DNA of 64,000 nt from Moniliella sp. 'wahieum' (Eukaryota): contig RSEE01000057.1 of the NCBI GenBank assembly GCA_003971905.1, positions 186,001-250,000 on the forward strand, written 5' to 3'. A program made the position numbers and the translations under genes. A model generated the notes under the pieces. It did no database searches. It saw nothing but the letters and a program-made list of their open reading frames with translations, and was not told where the DNA came from. This document shows, piece by piece, positions 1 through 64,000 of the stretch. Position 1 is the stretch's first letter; each line of letters starts with the position of its first letter.

Positions 1-1428
1 CCGGCCGTGCAGCCCATGGGGGCGAGTTTGGGTACACTACCGCCACATCCACGCCCACAGGCGATCCCAATCGCCGTCCCTCCTACAACAACAAGTCCCC
101 TTCCCGCGATAGTGCGCGCAGCCCCGTCTCGGCCACCCGTTCCTCAGCGGAAAGTCTGTATGCCACTTCGTCCGGATGGTTAGATACCAAGCCTGTGCTC
201 GGATCCTTGTTTGGTGGCGAGGCACCTTCGCACAACCAAGCTGGCTTGCCTCCCATGGGCCAGCAACTGGAACCCGATCCTGCACGCGCAAAGGTCTTCT
301 CTTCGCTTCAAAAGCGGGTACGGGACGGTTCGCTGCCTTCCCCCGGTCGGCCCGTGAGAGTAGTAGAATACGGATCGGTGCGTGGCCGTGCGTTCCCCCT
401 GTTGTCCCACTTGATTGGCACATTGGCCGAGGCCTTGTCCACTTCCGCCCCCGCCCGAGAGGAGGGGACCGACATGATCATCATCCATGTTGATACGGAA
501 GGGACAGACTTTCGCGGTGTCATGGCTGCGCTTCACACCGATCCAACCTCCTACCTTTCCGAGGGGTTTTCACGTGCCTACCCTTCCGCCCATGTGTTTC
601 CCTACTTTACCACGCATCCCTTTGGTACGCCTGTCTGTCCTCGTCAAAGCGTGGACCTTGGCATCTCATTGATGGACCTTCATTGGGCGCATCCACCACC
701 AACGGATCCCACCGCCCCTTCCTTCCCCCTACGTCGGTCTTCCGCTTCCGCTTTCTCTGTCACCCCTCTCGCTGCCTCTGAGCATGCGGGGGAACTGAGC
801 CGATTCCTCCTAAGTCGAGCACGGGAACTGCGACCGGGAGGGCAATTGGTGGTGGCCTACATTGCACGGGATGAGAGGGTGCCAACGGACCATTCCTCTT
901 CTTCGCATCGATCCGACAAGGACGAAGTGTGGACGGTGCTCAACTCTTTGCTCGGACCTTCGATCCAGCGCTTGGTTTCCTGTGGAATGCTCAAGGCCGA
1001 TGTAGCGCGTGCGATGATGAGTCTACCTCTGTTCCCACGTACGCAGAAACAAAGTCTCCACGCACTCCGGGAACAGGAGGCGTTATGGCAAGTGGAATGG
1101 GCCTGTGGTCTAGGCGATCTACCTTGCCCTTCGCCCCCCGAGTCTCAGCCCCATCCATTGCGCATTCCCCATCCTGCTTGGAGCTCCTACTGCGCCGGCT
1201 ACCTCGCTCGCGACGGCTATGCCGAGCATTTGGTTCTGCTCATCAAGAACTTGTATGAAGCGCATTGGCGTGCCCTCCTTTCTGGCGGGGCCTGAGTAAG
1301 GGCGCAGTAGCCTATACTCTCGATGCGCTCTACGACGTGATCCAGAGCCGCATCGATGACATCCCCCTGAAGAATCCCTACCACGGATCGAGTTTGATGT
1401 GTGCATATACTCCCTGCGACGACGCTAG
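1..1428 (+). CDS. SAM-dependent carboxyl methyltransferase-like protein (SABATH / Methyltransf_7 fold), 5' end outside window
   Basis: Frame of ORF 195..1295 is open back to the window start. Motifs VRVVEYGS, IIHVDTEGTDF, SVDLGISLMDLHW and FLLSRARELRPGGQLVV resemble SABATH motifs (SLHWLS, FL..RA.EL..GG.MV). The C-terminus continues across two apparent frameshifts (~1290, ~1385) to IEFDVCIYSLRRR* (TAG 1426-1428). Confidence 0.6.
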
Positions 1429-2301
1429 TCGTGCCCTCTCCGCATCATCCTGTCCTGCCCTGACCTCTCCTGTCCTTCCTTGCTTCCTTGCTTCTTTCCT
1501 TCCCCCCTCTCTCCCTCTCTCCTTCACACTCCCCCCTCTCCCTACTCAATCCGGTCCTGTTTGATGACGAAAAGAGGGAGGAAAAGTCATTGTTATATGT
1601 TCCCTTGTTGTTCCATTCTCATCGTCGTGTAAACCCTCTTCTCGCTCCTGGGGGGCTGTTATGGAATGTGGTGTGCTATCCTGTACACAGCTAAGCGTCG
1701 GGGAAGGATGGATCTCAATTTGTCCCTGGTGTGTCGGTGCGGGGTGGCCCTAGCTCGAGATAAAGACGGGGCCGGGATAGAGACTGAGCTGAACGTTGCA
1801 CTGAACGATGGTTGAGCCACAAAGACAATCAAGGTGAGCTCTCAGCCTTAGCCGCAAAGGTGAATGGTGAGCTTGGTGTAAAGCTTAAAGCTTGAAGGTA
1901 GAGGCCACTATAGTCACTACATGCGGAGCCCGCAAAACATATCGATCTTGTCGCTGCCAACGAGACTCATGTGCCAAGCGGAAGCAATCGTTCCTTGGCA
2001 ATCTTTGACAGCCTCTCTCGAGTGGTGGCCTGACCAAGGAAAGAACAGTAAGAGCCGGCAGCCGTCGTGGCGACAGAAAGAGGTTGGGAATTAAATAATT
2101 GGCCTCTCAGCAATATCCATATTGAGTTCCCCTTTCCCTGCCCTGCCCCAGGGTCACCGGTCACCGACGATCATACGTGTTCCGCTCCTCTATTCCGCCC
2201 CTGCCTGGCCAAGCGAGCCTCTTGCCATGCCCAAGTGGCCAAAGTGGGGCGGCGCCACGTTGCACTCGCGCCTCGGGCCTCTGACCACCACCCACGACAG
2301 A

Positions 2302-2505
2302 ATGATTTCGGACGTTGGTCTGGCCGCGTTGTCCAACTACCTTGGTGGGCTGGCCATGGTGCTGATTGTCGGTTACCACGTACGTCTCCTCCTCTCTCTC
2401 TTCTCCTCTTCTCCTTGCCTGTGTGCCCTGCTGACCCCCGGGATGACCCAGCTGCTGGCGGTTAACGTACGTGCGCAAGAGGAGGACCAAGCCCAGCTGC
2501 GCTAA
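2302..2505 (+). CDS. OST4: Oligosaccharyltransferase subunit 4 (43 aa micro-protein), 2 exons 2302-2379 and 2452-2505
   Basis: Spliced product MISDVGLAALSNYLGGLAMVLIVGYH|LLAVNVRAQEEDQAQLR* matches the Ost4 pattern MISD..L......G..M..LIV.YH. Intron 2380-2451 has a GTACGT donor, CTGAC branch point and CAG acceptor. Confidence 0.9.
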   Translation: MISDVGLAALSNYLGGLAMVLIVGYHVRLLLSLFSSSPCLCALLTPGMTQLLAVNVRAQEEDQAQLR

Positions 2506-3676
2506 ACGCGCTAATGTGAGGGGAGGGCGTCTTACCGCACCCCTACCCTCTGCCCACCTACCCTTTGGATGAAGATGGACCTGCTCCCCCGCTTGCCTTG
2601 TACCTACTGAGACTACGCAATGCAGTACTTCTTCTGGCATTTCCTATTGGCGCCGCTCGCTGCCCGGGGTACCAGATGCCCGTAGTACGTTTGGGGCTTC
2701 GCCCCGCCCCGAACGTCCCTTTTTCTTCCTGGTCCGCACCTACTACTATGTCGAACCTGGTCCCGTTGCACGCCAGGCCTAGTGCTCCGCTCCAGCACGC
2801 ACGGCGGGTGCGTGAGGACGCATGGGACCAAGTCAGTTACAGACCGAGAGCTCCCTCAGCGCGAGCCGTATGTGTCAGTCGTGTTTATGGAGACGGGGAC
2901 GGTGCTGTTAAGTTTCCAGCAACGAAAGAGGGACTACGTTCAGATTAGGAACGGTGGGAAGGAGGCGGTGGGATGAGCGAAGTGTAGAACGCGGTGTGGA
3001 GTGGGGGCTGGTACAAGCCCAACTCAGCGCTTTCTTCTTCGCCTGCCGGCTTGGGCGTCCCTGGAAAGTAGGCTGTGGAAAGCAAACACGTTGGTCCAGG
3101 ACAAGAATGTGGTGAGCCCACCCGGACCGGACGCTGGGGTGGAAAGGCATGGTGCCCAAGGTGACGAAGGGCTAGAACAGGCCGCTGCGCCTCGCTCAGG
3201 AGGAAGGAGGCATGGTAGATGGGTCAGTGCCATCCGAAACGAAATGGGCGAGGGGGGCCGATCCAAGGCACGGGCGCAGGATCCAGAGGGCAAGACCAGC
3301 TGCGAGCGCTCAGCTCAGGACCGAGTCTCTGCGTCTGGCGTCGGCGGTGCACGGACGGGGGTGGTGGGCAGTCAGTATCAGGAGCCACGGCGGGTGCACG
3401 TGACCTGGTGAGGTGGGATTTCCGTGTTGACGTTCCACCGGCGGAAGGCAGCCAGTCAAGCCAGTCACGGGGGCTGTCATGTCCCTGGCTGGTTCACGAC
3501 TCACTCGGTCCTCGCCAGACGCAGCCCACCCGTTCGACCGTGCGTTCGGCAGGCGTTGGCTGCACACAGCCTCTCCTTCCATCATCCCATCCTCCTTGGC
3601 CGCCCCATCACCATCGCCATCGCCACCACCACCACCACAACAACTCCTGCCCCCACTGCCCCCGTCGCCTGCTCCC

Positions 3677-5019
3677 ATGGCCCAGCCTGCTGAGCTGCGC
3701 ACCCCTGACGTTGCCCCTGCCACGGCCCCCACTGTGCCGGCAGAGCCAGCTGTGCCCGGTGTGACGGCACCTGCGCTGCACCAGGCCCAGTCTTCGTCTC
3801 CCATCCCGGATCAGACCCCGGCTTAGCCCCGGCTCAGGCTCAAGCTCAGTCTCAGATCCAGAATCCGACTCAGACCCGGGCCCAGCCCCAGACCCAGACC
3901 CACACTCCCGCGCAAGTACAACCGCAGCCGCAACCGCAAGCGCAACAAGCCCAAGCCCAACCCCATGCCCAGCCGCAAAAGCGCAAGCTCAGTGGCCGCT
4001 ACTCGCTCAGTGACTTTACCATCCAAAAGACACTGGGAACCGGTTCCTTTGGGCGCGTGCACCTGGTCCGGTCGCGTCACAATGGGCGACCGTATGCGAT
4101 CAAGGTGCTACGTAAGGAGAAGGTGGTACGAATGAAGCAGGTGGAGCACACCAATTCCGAACGTGCCGTGTTGGCTGCGGTACGGCACCCGTTCCTGGTC
4201 AACTTGTGGGGTACCATGCAAGACCCCACATTTTTGTACATGGTGATGGACTTTGTTCCGGGAGGAGAACTGTTCACGTTGTTACGCAAGAGTCAACGGT
4301 TCCCTGCCCCCGTGGCAAAATTCTACGCGGCCGAGGTTGCGCTCGCGTTGGACTACCTTCATTCCATGGGTACATTTACCGCGACCTCAAGCCCGAGAAC
4401 ATCTTGATTGCCGCCGATGGTCATTTGAAAGTGACCGACTTTGGATTTGCCAAGTACGTGCCGGATGTGACGTGGACGCTGTGTGGTACACCAGATTACC
4501 TTGCGCCGGAAATTGTAAGTGCCAAGCCGTACAACAAGGCGGTGGACTGGTGGTCGTTGGGGTCCTGCTGTACGAGATGTTGGCGGGTCATCCGCCGTTT
4601 TACACCGACGATAAGAACCCCATCAAACTGTACGAGAAGATCGTGGCGTGCAAAGTCCGTTTCCCGCCGTTTTTCGAAACGGGTGCCAAGGACTTGCTCA
4701 AGAACTTGCTCACCCCCGATTTGACTAAACGGTATGGTAATCTGGCACGTGGATCGCACGATATTTTTTCCCACCTCTGGTTTGCCGAGGTGGACTGGGC
4801 CAAGCTCGCACGACGGGAGATCCATGCGCCTTACATCCCTGCCATTGGCATCGACGGCGATGGGAGCCAGTATGTGTCTTCCTCTGCTCTGTCCATGGCG
4901 ACTCGCATACTAATCCTCGTGAACACGACAGGTTTGAGCGGTACGAAGAAGTGGACATTAGCGAGTACAACCACCCGGAACGGCCGGATCCTTATGGCTA
5001 CCTCTTCCCCGAGTTCTGA
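3677..5019 (+). CDS. PKA1: cAMP-dependent protein kinase catalytic subunit (Adr1/Tpk-like) with Q/P-rich N-terminus
   Basis: [44 protein letters not shown] and C-terminal YGYLFPEF*. Intron 4870-4931 (GTATGT...CTAAT...CAG). Frameshifts near 3820, 4370 and 4560. Start uncertain: ATG 3677 or in-frame ATG 3479. Confidence 0.93.
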
Positions 5020-6732
5020 TCTTACTCTCAATGTTCTTATCCCGTTCCTGGTCATGTATGTCAATCTCTTTCTCAGTGACACGGAAATCCAAATCTAGGG
5101 CTGCTTACTGGTTGGGCCTGGCAAGGTCCATCGTTGCATGAGTCTCTGTGCGTCTGGGTATTGTGGAGTGGCGGATCTAGGCGTCCTGCGCCAGACGACA
5201 GAAAAGGAGGTGTGGACCTTCACGATTTGGAAGCCCCGGAGTTGCTTTTGCAAAAGACAACAACCAGGGGCCCTCCTCTGGCACCACATGGAGATGAGGC
5301 GATGAGGTCCAGATGTCCCTGAAGCGCCTGATGGGGGATAAGTACTGAGTATGAGATCGGGGGGAGGAGGCAGTGCGATGGACTAGACAGGAAAGACAAC
5401 CAGGTCCCAGGTACAGGAGCCCAGAAGCGAACATCTCAGATCTCATAGGCAAAGCCAATTCGCATTGTAGGCGCTTCCGGAAGAACGTGGCGAGCGTTCA
5501 ACATGTAACACCCCCTGTATTGGCCTTGTGTGCATGTGAGGGGGAGCAAGAAGCTTAAGGCCAGAAGCTTAAGCTAAACGCAAGAAGCTTGAGGACAAGG
5601 TATAGATCGAGACGCAGGAGGGGTTGCACATTGAATCAACGTTGAACCCGGTGACCAGCGATCCAGTGAGCGTACCCAGTACAGCGTTGGTGGTCAGGCG
5701 ATCATCGATCAGGCAGGCGGTCAGGCAGTCAGGTTGATCCACACTTCTGGCTGTAATAGCAGTGCTGATTCTGCCTGAACGGCAAGGAACGATCAAGTGG
5801 CGGTCCAACAATGTGGGCGACTGAATTTCCAGGGGGTATTGAAGGTTTTACGAACTTTATGTATGACGTGTACACCAGCCGACGTGGCGGATCGACGCGA
5901 GCGCGTGAGCAAAATAAACGAGGGTACCTTCTCCTATTAAGCAACTCGAGTACCTTGTGGCTGTAGTAACTAGTAACCAGTAAAGCTAGTAACGGCGGAT
6001 TTAACTCAAGTTTTTGGCCGCACAACATATGCACTGCGTTCGCCACGATGAGAGGGGGGGAATCGATCGAACCGCGAGGACAATATCATAGAGAAGCCTA
6101 ATTGCATACTGTGGCCATGTATAAGCGCATAAGCCCTATATCCACAGGCATGCCTGACAGGATTTAGGATGAGCTTGTAGAAGTAATGAACTTAATGAGC
6201 CTCCCAAGGCTGGCCTACTCACTCTGCCACGTTAAAAGCATAAACCACTGTCAAAAAAGTGGTCTCCTGCTTTGGCAGACGGAGGTCACCGGTCACATAT
6301 CTATCTGTCAATCTCATGCTGCGACTTCAACGTTCGACGAAGTCTCTTCTCTAGCCCAAATCTCCCAAAGCTACAGTCCACCCATCGGTTCATTGTTAAC
6401 AGAACCTAAATCTCATCGGTCGCATCGCTTACGAGAAGTTGAGCATACTCAGGACTCACTTAATACTCACTTAGTACTCACGAGGACGCATCGCCAAGCG
6501 AAGAAGTGATACTGGTAACAGGTGTAACAGGAACATCAGAGGCCAGCGCACAACACCTACCACATTTCCAGCCCTCCAGCCTTGCAGCTTTCCGGCTCTC
6601 CAGCTGAACACCCAAGTCGACTACGATGGGGCAAACATGAATAAATAAAGCAGGACGGGGACAACTAGACAGAAATGAGGAGTTGGGTACAGGAGGGTAT
6701 GACGTACGCTTTTGATTCGCACGTCGTGTGTA

Positions 6733-6830
6733 GGGGGAGAGAAGGGGAGGGGGGGGGGGGGGGAGAGGAAAAGAGAGAGACAAGGAAAAGTGGGGGGAAT
6801 GGGGGCGGGGAGGATGAAGGGGGGGAACTG
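6733..6830. repeat. Polypurine / G-tract low-complexity region (G-quadruplex-capable)
   Basis: Multiple G runs including one of more than 12 G; almost purine-only on the + strand; lies downstream of the cyclin gene. Confidence 0.55.
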
Positions 6831-7691
6831 TGGCGGGCACGCTCTCAAAACAAACAAAGAGAAACTGCAAATCACCGTGTCAAAAAAGGAAAGTAAAACG
6901 AAGGCCAAAACGGTGCCGCGCCGGTAAGCCGACAAGAGAAAAGACGAAAACGCGATTGTTCTGTGACAGTGGCAGGTAAAGAGCCCCAAAATGCGCTACC
7001 GATCCCGGATGATCGATGGCCCCTGGGTACGGGCGCCAGCCGGCCCATGAGAAAAAATAAAACTGGAGCTGGCGGGCCCAAACCCGAAGGAGGTTGGAGA
7101 AGAGGCTAGGGAAAGCGGTGGGAGGAGAGAGAGAGTACGTGGTAGGTGCCGAAACCTAGGCCAAATGGTTGGCCTGTGGATCAAAGGAAAGGGGCAAGGT
7201 CAACGGCAAAGGTGGAGGTGGGGGGGCTTTTCCACGGTGGTGGAACCAATGATAATCATGTTCCATCACGACCGACGAAGGGGTACGAATCAACCCACCT
7301 CCGCAATGGGAGGTGGAAGCGGACGAGGCACGGGATCGCCCTACGGGCATACCAAGTGAACCTGAAGAGGAATCGCCCGAACTTCGGCCGACAAAAGGGG
7401 GGGAAACGTGTTTTCGGAGGACAGTAGGTTGTCGGGCTGGGCAACACACGAGGCGAGGAGGGAGATGGCTCCAGGGGTGACTCCAGACGAGGCGCATGCA
7501 GTTGGACAAAGGGGTTGGATGCTGGTCCGGTCTGAGTCCAAGACATGGAAGGGAGGCGGTGGTGGTAGATTCTAGAGCGTTGATGATGGAGAAAGGTGGG
7601 TTCGCTAGTGAGTTGGCCAAGGTAGATTTAGCTCCCAAAGGTCGAAGGGGCGAAGAGTAAGAGCGGGTAGAACGGGTGGAGAAGGGCCAGG

Positions 7692-8651
7692 TCAGCTTAG
7701 TAGGCGACGGTTCGGGGATGAAGGTGGTGGGTCTGAGGCAGGAGCAAGGTGGGCCATAGGTGGGGGGGCAGCCGAACTAGGTGCGGCAGTGCGAGGAGGG
7801 ATGTAGAGTGCCTCATCAAGACACCCTCGTTCCAACAGATCGGCGAAACCGAGAAGCTGTTCCGCAAGGACGTTGACCCGGTGCCCGAGAAAGTAAACAG
7901 CTCCTGCTCCATAGTGTTGATGTCTTTTAAACTGAACAGGCCCTGCCCGACAATCGTCCAGGACTTGTTGGAGTATGTGTCGTCGCAAAGCGCCTTGCTC
8001 GAAAGCATCAAGGCGGAGATGAAGAGCCGGTGGCCGCTGGAGCCACGTGACGACGGAAAGCGTTGTTTAAGGCGCTTAAGGAGGTAGAGAGCTTGGTAAA
8101 CGACCAGGGTGGGCAGACGGGTACGATGCAACGCATATGCCACAAACTCCACCAACCGAGGTGTTTCGCCCGAAGGGTTCGTCCTCGATCGTGGACGGGA
8201 TGCCCCTTCTGGAGGGCTAACGAGGGGGGCAGGAGAAGAGGGCGGTGATGACCGCTTCACACAGCTCCGACAGGGCGCGGAAGCCATACAAGTTGCTCAA
8301 ATCCCGCCTGGAGGGTGTGAGCGTCATAGGGGGTTGGAGGGCAGGTGGTATACCCTCAGCGAGGTGAGGAGCCATCACCTGGATGGGCACCGCGCGCTCC
8401 TCGAAGTTGGCATCGACCTCCATCACGGCCTGAGACTGGCGCGACATAAACGGGGGCTGCAGGGCAGGTGGCACCTCAGCCCGGGTGGGGGCCGGCGGGC
8501 AAGGCACGGAGGCAAGACAGGATGCTGCGCGTGGCCTGAAGGCATCGGCAGGTAGAAAAACTGGGCCGGTGCCGTGTGCATAGGAATTGTCATGGTGATA
8601 ATCATGGACATGGGCATGGGCATGGGCGTGGGCGTGGGTGTGGGGGGACAT
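7692..8651 (-). CDS. Pho80/Pcl-family cyclin (cyclin N-terminal box) with His-Ala-rich N-terminus
   Basis: LVEFVAYALHRTRLP...ALYLLKRLK.RFP...GSSGHRLFISALMLSSKALCDDTYSNKSW...FSLKDINTMEQEL is a typical Pcl cyclin box. Likely ATG at 8651 (MSPHTHAHAHAH). Frameshifts near 8230 and 7890; 3' end uncertain. Confidence 0.8.
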
Positions 8652-8931
8652 AGTTGGCCGGGGTGAGGTCGGGATGATGGAGTTGGGGGTGGAGGGGGTG
8701 GAGGGGTGGGGTGTAAAGTGGCCAGAGAGCAGGCCCGAGTGGCACGGATGACCAGCGCAGTTAACGTTCAACAGGGGCTGGCAGTAGCAGGGAGCGTTGG
8801 CCCGCAGGGAAGGGAGTAGGGTCCGAGCAGTACTTGAGCTGGAACCGTTGGGCGCGGTGGCAGGCCAGTAACGCTCAGGCTGCGGCGAGCGGTGGGAGCA
8901 GGGAAAAGAAACGGAGCGGGGGGGGGGAGGA

Positions 8932-8975
8932 GGATGGTGATGGTGATGGTGATGGCGATGGCGATGGTGATGGTG
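8932..8975 (+). repeat. (GATGGY)n hexamer microsatellite upstream of the cyclin start
   Basis: gatggtgatggtgatggtgatggcgatggcgatggtgatggtga read directly. Confidence 0.8.
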
Positions 8976-9164
8976 AGAGGCTGGGGACGGACAGAAGGTT
9001 CAAGTGGGCGTGGATCGGTGCTGGCGGCCCAAGGCGGGGGGGGCAGAAGAAGAGCAGATGGAAGAAGACGGTGGCGGGGGGAAGCGACCGATATATGTTG
9101 AGTGCTGCGACTAGCCGCACTGCTTCGGTCTCCTGTCGTGCGGGCTGAGACAGAGCCCTGCGGC

Positions 9165-11175
9165 GGGCATCATGCATTGTGCATCACATGTCATGCATGT
9201 CATGCACCAGCACTAAGTCCTAAGACTGCGTCTGCAGTATGCAGCATCGATTATCTGCGCTACGTACTTTCCTTTGTCTCGAAGCTCGCAGCACCGCAGA
9301 GCGCTGCAGAGCACCGCGTGCACCGCCCGGCCCTGCTCTACGTGCCATTGCGAAATGGATACCGAGTGTACGGAATACTGACGTACTGACATGGATCGAA
9401 TTGATCCCATCCCCACATCAGTGGCGAACGGTGACCGGTGACCACAAGTTGTGACTGAATAGATTGGCTTTGGTGACCGGTGACCGGTGACCCGGTGGCT
9501 CGGTGATTCGGTGACGCCACGTGTGACACAGTGCGCTAACGCATGACGCGTGCGATTGCCCAGCTGGTTAATCCGCTTAGTTAAGCTATGTTACATGTTA
9601 AGCTTGAAGCCAGTTTGTTTCGTAGATGTACTTGGTTGTTGCCCGTTGTTGTTGGCTTAAGATTTACCAGCCAGAGCCCCAGTCTGAGGGTTGCTGGTTA
9701 CTAGTTACTAGTTACTGGTTACCGGTTATGCATTATGCATTATGAGGCCTGGACCTGATCGATGATCGATGACCACCCAATCGAGGCTCGATACTTTTTC
9801 CCAGCCGCCACCGTACCTGTGCGCTTTCCCTCTCAGATCTCAACACTCTCACAACTCTCCGAACTCGGCCACCATGCACATCATGGATGCCGTGCATCAT
9901 ATATCCGCCCCCCCTTCGTCGCCATCATGCATATCAATGCATCAACAATGAATATATTCAACGTTCAACGTTCAATGTTCGATCAACACGTCCAACACGT
10001 TCAACGTTCAACGTTCAACGCCACCGGAGTCGTGCAACTGGAATCGGCAACCATGCCACATGTAAAAAACTGGTGTAACATGTAACTGGCGTAACCGGCG
10101 TGTTAACCGCGTATAAAAAAAACGTCGACGTTTGAACGTTCAACGTTCAGTTCAACACCTTTAACAGCTTTACCACCTTCAACGTCAGCCGCGTCAACGC
10201 GTCTCAACCGCGCGCCAACCAACATCGGGCGGGTTGAACGTTAAACGTTAAACGTTAACACGTTTACATGTTACATGTTACACATGCATAAATCCCCAAA
10301 TCACACCTACAAAACGTCACAATCTCTCGGGTCTCGTACCTAAAAAAGCGCCTGCTATTCGCGTCCAGATCACATGTCACATGGATGCCATCATATGTCA
10401 CGCGCGTCACATGCATGTCACTTGCAATGCGCCCCGTTCTAGCAGCTCTCCAAGCTCCAAGCTCCCAGCTCCTGAAGAGGCGCTTGAAACGCCGTATGGA
10501 CGACATGCAGGCGGACCAAAGAATGATTACTGACGCGTGACGTCGGAGTACTGAGTACTACTGAGCGTATTTTATAAGTTCTGAGACGGCCTGATCGCTG
10601 TCCTGGCCAGACTCTTCTGCGGTACCGTCGATCACCCAGGTTTATCAATGATTGATCCAAAATTTGTGGAGGCGCTCGGTTTTTAGCGGGTACCATCTTC
10701 AAGCTTCAGTATAGCTACAGCACGGCTTCAACTTCAGTTTATTCAAGCTTCAGTACCTTCAGTACTCAGTTGAGTACTTACTACTTATTGGCACTCTCGT
10801 GTGCGCACCGCATGTCATAGATTGCCACATCGATTGCATGTTGGGTGGTGGCGAGCAACAGCGCGGTGGCCTGTGCCATCACATGCATCACACACGTGAC
10901 GTGCTTGTCCTGCGATCAGTGTGTCTGGTCAGTGATACCTGTAATCGATAATCCCGCCGGCGATGTGACGCGTATCCTGCAATGAGTAATGGTCGATGAT
11001 CGATCGATGATCTATGGTGCCTAGTGCCTGGGCAGGATGCATGGCCGAGGGGTCGATCGGAAACGCGTACGTCATAAGTGCCATGCATGATCTTTCGGCC
11101 TTAGGAGCTTTAGGCACGCTGCCCAGAATATTAAGTGCGACACACGAAAAGAAAGCGCTAATAAGCGCTACGCGC
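9165..11175. repeat. Cluster of 7-bp periodic TNA + 4-bp-palindrome repeats (cluster A)
   Basis: Successive blocks of TGACCGG, TTACTAG, TTATGCA, TGATCGA, TCAACGT, TAAACGT, TTACATG, TGAGTAC and TCAAGCT units. Confidence 0.85.
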
Positions 11176-13132
11176 CAAGTGCTAATGCCAGTAGCACCAA
11201 GTTGTGGGAGAAAGTGGGGGGATGCAGTCAGGGAAGGCAGCCGGGAGAACAGAGGCGGAACAGATGGCTAGCATTAGGTTAGGACCCCAGTGGTCGAGCA
11301 GATCTCGAGTCCGGCATTATGCATTAGCGCTGGAACATCATGTAAACGCTTCTACTGACTTCGAAGTAGCCAGTGACTGTAGTGACTACCAACTTGCGAT
11401 CCAGGCAGTGACGTACAGTGAGCGATCATTGCCCGGCAGAACTGGCATATATACTGTGCATACCCGCATGTTTGCGCACGAGTACTGAATAGGAGGCCTG
11501 GGGGAGCTGAAGCTTGGAAGGTGTGGATCTCTTCAGGGCGGTTGTGATGTGGTCAGTGTGGCAGCCCTCAGGTACCCAGGTACCTCTTCTGTGGAGCAGA
11601 ACTTAGTACTTACCCCCACACACAAAGCCCTGCCAAGCCCTTGAGAGTGGAACTGCAGGGCCTATTCGGCTTATTGAGTTGTTTATCGAATGTACAATTG
11701 CCAATCTCGGCCGGCAGATGGTTGGGGGAGAGACATTTCGGAGGGAAGAAGATACTATAGCATCAAGTCCAAGGGGATGTATATTATTGTGCTTGTCCCA
11801 ACGTCTTTACAGTGCATTCATTATCATTGTTGACGTTGTGTGGAGAGAGCACGTGTGTGTACTAACAGCCTAACGAAGGAGGAGATACGTGAATTCTAAA
11901 CCGGTAGCCCCAATCGTCTTCAGTCCTTGACCAGTGACTACTACTTGGTGGGTGGTTAGTGACTATATTAGTCACTACTAATCACAATGTACATAATTAT
12001 ATCGTTGTGGGGGCTTCGCCCCAACTCAGATTCGAGATGGGATATATGGCAAAGCAGTTGGTTACTTGGAAGTCTTCAGCAAAACCGATTATAATCCACC
12101 GTACTGGGTAGACCACCGCATTGGGGGCAACGCCGGTTGGTCAAAAATCGTGTATTACAGAGACCTATTAAGACGTTTTGTGAACAAATGATTTTTTGCC
12201 TGCGATAAAACCGAGCGATCCACCCCGTGAGACGATGTTTGGGATTTATAAGGAGCCGGCAGCCGGTGGACTTCAAGCTACAAAACAGTGGCCCTCAGCC
12301 TGAGCCTCAGGCTGAGGCCTCAGCCTCACCAGTTGATGGGCCGGTGGGAGATGCGATGGTCATACCCTCACATACACACACCCCTTCAAAACGCCGCCAC
12401 CAATGTTCAACATAGCATGCGGCTCAACGCTAGTCCCTGCATGACGTTGAAGCGCACGCAGCTCGACCCACATTCTAAAGCGTTCTTCAATGGGGACCCT
12501 GACCACGAGAAGAGATTTGCCTCTGCGGGGAGAGAGCCATGGACATGTATCATGCATTTCACACACCACGGTGGGGAGCGAGTCTCTGGGGTTGCCGTAG
12601 CACCGTATTTTCATCAATGATTAATGAGCGCTGAGCAGGCAATGCATGCCCTGTAATTGGGTCTATACATTCTGTGGCGACTTGTCACATGAATGTTACA
12701 CAGTATACGTCTCTAAGTTGTCTTAGGCGGACATATGAGATGAAGACCCCATTACTTTATGAGTCGGAGTCCGAGCAAGTAAAGCGGGGGTGGTAAGATA
12801 ATATCCGTCAGCTTCCCATCGATCACATACCAATGGCAACCAATAAAGCCACCAAGAGCCACCAATAGAGCAAAACCAATGGACATGGTAGAAGACCTAT
12901 TCTTTTGAATGCGGGTAAGTATATATGAGGAAAAAAGTGTATATAGTCATCAGGGCGAAGGAATCCGAGAATATATAGAGATAGAGGGATTTTTGTGTGG
13001 GATCCATTCTTCGGCGCACATTACCCACTTCCAGTGCCCGCCAGCGCTGCCAAGGGCTATTACATGGTCGATAAATCAGGACGGTGTGGAACGGGGGCGA
13101 GGGGGGAACAGTGGAAGGAGGAACGGTGTGGC

Positions 13133-14122
13133 CTAGAACATGCCGGGCCGTAGCCCCGGTGATCCTCTAGTAAAATCCATAAACCCATACCCGGATGCAT
13201 TTTGTCCATCCTCCCACGGATTACTATAGGTTGAACTTTGAGCGTCGACTCTTCTTCTACACTTTCCAGTCCTACTATAATGAGTGTTCAGTGTAAAGGT
13301 CGGGCGATGCTGTGAAATCAAGTACCGAGGGAAGCAAGCAAAAAAAATGCACTGGTAGGAAGGGAGAAACAGATCGGTGAAGAGCATTGAGATGGTATAC
13401 CTCATCATCTAAGAGGCCCTGAAGACACTCAGCCTGTTGCATTAGCATTTGCAGAGGAACTTGAACAAGGACCAAGAAACGTTGCGCCTATTATATATCT
13501 GCTTCTTATCCTCGGGTATACTAACTGCAGTTGTTCGTGCCAACCCAATTAAGACGATACCATTAAATGGAGTGGCCAGAGAAAAGGTCAGGCCCCCTGG
13601 CTCAGCGGCCATTCGCTTGTAAGCAGATATGGATAGCACGTGGATATACGAATGATTAATGAGCGTTGTATACGTGTTTGTTGAAAAGTGAACCATCTGC
13701 GATGATACAGCTCAGTAACCCTTTTCCAGTGTGGTCAAACTACTTCTTGTTGGCCGTTTTGGTGATATACAAGGATCCTTGCCTTGTCATAACCACCGCA
13801 AGAGGCAGAATGACCCTTAAGTGCGTTACTGGTACTTGGCGTTCTTGTAGCATTCCCTTTGCTCCAACCGTCGTATCAGCTCTTTCTCCTTCTGTTCCGC
13901 AGAAGCGTTGCAGTTTCCTTACTATTAACCTTTTGGGACGAACCAAGGTATGGACTCCCTGGTGTACCCGAACCTGATCAACCAGATATGCTCCTTTGAG
14001 TCCTATCATTCCTAGTCCATCCACCTCACCTTCCTTTGATGACGGATGGAGAAAGAGCTTGAGGGCCACTTCGTGGGTCCATCGCCCTCCACAGCCGATG
14101 CTCTTGCTTCCGTGTGCTCATT
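13133..14122 (-). CDS. Candidate orphan multi-exon gene, no recognisable domain
   Basis: A 91-nt pyrimidine-rich segment 13310-13400 (GTATAC...TTCACAG) joins ...LQGLLDDE in frame to HRPTFTLNTHYSRTG...PGMF*. Further acceptor CTGAG...CGCAG at ~13697-13716 and ORF 13740..14069 lie upstream. Exon structure and start not resolved. Confidence 0.3.
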
Positions 14123-15374
14123 GTGGCAACCTAATTGGGGCCTCCAGATCGTGAACAAGCGACACCAGCCTACCGAACATACGTAGTTCACTCAACCGTG
14201 TCGGAAGCCTCCAAATCTACCTGCAAAGCAGGGTCAGTCTGCAGGAATTGGCCTCCAACTGTTCGAACCCATGTATGGGCAGTGTTCCCTCTCATACTCT
14301 TTTGTGTGAGCGGGATGGGGGCGCGGCAGGCATCCCCGCAGTTTCCAGCGCTGCAAGAACAACGGACAGAGACAACGCTGAAGCCCACGGTTGGGGGTTC
14401 CGGTTGAGCATATGCAAAACACATGCACGCGGGCGGGTAGCGACAGCACAAGCCGCAGAATTGCCACGGCGCCCACCGGATCGAAAGATTCCCCGCATTA
14501 GTGACCTCCGATGACACCTTCCGTGCCCAGTTTCGTCTTCAACCCCCAGTGATGCTACGCCCAACGTGCGCGGTCCATCTCGTCGGCCCACCACACCAGC
14601 CACCACCGACTTACTTCGTCTCACCACATAAATTTTTCACGAAACACAGTGGACCATATGGGCCGGGGAACCATCGCCGGCTATTACCCAAGAGAGACCC
14701 AAGCCGTGACGTATGAGAACGTAAATCAGCGGAGGCTGGCACAGTTATATCATAGGCTCCGCACGCGATGAAACGGAAAGGTTGAGGCTTTACATGTTAC
14801 ACTTTACGCGTTCAGGGAGCCATACACGTCATTCGTTCACAACCATCGCTCAGGGTGAGCACGATGATCGTGTGAGTGTGTGACTATGACAATAAGAAAT
14901 GGGATATGACATAGTAGGACATATGACTGTGTATAAGTTGTAAAAGGATCACACATCTAACGATGGGAAACTCAGTACTTATTGATCTACACCAGCATCA
15001 CCTTCTAGAATACGTGACTCGTCTATAGACCACCGGAAGGTCACGAGTCATAAAGATATAGGTGGAGAATCTCTGGGGAGAAGAAATAATATGACAATGC
15101 ATTGACGAATATGGTGGGGGTCCTTGAGGCTTGAGCCCCATCGCGGCGGCCTCATCCTCATCAACCTCATCATGCATCAGCGCCAAGCACATCCTCTGAT
15201 ACAATGAATGTAGGTCCCGAGAAAATGTGTGTGATCTCCATTAAGATCCTTCCTCTCCCTCCATCGAAGATCTCATTTGTCGGAAGATATACGTCTGTTA
15301 GTGTATTCACCCTGAGGAAAAGGATTTAGATCTTTAGATGAGATCAGAAGAAGTCTCACCGGCATACATCTGCA

Positions 15375-17060
15375 CTCAGGGCCTCAGGGCCTGACATGTG
15401 ACATGTGACACCTGACAGGTGTATATGAGACTGAGATCCCTGAGATCTGCTACTATGCAGGTGAAAGGGCGTCCATCTCACAGTACACGTCAATGATCAA
15501 GCTTCAAGCTTCAAGCTTCAAGCTTCAAGGCCCAACTTAATATGTGGCCTGTTCGTCCATTCTATCTCACGGCATCACCTCAAGTTAGCAGTCTGGGAAA
15601 CGTCTCGAGTCTCGCGACCCCACAACAATATGATGTGAATAAATTGCTCCCGACGGAACAAAACCACCCCAAATGTACAGCCAGGAATATAGCGGTTCCT
15701 CCCCTTATTTTGGCGCGGCCCAAAAACAGTAGACCCCTTGCATAACGTTGCGGCTATCGTTGCCGGCTATACTACAACAGGTGTGAGGTCATTGTCAGAG
15801 ACTTCCAGATTGCGAGCAGCTGTGACATGTGACATATGACATGTGACTAGCGACTTTTCGTAGTTACAGCACACAGCTACTATACAGGTTCGGTATATTA
15901 ATAGAACGTACACACATCATGCATCATTATGTACATGTCGCGGAACAAAATGTCATATGTCGTCACATGCATCACGCCCGATTTTTGTTTTGTGCATTAT
16001 GTGACTGTATATCCCTGGGCCTTAGGATAAGTACTGTGTGCACATGTCACTGTCACATGTCACCCTCTTAAATCGAGAAGGAGAATGCTTTGGAGGTGCG
16101 CTTCAATCCACCATCCGGTTACGTCACGCACCATGGCCCCCACATTGTGCGTAGAGTCTCGATGTCATCTCCCGTTGGTTTATAGTAGCCTTCAGCTTGA
16201 GTATTGTAGCTCCTACGCATTAGAGGTGTACCATGTACACCGCCACATCATACCACACCTCACATGTATCCTACTCCCTCTATACGGGCTGTAGGAATAG
16301 ATCTCTCTTCTCATCAGGAGCCTTTTCAAGCTTTATACGGTTCTCGAATGAAGCTTAAGCTGAGAAGAGATAACCACTTTCACATAATGACCTCTCGATG
16401 GTGAGTTCAATCTCCGCTCCCGGCCGGTCGTCTCCCCTTTCTCGTTATCGCAACTCATCCTCTGATCCACAATATGATTCACGCCACTTGCTGCAAGGAG
16501 GATGCGATACAGAAGTATTGCGGAGCCATGGAACGGCAAAAAAGGACAACCAATGTCCTATTCCCTCACCTATTTCGCTCTCTCTCTTCTCTTCTTTCCT
16601 TCGCTGTCAGACAGTACAACATGCCAAATTTAAGCTTCAAGCTTGAGGTCAAGCCTCAGGGCCTCAGGCCTCAAGCTTCAAGCCTCAAGCCTCAAGCCTC
16701 AAGCTCAAGCCTTAAGTACGTCATGCCATATAGCCGCCACACCTTTCCTACTGTTATCGATTTTGTACTGCTGCCACCCACACAGCGATCACGATGATCT
16801 GTTACACGTCACATGTCATGGCGTTTCAGATCTCCACATTCGACAGCAAAATTGCTACTATCCTAGTCACTAATCACTATAATCACTACTCACTATGCAG
16901 AGCCGCTAGTCACCTAGTCGCCAAGAGTCCTGAGCCTCAGGCTCAGGCCTCACATGCACATGTCACGCATGACATGTGACATCTACCTCGCACCTGTCTG
17001 GGTTGCCATATATATGGCACCAAATCATGATCTGCGCAAATGTCACATGTCACCATGTCA
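15375..17060. repeat. Cluster of 7-bp periodic TNA + 4-bp-palindrome repeats (cluster B)
   Basis: (TCAAGCT)4 at 15497-15524; TGACATG TGACATA TGACATG TGACTAG at 15823-15850; TCAAGCT/TCAAGCC/TCAGGCC chain at 16630-16715; many TCACATG/TGACATG units. Confidence 0.85.
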
Positions 17061-18171
17061 CCTGCCATATTATACGACTCTCAGTCTATGTGGATTTACT
17101 AAGGATATTCACCTGGAAGGGTGTGCTACATACCTTCCATTCCCATCAAGTTTTACATGCAGCGTTATACGCATTACGCCTTACGCGTTACATGACGACA
17201 GACCGAACGCGTTTCACATCCAAAACCCAAGGAACACTGGCGTGCAATGCCGGGTGATGGTCTTCGTCGTCACCAGATGTCGATGAGGGAGCCTTGCTGA
17301 TGATGGTCATGTGGGGCAGAGCCTGACACAGCGGCCGAAATAGAGGTGGAATGTTAAGGGGAGGCAATAACGCCTGGATCATTGCGATGAGCAGAGGGGG
17401 TGTAGAAGATCAGAGAGCAAGCAGTTGATGGTCCGTATTGCATTGCACATGAGCAACAGAAAAATAAGGCTATAGAGGGAATATTCCTGCTTTCTGGCAG
17501 GGAAGGAATATTGGAAGGAATGACCCGTAAGGACCCGGGCTTGTTGGGCTACCGGCACCACTAACCAGTGTGGCACACAGAGGGCGAAGCGAGAGCTGGT
17601 CGAAGGCAATTCTTATGTCGAGAGTACCGAAAATGAAGGGAAGAAGGAAAGGGAAAAAGGAAAAGGAAAAGGAGGAGAAAGAATCCTCTCTCAGCGTGGT
17701 TTTTGGTTGACAAAGCGTTCCCAATAGATATATATACTCTCCCTCTCTGGTCTTCGATGGGCTGGCATGCTTGTGGCCTTTTACCGTGAATGAGGTGGGC
17801 CCCGGTGGGTGCGGCATCTCTTCCCCCGCGTTTGCTCCCAAGGGATCAATGCATCTTCTGTATAAAGGAATCGAGAGACCAACGATCGCTGTCGCTGTTG
17901 AACCAACTATTACAAAGAAAAAAAATGTAATGGGTCAAACCAAATTAGGGGGACGACGAGGTCATAAGGCAAACCAATAAGTGACACCAGGCAGGTACAA
18001 CCTGTTTCGCCAATCAAGTCCAAGTCCAAGAGCAAAGAGCAAAGAGCGAAGAGCAAAGAGCAAATGAAGCGAATGCCATGGGTGCACGATTCACGTGATC
18101 GTACGGAAGAGAAAGGGTACAGAGACAGAGCAAGGTAGGAGGAGGTACCTAGAATGCACCCCGCGAGGGGT

Positions 18172-21156
18172 TCAAGTACGAATGGAAGGTTTGTGTTGAC
18201 CCGTACTGGGGGTGCCGGTCCCCGAAGATGGTCCCAGCGGCGAAGGGGAGGGATCAGCATAGGCCAAGCTGGAAAAGAGTTGCGTGCCCTGAGACGGGGG
18301 GGCGTACATCGTAGCCGTCTTCCATGCTTGAGTGTTGGCTTGGCCAAAGAGCAACGCGCCGGTCGAAGTGGCCTTCTGCACAGGCGGTCGTGTTTGTGCC
18401 GGCGACAAGGAGTTGGTGCCCTGCATCGGGTAGGAGACCATGTTTCCCATAAGCGGTGCCAGCGTGGAGGGGGGCGAAGGTGAGCGGATTTGGTGTAGTG
18501 GGGCCGAGGCCACGACGGAATGGGTTGGTGTCCCTCCTTCCCGGTGTAGAAGCCCCGGATCCGTCCCGACTGTGGGAAGTTGTAAAGGCGCCGGAAGGAG
18601 GGGTAGTGGGAGTCGTTTCCGAGTGCAAAGGCGATGGCGGGAACGAGGGGTACGAAGATCCAGACGCGATGTTCCCTAGCGACATAGAGAACGTTGCTGG
18701 GTCCGTCCTCCACTGGGCGGAGGAAGGAACGTCCTCGCTCCGCCGCACGGGAGGCGAAGCGGTAGGGAAAACGTGCTCCCCAAACCGCGAAGCTGTGTTG
18801 GTCCCCATGCTCGACGAAGGTGTGTCGCTGCCGGGACTCATGGCCCGCCTCACTGGATTGAAGTCAATGGGCACAGCGGTGGTGGTAAGGGCGGGCGCCA
18901 CAACAGGCTCCTCCGTTGTCGTAACCTCTTCCCTGGATTCCGTGGAGGGCGCATCACCCCAAAGAGAAAGCGAAGCGAACGGATCAATCACGTGTTCTTT
19001 TACAGCCTCGGGGGGCGAAGGACGACTTTTCGCCTCCTGCAATTGAACGAGCGTGGGCGCCAAACGTGGGGAAGGAGCCGCTTCTTGAGCCTGATCAGTG
19101 GCAGTCAACGCCAGGGGGGCTCCAGGCATGCTGCTCTCAGTAGGGTGAGTATATGCCTCAGGGATGGCGGTAGAAGGACCCTCAATCGAATTCGGCATGA
19201 CATCCGACGGCTGAGTGTCCATCATCGAGGGCGCCAAATTGGTAGAGGATACGGCCTCAGATTCCTCTCTGGTGTCGAGGGGAGGACGTTGGAACAGATC
19301 CGTAGCCAAACCCGGGGTCTCTCCACCACCGCCTCCGGAGTTGGGGAGATCATTGTCTCGCCAGGCAACTCATCGTCGCGTGCTGGTTGGAGTTCCGCCT
19401 CTACCTCACCAGGCGCGACAACGGCTTTCCCAGAATTGGTCATAGTCGGGGCCGAGGGAACATTTGCGGCTTGGGTGGGAGCATCAAGGGATCCAACTTT
19501 GGGAGGGATGGAATCATCCTGTTCCACCACATGATTTGGTGTGGCAGCAATGGGAAGGGCTTGGGCAGGTGTGGCGAGTTGAATTGTTTCCTCAACAGTT
19601 TGTTCCTGAACCTGTGCTGGGCCGATTTTAACATAACCAGACGGCTCGGGCTGCGAGTCCTTGCTGTCGTATCGGGGGAGTGGCCGGCTTGATTGTCTCA
19701 ACATGGGTAGAAGGACCAGGTGGAAGTGAACAGGCTCTGGCGGGGGCAAGTCAACTGCCGTCGTATCAGTAGCACGAAGCCCTTGAGGGGGCACTGCGGC
19801 TTGAAGAGTTGTGCTGGCCTGAGGTGGAAGGCTGGCTTGAAGAGGGTCAGCAGCTTGGGAGCGCCCGGTGGGTTGCGAAATGGGCTCAGGCTCGGGTTCG
19901 TCTGAGGCGAGCGGAGGAGAGGGGGCTCCCGTGTTCGGAGACACGGGTGAGGGGAGGTTGACGTGGGTGAAGCCATCTTCTTCTGTGACGGGAGTGGCTG
20001 CAGAGCTCCCTGCGGCGCCCAAAACCAAAGGAATAGGGGAGGAATTCTCCTGTTCATCGGCAAAGGCAGGCGGGACGGGCACGGCCTCATCCCCGTCTTG
20101 GATGTGGCTCTGGTTCTGGGCAGGCGGATCGACTCGCTGATCTTGACTGTGCTCCTCGGCCCTCCTGCGTTTTCCTGTTCGTGCTCGACCAAGGACTGGC
20201 GAATGGCTTCCATGAGCATGGCTTGTTCCAGTTGACCGTTTTGCATGACCGAACCTTGTGCTTCAGTCCTTCCCCGACTTCGAGAAGAGGAGCCAGGCAG
20301 GACGATTGCACTACCCGACCCGGAACCGGGAGAGAGAGGCGCCGACGCGGGAGGAGCTGACGCCGACAGGTACCAGACGACCACCGACATTGCGCATGAT
20401 GATCCTCCTATTGGCCTTGCGAGCTTGGATGGCCTTGGCAGCATCGAGTAACGCTTCCCAACCGGGACGGATCTCGTCCACGGTAACTACATGCGGATTC
20501 GCCGTATCGACGCCACGTTGCAGGGTATCGGGTTCGGCACCAGATGCTTCGGGCGAGGCAGAGGGAGGCGCATCGATTGGGACGTTATCCAGCAGCGCGC
20601 GGGGTACATTGTATACAACGCCAAAGTCGATCGTCATGCAAAAGGGGCACGTCACGGCGGGCTCTCGGGGGGTTGGACAGAAGCGGGTCAGGACGGCGGG
20701 ACTGGACAAAGCATTCGGTGCAGATGGGTTGGGCACAGCATCGGGTGCGGTTGAGCGGAGACGGGTAGGCCAAAAGGCAGATGGGGCACTCGGTTGGGTT
20801 CACTCGGCCGCCAAAGCAGCCCTGTAGCTCGTCCTCGTCGTCGACACCGCGATAAAAGGGGGCGAGGCGGCGGGTGCAGATGAGCGTCTTGACAATGTCG
20901 TGGGCATAGTCCTGTGGCGTGCTGGCGTACACACCTGTCGGAACCAAGGCCCCGAGTCGAAGGTGGCGGGCCAGGCGGGCCGGGAGGGGCGGCGCTGGCG
21001 ACCGTGAGCGGCGGCGGACGCGGACGCGTGCTCGGCATCGTTGGTGGCCGGGGCACGGGCTGCGTGGGAGGCGCTGTTGTGAGTGCGCTGTGCGCCTGCG
21101 GGGGCAAGGGGGGGGGTGGCAGCATCGGTGGCCTCGCGGCCATTGGCCTGGCCCAT
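18172..21156 (-). CDS. SIP5: Sip5-like protein (RING-like Cys-rich domain, long low-complexity C-terminus)
   Basis: MGQ start (possible myristoylation); GVYA...[96 protein letters not shown]-like [14 protein letters not shown]. Multiple frameshifts; 3' end approximate. Confidence 0.85.
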
Positions 21157-21521
21157 GGCGGGGGGGGGGGGGAGACGGGGGTGGAGGTGGTGGTGGTGGG
21201 CGGCAGCTGTGGGCAAAAGTGGGCCGGGGGGGCGGGCGAAGCGGCGGGCGGCACTGGTGCTGTGCGGGCGCGGCGGCTGTGGGCTGCTCAGCTGAGGGCA
21301 GCGTATCAGTGCGCCCAGTGGGCACCACGACGCACTCACACAGCGAGCACCTCGTTTGGGCTTCAGGCCAGGCCGCACTAGTCACTCGCAGCTGTCGTTT
21401 CAACCTTTCAGCCGGCAGCCACCGCCCTATTCAAGTTTCAGCCAGCGCACGTGACCGCATGACCCCCCCTTGCCTTCTTCCCTCCTGCCCCCTCTTCGTC
21501 CCAGCTTCGCCCAGCCACCAC

Positions 21522-23260
21522 ATGCCGCCCCTGCCACCGCCGGCCGCCAGGATACGCATCCGCCCCGCGGTGCGCCTCTTCTCCTCCGCCCCCGCCCGCA
21601 CCCTCACCGAGGCTGCCCACCTGCAGGGCAGCCTCGCCCCCAGCTTCGTCCACGCCCTCACCCAAGCCGACCTCGGCCCCCTCACGCCTCTCCAGGCCGA
21701 GGTCCTGGCCCGCCTGCCCGCCCTCGCCACCCTGGCGGCTCCGACCGCCGTGGGTCCGAGACCGTCGACTTGCTCCTCCACACGCCCCCCTGCTCCGGAC
21801 GCACCCTCTCCTTCCTCCTTCCGGCCCTTCAGCGCCGCCTCAACACCGTCGGCCTCATCCGTTCTGGCCACATCTCCAACCAAGTGCGCGCTGCCACGTG
21901 CCTGCCCGACACTGCCTCTGCTGAGCATGTCGCTGATCAGTACCGCAAGTCTGCCATCGGAGCGTTGGTCGTCTGTCCTACGCCTGATCTGGCAATGCGA
22001 GTGCGGAAGCAAGCACGGGTCCTGGCCGGGTCCACCCTGGGTATCCACCTCCTCGCCCCGCCCGCGCCCTTACGAAAGCACAAAGCGTTGCTGCCCAAGT
22101 TCCCACTGGACCTCGTTTTAGGCACGCCCGGCATGCTCAACAGCTTTTTGCCACCCGTCCGGAGCTGGCTCGCGCCGCTGTGTACGCCGAGACTGTCGTA
22201 CTCAATGCCCTGGACACCATGTTCGAGTTTGGACAAAAGGACGAGCTGGAAGAACTTGTGGCCCGCCTACCCGGCGCCAACGAGCCTGAACATGGTATTT
22301 TCTCCCACTTTTCTCCAGTTTGATGGAGATGGCCCAAGGCGTACTTAGTTCCGACTATGATACCATCGTGCCCCCTGCACCGAGGGATGAGGGCAAACGC
22401 GAAGAACGGGCAATCATGTGTGCAACGCCTTCCGAAACGTTTCCCGTGCTTGGGAGTCTAATTGCACAGGACCTTGCCGTCGGCGAGCGGACCAAGATCC
22501 TTGTCTCTGTCCTACCGACACCCTCGCGGAGCTGATCAGCCACATGCTTCAGTCGATGGATCTGGGAACGTCGGTGTTCTACAAGCCTTCCGAAGGTTGG
22601 TTCCGTCCTCGAACCCGGGCGCTAAACCTGTTCCGCCAAGCCAAGAGTGGTATACTAGTAACAAAGAGATCAATGAACTCTCTCTCAACGGACTCGACGC
22701 GACCCGCGTCATTCACTTTGGCACTCCCGACTGCGTCGAAAAGTATACTACTTCCCTCCTACCTACAAGGGGATGGGAAGGTCGACACCGTGCTTGCCCC
22801 GTTTGAGTCGGTGAGCGTTGACTTCCTTCTCCCCCTCAGCTAGAGCTGGTCCCTTCGGAGTCTGTGGGGAACGGAACGCTGGTCTCAACCTCCGAAAGCA
22901 GGACGAGTGGGCCGAGGTCGTACCAACGGTGGTGGAATCGTTGGGCCAAGAGTTGGTGCAGACAATGTACAATGACCTCTACCAGCATCATACCTTGTTG
23001 CGTCACTCCTGCGTCTCAGCCCTACGGATACCGGGGACGCTGTCCATGCCTGGTTTACCTCCCTCATGCCCACTCTTCTTCGTCCCACCCCTACCTTCAA
23101 ACCCAAACGAGCCAACCAACCCGATCGCTATGGTCGCACGCCAGACCGAGACAGTGCTTCGAAGCTGCGCTTTTCTGACGAGCTCGTTGAGTCGCTGCCT
23201 GACTACGGTGGGTTGGATGGGTTCAGCTCCGGTTTTGGATCGGCGAGGCCTTCGTCGTGA
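21522..23260 (+). CDS. Mitochondrial DEAD-box helicase-like protein (Mss116-like) with degenerate catalytic motifs
   Basis: Arg-rich presequence MPPLPPPAARIRIRPAVRLFSSAPAR; ordered remnants of Q motif (LTPLQAEVL), I (PPCSGRT), Ia (PTPDLA), Ib (GTPGML), II (VVLNALD), III (IFSHF) and V region (GILVTKEI...LDATRVIHFGTP). Several frameshifts; end approximate. Confidence 0.65.
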
Positions 23261-23639
23261 ATCAATTGGTCCATGCACATGGCGTTACAGCCCTACGGCG
23301 CTAACGGGGAGGAGGGTGAATAAGAACAAATCGGCCGAGAGCAGAATAGTCCCCAATGGAGTTACAGCATGTGAAGAACTGACTATTCGAACTGAATATT
23401 GAGGTACCCATCGATGATCACCCATGGAATGAAGTAGGGTTGGGTTGTATTAGCTCTTTTAAGGTTAACCCTAGCATGCCCTGTGGTTTATTTGGGCGCT
23501 CGGGGTTTGAGTGGGGGCGTGGTTGCTCTGCACTTTTCTAGCTTCATCTACATCGGCTTCCATCGGCTCTATCATCCACCTCGACTCTGGCTTTACCCCC
23601 GCCGCCACCCCTCCCCTCCCCTCTCCTCTATCTCTCACA

Positions 23640-24293
23640 ATGATGCAAGCGGCGATGCCGATGGGCGCGCCGCGTGCCAAACGTGCTTTTGCTGAGGTGG
23701 ATGACGAAGGCATGGACCTCGGCGACGCCACCACCTCCAATAAACGTTTTCACCCTCCGCCCCTCTGTGCGCCCACCCCCCTTCACTCGCCTACCTTCCC
23801 CCTCTCCCATCCAGCCTCGCACCCGTCCCCAATTTCCCCCGCCTTTCCCAGCCCAGCCCAAGCAAGCCAACCTCTGATCACTTTGCGCTGTCCACCTTGG
23901 CCTTCAGGACGCCTGCCCCTTCTCCCTCTCCCTCTCTCGTCCCACCGAGCTCGGACTGCAATTCGGCTCGGGCTGCCCGTTCCCCCCGCGGATCAGGGGG
24001 AATTGAGGCTCTCACGACGAGAAGGGGATGAGACCATGCTGGAGCTGGAGCAGAGTGTACCTCCAGCTCCTGCTTCGTCGCCTGTCTTGGGTGCCAGTGT
24101 ACGCCTGCCGCGCATCCTCCTCTCTCAACCTGCTCGGCCGTCCACACCCGCGGCACACCCAAGGTCACCCTTGGCTTTGTCCCGGCTGTCCACTTGCCTG
24201 GAACGCAGTACGTACCACCCGCTCCCTAGCCCAGAGCTGCAGCTAAACGTTCTCTCCAGAACGGATCATCTTATGCATGTGACCTACGAGTAG
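23640..24293 (+). CDS. Hypothetical protein, Pro/Ser-rich, possible C-terminal Cys/His motif
   Basis: MMQAAMPMGAPRAKRAFAEVDDEGMD start in pyrimidine-rich leader context; probable intron 24208-24259 (GTACGT...CTAAA...CAG); frame near the 3' end ambiguous. Confidence 0.45.
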   Translation: MMQAAMPMGAPRAKRAFAEVDDEGMDLGDATTSNKRFHPPPLCAPTPLHSPTFPLSHPASHPSPISPAFPSPAQASQPLITLRCPPWPSGRLPLLPLPLSSHRARTAIRLGLPVPPADQGELRLSRREGDETMLELEQSVPPAPASSPVLGASVRLPRILLSQPARPSTPAAHPRSPLALSRLSTCLERSTYHPLPSPELQLNVLSRTDHLMHVTYE

Positions 24294-24859
24294 GCACGAC
24301 CCATGTTCTCCACCTGGACTATCGCAGCTACCTCAAGGCGGGTTTTCTCCTGTTTCTCGCGCTCAGCATACACCCATATGTATCACAGTCTCCCAAGCCC
24401 TTGGTTGCACAACTTTTTGGAAATGCACCCAGACGGACAGGCCGCTCAGGGTGGGACGGGACGGGGGCTCCAACGCCCAACTATAGTTACTAGTTAGAGG
24501 CTAGTTCCGCCTGCTATCTGCTCCGTCGAGTGGGTATTGTTGAGGAGGATGCGGCACCGTGCCTGGGGCCTGAGCGCCGAGCGGGGTTCCCACTCTAAAA
24601 GATTGAAACCTAGGCCGCTGGTTCCGCCCGTGCGTGTCTGACAAACACCGCGGCGGAAGTGCGTGGGCACAGGAGGACGGGGCAACTGGCGGGTGCTTCG
24701 TGGGACGGCCAGCTGCCCCAGCCGGCCGGTCCAAGTTTGTCGCGTGTGTAGATGCCCAATCGCATCGACCATCTTCGGGGGCCCCCCAAGGATAGTGGAT
24801 GGCACCTCCTCGCCTTCCTCTGACCTCTTTCCGGCGCGCCTCACCCCCTCTCCGCCGCC

Positions 24860-25817
24860 ATGGCTAGCATCCTCTCTGTCCGTGTTCTGCGGCTGGCCCC
24901 ACGCCTCACCCGCCCCCTCTCCACCACACCTGCCCCCCTGGCCATTACCAAGATGGCCATGCCCGCTATGAGTCCCACCATGACCGAAGGCGGTCTGGCC
25001 GAATGGAAGGTCAAGGAGGGTCAGGCATTTGCGCAGGGCGATGTGTTGCTGGACATCGAGACGGACAAGGCAACGATGGACGTAGAAGCGCCCGAGGACG
25101 GTGTGCTGGCCAAGATCCTGGTTCCCAACGGGACCAAGGACGTTCCTGTGGGCCAAATCATTGCGCTGCTCGCCGAGGAAGGAGACGATTTGACCAAGAT
25201 TGAGATGCCCAAAGACGAAAACCCGCCTGCCTCTGCCTCTGCCTCAGCCTCAGCCCCGGCCTCGGCTTCTGTACCTGCTTCTGCCACAGCAGGGCCACCG
25301 TCCGTGGCGCACGAGGCCACGACGCACCAGCCCCTTCTGCTCGGCCGTACCTCCCCTCTGTCGCCCGTCTCTTGGTGGAGAAAAACATCTCGGACCCCTC
25401 GCAGATCAAGGGCACTGGGATCCATGGAATTCTGACCAAGGGCGACGTGCTGGCATTTTTGGGCGAAGCGTCGTCCCCGACGGGCACGTACAAGCCCCCA
25501 CAGGGTGGCGTGGCCACACTCTACGGCCCTCCTCCTTCAGAAAAGAAGACCTCTGCACCCGCAAAGGCTGCCCCCTCCAAACCTGCTGAGCCTGTACGTC
25601 CTCCCTTCGCTAACAAATGGAAGAGTAGATACTGATACTTGAGCATCCCATCCAGTTGTCCGGCACTGCCCTGCGCACCCTCATTATTGGTGGCTTGGTC
25701 GATGCGAATCACAAGTCGGTTGCACCGCCAAAGCCCGCGTCCGAATCGGCCTCTTCGGTACCCAAACCGTCGCCACCCAAGCCCACGTTCGAAGATGTGA
25801 TGGCTGGGTACATGTGA
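24860..25817 (+). CDS. PDX1: Pyruvate dehydrogenase complex protein X / E3-binding protein (lipoyl + peripheral-subunit-binding domain, no acetyltransferase core)
   Basis: Mitochondrial presequence; lipoyl domain MPAMSPTMTEG...IETDKATMDVEA; PSBD IKGTGIHGILTKGDVLAFLG; intron starting GTACGT ~25594 to CAG ~25654; ends KPTFEDVMAGYM*. Too short for Lat1. Confidence 0.85.
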
Positions 25818-26353
25818 GCAACCGAACCCTCACAGCCCTTCCCTGCCATGCCCCCCCAAAATAACCAGGAATCCAGGAATCTAAGAATCCACGGTTGCCA
25901 TGACAAGATTGAACGACGGTATAGCGCACAGGTGCAAAGGTCGCTCCATGGCAGGGCGGCCTTGAACTATACTAAGGACAAGCGCCAGAGAGCCACGTCA
26001 GCTGGAGTTGGTGGGGCTGCAGACGAGGAGATGACGTTGACGCAGCAAAGTGGTTGACTTTTGTAGGATGGAGGAACTGAACTGAGAGACATGATACCGT
26101 TCCGGGAGCAAACCGAGCCCACGGTCTCAAATGGCATAAGAAGGGTCGGTCGCAATCAAGGGACTGTTTCAACGCTGGACAAGGTGTTACGCAGGTAGAC
26201 CTAGCATCGAGTGCCTATAGATATGGTCTGGAAGCTTAACGCATAACGGGAAATGAGGGTATGGTACATTTTGGATAACCTGGCAAACGGTGGGCCAGAC
26301 GAGAGTTAGGAGGCGCGGCCACTGCAGGGACGGAACTAGGCATCCGACCTGGA

Positions 26354-28439
26354 TCACGACCATTGCTCTGCCCCCTCGGCTGGGCGAAGCTCGCGGTACA
26401 GTGGTTCCCATGCCCGATGCCTCGCTAGTTTCTCCATTTCTTCCAAGGTATCGGGAAGCGGGGCGGTGGCCAAGCCTTCGTGTTTGGCTGCTAGGGCTAC
26501 CGCAGCAGATACCTTCATACTGATGTCTCGTACGGCCACCAGGTCAGGCAAGAGTGCCGCCCGAGGGTTCTCCAACGCCGGGAGAGCGGGCAATCGCATC
26601 CACACCAGCCACAATCATCTTCTTGCTCAAGCGAGGCGAACGGGAGAGGATCACACCGCCGGCCAAGCCGGGGAAAGCGAGCGCATTGTTCGATTCGGCA
26701 ATGGGGTAGGTATCGTCCGAGTTGGGCAGACGTACGGCCGGGAATGGGGATCCCGTGGCGATCAGTGCTTTGCCCTCGGTCCAACGATTAATGTCGTCCG
26801 GTCGCGCTTCGGCAAGGCGGGAGGGATTGGACAGGGGGAAGATGGCTGGCTGAGCGCAATGACGACTCATCTCCTTCACCACCTCTTCAGTAAACGCACC
26901 ACCTTGCCCCGATACGCCAATGAGTACGGTAGGCTTCACGTTCCGGACAACATCCAGGAGGGAGAAACCTTGTCCCCGCTTGGCTGGCGCCCACGACGCG
27001 ACCTCCTCATGAGTGCGGGCAAACGGTTCTTGCGCCGCACGCAGCTCTTGTGCACCCTCAACCAGGAGACCCTCACGATCGATGAGGTAGAGCCGTTTGC
27101 TAGCCTCCTCCTGGCTGCCCCTTGACGAATGGCAATTTGCCCGGATTTGGGTGGCAATCCCAACGCCGGCGGTGCCTGCACCAAGATCACGTACCGTTGG
27201 TCCTCAGAGCGTGGAGCGGGTCACCTTGACGGCCGAAAGGACCGCAGCCAGGTGTGACGGCAGCGGTGCCCTCAGCATCGTCCCAAAACGCACGGCGGCC
27301 CTGCTGGTGGTACCGCTCCATGAGACGATGGGCATTGTGCGTGCCAAAGTCCTCAAAGTGCAGAAGGGCATGGGGGAACGTTTGACTGGCCACACTCACA
27401 TAGTCGTCCATAAATGCGTCGTACTCTTCCCCGCGCAGGCGCGGGTGGCGCCAACCAAGGTACATTGGGTCGGCCAGTAGCGACGCATTGTTGGTTCCGA
27501 CATCTAATCCGACGCTCAGGGCGCGCTGTGGGTCAAACCCACCCCCAACCGCATAGATCGTGTTCTTTCCAATCGCAATGTTGATCCCGCCCACACCTGA
27601 AGAAAGCGCGTCAGAAAATGCTTGTAAGGGAAAAGGAGGGGGGGAGGGAGGAAGACATACCTTGGTCACCAATGCCGAGGATACCTTCGGAATCAGTACA
27701 TGTGAGCAAGTCCACATCTTCCTGATCCAAATGACCGTAGTGGCTGATGGCGTCACGGATGTATCGCCGTCCAGCCTGGCGATCGCCACGAGCGGCATCG
27801 ATAGCTGCCTTATATGCAGGATAGGAGAGGAAAGTACCATCGGGCCGACGGAAGATGCGCGAGAGTAGTTTTGGATCGCGGTGCCCACAACAGGTGTATA
27901 GATGATCCGTAACGTCTCCTTTAGGTTGCGCTGCAACAAAGCATAGTACAAGACGGAATTTTGGTCCTTGAGGGAGCGGAGAAAGGTATACTGCATCAGC
28001 TCGCCATCGTCTTCGTCGCTTGAGACGGCAATCCGCTGCCGCAGCATGAATTGAGTGTAGGCACGCTCCACCTGGGTAGCAAGGGAGTGGACGCTGCTAG
28101 GCAAAAAGGGAGAGAGACCCAACAGGTCACGCTCCTTTTGGCTGTGGGCTGCACCGTAATTGGTGATTGGATCCTCCAGCACCTCCCCTCCGCGCTTGTG
28201 CACGTACAGCACCGGCAGCGGCGGTGAGCCAGGGGGATTGCTCGGGTGCACTGTACGTTCCCTCGCGGTGCCCGGAGTGGGTTGGGTAGGTCGTGCACGC
28301 GCGAGGGCCATAGGGCTGGGGCTGGGCGATGGGGGGTCAAGGGCACAGTCGGTTTTGGGTGAGCCGGCGAGGCCTCGGTGGCTAGTGAGCGACAGCCGAG
28401 AAGGACACGCGATGGGGGGGCGAGACGTTGGAAGAGCAT
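26354..28439 (-). CDS. MAE1: Malic enzyme (probably mitochondrial, NAD(P)-dependent)
   Basis: IIYTPVVGTAIQNYS, EGILGIGDQ|GVGG, LDVGTNN..LL.DP.YLGWRHPR, LHFEDFG, GAGTAGVGIA, KPTVLIGVSGQGGAFTEE, IFPLSNP, ATGSPF, ESNNALAFPG. Intron 27597-27660. Several frameshifts. Confidence 0.92.
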
Positions 28440-29516
28440 GGTGTCGGCCCGGTCGAAAGTGGTGGAGAGGGAGTCGAGTCGATCGCGGCCGTTCTACCGG
28501 CGTAAAGGCAGGAGGAAGAGGCAAAGATGGGAGGAAAGAATATACACAAACGGAGCTCCCGCTCACCCAACACGGTTGGTTATAACAGGCAGCCATCTTC
28601 CACCTGGCAGCGGCGTTAATAAAAAAAACGGACTCCTAAGAGGACCGTGACAGACTCTATCGATATAAACCGTTCGGACTAGAATCGCCGCACGGCGGCA
28701 GTGTTGCGCGGCGTCAATGCGTCACGCGTCAAACGCCAAACTTTCGTCGGGCACAAGCGGAGGTGGAGCAGTTCGACTCGGCCACTCCTCTGTTTTTTGG
28801 TTCGTGACAAACTTGCCACGGCGGTTAATTTGGACCACTTCTGCGGTGCTTTCGCCTTCAACTCGGGTGCTACCAGCCCGTCGAGGCGCGTCCATCTCAT
28901 CGTTGCTTTCGTCGTCGCATTGTCGACGTCGTCAAGCTCACCTGGACAAGCAGGCATGGAAGTGTGGGCGCTGGGAGTCATTCGTCTCCGCTGGCGAGCG
29001 GAGATGTGCACTGGAGGCGCGGAGAAGACAGCCAGCGGACTTGTTCAGCCCAATAGCCTCCAGCCTGCAAACACCGCCCTGCTTGTGTCTTTTCCGAAGA
29101 AACAGGGGGGCGGACAAGCGTATGCGATGCGCGCGGCAGCCACGTCTGTCCTCCACACCCGCGCCTTCCGGGCGGACCCGACGTCTGCCCTGTGCCCCGG
29201 CAAGAGGTTCTAAGCCGGGGTTATTAGCAACAGCCTGGAGCAGGCTGTGGAGCAGCCGGTGGGCGCGTCGGGCGGGACGGGCGGGAGATTCCGGACCAGG
29301 ATGTCTGGAATCGTTGATCATCGATCGATTAGTGATCCTGTGTAACCCTAAGGTTCCGCCCTCCCCAACGCCGCTACTATTAGCCGAAGAAGCCTCAGGC
29401 ACAGGGCTCTCTTGGGCTCAAAACTCACTGCCTCCACTGCCTCAACGCGTCAACACTGTGCCCTGCTGTGCCGCGTGTTGCGCGGTTGGCAACCCGGACC
29501 AACCCGAGATGGGCGA

Positions 29517-29730
29517 CTGACGTGCGTGGCACGTGGCGCGTGACGCGTGATGCGATTTCAACCGACGTTGCACCGGCGGGGTTAAAGTGACCAGCAGCGC
29601 TCAAAGCCAGGGCTAGTGAGCTAGGGAGATTAGGGAGCTAGTGAGATCTGAGATCTGGAAGTCACTAGTCACTAGTCACTAGTCATGCCTTAACGCGTTT
29701 GACGTAAAAGATGGCTTAGATCTCGAGAGG
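29517..29730. repeat. Small TNA + palindrome heptamer cluster
   Basis: TGACGCGTGA ~29542; (TGAGATC)2 at 29642-29655; (TCACTAG)3 at 29662-29682. Confidence 0.8.
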
Positions 29731-30250
29731 CCAGATAGGCCAATCGGAGATGGAAAGGATCCTCCAAGTGCTTGTGGATTTTACATGGTGTCTCCATTAA
29801 CGATTGTTGGTAGGTACGCATCGCGAACCCACACCTCCCACAGGAAGCTGTGTGCGACCCCGTCTCTCTCTCATCCTGAATCTAGCCGTTGCCCTGTAAT
29901 CCATGTAATTGGTCAAGAAGAGTAATGTGGAGTGAGTAACAATCAAGGGGAGAAAAATGCTATGCATCGCCAAGTGAGAGCGAGCCTAGTGGAGCCAAAG
30001 CGATTTGCACGTCCCTGCCCAAGTTTTGCAAATGCTACGACGGATACAGACGTAGAGAGACAAACTTGGAGAGAGATCATTAGGGTCGTACTGCATGACT
30101 GCCTCCCCGAAGCAAAGAATAAAAAAATGGGGAGAGCCAAAAAGAAAAATATGGGGAGGCGAACCATCCGGAACAGAGACAAACTGTGGGGGGGGGTCGA
30201 GGCGGCCTTGCTCCGCACCGCTAACGAGAAACAGATGAACAGAGGGGCTG

Positions 30251-32987
30251 TCATAGGTATATGTCCAGCGTCAACTGGTTGACCTCGGCCGAATCCGCAG
30301 CGACCAAGTTCTCCTCCTGGAGAAAATGATGGGCAAAGCAGACCAGGGAACCTTGGACCGCTCCCAGTCGCGCACGCACCCAAGCTGGGTCAGCATGCAA
30401 GTCCGCCACATGACCCGTAATGACATTAGCAGGGTAGTAGGTATGGTACCTGCCCACGATGCCACCCGGTCCGACGGGACTGGGCGAAAGACATCGTCCA
30501 ACGCTTGGGTATTCGTTCGCGCTCGGGTCTTCCACAAGCTTTCCACCTCGCCCAAAGGGTCAATCACCAAGCTTTCACTCTCCCCGGCTCCAGCAGCCAG
30601 GGGCGGAGGGTTTGGTGCGGGAGCGGCTTCATTGCTGGTGTGGGGAAGGTAGCTGCCGTTTCGGGGTAACAAGTTGGTGGAAGGAGGCCGAGGTGTTGTT
30701 GCCACAGGTGGCGACGGAAGGAGGCAGCAAATTTGGCTGCCTGGTACGGTTGGCCATCCATCGTTGACGCGACCGTTTCTCCATCTTCAATCAGGACTGC
30801 AATCTCGCTGTCGCGGTCGCCCAGCTGGCTACGGTCGTTCAAATTGGCTGAGCCTATCAGCACCCGACGATCATCCACGATCATCAGCTTGGAGTGTACG
30901 TAGATCTCCTCCGTAACCCACAGCGACACTTCTTCCACCGGATGGCCGGACCAGTGCGCATCCTGCATGTTTTCCACCGTGTCTTCCACTTTGGGATCCA
31001 GCACTTCGCGTGCCGCAGCCTGGAAGGGGCCAAGATTGATTCGGCCTCCCTTACGCTGGGAGGCATCGTGCTCGCCGGAATCGATTCTTCGGTGCCCGAA
31101 AACGAGGGGGGAATGGTACCCTTGATCGGAGGCGCTGCAGCCGGATTGTATAGCTTGAAGCTCGTGCCATGGAGTGGGCCCTGGGCTTGGCCTCGGGCGT
31201 CAATGCCCATGTCGACATACGCATCTCCATTGAAGAGGCGGGCGAGGGCGAGTTGGCTTTGGTGGTAGGACACCCCGCTTCGCCGTTCCACCTCCCGCAC
31301 TTGCTCTAGGGGGAAGTTGATGCGGTCAAATCCACGCAGATGGTAAAAGGATGTAGTCTTCTGGGATCACTCCGGCCTGTCGCAACTGCCAAAGATACTG
31401 TTTTCCCCGCGACTGATGGAGAGGAATTGGTACCCCATAATGCACGGATTCCCGCCGCCTTGTCCAGTTCACCGGCGAAACATGGGATGGTGGGCATGAT
31501 GACAACCACCTTGAACTTCTTGCCTTCTTGATGAGCGCGGAGAATGCGGGCGACAAGCGCCATTCCGATCCGGTTCTTGACCGTGCCCGTGGTCTGAGTG
31601 GAGGTAATGAAAAACTGTAGTGGCCATTGCAACAACGTTAGTCGATTATCACCCTCCACAGTCAAAAAAAACAGACGGGAAAACAGACACACCTGATTCT
31701 CAATATAGATGTAGTGTTCAGCTTCGGTAATGAGCCTGAGATAGGCGTTCTGGATGGAATGCTCGGTGAGGATACCCAGGCTCCAATCGGCGCTGGAGCG
31801 GAGGACTTGAACGGAGCAGCTGCCAGGCCCAACAATCGGTGGAGGTGGCATTCCTCCCTGTGCATTGTAGCCGCCTCCGTAATTCGAGTGAAACGGGTGG
31901 CGAATTACCTCGCCGGTCTGGGCCATCGCGGCTAAACGCGGATGGGCTTGGAGGAAGGCAAAGTGCGGGTCGAGAAGATGTGGGTCTGGACCGGAAGGCA
32001 GAGCAATGTAGCTGATCCTCGATCATTCTTGTATTGAACATCTTGAGAAAGTTCCAGCGGTGAATAAAGTGCGCTGCCACGTCCAGCACCGCGGTTCCAT
32101 AGATGGTGACATGCACATCGTGCCACGGCATGCGACCAATTAGCGTGCGGCTTTGATGGTTGCCGAGGTAGTCCTTGACGTTGTGGAAGTCCTCGATACG
32201 AGCATTGTTGTAATCCTGGCCTGGAAAGAGGGTGCGCGATGCATCGCCCAGGTGCACATCTGCCAGAGGGTACGACTGAGTGTCCCAGCGGCCATAACAA
32301 ATATCCAGCCCCCCACGGCACAGACGTCGTATCAACGACAACGAGCTGGTGGACCCGGACAATGTCAGTCTTGAAACGCGTGTGAAAAGGAAGATGGATA
32401 CATGCCTTTTCGTGGTGGGACCACATGAGGGTAACCTCGCCTCCCAGATGATCCGGGTGACGGTAGACTTGGATGTTGGGGTGGAGGTCCTCGAGATAGT
32501 GCTTGGTCCAAACAGAGGCCATGGTCATGGTCTGTGGCACCTCCTTGTAGACGACAATGAAGATGCGGACGCCCTGCTCAGCCTTTCGCTGGAGCATACG
32601 GTCCAGGCGATAGCCCTCAAACAGGTGCGGTGGGCGGCGAAGATAGAGTTCGGGGGAAAGCCACCAGTCGAGGATGAAGATGTGGCTGGTAGCCTGCTCG
32701 ATCATCTCGCTCAGCGCCCAAAAGTAGTCGCATCCATCGGAGTACCAGTGGACATGATTGCCAGAGCGCACGGGGGCAAAGCTGCGCATCCGATGCGATT
32801 CACACACGGCCTCGCGCTGGGCATCCAGCTCTTTCTCCCACGGCTCGTCGTGGCGGTGGTTGGGGTTGAGGGTGGACTGCACACTGACCGTCCAGCGGTC
32901 CAGGTTGGCGCGCAGCTCGGCGGGGTCGGTGTTCTTCTTGATGAGGTTGACAAGGCCGAGCTTGTCGTACTTGTCGACGAGACCCAT
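30251..32987 (-). CDS. Phospholipase D (two HKD motifs; short type lacking obvious PX/PH domains)
   Basis: [100 protein letters not shown]. Introns 32346-32405 (GC-AG) and 31615-31692. Ends NQLTLDIYL*. Confidence 0.93.
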
Positions 32988-33927
32988 TGTGGTGGAGGTG
33001 GGATAATCGTCCGCTGTTTTTCCTCCCTTTGGCCCCTCTCCTATCGATGACGGGTGGGGTGGGTGCGGTGGCTCCGCAGGGTCACACACACCTATACTTG
33101 TGGCGCAGCGCCCAATTTCAACTTAGCGTCAAGTACGTTAAGCTTTAAGCGCAATCGGCAATCACACACACGCCACCGGCTATGCGCTCAGGCTGAGCGC
33201 GCGATGATCGATCGATGATCCGATCATCGACGGCACATCACGTGATGCACAAGTGATGTCCATGTCAGCGCTCCGCCGGCTCCCCCAGCTCCACCTCCTG
33301 TCTCCATCAAACCACCAAGCCAGCATATCCCCCAAGCACATGAAAGAAGGATATATTACGTCCTGCATCTCAGGAGCAACTGTTCGATGGGTTGGTGAAG
33401 CGCTGCGTCGACAGTCTTCGCGAGCCAATGGTTGGCTTGGTGGGGACAGCAAAACCTCGATACCCTTGGCGTCGTGTGAAGGACTGGCAACGTGGCAGGG
33501 CGCACAGTCTTTGCTCAACATCCCCCACGTTTCATCCACTAGCTCATTTCAGCGTCGGTCCTCTTCACGTTTTCGGGGGAGAGCGAATGACCTGTGGCTC
33601 GGTCAAATGGTCGGTGGCAACTGGAGCATCGCAGGCACGCTGAGCTAGCCAAGGAGGTGAGCCTACAGGAAAACGAGGTGCCATCAGGCCTAAAGCCCAG
33701 CCTGAGTGGCTCGGATCATGCGCTCTCCTGCCTCTTCTCGGTCAGACACAAAGACGGAGAAGCTCATAATCCAGCCGGAAGCGAGGCCTCTCATAAGTAC
33801 ATGTGTTCTGTTACCACGTCTGCTTCCACATTTGCTTTCATTCCCCCACCAACTTGCATCTGTAACCCGCATTCCGTGCCTTACGTATCCAAACAAGACG
33901 CACCCGTGGAGCAGGATCAGGATCGGA

Positions 33928-35253
33928 TTAGAGCAAGTCTTCAACCCGCGTAGGCATCTCGTCGCTGCAACGAAAAATGGGAGGTCAGTTTGATCAGGCA
34001 GCAAGCCAACAAGAGGACGTGGGGCACGTACATCTGCGTCGAGTAGTACTGCTCGATATCGCGCAAGATCTTGACATCGTCCAACGTGACAAAATTGATC
34101 GCCACACCTTTTCGCCCAAAGCGACCAGAACGGCCAATGCGATGCAAGTAGTTCTCACGGTTGTGGGCAGATCGTAGTTGATCACCAGCGACACATTTTG
34201 TACGTCAATACCGCGTGCCCATACATCTGTCGTAATCAGCACCCGGGTCTGGCCTTGGCGGAACTCGGACATGATGGCGTCCCGCTCCTTTTGCGCCATC
34301 TCCCCATGCATGGCTGATACTTGGAAGTTGTTCTCGCGCATTTTTTCGTAAGCCAATCGACCTTGTTGCGGGTGTTGCAAAAGATGACAGCTTGCGTGAT
34401 GGTCAAGGTGTCATACAAGTCACACAACGTGTCAAACTTCCACTCTTCTTTTTCGACCGCAACAAAGAACTGCTTGATGCCTTCAAGTGTCAACTCATCG
34501 CGCTTGACCAAGATGCGGATCGGGTCGGTCATGAACTTGCTCGTCATCTCCAGCACGTCGTGTGGCAACGTGGCGGACAGAAGCACCCTACACCCCAGCC
34601 CCCAAACGGGAAAGGTTAGTAAAGTGTGTGGAAGCAAAGAAAGGGAGCGTGACATACACCTGGGTAGCCGGAGGAAGGTAGCGGTAAATGTCGTAAATCT
34701 GGTCTTTAAACCCATAGTCGAGCAGAGTATCGCTCTCGTCCATAATGAGCATCTTGAGGTTTTTGGTCTTGAGGAAGCGGCGGCGGATCATGTCAAATAC
34801 ACGTCCAGGAGTACCCGTCACGACCTGCACACCCGCCTCAAGCTTACGGATGTCCTCACCCACTGACGTGCCACCAATGCAAGCATGGCACGACACGTTC
34901 ATGTAGTCGCCGAGGGCGAGGATGACAGACTGGATCTGCGTTGCCAGTTCGCGAGTGGGCGCGAGGATGAGCGCCTGGGGGTCGCGGATGGAAGTATCGA
35001 TGGACTGGAGCATGGCAATGGAAAAAGTTGCCGTTTTACCCGTCCCGCTTTGTGCTTGGGCGATCACATCGCGGCCCCGCACGATAGGGAGAATGGCGCG
35101 TTGCTGAATGGCAGAGGGCCGTTCAAAGTTGTAGGCGTAGATGCCGCGCAGCAGGTCATCTTTGAGGCCAAGCGAATCGAACGTGGGGACGACTTTTACA
35201 CCGTGAGACGACTCAAAGACGAGCTTGTCGTCGTGTGCGTTGAGACCGCTCAT
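33928..35253 (-). CDS. FAL1: ATP-dependent RNA helicase eIF4A-III (exon junction complex / rRNA processing)
   Basis: [86 protein letters not shown] (eIF4AIII signature). Introns 34588-34657 and 33965-34031; ends [12 protein letters not shown]. Confidence 0.95.
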
Positions 35254-36161
35254 GGGGAAGAAGGATGCGGTGGTGGTGGCGCGAGGGGACGACCGACTCT
35301 GGCGATGGTTGTTTGGCGGGCCTAGCAGCAAAAAAGGTGCATACGTAAGAGCGAAAAATGAACTGTTCGAATTTTGCGAGCCCCATATAGAGAGGCCCCT
35401 GCCAATGGCTGGTCATTTATTCCCTTGCAGCTGGCCACACGGTATTACTTCACACATCGAAATGGAGCTAACGCTCTGGGCAGTTCGCCGCGCTTTTTTT
35501 TGCCACGCAGCTATCTCGTGGGCACAGCCTCTAGTACAGCCAACTTTTTCAGTCAAAAGCTCCGGATGTGGCGCCTTATTCGAACGTAGCGTGTGGATCT
35601 GCACCTGCAACGTCCAATTGCCTCTTAAATAGCGGCCACGATCCTCGTATACTGAGCCTGGTAACCACGCAAGAAGAGGGGCGAAGGAAAGGATGTGTTG
35701 ACCTCTGGTCATTTATGGCCAAGGTAACTTCCGAGTGACATCATGTGTGATGCGCGTGTGATGTTTTCTGACGTGGCGTTTCCGACTCCATGATGACTTG
35801 GATTCGCCACCGCCTTAGCAATTTGATCTCTATCGACCACCATTTCCATTTGCTGCTCTTTGAGCTCTTCCTGGGCGTTAATAGGATGGTAATCCTGTCA
35901 TTTTTCCAGCTTTGTCAGTGTGGATTATCTACCTGAACCAAGCGCCACGGTTGACTGTGCAATTTGTTCACAGTCTGTGCCGACGGCTAACGCATTACCT
36001 CGTGCCGAACCAAACCACAGCCATGTACCATGCCCTTCTACACGTTGGCATGAAAACTCAGGGGATCTGTACTACACTTAGCATGTGGGTGGTTAGAAGG
36101 AGTGTCATTGCCGGGTTCTCGGCCGTAAAAGTATAGTTTCCCATTAGTACACTGATTGTTA

Positions 36162-37931
36162 TTACAGGTCTTCATGTGCTTGCAAGTACTCAGTTGCACT
36201 TGCTGGTGGTGAAGAGGAGGAGGAGGAGGTTGTTTGGGCATTTTGGAAGTCCTTTTCCTTTGGGGGTAAAGGTGGGTTGGCCAAGGGATGGTGAACGTCC
36301 CGGGCAGTACTGGACTGAGGCCGGATGGGCTGCTCAACGTTGAGCGTTTGTTGGTACATGGCACGGAAACGTTCAACCGCTTTGAGGCTTTCAGCAAGCC
36401 GATTCGCCGTATTTACCAAGGCGACCAATTCGGACCGCTGGAGGAAACGATGGGTACCATGTGCCGTCTCCTGGTCATCGTAGGCAAACAAGATCTTAAG
36501 CGCTGTTGCCACTCCGCTCGTCTGCACCTTGCCCCACAACCGGCACTTGTCGCACCCGACACAGTCCATGATCGCCGTCACGTTGCGGAAGCGGTGCTTG
36601 AATTCTTCCCGCAGCCCCACCGCATCCGGTCCCGAAAACATCGTTCGTTCATCAAACGTGGGTTTGAGCTTGGTCGCCGAACGGAGGAGCTGGTCAAACG
36701 CCGTTTTGCTCGCCTCGTCGTCCATCTCGTTTCCGGCGGTGGTGATGGTAAAGTTGGGTTGGAGAGCAGCCTGTTCGCCTACCCGCGCAAGCGCACGTAA
36801 AAACAGGACATAATCAAAGTACAGGTTTTGCAACCGCTCGGGAAAGTTGGCGATCCGAGACCGGAAGCATTGCTCGTTGGGCCCCCATTGGCCCGTTTCC
36901 TTGTCCAGATAGTCATCACAAATGTGGATCGAGATGGAGGCATGAAGACCACTGATGATCCGGTAAAATACGCGCTTCTCCAAGCACGTGTCGCTCTCCG
37001 TCTCGGGGCTGACTTCGACCGGGTCAGGCTGCATGGCCGAGAGGAAGGAGGCAAATGCTTGTGAAGCAGCTGGGTTAAGGGACATGTCGGAGTTGAAGCC
37101 TGTGCCCGAGGGGGGCGACGCCAAAACAGGCACCCCTACTGCCTTACCTGGCACCCCAAAGCAGTTCTCCTCGTAAATGCTGTGCCACACTTGCGCCGCT
37201 GAAGGCCCACTGTAGCCCGTGAAGCGTTCGGGGTTTTGTTGCAGGTCAACAAAACAGCATCGGGGGAGTTTACGTCGTCCCAGTGACAAAAGTTGGTCTC
37301 GTCACATTGACAAGAAGACGCTCCCGTGCCCCCACTTAGGTGGGCAACAACTTCGTCCGGTGTGGTAGAAACAGCAGAAAGCGTGCTGGTCCGGTATTTT
37401 TCTGGTACGTCCGACTGTGGGTGACAGAGAAAATGAGAGGTGGGGAGAAGGAAAAGGGTAAGAGTCAGAGGGGAGAAGCGACCAGTGAGGAAAGTAGATA
37501 CGAACCTCGTCAAGGGTCTGAACAGCACAGTTTTCGTTGGTGCAGAACGAGTTGGCGGGCCAAAAGGGACATGCCTTGTCCAGGTCGATCTTGTAATAGC
37601 GGAAATAGGGAGTGGCGACAATGGCTTGGAGCTGGGTGAAGAAGTCGTCGTTGATTTGGTCGACCTGCTCGTAATTGCACTCAGCGTTCTCGATGGGCCC
37701 GCGCAAGGTGCAGTTGGACAAGGGTCCCTCGAACAGGTCCTCGGTTGCCGCGGTCCGCAAGTTGCCTGGTGGCGTAGCTAGCAACGCGTCCGATAGTACT
37801 GAAGGCAGATGAGACTGTGCGTCGCCGCCCACAGCAAACGAGAGAAGGAAGGACAAGACGACAGCCCCGATCCCCATCGCCAGGGCGGCCCAAGACCTAC
37901 GCGTGGGGAACATTGGTGCTCTGGATGCCAT
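36162..37931 (-). CDS. ERO1: ER oxidoreductin 1
   Basis: N-terminal hydrophobic segment; YFRYYKIDLDKACPFW; VDLQQNPERFTGY; CLEKRVFYRIISGLHASIS; MDCVGCDKCRLWGK (CxxCxxC); C-terminal HEDL. Intron 37415-37505; frameshift ~37260. Confidence 0.95.
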
Positions 37932-38012
37932 GGCGCTGGATGGTGGCGGAGGCAGGTGCGGGTAGGATGCCGGGGCTAGCCAAAAATCTATTTATCCCCG
38001 AAGCCGCCGGAA

Positions 38013-38073
38013 GCCACGTGGCGCGCCAGCAATTTAACTGTGGGCACCCTCCACGCGGCCCGATTCCACGTGG
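38013..38073. promoter_or_regulatory. Two CCACGTGG boxes (UPRE/G-box-like) upstream of ERO1
   Basis: GCCACGTGGC at 38013-38022 and CCACGTGG at 38066-38073, 80-140 bp upstream of the ERO1 ATG; TATA-like ATAAATAG on the minus strand at ~37988-37995. Confidence 0.4.
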
Positions 38074-38628
38074 CCGGGTGGATGGCAGGTTTTGTCGTGA
38101 TTAGGTAACAGGCTGCGGAGCTGCTGAAAGAAAAACTTTGACATCGCAACCTGCCACACCAAGTTTCAAATGCCGAATGGGAGCGAACGAGGCGGAAGGG
38201 GGCAGAACCAAGCGGAACGGAGGGCGGAGAGTGGAGCAGAGGCACACGTACTCAGGGAGAGTGCCTGGCCTACTGACCCGCGGATGTCCACGCCATACAC
38301 CACCACCACGCGCCACTGCTATCACACACCACCACAACTAGCGCGATTGCGTCACTGTGGAGCGGTCAACCGTGACTCCAGGGGTCATTCCGCCATGCCT
38401 AGTGCTCGCGGCCTGCTGTCTTGCCTTGCCTCCTGCACACCATGCATGTAACGGCTGCAGCCAGCCCACATACTTGCACCACCTTTCTCTTGGCATGGCG
38501 GGGGCTCTCTTGGGATCACATGGCCTGCGGTGGTGCGTGACCTTGCGTGCCCCCTCACCGTTTTGGCTTATAATATGAACTCGAGGGACTTTTTGCCTGA
38601 CCAGGCAAGCATGCCCTTGCCGATGGCC

Positions 38629-38696
38629 GCCGGGGACAGCTGGAGTGGCAATGGCCGGGGATAGCTGGAGTGACAATGGCCGGGGACAGCTGGAGT
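38629..38696 (+). repeat. 25-bp tandem minisatellite, about 2.7 copies
   Basis: GCCGGGGAYAGCTGGAGTGRCAATG units start at 38629, 38654 and 38679. Confidence 0.85.
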
Positions 38697-39987
38697 TGTT
38701 GGAACCACCTTGCCTGTTGCATTCCTCCCGAACCATGGCTGTGCAGATGGGATTGGGATTGAGACTGAGTACTGAATACTGAATAGTCAGTGCGTGACCT
38801 GGCTGTAGCGGGTACCTGGAGACCTTGAGGGGGAGTGATACATGATGCATGATGAGCTCTTTCTTTGTTCGTTCTATCCCGCTTGTCCATGAGAGAGCTA
38901 CTCGCCAATTTCCCCCCCATTCCGCCTCGTGTCCACCTGGTACGCAGGCTTGGAGAAGGTGGACAAGCTTGGTGCCTACCAACATAGTGTAGCCCCCCGC
39001 GAAGTAAACCCGGACCCTCGTCTTGTTGTCTGTCCTCCTTCAAGGAAAGAAGATGCCAACAGCGGCAAAATATTCCTGATCCCCATATTCTCCAGATCGG
39101 CCGTTCCAGTAGTAGCAATGACGCAGATCATGCATGTGACATGTGATGATCTAGCAGTGTCACATTATGTCACGGCCATGTATATAGAAACGACACCAAC
39201 AAAAAGATACGCCGATGAGAGGCTCTGTCGCAATGTCCAGCTTGCTGATGTTCCCAATCACATAATCACCCACAGAATATGCACCCACCAACCAACATCG
39301 AACCGCCACCACGGTGGCCAGCGCCAGCGTTTCGACAGCCAACTACACCCAAACCGCCGGAGTGTTTGATTGGTACTGGGCAGGGGGTGGTGTGGGGCAG
39401 ATGAAGGAGGGGACCGGGTGACCGTTGTTGATCTTCGACTTGACCAACATCTACGATGAACTATGTCAGACTCACGTCGTGCTAGGGGGCCCTTGGCCCA
39501 CTAGGCCCGCATGGGCACTATGGCGTGATTCTTATCAGTTGGGAGATCCTGTGTCCACCTCTCGACTGTGCCCCCTTCCTGAGGAGGTACATATACCTCC
39601 TGTGCGTCCATAGATGTATGCAATCCATCTGCACCCTTTCCCCCATCTCCGTCTCCTGACAGGTTATGAGCCCAATGTGCTTCATGCATCCTGTCTTGCA
39701 TCTCACCGTGGAGATCTGCCGCCTTCTAGAGTGCTGTGCCGGTGCGCAGCGCGCATGTGCCATGCATCCATTGGTAGTGCATCATACTATCACGCATCAG
39801 TACATGAGCATTGCCTTGCTAGCTACTAGGTACCCGGCATCTGCTGTGCCCCCCACCCCCACCGGCCCCGGCGGCTACGCTGCCGTCGCCTGATCTCAGG
39901 CCTCAACCTGAGGCCAGCGTCTGCCGGGCGGCCGACGCGGCGGGCCATGCACAAGGCGAGGCGAGCAAAGCAAAGCCATCAGTAATT

Positions 39988-40392
39988 TATCAGTACTGAG
40001 ACTCAGTACTGCAGTACTCAAGCTGCCAAATAAAATCCAGCCGAGATCGCCGCCGCCACAGCAGATCACGGGGTGGCGCACACCCGCACCAAGCCAGTGT
40101 CGGCGCCTGTTTCGCTCGCCAGCACGCCCACCCAGCACGCCGACAGTGTTTGGGGCACTGGCGCCGGGCAGGGGAATGATCGATGATTGATGATCGATCT
40201 GATCGAGGAGCCGGCGAGGGAAGCGACATGGAGCTCTTCAAGACGACGCAAAGCCCCCCCACCCAAGTAAGAAGAGCGAAGCTGAGCGCGGTGCGCAGCA
40301 GCCTGCCGTGTGCTTGCAGCTACACGGCAGGCGGCATCCTTGGCGGGCGCGGTGACTGGCGGTGACTAGTGACTAGTGACTAGTGACTAGTG
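39988..40392. repeat. Small TNA + palindrome heptamer cluster upstream of the aspartic protease
   Basis: TCAGTACTGA/TCAGTACT at ~39990-40020; TGATCGA units 40177-40206; perfect (TGACTAG)4 at 40363-40390. Confidence 0.85.
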
Positions 40393-40897
40393 GCTGGGTG
40401 GCCTGGGGCGGCTTGTTTTGTGTGCTGCGCATGTGGTGGGTTGTGGTGGGTTGTGGTGAGTGGTGGTGGGCTGTGGCAGGTTGTTCCGGTTGCTCCTCTG
40501 CGGCTTGCGTACCGGCAGGCAGGCGTTTGCCTTCCTTGGCGCTGTGCTCAGCCGAAGAGCCGTCGACTCAAAAGGGCAGCTCAGCCAACGGCCTGAGCGC
40601 CTGCGCGCGGCACAAGTAGAGAGCGTCCGTGGGGTGATCGGACGGTCATCGATCCCGATCGTCCCTCATCTGTTCCTCATCCACTCCGTCCCCCGGCCGC
40701 CGCGGAGGCAGCACTTGCAGGCACACACATTGGCCGCCCGACCTGACACAACCTTTGCGCCCATCATTTAGTACCGTTTCCCCGTTGCGCAACGCATGGC
40801 CCCTGTGTCTGCCACACACCCATCCCATCTGTCGTTTGCGCAGTCCATAGCGCGTGCTCTCTCCTTCCTCCTCCCCACCACCATCTCCCGTGCCAGG

Positions 40898-42959
40898 ATG
40901 CGTGCCCCGGTCGTCGCTGCCATCCTGGCTGGCGGTGCCGTCGCCGCAGCAACCACCACCATCCCCCTCCGGCTCACCAATCCCCCCCTTCTGGACGCTG
41001 CTACCAATGCCGACCCGCAGCTGCGCGGTCGCCTGGTGCGCGAGGCCAGTCGCATCCAGGCCCGCTTCGGATCCTCCCCCCAAACCCCTGCGTCGGGACT
41101 GGCACCGCGATCCCAAGCGCAGCTCTACGATCTTGCCAGGGATAGGTACGTTCCCCCCCCCCAGCAGGCGCAGGCCATGGCTTTCCCTTTCCCTGCTGTC
41201 TGGTTACGGACAACACTGACCATCCCCCTACGGGACCGTATCAAGCTTTTACGTCATGGACGTTGAGGTCGGCACGCCTCCACAGACCGTCTCCCTCTTG
41301 TGCGACACTGCAAGCTCCGACATCATCATCGCCACAGAAGCCTGCCACACCGCTGCCTGTGCGGGCCTAACCAAATTCCTTCCGGCCCAGTCGTCGTCGC
41401 TCCAAAACAGCACCCAAGCATTTTCCATTACCTATGGCTCGGGCGGAGCAACGGGAGCGATGGCGTCGGACGTGATCTCTGTTGGTGGATATACCGTGGT
41501 AAATCAGGGCTTTGCGCTGATCGATCAATTACTCTCCGGCACCGTTTCTGCGCCCACCTCGGGCATCTTTGGTCTGGGCCTACAGCAGCTCTCAGCAGCC
41601 GGAGTAACGCCCTTTGCCCAGGTTCTGGCCAAGGAAAACGTGCTGCGTGAGCCCGTGTTCAGCATCCAGGTCGGCCGGGCTGGCGATACGACGAAATGGG
41701 CCAATACATCCCTTCTACTTCCACTTCCACCGCCCAGGCCGATGGACAGGCCCAGCAGGAGGACCTCCTGGGCGGAATCTTTACGCTTGGTTCCCTCGAT
41801 CCGAGCCAATATGACGGGCAGCTCAACTGGATTGACGTTCCGGCTCGAACGACGAGCATGGGCTACTGGAGTGTCCCGCTGCAGCAGATACGACTGAATG
41901 GGACAGCTGAAACGATCGACTTGATCGCCTGTCTCGACCTTGGTACCACCTATCTTGCCGGTCCCCCCGACTTTGTTGAGCGGTTTTATGCTCAGATTGA
42001 CGGAAGTGCACGGCAAGACGATTTTGCGCCAGGCCGGTATTCCTTCCCCTGTGACACCAAGGTCAACTTGACCTTGACCTTTGGTGGGGTAGAATATCCT
42101 ATCAACGCAACCGACTTTAATGGGGGCACGATCAACAATGGCACCGATTGCCTCGGTGCCTTCTTTGCTTCCAGTGGTCTTTCCTCTTCGCCGTCCAACG
42201 CTCCTTCCTTTATCATTGGTGCGACCTTTTTGAAAAATGTGTTTTTCGCCGGCAACCTGTCTGCTCCTTCTGTGGCGCTGGCCCCACTCAAAGGTGGTAG
42301 GGCCCAAGCAGTGGCCACCGACGTTCCCAATACCACCATCGTCACCGCCTCGAAGGCAATGACGCCCACCACCAGCACACTTTCCCATAAGGGGCCCGTG
42401 TCCAGCTCCATTGGTCTGCCCCCGTCCATGTCGAGTGGGTTAACGACGCAGTTTGCCACCGTTACCTCCGATCAACCTTCGGGTCCAGGACTGGGCCAGG
42501 CCACCGCGACTCCCGCGTCTACCGGTGCGGCCGAGGGAGCTGTCTCGGTGCGCCCTCGACGGGCTTGCTACCACGTCGACGACACAACCGACAAGTGTTG
42601 CCACACCAGTAGCGGCGGCGGGGTACGTACTGGCCCAGGATGCCACCTCCCTATCCTCCTCTACCTCTCTCTCTGTTGGTAGTGGCAGTATCCTGGCAAC
42701 CGCCTCAGATGGCAGTCTGTTCGCCTCCTCCACTGCGCCCTTTACCTCGGTCTCGGTCAAGGCGACGGGGGCAAGTGGAACACGAGTGTACTGGCCATCA
42801 GGTCTGTCGTCCCCGCAAGGGTTTGCCAACTCGGACCGGGCAGCGGCGTCGATGATCCTGCATGGCAAGCCGAATTCAGCTTCGGAGGCGCGTCGCGCGC
42901 GCTTGGAGCTGGCAGCCACCGCGGCGGGCATTGGCATGGCAATCCGGTTGCTGCTCTAA
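40898..42959 (+). CDS. Secreted pepsin-family (A1) aspartic protease with Ser/Thr-rich tail and probable GPI signal
   Basis: Signal peptide MRAPVVAAILAGGAVAA; intron 41146-41245; YVMDVEVGTPPQ; CDTASSD; FSITYGSG flap; SGIFGLG; LDLGTT; FIIGATFLKNV; S/T-rich stalk; hydrophobic C-terminus LAATAAGIGMAIRLLL*. Frameshifts ~41700 and ~42550. Confidence 0.85.
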
Positions 42960-44068
42960 GCTCTACCCCTGACCAAGGCGCAACGCTGACTCCTATGCCC
43001 ACCTCGCATCTCGTTCTGCTCTCCTATCTGCTCTCGGCCATCTTCTCTCCAAGTCTCCAAACGCTGGAAACGACACTGGACATTTTTTTGCTGCTATCCA
43101 TTTATCCATTATCCACCCCCATCACCCCTCTGTATCCACCCAAAGCCTACACCAGGAGTCGCCATTCGCTTCTCCGCCTTTTTGCCCGCTTGCTGATGCG
43201 GTGTTGCACAGGGGCGCGTGCACTGCATCTTTCTCGTTCATTCGTTTCCTCCCTTGTCGCCTCTGCTGGCTAACATGTAGCCAGCACCAGAGGCGGACCA
43301 GCATGCAATCCATCCACATACCTTGGCATTCCGTCTGGTCATCTGCAGAGTGCACTTAGGCTGGAGCAGGGCAGAGCCAGGGCCGTATTGCGTTTCCTGA
43401 AAGAGCAAGAACATTCGCTAGCCTTCGTAGCTCAGGGATAGTGATGGTTTGTATAAAGTCCTCCACAGGCAGAGTACTATAACGATGATGCAGATGATGG
43501 ATGCGTCTTCGTCTTGCCCTATCTGTCGAAGATGCGATCCCACATCCCACATCTCACATCTCACATGGCACGTCAGAGAGGGGCCGTGAACACTGGCGAT
43601 GAGACGGGACGCTGGTGCTCGGGAGACAGCGTGCCTGCCTCGGGAGAGTCCGTCTGGGTTGGGGCAGCAAGTGCGGCGTGGTGAGGGTGGTGAGGCGGCC
43701 ATTGAATGCTCGCTGGCCGATGGGTAGCGGAGCGCTGGTGGGGCGGATGTGACGCATGTGACGTCGATCGAGTCATGCAGCTGCATTCAGGGACTAGGGA
43801 GTGACTCGACCACGTCGCTGCGTTTTGAAATGTTCTGCGCAAGAAAGCCATGCGATGAGGCGGCGCTGGCTGGGAACCGGCCGCCAGTAGCTAGCAACTA
43901 GCAGGACGGGCCACCGCTGCCAAGGCCAGGCTGTACGCTGCAAGCTGCAAGCGGGACCGTACAGACGCAGCCACAGGTGCGTCCGTGGGCGCACCACTAC
44001 TTATGCCGCCCTCCTCCGCCCTGCTGCGCCCGCCATCGTCCGCGCGCTTCCTGGCCGTGTGAGCTGCG

Positions 44069-47000
44069 ATGGACACGATGGATACGCGCGTCGACGCTCT
44101 GCTGGCTGCCGTCGACGCTGTGCTGCGCTCCACCCTCACTGCCCTCGGCCGCGAGCCGGCGCTGCGCAAGGTGCTCGCCGCCTACGCCCACGCCAGCCAC
44201 CTCGGGCGCGGCCGAGGGTGCGCCCTTTGACCAGCTTACCAAGGCCGCCCGTCCTATCCTTGCCGATGCCGGCGCCGGAAAGCGTGCGGCGACGGAGCTG
44301 ATGGCCAAGTGGAAAACGATCGCCTCGGAGGCGCTACCTTCGGGCCCCGATGTCCCTCCCGTGGGCGTACCCCTGACGCCTGCGACCGCCGCTCCAGCCC
44401 CGCCTTTGCCGCCGGACCAGGTTGCGGCCAAGGTGGAGACGCTGATGGGTGGCATTGACGCCACATTGCTGAGCACCCTGCGCGCCTTGCGCACCGACGC
44501 CTCGCTCCGCACCGTCCTAGCCACCTACGTCCAGGCCTCAGCTTCGGACCCCACCCAAGCCTTTGCCGTGCTTACCACCAAGGCTCGCCCCATCTTGTCG
44601 GATGCTGGGTCTGGGAAGCGGGTTGCCAACGACCTCCTGGACGCATGGAAGGACCAACTAGCCTCTCCTGCAGCCACTGCTACAACCCCCCTCCACACCG
44701 CTCCCCCTGCCTCGCCGCCTCGTTCTGGTCCCTCGCCTCCGACCAAGCCCAAGCCCCCAAGGCATCCGCCGCCTCGGCCCCCGCCCCTCCAGCCTCGGTA
44801 TCGTCTGCTGTACAAGAGACAGGCGCCAGTCCCTCCGCTGCTGTCGACTTGGACCTATCCGAGCTGGTCGATGCTCTTCCTGGCTCGGGAGCCGGACCAA
44901 AGATTATCGCTACGAGCCAGGTATCTCGTTTTGCCCTGGATGCCACTGACACGGCGTCGCGCGAGGTGCGTGTTTCCTCCCTTTCCTTTTGGTTGTAATT
45001 TTGGGCGGGGAGCGAGACCGATTGGAATCGGCTTACTGACACGGGTGAAAACGCTAGCTTGACTTGAAGGACGTCAACTTGGCCATTGCGGGGCACGAAA
45101 TCTTGGCGGGTGCCCATTTGCGTTTAAAGGAAGGCGTGCACTATGTCATGTACGGCCGCAATGGCACGGGCAAATCCACCTTGCTCAAAAGCATTGCCGA
45201 TCGTTTAATCCCCGCCGTACCACGTACTTTGCGCATTCTCCTTGTTTCCCAGGTAGAGCATGATCTGTTGGTCAACCCTCCACCAGCGACCAGCGGCGAC
45301 ACAGCCACCTCTGCCCCTCTCTCCACCTTATCTACCGTCCTCCTGGCCGATCGGGAACGGGTGCGTCTCGAGGCTTCCGCCGCATCCTTGGCTGCCGCAC
45401 TGGATGACCCGGACGAAGGCCAAGTGGCACGTGCACAGGCACAGTATGACGTGCAGCAAGCTCGGCACGCGCTGGCCGAAGCCAAACGGCACGCACTCCA
45501 ACGTACCGGTGCACGGGGGAGTGAGGCTCGGCGCGAGCTGAATGCGGCGGAAGTTGAGTTGGACGCGGCGATGGCTCAAGTCAGCGCGTTGCAACCGGGC
45601 AGTGGGACACTGGAGCAGCAGCTGAAGAAGCGGCCGTGGCGGGAAGACGCAGCGACGACGTACACGAGCTTGGTGACGCTTTTGGAGGAAACGTTTGATG
45701 TGGCCAGTGCAGAAGCGCGTGCAGCCGAACTGCTTCATGGTCTTGGCTTTAGCCAAACCCAAATTACAGGACCGTACGCCAACTTGTCTGGAGGCTGGAA
45801 GGCTCGTGCGGCGCTGGCATCTGCGCTGCTCAAGCCAAGTGATATTCTGTTGCTGGATGAGCCGACGAATTACCTGGATCTGCCTGCGGTCCTCTGGCTC
45901 GAACGCTTCATCTCCGAAGCAACGGCGACAGTGGTGGTGGTGAGCCACGACCGTGCGTTTGTGGATAGTGTGGCGGAGGAAGTGATCATTCTACGGCACC
46001 AAAAGTTGACCTATTTTGAAGGCAACTTGACTGCCTACGAAACTGATCTCGCCCGCCGCCGCCTTGCCTCGGCTCGACAACAGGCCACGCTCGACAAGAA
46101 GAAGGAGGCCATGACCAAATCGATTGCCGAGGGGTACAAGCGGGCCAAGGCTTCGCACGATGACAAGCGCATGAAACAAATCAAGATGAAGCAGCACAAG
46201 CTAGACGACCGCTGGGGGCTGGAACGGAGTGCCAAGGGTACCCGTTTCAAGCTGAACCGCGATCTGGCCGGATTCCACTTGACCACGCGTGGTGAGATTG
46301 AGCAGGATACGGCCGACGACGAAATTAGCTTTGCCTTCCCCGAACCGAACGACCTTCGGTTCCCCGGCGCAATGGTCCATGTGGACCATGCCACCTTTAC
46401 CTATCCAGGCGCCAAACTTGCCGCGCTGAGCGATGTGTCGCTGACGATTGGGGCCGGGGAACGGATTGCGCTAGTGGGGCAGAATGGGCAGGGGAAATCA
46501 ACGTTGGTCAAATTGATCATGGGGGCAGTGAGTGCGGATACGGGGCGAGTGGAGCGACATGCACGTGCCCGGATTGCCGTGTACGACCAAGACACGATTG
46601 AGAGTCTGTCGCGTCTGGCCAGCACGGGTCGGGACGCGCCCACTGCCCTCTCCTGGCTGGCGCAGCAGGTACAGGACGACCCTTCGGCCGCAGCTGCCGC
46701 GGGGACGGGCAAGGACATGACGCACCAGTTGCGTGCCACCCTGGCTCGCTTTGGTCTGCGTGGGCGCACGGCTGATGCGCAGCCACTTGCGTCGCTGAGT
46801 GGAGGTCAAAAGGTGCGTGTGGGGTTGGCGGCCGTGACGTGGTACGGTCCCCACCTCCTCGTGCTGGACGAAGCGACGCAGCATCTGGATTCGGATTCAG
46901 TGCGAGCGCTGGGCGAGGCGCTATGTTCGTTCCCGGGTGCTGTGCTGCTCGTTTCCCATGACCGAGCAGCTGTCAAGCGGTTGATGCAACCTGAAGTGGC

Positions 47001-47243
47001 TCTGGCCGATCGGTTAGGGCTGGAGGAGCAAACGAGGAAGACCCCGACCCTGCCACGCGCCATACGATCGACGAAGCTCGTCGCGTGCTGGCCGCTGTTG
47101 ATGGTGGAACCGCTACGGCTGAGCAGGCTGCTGACCCACTCTACCGACGCGGCCGAGTGTATGTGGTGCACCAAGGTCGGATCAAGTACTTGGCAGGCGG
47201 CGTCGATGCGTATGTACGCCAAGTGGAGAAGACACTGGCTTAA
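44069..47243 (+). CDS. ABC-F family ATPase (two NBDs, no TM domains; Gcn20-like) with duplicated N-terminal helical domain
   Basis: GRNGTGKST / LSGGWK / LLLDEPTNYLD / VSHDR and GQNGQGKST / LSGGQK / LVLDEATQHLD / VSHDR. Intron 44966-45057. N-terminal extension from ATG 44069 across frameshifts; corrected C-terminus GRVYVVHQGRIKYLAGGVDAYVRQVEKTLA*. Confidence 0.88.
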
Positions 47244-48696
47244 CGCGGCTGGGGAGGAAGCGGTCTCCCGCCGAGCCGAGGGGAATGGTCTGTGTGTTCA
47301 GTAGTGGGCTATTGAATCTCCAATTCATCCTCTTTTCCTGATCATAAACATGGGTTTCGCATCCCCCAGAGCAGCCCCATCTGCGTGCAAGGCAGCTTGG
47401 GGCTTGGGAGCGGCAGCCAGCATAGGCGCAACAGCACATGACGGAAGCACACCGGCACCTTGTACGTTCTCTCCCTCCGCTGCCTAGCTGAGCAGTGCGG
47501 CCACTGGAACCTCAGCCAGCCATGGTGCAAGGACTCTGAGTTAAGTTGTAGAGGAACAAGCGTTTGGTTTCGACCGATCTCCCTTTTGCTATGGAACCCT
47601 GACAACTCTAATATGGGGGACGAGGAGGACCACCGGGCCTACGGCCCGGTCGGCTGGGGCTTCGCCCCAGCTTGGTGCTGCGTCGCCACCTTAGCCACCG
47701 TTCCCCCGGGCCACCATTCCACGCTGGAACCCTTCCATGCTGGAAAGACGGAATAATATCACCGATGCTTGCTGGCAGTGGGTGGCTGGGAACGTGGCAC
47801 GGGGCAGGCTGATGTAAAAGTGCACGGTGGATCAATTTTGCGTATGTACCAGGGACGCACTCAAGAACCGTTTTTCCCCCTGGTTTTGACGACGCGAGGA
47901 TACTACGGCACCAAGACGGCGGGCAAGTTGTTTGCGCATTGGAAGGAGTTGGCTACTAAGTCTCAGTTGAAATGGTTCCTCGCTCGTATGTCAACCACGT
48001 TCCCTCCGTGTCCACACGCGCTTCCTAGGGTACGGGACCGGATGGCGAGAGCCGGAGGGTCCTGATATCCTGGCAATCCCCCTGGTTCCTTGACCTAGTT
48101 AGTGGCGCTTCCAACAACCCCCGCAAGATGAACGGTTCGGTTTAGACTAGCGTGCCCCTGTCCCGCCTTAAGCTCTGTCAATGGAATGCACACAACATAG
48201 AGATCTGTGGAAGTATGCAGTAAACGCGTGACATTCACAGTTACGGTTTACCAGAATGGTATTCGAGGCGAAGCTCACTCCTGCCCCCTCCCACAGCCCC
48301 CATCTACTCATGGCAGCGCTGCATCAACAATGGAAGAGTACAGACCCCCCAAGCTCGTAGGGGCGACCGAGACGAACGCCAATGCGCATGGGGAAAGAAA
48401 AACATGTGGGGGTATCGGCCCACAGGAAGCGAGGACAGAATGGGACAGAATGGAAGGTGTGTGCGAGTGCGAGAATCACGAGGCCCAATCAAGGCTAGGC
48501 TGGGCATGCAGAGAGGCGTCGATCAAAAAAGGACAACCAAGAGAACAGTCCAAAACAAAAGGGAGAAACAAGTGTATGTACGTGGAAGGGAACCCCGTAT
48601 TCAAGGAAACAGAGGGGAGGGGGGGGGGGCGCATTTGATCAACCTAATGCGAAGGTGCGGCCTGATTGCGCTAGTGCCCGTTTATCCGCAATGGTT

Positions 48697-51039
48697 TTAC
48701 GCCAATACCGCTCTTAAAGGTTCGGCCCGGCACAGCGCTCGCCGTGACGGGGTGCGTCTCGACTTGGGCCACGATGGAAGTGTCAGAGCCTCACTCAACC
48801 GATCGCCCCCCGTTTCGGACCGTGTGCATTCCAGAGTATGCGGGGGAGCTGTCATGGGGGCCGGGGGGAATTCAATGGACTCAGGTGCGCCTGAAACGTC
48901 CGAGGCCGCTGTTTCCACCAGTCGGGAGAGAAGACGGTGGGCCTGCGACGTGGTAGACCCGGTAGGAAGCGAAATGGAGCGGACTAACGGTTGGCGACCC
49001 CGCGATGCCACCGCAGTGACGGGCGCTACAGACGGCGGCACAGGGAGAGAGTAAAAGCTGCTGGTTGAAAGCCACATTTTGCCTCCAGATGATGGCGTTG
49101 CCGATGTGCTTGGTGCTCGCCACCCCAAGATAGAAGACATGCTGCTCACATTTCGTTTTTCCCGTGCCATGTCCGCGGAGAGTGCTGGGCTCAGCGTCGC
49201 CATCTCTCCTCTAGAGGAGGAGGGGGGAGCAGGGGACGTGCTTTCTCCCGTTTCTGGGTCAAAGCCGGGGCGATAAAAAGGAATGTTGGCAGCAGCTGAA
49301 CCTTCATTGTACGCATTCTCGTCGTCTTCCTTAGCATTCGCCGAGGGGTAGAAGTCCAAGTCGCAGGGGGGCTCGGGTGGGTACCTAAAAGAAAAGAGTA
49401 GACTGCGTCAGTTCTGCTATATACTTAACTCTTGAAAAACAGGGGCGGGGGTGACGTACAAGTGGCGGGTTGTCCATCGTTGGTAGCTCGGGGGTTTGCC
49501 ATACGCCTACATGCCATATAGGTTGGGTGGGCAAAACAGGAGAGAGGGGGTGGCGGATCAAGCGGCTCGGAGGGCAAGGAATGACTAATGGCTGAGGTGG
49601 GTCAGGAAGGCGGTAGACAAGGCTGCCCAAGGGCCCGATGGGGTCCGCATCGTCGGAAGGCGGGAGGGGGATCTCGCACGGCCCCATGTCAGGTGCTACA
49701 TCCAGAATGGCGCACGAGAAGGAACGGCCTTGGAGCTCAGGCGGAGGGCTCGGCGACGACCCTGGGGTCCACGGCCGGTGCGGCATCTGGCACGCCGTCG
49801 TCTCGGACCCATCCAAGGAGTCCCGAGCATTCCAGGACGCTGGTTCGAGCCAAGGCGGCGGCCGCAGCGTCAAATCCATATTTGCAACCGAGCCGGCTAG
49901 TTCGGGTATAGAACTGGGCTGCGGCGTTGGCTGGTCCCTGGCCCCCGGCGTGGGCTCGGGCTCTGAGGCTGGGATTGCCGAGGGTGTTGGGGCGCCTTGG
50001 AGCTCCGCATCCGGCTCCGAAGTTGTGGGAGGGGAACGCACAGCTTCGGTCTGGAGAGCCGAGGCGCCGGCTCTTGCGGATGCTTGGGTGGAGGTTGTGG
50101 GGGCGGTGGAGTCACCCCTGGGTGGCATGAGTGGAGGGAAGCTGCAAATCTCGCATTCGCATACTATGGAGCAGAGGCGCGAGGCAGGGGGGTTACGGTT
50201 GCTTGGGGGCGTGGAGGTGTCCGAAGCATGGGAAGATGCCAGGGTCGGCGCAGGATGGAGTGCCGGGGTCGAACTCGGTTCAGGTTGGCGAGGAGGGGGA
50301 TGGGGCGAGGATGAGGACATGGAAGAAGCCGCTGGTGTTGATGAGACTCCAGATGCTGGGCAAGGCGTGCCCTTTGACGTGCGGCGCTTGAGGATCTGCA
50401 GCCGGTTGCGGTGCGAGACCGGGCGGAGCTGGCTGGAGCATCAGTGGTCATAGGCTGCTGAGCATGTACGAGTGGGGCTGCGGGCGCAGGCATGGCCACT
50501 GGCACTGGCACCGGCACCGGCACCGGGAGGGGTACGATGGGATTGAGAGTGGGTGGGAAGGGGTTGCAGGGGAAACCGGGGGCTGGGGGGTGGAAGGCGT
50601 AATAGGGGGCGGGTGTGGACCCAGGGTATGGAGCCATGTAGGCAGTCCCAGGGACAAAACGAAGGTACATTGGCGCGGGAGAGGCATAGACAATCTGTGG
50701 CGTGCCATATCCTGCCCCTGGAGTGGGGTACGCCATGGGGGGCAAGGTGTTTTGCGGGAGTGTCTGGTGTGGGTGAGGCGTGGGCAGCAACGGGGGCTGC
50801 TGTTGCTGCTGCTGCTGTTGTTGTTGTTGTTGTTGTTGCGTGGGCTGCTGCTGCTGCTGTGGTTGCTGCTGCGGCTGTTGCAGTTGCGGTTGCGGTTGTG
50901 GTTGCATTTGCATTTGCGGTTGCTGCTGCTGCTGCTGTGGAGAGTGCGCGGGTTGGCAATGGACACCAAAACGCGGAGGAGGTGGGCAGGAGGGGTTGTG
51001 AACGTGCTTGCGCTTGTGTCCAGTGTGAAATGGCGCCAT
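48697..51039 (-). CDS. Hypothetical low-complexity protein (polyQ, Pro/Ser-rich)
   Basis: ATG 51039 (MAPFHTGHKRKH); chain of overlapping minus-strand ORFs 50164..51228, 49385..50320 and 48697..49359 joined by a frameshift and by intron 49385-49459 (GTACGT...CTGAC...TTTTAG), which splices in frame. Confidence 0.6.
50796..50940 (-). repeat. CAG/CAA trinucleotide repeats encoding polyQ
   Basis: (CTG)n/(TTG)n on the + strand within the hypothetical gene. Confidence 0.85.
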
Positions 51040-53007
51040 GGCGGAGAATGCGCCACAGCCGGCGCGGCAAGGAGACCGATAGGCGCGCAGCGCACACCCA
51101 CAGAGAGCAGAGCGATACGCGATGCGCGCGGAGGTCGACTTGGTGCGGGCTAAGCCTCTGCGCTGCGACAGGGATGAGGCAAGAAAAGCAAAGGCAGCAA
51201 TGCCGATGGCGGAGGTGGTGGAGGGCAAGATGCGAGCATGTCGTGGAATTGAAAGCTGTCAGCCTGTCATGGCAGTCAGCCGGCCAGTACTAGTCAGTGA
51301 CTCCTATTAAAAAAGCGGCGCAGCCGCAGCGTACGTTTTGTTTATAGTCACACTCCTATGTAGTCACGCTAGTCACGGGGCCTCCGCACTTTGGTTCGCA
51401 AGTTCCTTTGGGCAGCACCACCACGCGCCCATGAATAGTGACTCCTCTGAGAGAGTATTGGGGACAGCGAACACACGCAACCACCCAATCAAACCTCCTA
51501 TTCTTTCCGATGAAAGGGTGTGCGTCCATCATTAATCAGAAGCTGTCCTCTCTATGGTGTGTGATGTGCACGTCACGTGTGTGGGGCCCCGCACCAAGTT
51601 TGGATCGAGACAACAATCGTCGATAATCGATAACCCGCGATTGCGGAAGCTCGGGATTTCTTCTCTCTCGACTTCGCACTCGGCACCCCCTCAACCACGG
51701 AAGCGACAGAACAAAAGCGCATCCTTTGTCCATCATCTATGCGTGTAGACTGCGGTCCTCTCCGGCTCCCAGGCGGTAGACCAGGTTCACCTCGGTTCCA
51801 TCGGCTTCCACGCTGCGGGTATCGCGCCAGCGTGAGACACTGCCCCTGTTCCCTCCGTGGCATGATCTCTCCTGTGTGCCTCACCACTGGCCCTGTGTCT
51901 AGGCCGGCCTCCTATATAGATACCTCTGCAAATCCCTCACCTTCTCATCTTTCTGTCCAACAGGCACCCTGGGTCCATTAAAACAATGCGGTCCCCGCGG
52001 TACTAAAAGGCATCTAGAAGTTACGCGGCAGAGCCACATAGCATACTGTTGATTCCAAAAACCCTGATGAGATCGAGAAGCACATTTTTATTGCCAAGTA
52101 TCTATTCGAGAGGGAAATCACTTTGACATGCTCATGAGCTTACCCCCTTCGAATGGGAGGATACGCGGCTGTCCACTCGCACGTTTAATGCATGTCCATG
52201 AGCCAAAAAATGCTTCAAAGGGGAATCGAACCCCTGTCATATCGACGCAACACTTCGTGATGGCAACGATATAGTATACCACTAACCCATTGAAGCTTAT
52301 ATAAACGGTGACACTACAGTTTTTCACCACTAATGTGCGCATCGTCTTTCCTTCCTCTTTTCCTCCTGCACCATGGGAGAGCATGGCGATTGAAGACGCC
52401 AGTCCAGTGAGAGGAAAGCCAAGTCCAGCTGACCTGGCAGCCCATCTCTCTCGTACAGACCTTAAAGTAACGGTCAACGCCTCAGCGTTGATTTCGCCCA
52501 TACCCGTTGCCCTGCGATTATACCGCAGTTATCGGGTAACCCAACTGCACCATTGTTCTCTTCGTTCTTCCAGCTGTCCCATACTATCATTTTAGAGAGT
52601 CTTCCGCCCAACAGACAACCCTTCCCTGTGAGGTCATGATGCACAGCCGGTGATGGACGTGCATGCCCATATTTGAATGCCCTAATAGCACCACGGTCAG
52701 TTTTCCTCTACAGCTTCTGAAAAGGTGAGAACTAAGCTGCTGTTTGCTGTGGGCCGTTTTAACAAGCGAGACCAGGCAATGTGCGGTATGGATGAGATGG
52801 TATCGGAACAAAACGGGCAAGTGGCACGGGGGTAGGAGGGGGAGGTGCCAAGGTTACTGAAAAGGGACACGGAATAGGCAGTGAGAATCAGCCCAATGAG
52901 AGAAACACGCCCGAGAGTGGGCTAGATTGGTCAGGCAAGCATGCCAGCGCAGCAGCAGGAAGGAAGCTGGCTTAGGCGCTTAGGATGCAGAGTGCAGGGC
53001 TCAGGGC

Positions 53008-55781
53008 TCAAGAGACTGGATCTGCCGAGCCCAGTTCGCACCGAACATAAAACACTTGCTGGGCCGACGCAAACGCGTCCTCCTGACCGGCCAGCAATCG
53101 AAGATCGACGCTCCACAAGCCGGGGATGCGCCCTACGCGGGTCACCTCCACTGAAAAGACCACCTTTTCCGTCGGGGACGACGTATACGGGTCTCGCCAC
53201 CGGCACCCCACACATGCGGTGCGGGCACATGCGTCTCTGCGCCCATATCGGCCAGCGCTTTGGTCACGCGGTCCACGATTTGAGACAAGGAGAGGGAAGT
53301 GAGAGCCTCTTCGCGCAACTCGCCTTCGTGGGCGCGTAGTTCTTCACTTAACGTTGCTGTGGCGGCTAACGTGCCCGGACGGGTGTGGGCAACGACCGGG
53401 CCCGGTGCACTGGGGTATGTCCGTGTTCCTGTTTCTTTCCCAGCATGCGCAGAAACTTGCGTCCGGACGATTTGGTGGATCCGACCCAGCGCGCACTACC
53501 GCTTGCCTTGGTACTAGCTTTGGCACTGCCACGACCACTGTTCGCATCTGGAGAAAGCAAATTGGGACTTTCGGCACCAGGACGGTGGTGGAAAAGGGAG
53601 AAGATCTTGTCCAAATTCGATCGGGGTTTGGCACGTACCCCATCACCGTTTTTTGCCCAGACGTGGCGGAGGTAGGGGTAGGCAAGGCCGTCGCCCGCCG
53701 CGCTCGTGTACGCTCAGGCTGCTCCGGTTCACTGAACCGCATCTTGCTGGAGGTTGGTCCTGGCGTCGTAACCACGATCGCATTGTTCGACCGAAAGTTG
53801 GGCATGAGAGTCACGGCACGACGGTTGGGGGAGGTGATGACCGACTGGGGCGGGGGGGCAGGGGCGGGGGCGGGGGCGTCTTGACCCGAATCTGTTTGCG
53901 GGACTTGGCCGGGGGTGGAGACGGAAACTGAGGTGTGTTGGGGCGAGGTCGTGATCGAAGGTTGAGATTGGGGAGGTGTGGAGATCGAAGAGCGGCGTAC
54001 CGGGGACGTGATAATCGAAACGTTACGTTGGCGGGGCGGAGCGGTGTTCGCACCTGAGGCTTTGGGGGGAGAGGGAATGGGATCTGAGGGGTCGGGGAGG
54101 CTAGCGGTCAGACCCGTCTGAGGCGTTGGTGTGGGTTCACATGCGGGCTGGGAGCGGGAAGAGGAAGCCAGAGGGGCACGGTCGGGAATGTCGTTGGGGG
54201 TGGTACGCAGTTCGTCAGAGCGCGCGGCAGTGGTGGTAGGGACCGAAGTCCCAACCGAGGCACTGGAGGTACGTGTGTGTGTCACGGTGGGGCTGGGTAG
54301 TTATCGCAGGCGCCGTCGAATCCGGGGTCACGCTTGCTAGTGCCCCGGGGCCCGCGGGCGATGGAACAGAGGGTGTGAAACGAAAGAAGCAGATGACTTC
54401 TGCTCCTCAGCGCCGCCGGGCGGCGAGGTAGGTGGGACCAGTCCAGATTCCTGCCGCACCAAGGTAGCGCCGATGGATTCAGAAGGAGGAGAAGAAGGGA
54501 GTGGCGAAGAGGGTGCAGGGACGATCGGGGCACGCGACTGGGCTTGGCGCTTGACCTGCTGAGCCAAGGCGGCGTGCTCGAGCTCAGGCACGCCAAACCG
54601 GAAGAGCTCCGTGTAGGGCTCCAACCACGGGTGGGAACGGACCTGGTCCAACGTCATCCGCTTAGCAGGGTTGGGCGTAAGCATACCGAGAAGCAACGCC
54701 CGCGGCGCCGCGGGCACGTGGTCGGCAAAACTGAGGGGTGTATTTGCGATGTAGCGGTAGAGCTGGTGGATATTGCTGCTTTCGGGATTGGTAGGGTCGT
54801 CGTCGAAGGGGAGAAATCCCGAGAGCATGGCGTACAGGATCACGCCGCCGGACCACACGTCGACCAGAGGGCCATGGTAGGGCTGATCAGACAGGACGAG
54901 TTCAGGGGCAGCATAGCAGGGAGAGCCGCATGATGTGGCCATCAGGCTGCCTTGTCCTAGGAGTCCAGCAAAGCCAAAGTCGGTGATGAGGATGTTGCGA
55001 TGGCGGTCGAGCAGCACATTTTCCAGTTTGAGATCGCGGTGTACAACTCCCTTGGCATGCATGTACCACATTGCTGAAACGAGCTGGGCAAAGATGCGGC
55101 GCGCCTCACGCTCGCGCAAGAACTGATGGGCGAGAATGTAATCGAACAGCTCACCGCCCGATGCATACTCCAGCACGATTCCCATCCAGCGATCGCTGGT
55201 GATAATCTCAAAAAGAGCGACAATGTTGGGGTGATGGAGGCGGCGGAGGAGACTAGTTTCCTTGCGCACGCGCGCCCATTTGGTCTCTTCGAGCTCCGAT
55301 TTGCCCGCATCATCGTGGTCCGTCTCCCCGGGCACACGTTTGATGAGCTTGATAGCAACCTCGTCGCCTTGAGGGGTGCGGAGACCAAGCTTAACTTTGC
55401 CAAACTGGCCCTCACCCAGAGTGTGGAGCAGGACATAGGAGCCAAACTGGACGTAGGGGCGGGTGAGCTTGGTGGCTGGAGTGGGCTGGGTGGGCTGGGG
55501 GGGAAGGTGTTGGAGGGGGCCGAGGGAGGGGCAGTGGCCGGTGCTGGGGCAGGGGCTGGGGCAGGGGACGTAAGCGTCGGCGTTGCCCAAACAGAGCTGC
55601 TCAAGCCTTGGACGTTGTGGGGTTGGGCGGTGGCACGGCGACTGGGCGCGTGGGCAAGGATGCTGGCAGGCGTGGCGCTGGTGCGGGTGGCGGCCAGGGG
55701 CAGAGCAGTGGGTGATGGAGTGGGCATTGCCGTTGCGCCTCGCTGGGCTCGCCGGCTGTTGCCCCTCATCGTGCTGGACAT
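53008..55781 (-). CDS. KIN4: Ser/Thr protein kinase, CAMK-like Kin4/Frk1/Ppk1 subfamily, with C-terminal KA1-like domain
   Basis: LGEGQFGKVKLG, VAIKLIKR, LEYASGGELFDYILAH, HRDLKLEN, TDFGFA, MATSCGSPCYAAPELV, GFLPFDDDPTNP...NIHQLYRYI (Kin4-type). C-terminal VVFSVEVTRVGRIPGLWSVDLRLLAG. Start MSSTMRGNSRR at 55781; several frameshifts. Confidence 0.85.
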
Positions 55782-55807
55782 GGCGATGGGGGGAGAATAG
55801 GAGGGCG

Positions 55808-55853
55808 GAGGAGGAGGAAGAGGAGCAGGAGGAGCAGGAGGAGCAAGAGGAGC

Positions 55854-55887
<34 letters not shown>

Positions 55888-55905
55888 AGAGCAAGAACAG
55901 GAGAT
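55808..55905 (+). repeat. (GAGCAG)n-type microsatellite immediately upstream of the kinase start
   Basis: ggagcaggaggagcaggag...gcaggagcaggagcaggagcaagagcaagaacagg read directly. Confidence 0.85.
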
Positions 55906-56589
55906 GGAGGGCCGGCGGAAACGGAAAGAAGAGTGATGGCTAGGTGACCGAGAAGAAAGACCCTGGAAGGAGCCAGTCTGTCCCTGGCCAGCCCAGCGCG
56001 TGCGCTGCTCGCCGCGGGCGGAGCAGGGGGGCAGTCGCAGGCGCTGCGGCCAGGGTGTTGTACACTGGGTGAGACGCATGTGCAAGAGAGCTGCTCGCTG
56101 CTGGGAAGCCGGCGGGCACTGTGGCGCGTTCATGTACAACAACGCCATCCTCCTCTGCGCACCGTCACCGGTCAGATCCCACACCGTCCAGATCTCAGAC
56201 CAGTCAGACCCACGGGCGGCAGGCACGGCGCCAGTGCCGCGGGCCAGCACGCACCCACCGACTCCCACCAGGGCGCACCCGAACGCTGCCCCCATGCCGG
56301 GGACCATGGGTGTATCCACCTGGGTCGGGGGCAGCCGCAGCACAGCGCAGGTGCCGCCTGTCCAGACGCTGCGCACAGTGCTGCTCCGTCGCCGGGCAAA
56401 GCCGAAGCCATATCACGTGACCTATCACCACGCATCGTAGGTATTGCACGCTGCGCTGCCTTGCACCCTGTTACACCCCATCTGCTCGGCGCGCGCAGGC
56501 TGTCCAGGCTGCTCTGGCACACTGGTCTCCTTATTTCCTGAAAAGCTCAGATGGCGCTTCCCTTTCCAGGCCCAGGCCCGAGGGCGATT

Positions 56590-58295
56590 GGGCTTGAAGA
56601 GCTTGAAGCTTGAAGCTTGAGGGATGCTGCCATCGAGCCATCCCGTGCCATGTGACATCATATGTGATAGGTCTCTGCATCACCAGCCCCTCACCCCTCT
56701 TACCCACCCAGACACTCCCCCTCCACGGATGCACGCGCTACGGGCCACGTAACGCGTAAGGCCATACTGGTTTATAACACTGCAACAATACCAAGGTCTG
56801 AAGATTACTCTCGCCCTTGTAGGGCGTCAGCGCATCAGCCTGCCAACAGCATCTAATTTTTGTCCCTCTGTCTTATACGTGTGTTTTGCCATGAATGATA
56901 TGAATGCAAAACAGAGCTCTATTACGCGTTACGCTCAAAAAGGGCTCAGGCGCTCCTACTGAGCTGTCAAAGCCTGGTCGACTGGAAGCGTGAGCGCTTG
57001 GGCATCAATTATCGATCATCGATCAAGCCCAGATCTCCCGCTTCAAGATGAAGCGCTTGGCGTCTCTAAGAATACTCCGTTACTAGGGGACGTTGAGCAC
57101 TGAGTACGTGTTGAGTTGACTGAGTCTCAGTACTGGGGGGGTGTTGAATATACTGAGTACTATGAGTACTGTGAGTACTGAGTATTGAGTTTGAGTACTT
57201 TGAGTAATTTGAGTACTGATGCACGATGCACTGATGTGTTGTACTGAAGTACTGATGAGTAACTGAGTCAGTACTGAGTCTCAGTACTCATCGACATCGA
57301 TCATCAACTGTATGCATCAACACAGTGCCATCAGTACATCAGTATACTTAAAAGTACGTAAGTGTGCTTCAGCCTTCCTTCAGCCGCTGAAGGCTGGCTA
57401 AAGGCTTGTACGGACGGGCACGGGCTCCCGGGCGATTCCGCCCGGGTTCCGTTTCCCGTCCGGCAGGTTCCGCTCTTCCTTCTCTTCATCCATCTGTCTA
57501 CACCTCTGTCTGTCTGTCTGCGCTGCACCCGCACAAGGCTCAGCCTGAGTGCTTCAAGCTTCAATGATCGGCCATTGATTGCATTATGGCCACAAACAAA
57601 CGTTGAGATATGTTCAACGTTGAAGCTTGAAGCTTGAAGCTTGAAGTTGTTCAACGTTCAACCTGGGAACTGGTAACTAGTAACTGGCAAGCTCATATGC
57701 AACGTTCTCAGCGTTTACAATGGCATGCTTCCCTGCTCTCGCTTCTCAACTCTCAACTCTCAACTCTCAACACTCTCAACCACATGCTCCGCATCACATG
57801 TCACATGTATCACAGTTCACACGTCCCATGTCACGGCGTCACTAGGTCACATTGGGCGGTCTCCGATCTCACATGTCACACAGGAAAGTAGAACCCCTCC
57901 ATGCATGACATTTGTGACATGCATGTGACATGTGACGACAAAAAGGGGTGATGGTGAGAGCCAGTGACTAGTGAGACCTGAGATTCTGAGAACACGCCCG
58001 AATGGAGATAGGCGAACCATCGACCATCAAGCTTCAGATGAAGTCTCAGATCGTCAGAGACTCTCTCCCATCATTAATCATTGACATTCGTTGTTCTCTG
58101 GACACAGGGAAAGAGCAGAGATCTCGCAGGTGCGTCCCTGTAACACTTGTGCGGCGTTTCATGTCATCTCACCCTGCCACGGGGCGGGTCCAGCCCGTAA
58201 CACTCTCGGTCTACTTATCGAAATCATCGGACAACCGCCGTGCAGTTCCGTCACGCGTCACGGCTTCACTGATATATGATGAGATCTGAGACTTG
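56590..58295. repeat. Cluster of 7-bp periodic TNA + 4-bp-palindrome repeats (cluster C)
   Basis: TGAAGCT units at 56600-56620; dense TGAGTAC block 57095-57290; TCAACGT(TGAAGCT)3 at 57614-57641; (TCAACTC)n at 57746-57780; TCACATG/TGACATG at 57790-57935. Confidence 0.85.
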
Positions 58296-59283
58296 GAGCT
58301 TTTGGAGTCCAGTGTCCAGTATTGTGGTCGTCGAGATGGGGATGCAGTTGCACTATAGTGATGGCGGTGGTAGTCTAAGCCAACCAACAACACCTAACAA
58401 ATAAACACCACAAGCAGCCAATATCAACAGTCGCCACCATAGGGGCTATATCTAAGTGTAGGCTGCGGAACAGGGAAAAGGAAGCTAGAAAACAACGGAA
58501 CTCCTAGGCCTTACGGGCCGGAGGAGAGCTTCAAGGGGTCTTGGTCAAACACTCGAGCCACCCGGTGGCTCAACATTCACCGATCACCACAGGCTTACAG
58601 AGGCCTATATACATGTCTTTTTATGCACTACCTAATAAGACTCGAATCTTTATGTACAAAACCTCCTGAGTGGGCCGTCGCAAAAGGCTCTTTTTCTATC
58701 CTCATTCCCTGTTGGGAGATCTCATCCCTGCAACCCAAAACAAAGTTTAGGTCATTATACGTAGTTGCGGGTCCGGACACAATAGAGGCGATGTCCGCGT
58801 ATGGGAGCGCGGTACAGGTCAGAGAACCACAGAATTGCCTTTTTGGAATGCCGGAAGAAGGAGCTGCTTCGACTATTGGGACAAGAAGCAGAATGCGACA
58901 AGAACTCCCAAGTGCCACGGACGCACCCAAGAACCCTTCTTTCTCTGAGGACACTATGCTACCAAGGCGATGAAGGAGATGGCTGGGCACTTGTGAGAAT
59001 TAACCGATCGAGATGAGTCTGTCACATTGTGGAGATGGTTCATCGCTCAGATGTCTGCTACGCTCATTCGTACCCACGTGCGCTACATCCGGTTTGGATG
59101 GGGGAGGGCGCCACAGAGGTTCCTGGCCTGCTCGTGACTCACTTTTTGGCGTCAGCAAGCGGTACACGCTGGATGAGCAAAGGTCGGTTTGGACGCAGCG
59201 TTTCTTTGTCCCAACCTTATTATATTTTGTGATAGATATCAGGAACATGATTGGATTCCATGCAAACAACTGAAAAATAACAA

Positions 59284-59355
59284 GCCTCTTTGGCTCAGTG
59301 GTAAAGCATCTCACTAGTAATGAGAAGATCGGTCGTTCGATTCGGCCAAGAGGCA
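59284..59355 (+). tRNA. tRNA-Thr(AGT): tRNA-Thr (anticodon AGT), intronless
   Basis: Acceptor stem GCCTCTT/AAGAGGC, D arm GCTCAGTGGTAAAGC, anticodon arm TCTCA-CTAGTAA-TGAGA (AGT at 59316-59318), T loop GTTCGATTC, 72 nt. Confidence 0.95.
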
Positions 59356-59357
59356 AA

Positions 59358-59363
59358 TTTTTT
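59358..59363 (+). terminator. RNA polymerase III oligo-T terminator
   Basis: T6 run beginning 3 nt after the tRNA discriminator base. Confidence 0.75.
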
Positions 59364-59807
59364 GTAGTTACTCCGCGGCCTTCTTTTACTCCATCGCTTG
59401 TGCTTGAAGCTTGGTCTTGACTTGATCGATCGATCCGTCACTCAGTTTTCCGAGGCCGATATAAAAGACCCACTGCACTTGTACAGGGCGACAAGGAAGC
59501 GAGCGCTTGAAGCTGGAAGGAGGATGCTGGAAGTGTGAAGACCCTAGTAGCACGGAGGACAGTGTGTGGGGCCCCAGACGCAACAGGGGCGGCTGGCACG
59601 TGCACCCTCTTCCGAATAGCTGTGCCAATCGAGAAACGCAGACGCAGCCCGAGACACGAAAGAAAAAACAAAAAACAAAACAAAACAAAATGCAAAATGC
59701 AAATCCGAGGGCTGGACCCGGTCACGTGTGCCATCGCTCGTCTGCCACACCACTACCACCCTTGGGCGCCCCCCGTCCCGCCCAGACCCATCCCATCGCA
59801 TCTCCCC

Positions 59808-62094
59808 ATGCCACCACCGCCTGCGCCTCCCCCCACCTTCCGTCCCGGGGCTCCGCGCGCACACGCGCCCCGCTCTGGCTTCCGCCGCCCGCGCCGCCGC
59901 CCCCTCCTCTGGCGCTCCCGTGGCGACGCGTGCACACACCCCGTCCAGGTCGCCGGCCTGTGTGCCGTGTGCGGCCAGGAGCTCGACCCGGCCGGGCTGA
60001 GCCAGACGTCGATCGCCATGGCCCACAGCAGCGCCGGCATCAAGGTCAGCCGCTCCGAGGCCAAGCGGCTCGACACCGAGGCCACCCAGCAGCTGCTCGA
60101 CCAGCGCCGCCTGGCTCTCATCATCGACCTCGACCAGACCGTCATCCACGCCACTGTCGACCCTACCGTAGGCGAATGGATGGGCGACCCGACCAACCCC
60201 AACTACCCCCTCTCGAAGGCGTGGGTCGGTTTAAGCTGGCCAGCGATGGCCACACCGTCCTGCGCGTCGAGCCCTACTCGATTCTCGCCGCCCGGGCCCA
60301 GCGCCACGTCTCCGGCCACACTCCGCGCACATCCATGCCTCTGACTCCAACTCGGGCACCGACGACGAGTGGGACGATGGCCCCGAGGAATGCTGGTACT
60401 ATGTAAAGCCTCGCAAGGGCCTCCAGTCTTTTCTCTCCGCCATGGCGAAAAAGTACGAGCTACACGTGTACACGATGGGCACGCGCTCCTACGCCGACTG
60501 CGTGTGCCAACTAGTCGACCCCACCGGCACGCTCTTCGGGGCTCGCATCCTCTCCCGTGACGAAAACGGAACGATGTTGCAAAAGTCGCTTTCCCGCCTG
60601 TTTCCTATGGACACGAGCATGGTTGTCGTTATTGACGACCGGGCCGATGTATGGAAGTGGAGTCCCAACTTGGTCAAGGTGATCCCGTACGAATTCTTTG
60701 TTGGCATTGGCGACATTAATGCCTCCTTCCTTCCCCCGGCCCCTGGCACTGCGGACCAACAGGACGACGATGTGACGGACGAAGAGACTGAGCCGCATCC
60801 TGAGCAGACCGCGGAGACAACGACCAATCCTGATTCTGCGCCTGTGCCTGTACCTGTGCCTGCTCCTGAGGAGGAAGGTGCAGATGACGGGGTAGACGAG
60901 AATGCGCCAGAGAAAGCGGTGCAAGCGGCCCTTGTGGCGCAGATGGACGACCGCCCCTTGGCTAAGATGCAGCATGCACTCGAGCAAGATCGGACCGAGC
61001 CAACTCATGAGACAGCGTCACTGAGTCAGATGGAGGTGACGCCGAGTGGGCAGGCGTTGCAAGAGGGGGATAAGTTTGGTCTTGGTCTTGGCTTGGTGGA
61101 GGCGGAGGATTTGCAAGAACAAGATGCCGAGGCTGAACATGACTCGGATTCGGATTTGGTTCGGCCCCGTGTGCTAAGGGACGACGATGAGGAGCTACCG
61201 AGAGTGGCCGAGGTGCTAGGATCGATCCATGCTGCGTGGTATGCGCAATGGGATGCCACCCACCACGTCCCTGGCGGGACGGAAGGCAAACCCCAAGTGG
61301 AGGAAATCATTGCCGGGATTAAGGCGCGTGTCTTGGACGGCTGCACCATCGTTTTCAGCGGAGTCTTCCCTCTCGACACGGACCCGTTTGCTCAACCGCT
61401 CGTGCGTGCCGCGCAAGAATTCGGTGCCCACGTCCAGAGCGAAGTTACGCCGCTTGTCACCCACCTTGTTGCCGCCCGCCCAGGCACCGAAAAGATCCGA
61501 CTAGCCCAACGAGCCGGTGTCCCCCACATTGTCTATCCCGATTGGTTGCATGCCAGTGTGGCCCACTGGACGCGCTTGCCCGAACGGGCGTACAGTCTGC
61601 CGCTTGAGCCCCGTTCCCGTGCCAGCACACCCGCGCCCAATCCTGACTTGTCTATCTCCCACATGGACTGGGGCGTGGCGGCAGATGAGATTGATGCATT
61701 TCTCGAGGATGAGGATGATGAGTCAGAGGAGGAGGAGGAGGAGAGTCGAGCATCGTCGGTAGCTCCCTCGGCGCCTCCACTCTCGCCCAAAGGAGATACA
61801 CCCCTGATCCGGATGAGGCCAGTCTCTCGCCCCTGAGCAAGCGGCGTAAGATGGCTGAGGCACGGAAGGGCCAGTCCAGGCTGAAGCATTCGCTCACCCT
61901 GGATGAGACAGTAGCGGCGGAAGAAGAGGAGGAGGAAGAGCCACGAAGTCGCTCCACGCAGGCCGCCTCTCCGGTTGTACGCCCTGTCGAGCTCAAGTGT
62001 GCGTCCCAGTCGGACCCAGAGCGAAGCAGGGGACAGCGTGGATCTTGATGCGTTTGCAGACGATCTCGAGCTAGAGCTGGAACATGATTTATAG
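59808..62094 (+). CDS. FCP1: RNA polymerase II CTD phosphatase Fcp1 (FCPH + BRCT)
   Basis: CTHPVQVAGLCAVCG; RRLALIIDLDQTVIHAT (DxDxT); YELHVYTMGTRSYA; RILSRDE; MVVVIDDRADVW; YEFFVGIGDIN; BRCT VLDGCTIVFSGVFP...VTHLVAARPGTEK...WL; acidic tail ending DLDAFADDLELELEHDL*. Frameshifts at ~60215-60440, ~61820 and ~61990. Confidence 0.93.
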
Positions 62095-62277
62095 CACGGA
62101 AATCTATGGCGCTGGGTACCTAAGGAGCAGCACTGAAACCGGCTATACGACAGCGAGGATGGGGGCGGGGCGAGGGAAGGTTGATGAGATTCAACCGAAA
62201 TAACCAGGAGCTAGTAGACTGGGCTACCAGGGGGACGCCATGGCGGTTCCAGTCCGCCGTTACCGGCATCCAGCCCA

Positions 62278-63384
62278 TTAGGGCTTGGGCACCTTGAGCG
62301 TCTTGGACACCAGGGCCATAGCCCATGCGAGCCACAAAAGGACATGACGTGAACGGTGGTGTAAAGGTGGGACTGGGTCCAGGCTGTGACGCTGTCCGGG
62401 CTGGGCAGGGCAGGCCATTGGGCCACCTGCGGCACCTTGAGCGCAACCAATGCTTTGACCTGTTCTAGTACCCCAAACAATGCGACCACCACTGGAGCCG
62501 GGTCAAGCTCCACGGTGCCCCCTGGCACAACGGAGAGGCCAAGGGCGCGCTTGCTTTCCCGAGCAGCCTGAGCCGCGGGGGAGGCCAGCGCGCCACACCA
62601 ACCTACAGCATTGGGATTAGGGTCGGTGCCGATGAGGTGGTGGGTAGCCCAGCGGAGCAGACGCGAAGGCTGCTCGGAAAAGAGCTGGGTATGGTGGCTC
62701 TCAATTGGTCCAACTGGCCCAGCATCGACGGCGCCATAGAGCAGCGAAAGGGCCATGCCGCCAACGAGGATGAGCGAGGAGGGAATGGGCAAGCCTTCAA
62801 AGTACTTGGCTTTGCCACTCTTGTCGTGAGGAATGGAGGCGGCAGTAACGTTGAAGCGAGCGAGGCGGGCAATACCGCAGCAGACAAAGATGGTGAGCAC
62901 CATCGAGTCGAGGTAGGTGCGCATCCCCAACGCATACGCCGCAAACGCGGGCGCCATGCCAAAGCTCACCGAGTCCGCCAGCGAATCCAGCTCCTGGCCC
63001 AGAAGGGAGGAGGAGCGGCGCCAGCGCGCGACACGGCCGTCAAGCAAATCGAAGACGGCACCCATGAGTGGGAACCAGAGGGCGTGCCAGGCATGGATGG
63101 GGTCCGAGGTGAGCAAATAGCGGCCCGAGGCAAAAATGCTCTGGGCGCCACAGAAGCCGTTCATGAGAGTAAACGCATCGGCCAGATGGAAGTTGCGGAC
63201 CAAGCTAAAGTGGCCCTCGCGCTCGACAAACTGGACCAACGCGGCGGCAGGAGGGGATGTCTCTTTCTGAGCCTGGCTGGTTTTCTTGGCCGCCTTGGAC
63301 TTGGACTTGGACTTGGACTTGGACTTGGACGGCGTCGCGGGGCCGACGTGGGCGGGGGCGAGGGCAGGCAGAGTTGCGGGCCAT
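62278..63384 (-). CDS. CHO1: CDP-diacylglycerol--serine O-phosphatidyltransferase (phosphatidylserine synthase)
   Basis: HFSLVRNFHLADAFTLMNGFCG; CDP-alcohol phosphotransferase motif DLLDGRVARWRRSSSLLGQELDSLAD; RLARFNVT; YFEGLPIP; corrected C-terminus MALVSKTLKVPKP*. Likely ATG 63384 with a frameshift shortly after; (TCCAAG)n encodes SK repeats. Confidence 0.93.
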
Positions 63385-63633
63385 GGCGAGGAGAGGCGGG
63401 AGGGGGGGCGGAAGACGACGCGAGTGGCGTCCTTTTGGTGCTGGGTGTGGGTCTGGTCTGGTGGGATCTGCCAGAGTTCGCCACCGCTCGTGTCCAGGAG
63501 GAGCTGCTGCGAACACGCCGGGACCCGAGAAGGATTGGCAGGATTGGCGCGCCGCCCCGCCCAGCCAGACCCGCGAGGGGCAGCTGCGGGCGGGGGGGCA
63601 GTGAGCCGGCCGCAACACTGGCGCCGCGCGAGG

Positions 63634-63705
63634 GCACGTGGCAACCCTAACCGCACCGCCTGCCGATCTGCCCACAGCGCCTGTGGGCCTTGCGGTCACG
63701 TGGCC
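63634..63705. promoter_or_regulatory. Two GCCACGTG boxes upstream of CHO1
   Basis: Minus strand reads TGCCACGTGC (63634-63643) and GGCCACGTGA (63696-63705), 250-320 bp upstream of the likely start. Confidence 0.3.
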
Positions 63706-64000
63706 GGCCGCATCCCGCCGCGCGGAGCCACCGGCTGTGGACGGCGCAGGGGCCAGGCGGGCACGGGGCTAGTGCTGGGACGCATCCACCAACACTGCCC
63801 CCCTCCTGCGAGGCTGCTGGGTTGTGGGGCTCATACGTATCGCTCATACATCAGACAACGCGTGTCGGGCACTGCCGCTATATATATTTGTACCCCTTAT
63901 TCTTGTCCTCCACTTGGGCTGGCTTCGGGCAACATGGTTTGTAGTTGAGCCTGATAGAGTCTGTTGTTCTAAGAGTTGCCATACCTCGCAACATCCAGTG

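Follow-up and report, generated by a model that had tools for sequence, protein, structure and literature searches.

Heptamer repeats in non-coding DNA of Moniliella sp. 'wahieum' as probable excision footprints of a cut-and-paste DNA transposon

We analyzed a stretch of 64,000 nucleotides from Moniliella sp. 'wahieum' (assembly GCA_003971905.1, contig RSEE01000057.1, positions 186,001 to 250,000; hereafter the window), in which many short repeats are built from a 7-nt unit, TNA followed by a 4-bp palindrome. The unit is a stereotyped insertion and not a selected motif, its palindrome being a by-product of the insertion of 7 nt. We propose, with a probability of roughly 0.7, that this heptamer grammar represents accumulated donor-site repair scars of a cut-and-paste DNA transposon located outside the window. 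Most likely, the repeats are a known kind of scar present at unusual density and regularity, whose element is not in the window.

The heptamer repeats are real and present in the sequence. Results showed that TNA followed by a 4-bp palindrome and an identical TNA (a link) occurs 102 times in the window against 1.8 in 50 shuffles of it, whereas non-palindromic cores between matching TNAs were found 59 times against 34.6. Palindromic cores were not enriched in the window in the central frames ANT, CNG, GNC and six others, nor between TNAs at lags 5, 9 and 11. Exact period-7 arrays of 2 or more copies number 53, and in 35 of them the unit is made of TNA plus a 4-bp palindrome, although only 64 primitive 7-mer necklaces out of a possible 2340 satisfy this rule. 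All 35 quasi-palindromic array units are of the A....T type, though 244 quasi-palindromic necklaces are possible, and ANNNNT hexamers number 355 against 172 expected. We also scanned about 33 kb of approximate non-coding DNA for TNA lags, which revealed a strong excess at lag 7 (156 against 26 ± 5) that recurs as harmonics of 76 at lag 14 and 45 at lag 21, a second excess at lag 9 (60 against 24), and a flat profile at lags 3, 5, 6, 10 and 11. As a control, we took 121 metagenome loci (425 kb in total) with the same TGACATG array as seed, and the general grammar was present there at 0.14 per kb, compared with 1.4 per kb in the window.

These counts agree with most of what the initial annotation had claimed, namely that one grammar is common to many different repeats, and two of the comparisons that it had proposed (palindromic versus non-palindromic cores, and TNA autocorrelation at lag 7), made on the window against shuffles, came out in its favor. 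The heptamer blocks it had listed between 9165 and 11175 were found there, except a GCGC block at 11153-11170 that consists of two AGCGCT hexamers with no TNA link. With a stricter threshold, exact tandem arrays are as often of period 6 (23) as of period 7 (22), but the period-6 units in the window are not palindromic.

Most loci are lone scars of 12-14 nt with only two TNAs, single links accounting for 69 of the 83 loci, and the perfect links cover 954 of 33,242 bases, about 3% of the approximate non-coding DNA. Fifteen of the 16 palindromic tetramers are used as cores, AATT being the missing one, and AT-only cores, correctly described before as rare, occur at 6 of 83 loci against 15.1 expected. 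The absence of arrays from exons was equally well founded, as 101 of the 102 links fall in approximate non-coding DNA, which is roughly 52% of the window. We propose that scars survive only there because an insertion of 7 nt shifts the reading frame.

The sequence structures, their frequency and their specificity can be read directly from the DNA. The minimal event, abTNAcd to abTNA·b'a'·abTNAcd, adds 7 nt and was counted 112 times on both strands against 0.27 in shuffled sequence, compared with 1-5 counts in each of the 15 other central frames. In 54 of the 69 single-link loci, the palindrome is the mirror of the two bases flanking TNA on one side. The earlier formula, TNA plus any palindrome, thus describes a pattern that exists but misses its origin in the neighboring bases. 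An unbiased scan of direct-repeat length k against mirrored-spacer length p found strong enrichment only at k+p=7, with 74 cases against 4.7 for (4,3), 80 against 4.1 for (5,2) and 68 against 4.1 for (6,1). Both copies retain the T in 124 of 143 cases and the A in 114 of 143, suggesting that the ancestral site already had TNA, and the direction of change would be a gain of 7 nt. The middle base N follows the non-coding TNA background (S at 69% in events and 70% in background), and G is favored 5' of TNA, giving GTNAC-like sites.

Intact TNA-centred 7-nt repeats were found with spacers of 0, 1, 2 and 4 nt. The spacer is a mirrored copy of flanking bases (P-like) in 5 of 5 cases with 1 nt, 10 of 14 with 2 nt and 4 of 8 with 4 nt, each class being expected at 0.15 or less, while the 15 other frames together gave 9 of 42, 7 of 98 and 2 of 20 (18 of 160 overall). 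The P-nucleotides derive from the left or the right flank, and both were seen. This series of products (+7, +8, +9 and +11) is as expected from a 7-bp TNA-centred target site duplication (TSD) combined with flank hairpins, and the excess at lag 9 is explained by the +9 product that excision footprints predict. Two further products that the model predicts were counted as well, one with the first N flipped to its complement (h=4/5; 5 against 0.27) and the h=1-only product (1 against 0.3). Several other products were considered and rejected: the offset-hairpin product abTNA d'c' abTNAcd (2 against 0.33), the double snap-back product (2 against 0.47), a 5-bp TSD with P-nucleotides from the TNA end (5 against 0.23, with 112 from the other end), and a reading of the +9 scars as an 8-bp TSD plus 1 nt, which fails in 2 of 4 hand-checked cases.

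Table 1. Scars, arrays and scar-rich intervals in the window (positions count from its first nucleotide).
Feature	Position	Description
Block of the initial annotation	9165..11175	29 of the 102 TNA-palindrome-TNA links; cores CATG, CCGG, CTAG, TGCA, TCGA, ACGT, CGCG, AGCT, GTAC
Compound array	9698..9772	TTACTAG x2, TTACTGG, TTACCGG, TTATGCA x2, then TGATCGA x2
TCAACGT, TAAACGT and TTACATG arrays with single scars	9958..10282	
TGACATG x2.7 and TCAAGCT x4.7	15392..15529	Longest perfect array of the window
TCAAGCC/TCAGGCC array	16649..16716	Plain 7-bp duplication of CCTCAAG; unit non-palindromic, TNA-centred
+8 scar TGTCACC A TGTCACC	17048..17062	Intact 7-nt copies, 1 P-nucleotide
+9 scar TGTGACG CA TGTGACG	43748..43763	Intact 7-nt copies, 2 P-nucleotides
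+9 scar AGTCACG CT AGTCACG	51362..51377	
+9 scar CTTGAAG AG CTTGAAG	56593..56620	Continues into a TGAAGCT array
+11 scar TGTGACA TGCA TGTGACA	57913..57930	2 P-nucleotides per flank
Densest interval	56413..59464	19 merged loci in 3.05 kb; neighbors: protein kinase gene (minus), tRNA-Thr and FCP1-like phosphatase gene (plus)
Gene desert, 8.9 kb	9000..17909	36 merged loci, 4.0 per kb
Scars and TGACTAG x4.4 array	38766..40392	Between ERO1 (minus) and an aspartyl protease gene (plus)
Four scars	5436..6295	Downstream of a kinase gene ending near 5098

The transposon, its hairpins and the order of events described here are what the scars suggest. The element would insert at nnTNAnn and duplicate 7 bp (abTNAcd), and upon excision the transposase would leave covalently closed hairpins on both flanks, exactly at the boundary between element and flank. 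Host enzymes would then nick each hairpin 2 (or 3) nt off its tip, so that the two flanks end in self-complementary 3' overhangs, one being cd·d'c' and the other b'a'·ab. If end joining usually keeps one overhang and trims the other to the duplex, the usual product would be abTNA·b'a'ab·TNAcd or its mirror image, always longer by 7 nt and reading TNA, a 4-bp palindrome and TNA, with P-nucleotides forming the palindrome. Less often, both 7-bp copies would survive with 0, 1, 2 or 4 P-nucleotides, giving +7, +8, +9 or +11. As the duplicated site would be a target again, repeated insertion and excision, together with some slippage, may build arrays, and an event from the opposite side would swap the core while keeping the TNA, producing runs of different palindromes on one TNA. 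For example, in a reconstruction by hand, 6 mirrored +7 events together with 1 point change would suffice to derive the TTA part of the compound array at 9698..9772 from a putative ancestral ggTTAtg.

Copies that differ from the perfect form by a single substitution total 131 (9.8 expected), close to the 112 perfect copies, and similar numbers of degenerate and perfect scars fit neutral production and decay. The scars are more clustered than the availability of TNA allows (variance/mean of 2.33 against 1.17, with a 99.9th percentile of 2.02), as local hopping or the targeting of open chromatin would produce. Some observations count against excision footprints. Perfect scars occupy about 5% of the TNA sites in non-coding DNA, which would imply a high event rate, and the model does not account for three features: the depletion of AT-only cores, the absence of scars from five short intergenic spacers (0 against about 8 expected), and the finding that z=a' in 16 of 33 scars.

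We compared the scars with known systems sharing parts of their structure. PIF/Harbinger elements duplicate TWA and Tc4/Tc5 elements duplicate TNA, both 3 bp, so that the TNA-centred target is alike, but plain +3 duplications show no enrichment here (TNATNA, 90 against 74.7; lag 3, 25 against 28.6) and this type was rejected. The TSD of Transib/RAG-like elements is 5 bp, and this type was also rejected considering that the plain +5 duplication is at background (7 against 5.4), that P-nucleotides from the TNA end are few (5 against 112) and that the intact repeats are of 7 nt. Ordinary heptanucleotide microsatellites likewise form short period-7 arrays, and slippage may change the number of units once an array exists; however, the units found here follow a rule tied to the flanks, single mirrored events are the majority (69 of 83 loci), and the TGACATG array in 425 kb of DNA of other organisms is not accompanied by the grammar. 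With 35 of 53 arrays obeying a rule met by 64 of 2340 units, an origin as slippage microsatellites was rejected, and the initial annotation had rightly argued that microsatellites arising independently would not share one period, one flank and a palindromic core.

The closest likeness is to the class of hairpin footprints left by Ac/Ds, Tam3 and Hermes, by Transib/RAG and by MULEs. For hAT, Transib, MULE and RAG, both the hairpins on the flanks and the footprints are established (PMC5499845), P-nucleotide footprints are reported from a fungus (PMC5873905), and both sources attribute the footprints to hairpin opening and end joining by the host. As in this class, copies of the duplicated target, constant in length, stand as direct repeats on either side of the joint (the main product gains 7 nt), and inverted copies of the flank ends lie at the joint in a series of 0-4 P-nucleotides with small losses, at frequencies far from those of other frames (5/5, 10/14 and 4/8 versus 18/160). 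On the other hand, the duplication here is of 7 bp and TNA-centred, one product makes up most events, and scars are frequent enough to chain into tandem arrays with no element in the window. The spectrum is far more stereotyped than that of experimental Ac/Ds footprints, for which the data given in PMC5873905 comprise 28 types in 128 events at one site, and this counts against our reading. So does the lack, in the window, of the Ac/Hermes-type signature: among substitutions of the junction base, 4 gave its complement and 18 another base, which is no enrichment, so that Ac-type odd-centred junctions were rejected, and the palindromes found here are even-centred and do not sit on the complement of the element-adjacent base.

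Transposons of basidiomycetes with a 7-bp TSD were described in 2025, and the descriptions in PMC12730594 include hAT7 of Pucciniales and Kyakuja/KDZ of Laccaria bicolor. According to the same descriptions, hAT7 groups with Ac and Tam3, elements that form hairpins on the flanks, Kyakuja has CA..TG termini and no terminal inverted repeats, and the Harbinger TSD is 3 bp. The TSD of hAT elements is of 8 bp, or of 7 bp in hAT7, whose likeness to the present case concerns the basidiomycete host, the length of the TSD and the grouping with hairpin-forming elements; as presented there, hAT7 belongs to rusts, whereas the host here is of the smut lineage, and no hAT domain was found among the scanned ORFs of the window. 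Kyakuja is likewise comparable on host and TSD length. A literature search found no description of this grammar, or of its density, regularity or target. Therefore, the earlier view that this is not a described element holds for these properties but not for the class, since P-nucleotide excision footprints are well described.

We also looked in the window for the element responsible. Pfam scans of 48 of the 58 ORFs of at least 200 aa in the 64-kb window gave no transposase domain and no hAT dimerisation or BED domain, and no segment of the window bounded by TNA-centred 3-bp or 7-bp repeats had real terminal inverted repeats, the hits being either units of the lattice or fortuitous 8-of-10 matches without extension. 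Long inverted repeats bounding an element were not found in the window either, and Rfam and tRNA scans of it gave two tRNA genes only, with no match at the arrays. Covering a 64-kb window, the missing element is a weak negative.

If the repeats are excision footprints, hundreds to thousands of repairs at donor sites are naturally archived in this genome, and they offer an in vivo spectrum of how a basidiomycete opens hairpins and joins ends: hairpins would be nicked 2-3 nt from the tip, only one of the two overhangs would be retained, and overhangs of A/T only would be disfavored. The archive would also define an element unseen in this lineage, both by its target, nnTNAnn, and by its chemistry, a 7-bp stagger with boundary-exact hairpins. 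Moreover, excision scars alone would be able to build microsatellite-like arrays and many 6-bp palindromes, which bears on how promoters gain new sequence in compact, transposon-poor fungal genomes, and such arrays should not be annotated as regulatory motifs or satellites.

A broader view, speculative but the best placed after excision footprints, is that either a transposase-derived nuclease retained by the host keeps breaking nnTNAnn in open promoter chromatin with no mobile element left, or a superfamily outside those described has a 7-bp TNA-centred target and boundary-exact flank hairpins; either way, the arrays would be raw material for promoter evolution and, if true, the genome has a natural genome-wide writer of short palindromic cis-elements. 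Somewhat less probable is the specific version in which no mobile element is involved and a nuclease of the host, such as a domesticated transposase, makes cuts staggered by 7 nt at nnTNAnn where intergenic chromatin is open, fill-in with turn-around synthesis or hairpin processing then giving the same +7, +8 and +9 products. The window without an element, the very stereotyped spectrum and the clustering of scars in long intergenic regions agree with this idea. However, it is insertion with subsequent hairpin excision that is marked by P-nucleotides combined with duplicated staggered targets, the mirrored bases require an extra unknown step from a nuclease, and a low-copy cut-and-paste element is expected to be absent from most 64-kb windows.

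We consider improbable a template switch at TNA during replication or repair with no site-specific enzyme, modelled on polymerase-theta-like templated insertions or quasi-palindrome template switching, in which a 3' end ...abTNA would fold back on itself and copy b'a' before synthesis resumes. Adjacent bases do recur in inverted form within the scar, and abTNAb'a' amounts to a small hairpin. Nevertheless, a snap-back should work in ANT, CNG and GNC just as in TNA, and the counts are 1-5 in each of these frames but 112 in TNA. The product of a double snap-back, at 2 against 0.47, is absent, and neither the re-copying of abTNA nor the intact 7-nt repeats with P-nucleotides from either side are accounted for. 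The initial annotation was right that a process writes the repeats, and among its three options the lineage-specific repair process comes closest to the excision footprints proposed here.

Its two other options were not needed, as most loci are single scars and as perfect and degenerate copies occur in similar numbers. Arrays of binding sites selected for a dimeric regulator reading TNA half-sites 7 bp apart, possibly of a bZIP-like TGAC/TTAC type, would agree with the intergenic, clustered location and with the preference for G 5' of TNA; they are very unlikely considering that the core is set by the pre-existing flank with no common motif (15 cores used), that most loci offer only two TNAs and that scars also lie downstream of a gene (5436-6295). 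Some scars may have been co-opted secondarily as regulatory sites. Selection for hairpin or cruciform extrusion is more doubtful still: the longest arrays fold as single strands better than shuffles (z from -2.1 to -4.6), but folding brings little energy (-6.7 to -13.1 kcal/mol for the five longest), single links make up 69 of the 83 loci, and self-complementarity comes automatically from P-nucleotides. Finally, an assembly or sequencing artefact is hardly credible for a pattern that obeys coding boundaries (101 of 102 links non-coding) and includes a series of mutational decay.

The heptamer arrays described in the initial annotation, whose units join TNA (TCA, TGA, TTA or TAA) to a 4-bp palindrome (the core), are plain to see in the raw sequence. 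The window holds 53 exact period-7 arrays of two or more copies. Of these, 35 are built from this unit, a form taken by only 64 of the 2340 possible 7-mer units, and the outer pair A....T is present in all 35 quasi-palindromic array units (244 such units are possible). We also counted links, that is, TNA-palindrome-TNA 10-mers with the same N, and found 102 versus 1.8 in 50 shuffles, which keep dinucleotide content only approximately; nine other central frames and lags (spacings between TNAs) of 5, 9 and 11 gave nothing comparable when the window was set against shuffles. The proposed enrichment of palindromic cores is thus borne out, as is the period of 7, with 156 same-N TNA pairs at lag 7 versus 26 ± 5 across some 33 kb taken as approximately non-coding (gaps between ORFs of at least 200 aa and Pfam-supported genes). 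The lag scan showed harmonics at 14 and 21 and a smaller second peak at 9. The arrays had been placed outside exons, and indeed 101 of the 102 links fall in approximate non-coding DNA. Cores are drawn from 15 of the 16 palindromic tetramers, AT-only cores being rare, as had been suspected (6 of 83 loci versus 15.1 expected). In 121 metagenome loci (425 kb) carrying an identical TGACATG array, used as an outside control, the grammar occurs at 0.14 per kb versus 1.4 per kb in the window; therefore, such microsatellites do not generally share it.

Single links make up 69 of the 83 loci. In 54 of them the core repeats, in mirror image, the two bases that adjoin the TNAs on the outside, on one side only in 48 and on both in 6; the remaining 15 show no such mirroring. 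An unbiased scan of direct-repeat length k against mirrored-spacer length p showed enrichment only along k+p=7. T is kept in both copies in 124/143 and A in 114/143, and both bases are required in both copies. From these observations we infer a stereotyped 7-nt gain, M1, and its direction, by which an ancestral abTNAcd would have become abTNA·b'a'·abTNAcd (primes marking complements). M1 reaches 112 in both-strand counts, where perfectly palindromic arrays are counted twice, versus 0.27 expected; each of the remaining 15 central frames yields 1 to 5. If M1 is read as a duplication of 5 bp with 2 inverted bases added, it is asymmetric, the non-TNA end supplying the mirrored bases 112 times and the TNA end 5 times; neither plain 5-bp nor plain 3-bp duplications are enriched in the window.

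Because duplicated staggered targets and P-nucleotides (inverted copies of flank ends) jointly mark insertion followed by excision via flank hairpins, the grammar most likely represents the accumulated excision scars of a putative cut-and-paste element whose 7-bp target is centred on TNA. In a symmetric model, the duplicated target would be 7 bp, abTNAcd, with N at its centre; hairpins at the ends of both flanks would be opened h nt from the tip, and one 3' overhang would be retained and the other trimmed, always giving +7. Both h=2 and h=3 would yield M1, since T and A are complementary. Results showed that further products predicted by this model are present in the window. Intact 7-nt copies have P-like spacers in 5/5 cases at 1 nt, 10/14 at 2 nt and 4/8 at 4 nt (at most 0.15 cases expected in each class), versus 18/160 when the other 15 central frames are pooled. 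The peak at lag 9 is accounted for by the 2-nt class, and the 4-nt-spacer scar at 57913-57930 carries 2 P-nucleotides from each flank; overall, P-nucleotides originate from either flank. Products of h=4/5, in which the first N becomes its complement, number 5 versus 0.27 expected, the h=1-only product 1 versus 0.3, and plain 7-bp duplications centred on TNA 33, arrays included. What is new here is the symmetric 7-bp model together with the confirmed +8, +9 and +11 products. Two other event models were rejected, since neither the product of a hairpin offset into the flank nor that of a double snap-back is present in the window. We also noticed that at one-sided scars throughout the window (43748, 51362 and 56593 among them) the base flanking the duplicated 7-mer is the complement of its first base above chance (16 of 33 M1 scars and, scored by eye, 5 of 7 +9 scars), an excess for which no model accounts.

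Excision footprints with P-nucleotides are textbook as a class, and full-text literature searches found no account of such scars at this density, of scars linking up into tandem arrays or of a 7-bp target with TNA at its centre. The palindromes of the window scars are even-centred, a feature shared with RAG/Transib coding ends, but the scars lack this family's 5-bp duplication. Nor do they show the Ac-type signature, in which palindromes centre on the complement of the element-adjacent base, so we do not assign them to any one superfamily. Flank hairpins are reported in hAT, Transib, MULE and RAG (PMC5499845), and Ac/Ds has been shown to leave P-nucleotide footprints in a fungus; their 28 types in 128 experimental events are far more varied than the scar spectrum of the window (PMC5873905). 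In 2025, 7-bp duplications were described for elements of basidiomycetes, namely hAT7 of rust fungi, which groups with Ac and Tam3, and Kyakuja of Laccaria (PMC12730594).

We found no transposon within the window, and no transposase among the 48 of its 58 ORFs of at least 200 aa that were scanned; this weighs against the excision reading, as do the uniform scar spectrum and the missing Ac-type signature. Alternatively, palindromic promoter DNA could be written by a nuclease of the host or by a new transposon superfamily, which we consider unlikely.

Concerning the age of the scars, 12-mers one substitution off perfect number 131 versus 9.8 expected, array edges contributing, and are about as many as perfect ones. 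This fits continuing production with neutral decay and does not fit a single burst or strong conservation. Window-wide, ANNNNT palindromes occur at twice their expected number (355 versus 172), with CNNNNG, GNNNNC and TNNNNA as frequent as expected; roughly 80 of the surplus ANNNNT palindromes are not part of perfect links and probably represent scars that have decayed. N at scars tracks the background of non-coding TNA sites, and position b prefers G on the side that retains its P-nucleotides. Scars cluster above TNA availability (variance/mean 2.33 versus 1.17) and concentrate in long intergenic regions, with 4.0 per kb in an 8.9-kb desert (9000-17909) and 6.2 per kb in 56413-59464; five short spacers hold 0 versus about 8 expected. 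Nor are the scars limited to promoters, as four lie downstream of a kinase gene (Table). As single strands, the longest arrays show only modest folding. By hand, the compound array 9698-9744 can be traced back to an ancestral ggTTAtg by undoing one point change and six mirrored events that alternate between sides, illustrating how successive different palindromes come to sit on one TNA. Two separate compound arrays have a 20-nt string in common (5964-5983 and 9691-9710), in opposite orientation and 95% complementary, either because similar ggTTAc targets converged or because one segment was copied.

The window is eukaryotic, with ORFs carrying ERO1, protein kinase, FCP1-like phosphatase, ABC-F, malic enzyme, phospholipase D, DEAD helicase and aspartyl protease Pfam domains, and two tRNA genes. 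As the best named relatives of the ERO1 ORF, in Ustilaginomycotina, are only 49-54% identical and three further relatives 68-76%, the window comes from a basidiomycete lineage that has been poorly sampled. The intervals 17910-22348, 48224-51293 and 7156-8999 hold long ORFs on both strands, none of them with a Pfam family. The desert, of a length unusual for a compact fungal genome, has no ORF longer than 154 aa and a GC of 0.50 versus about 0.58 elsewhere in the window, and contains 36 of the 77 merged scar loci.

Table. Coordinates of individual features in the window
Feature	Position	Strand	Remark
Four scars	5436-6295		Downstream of kinase gene
G run	6744-6763		20 nt; unrelated to scars
25-bp tandem repeat	38629-38696		x2.7; unrelated to scars
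GCT/GTT codon-like repeat	50796-50938		Unrelated to scars
tRNA-Trp(CCA)	52211-52296	-	86 nt, hence probably intron-containing; in scar-bearing intergenic region
AGGAGC repeat	55809-55903		Inside kinase ORF; unrelated to scars
tRNA-Thr(AGT)	59284-59355	+	In scar-bearing intergenic region
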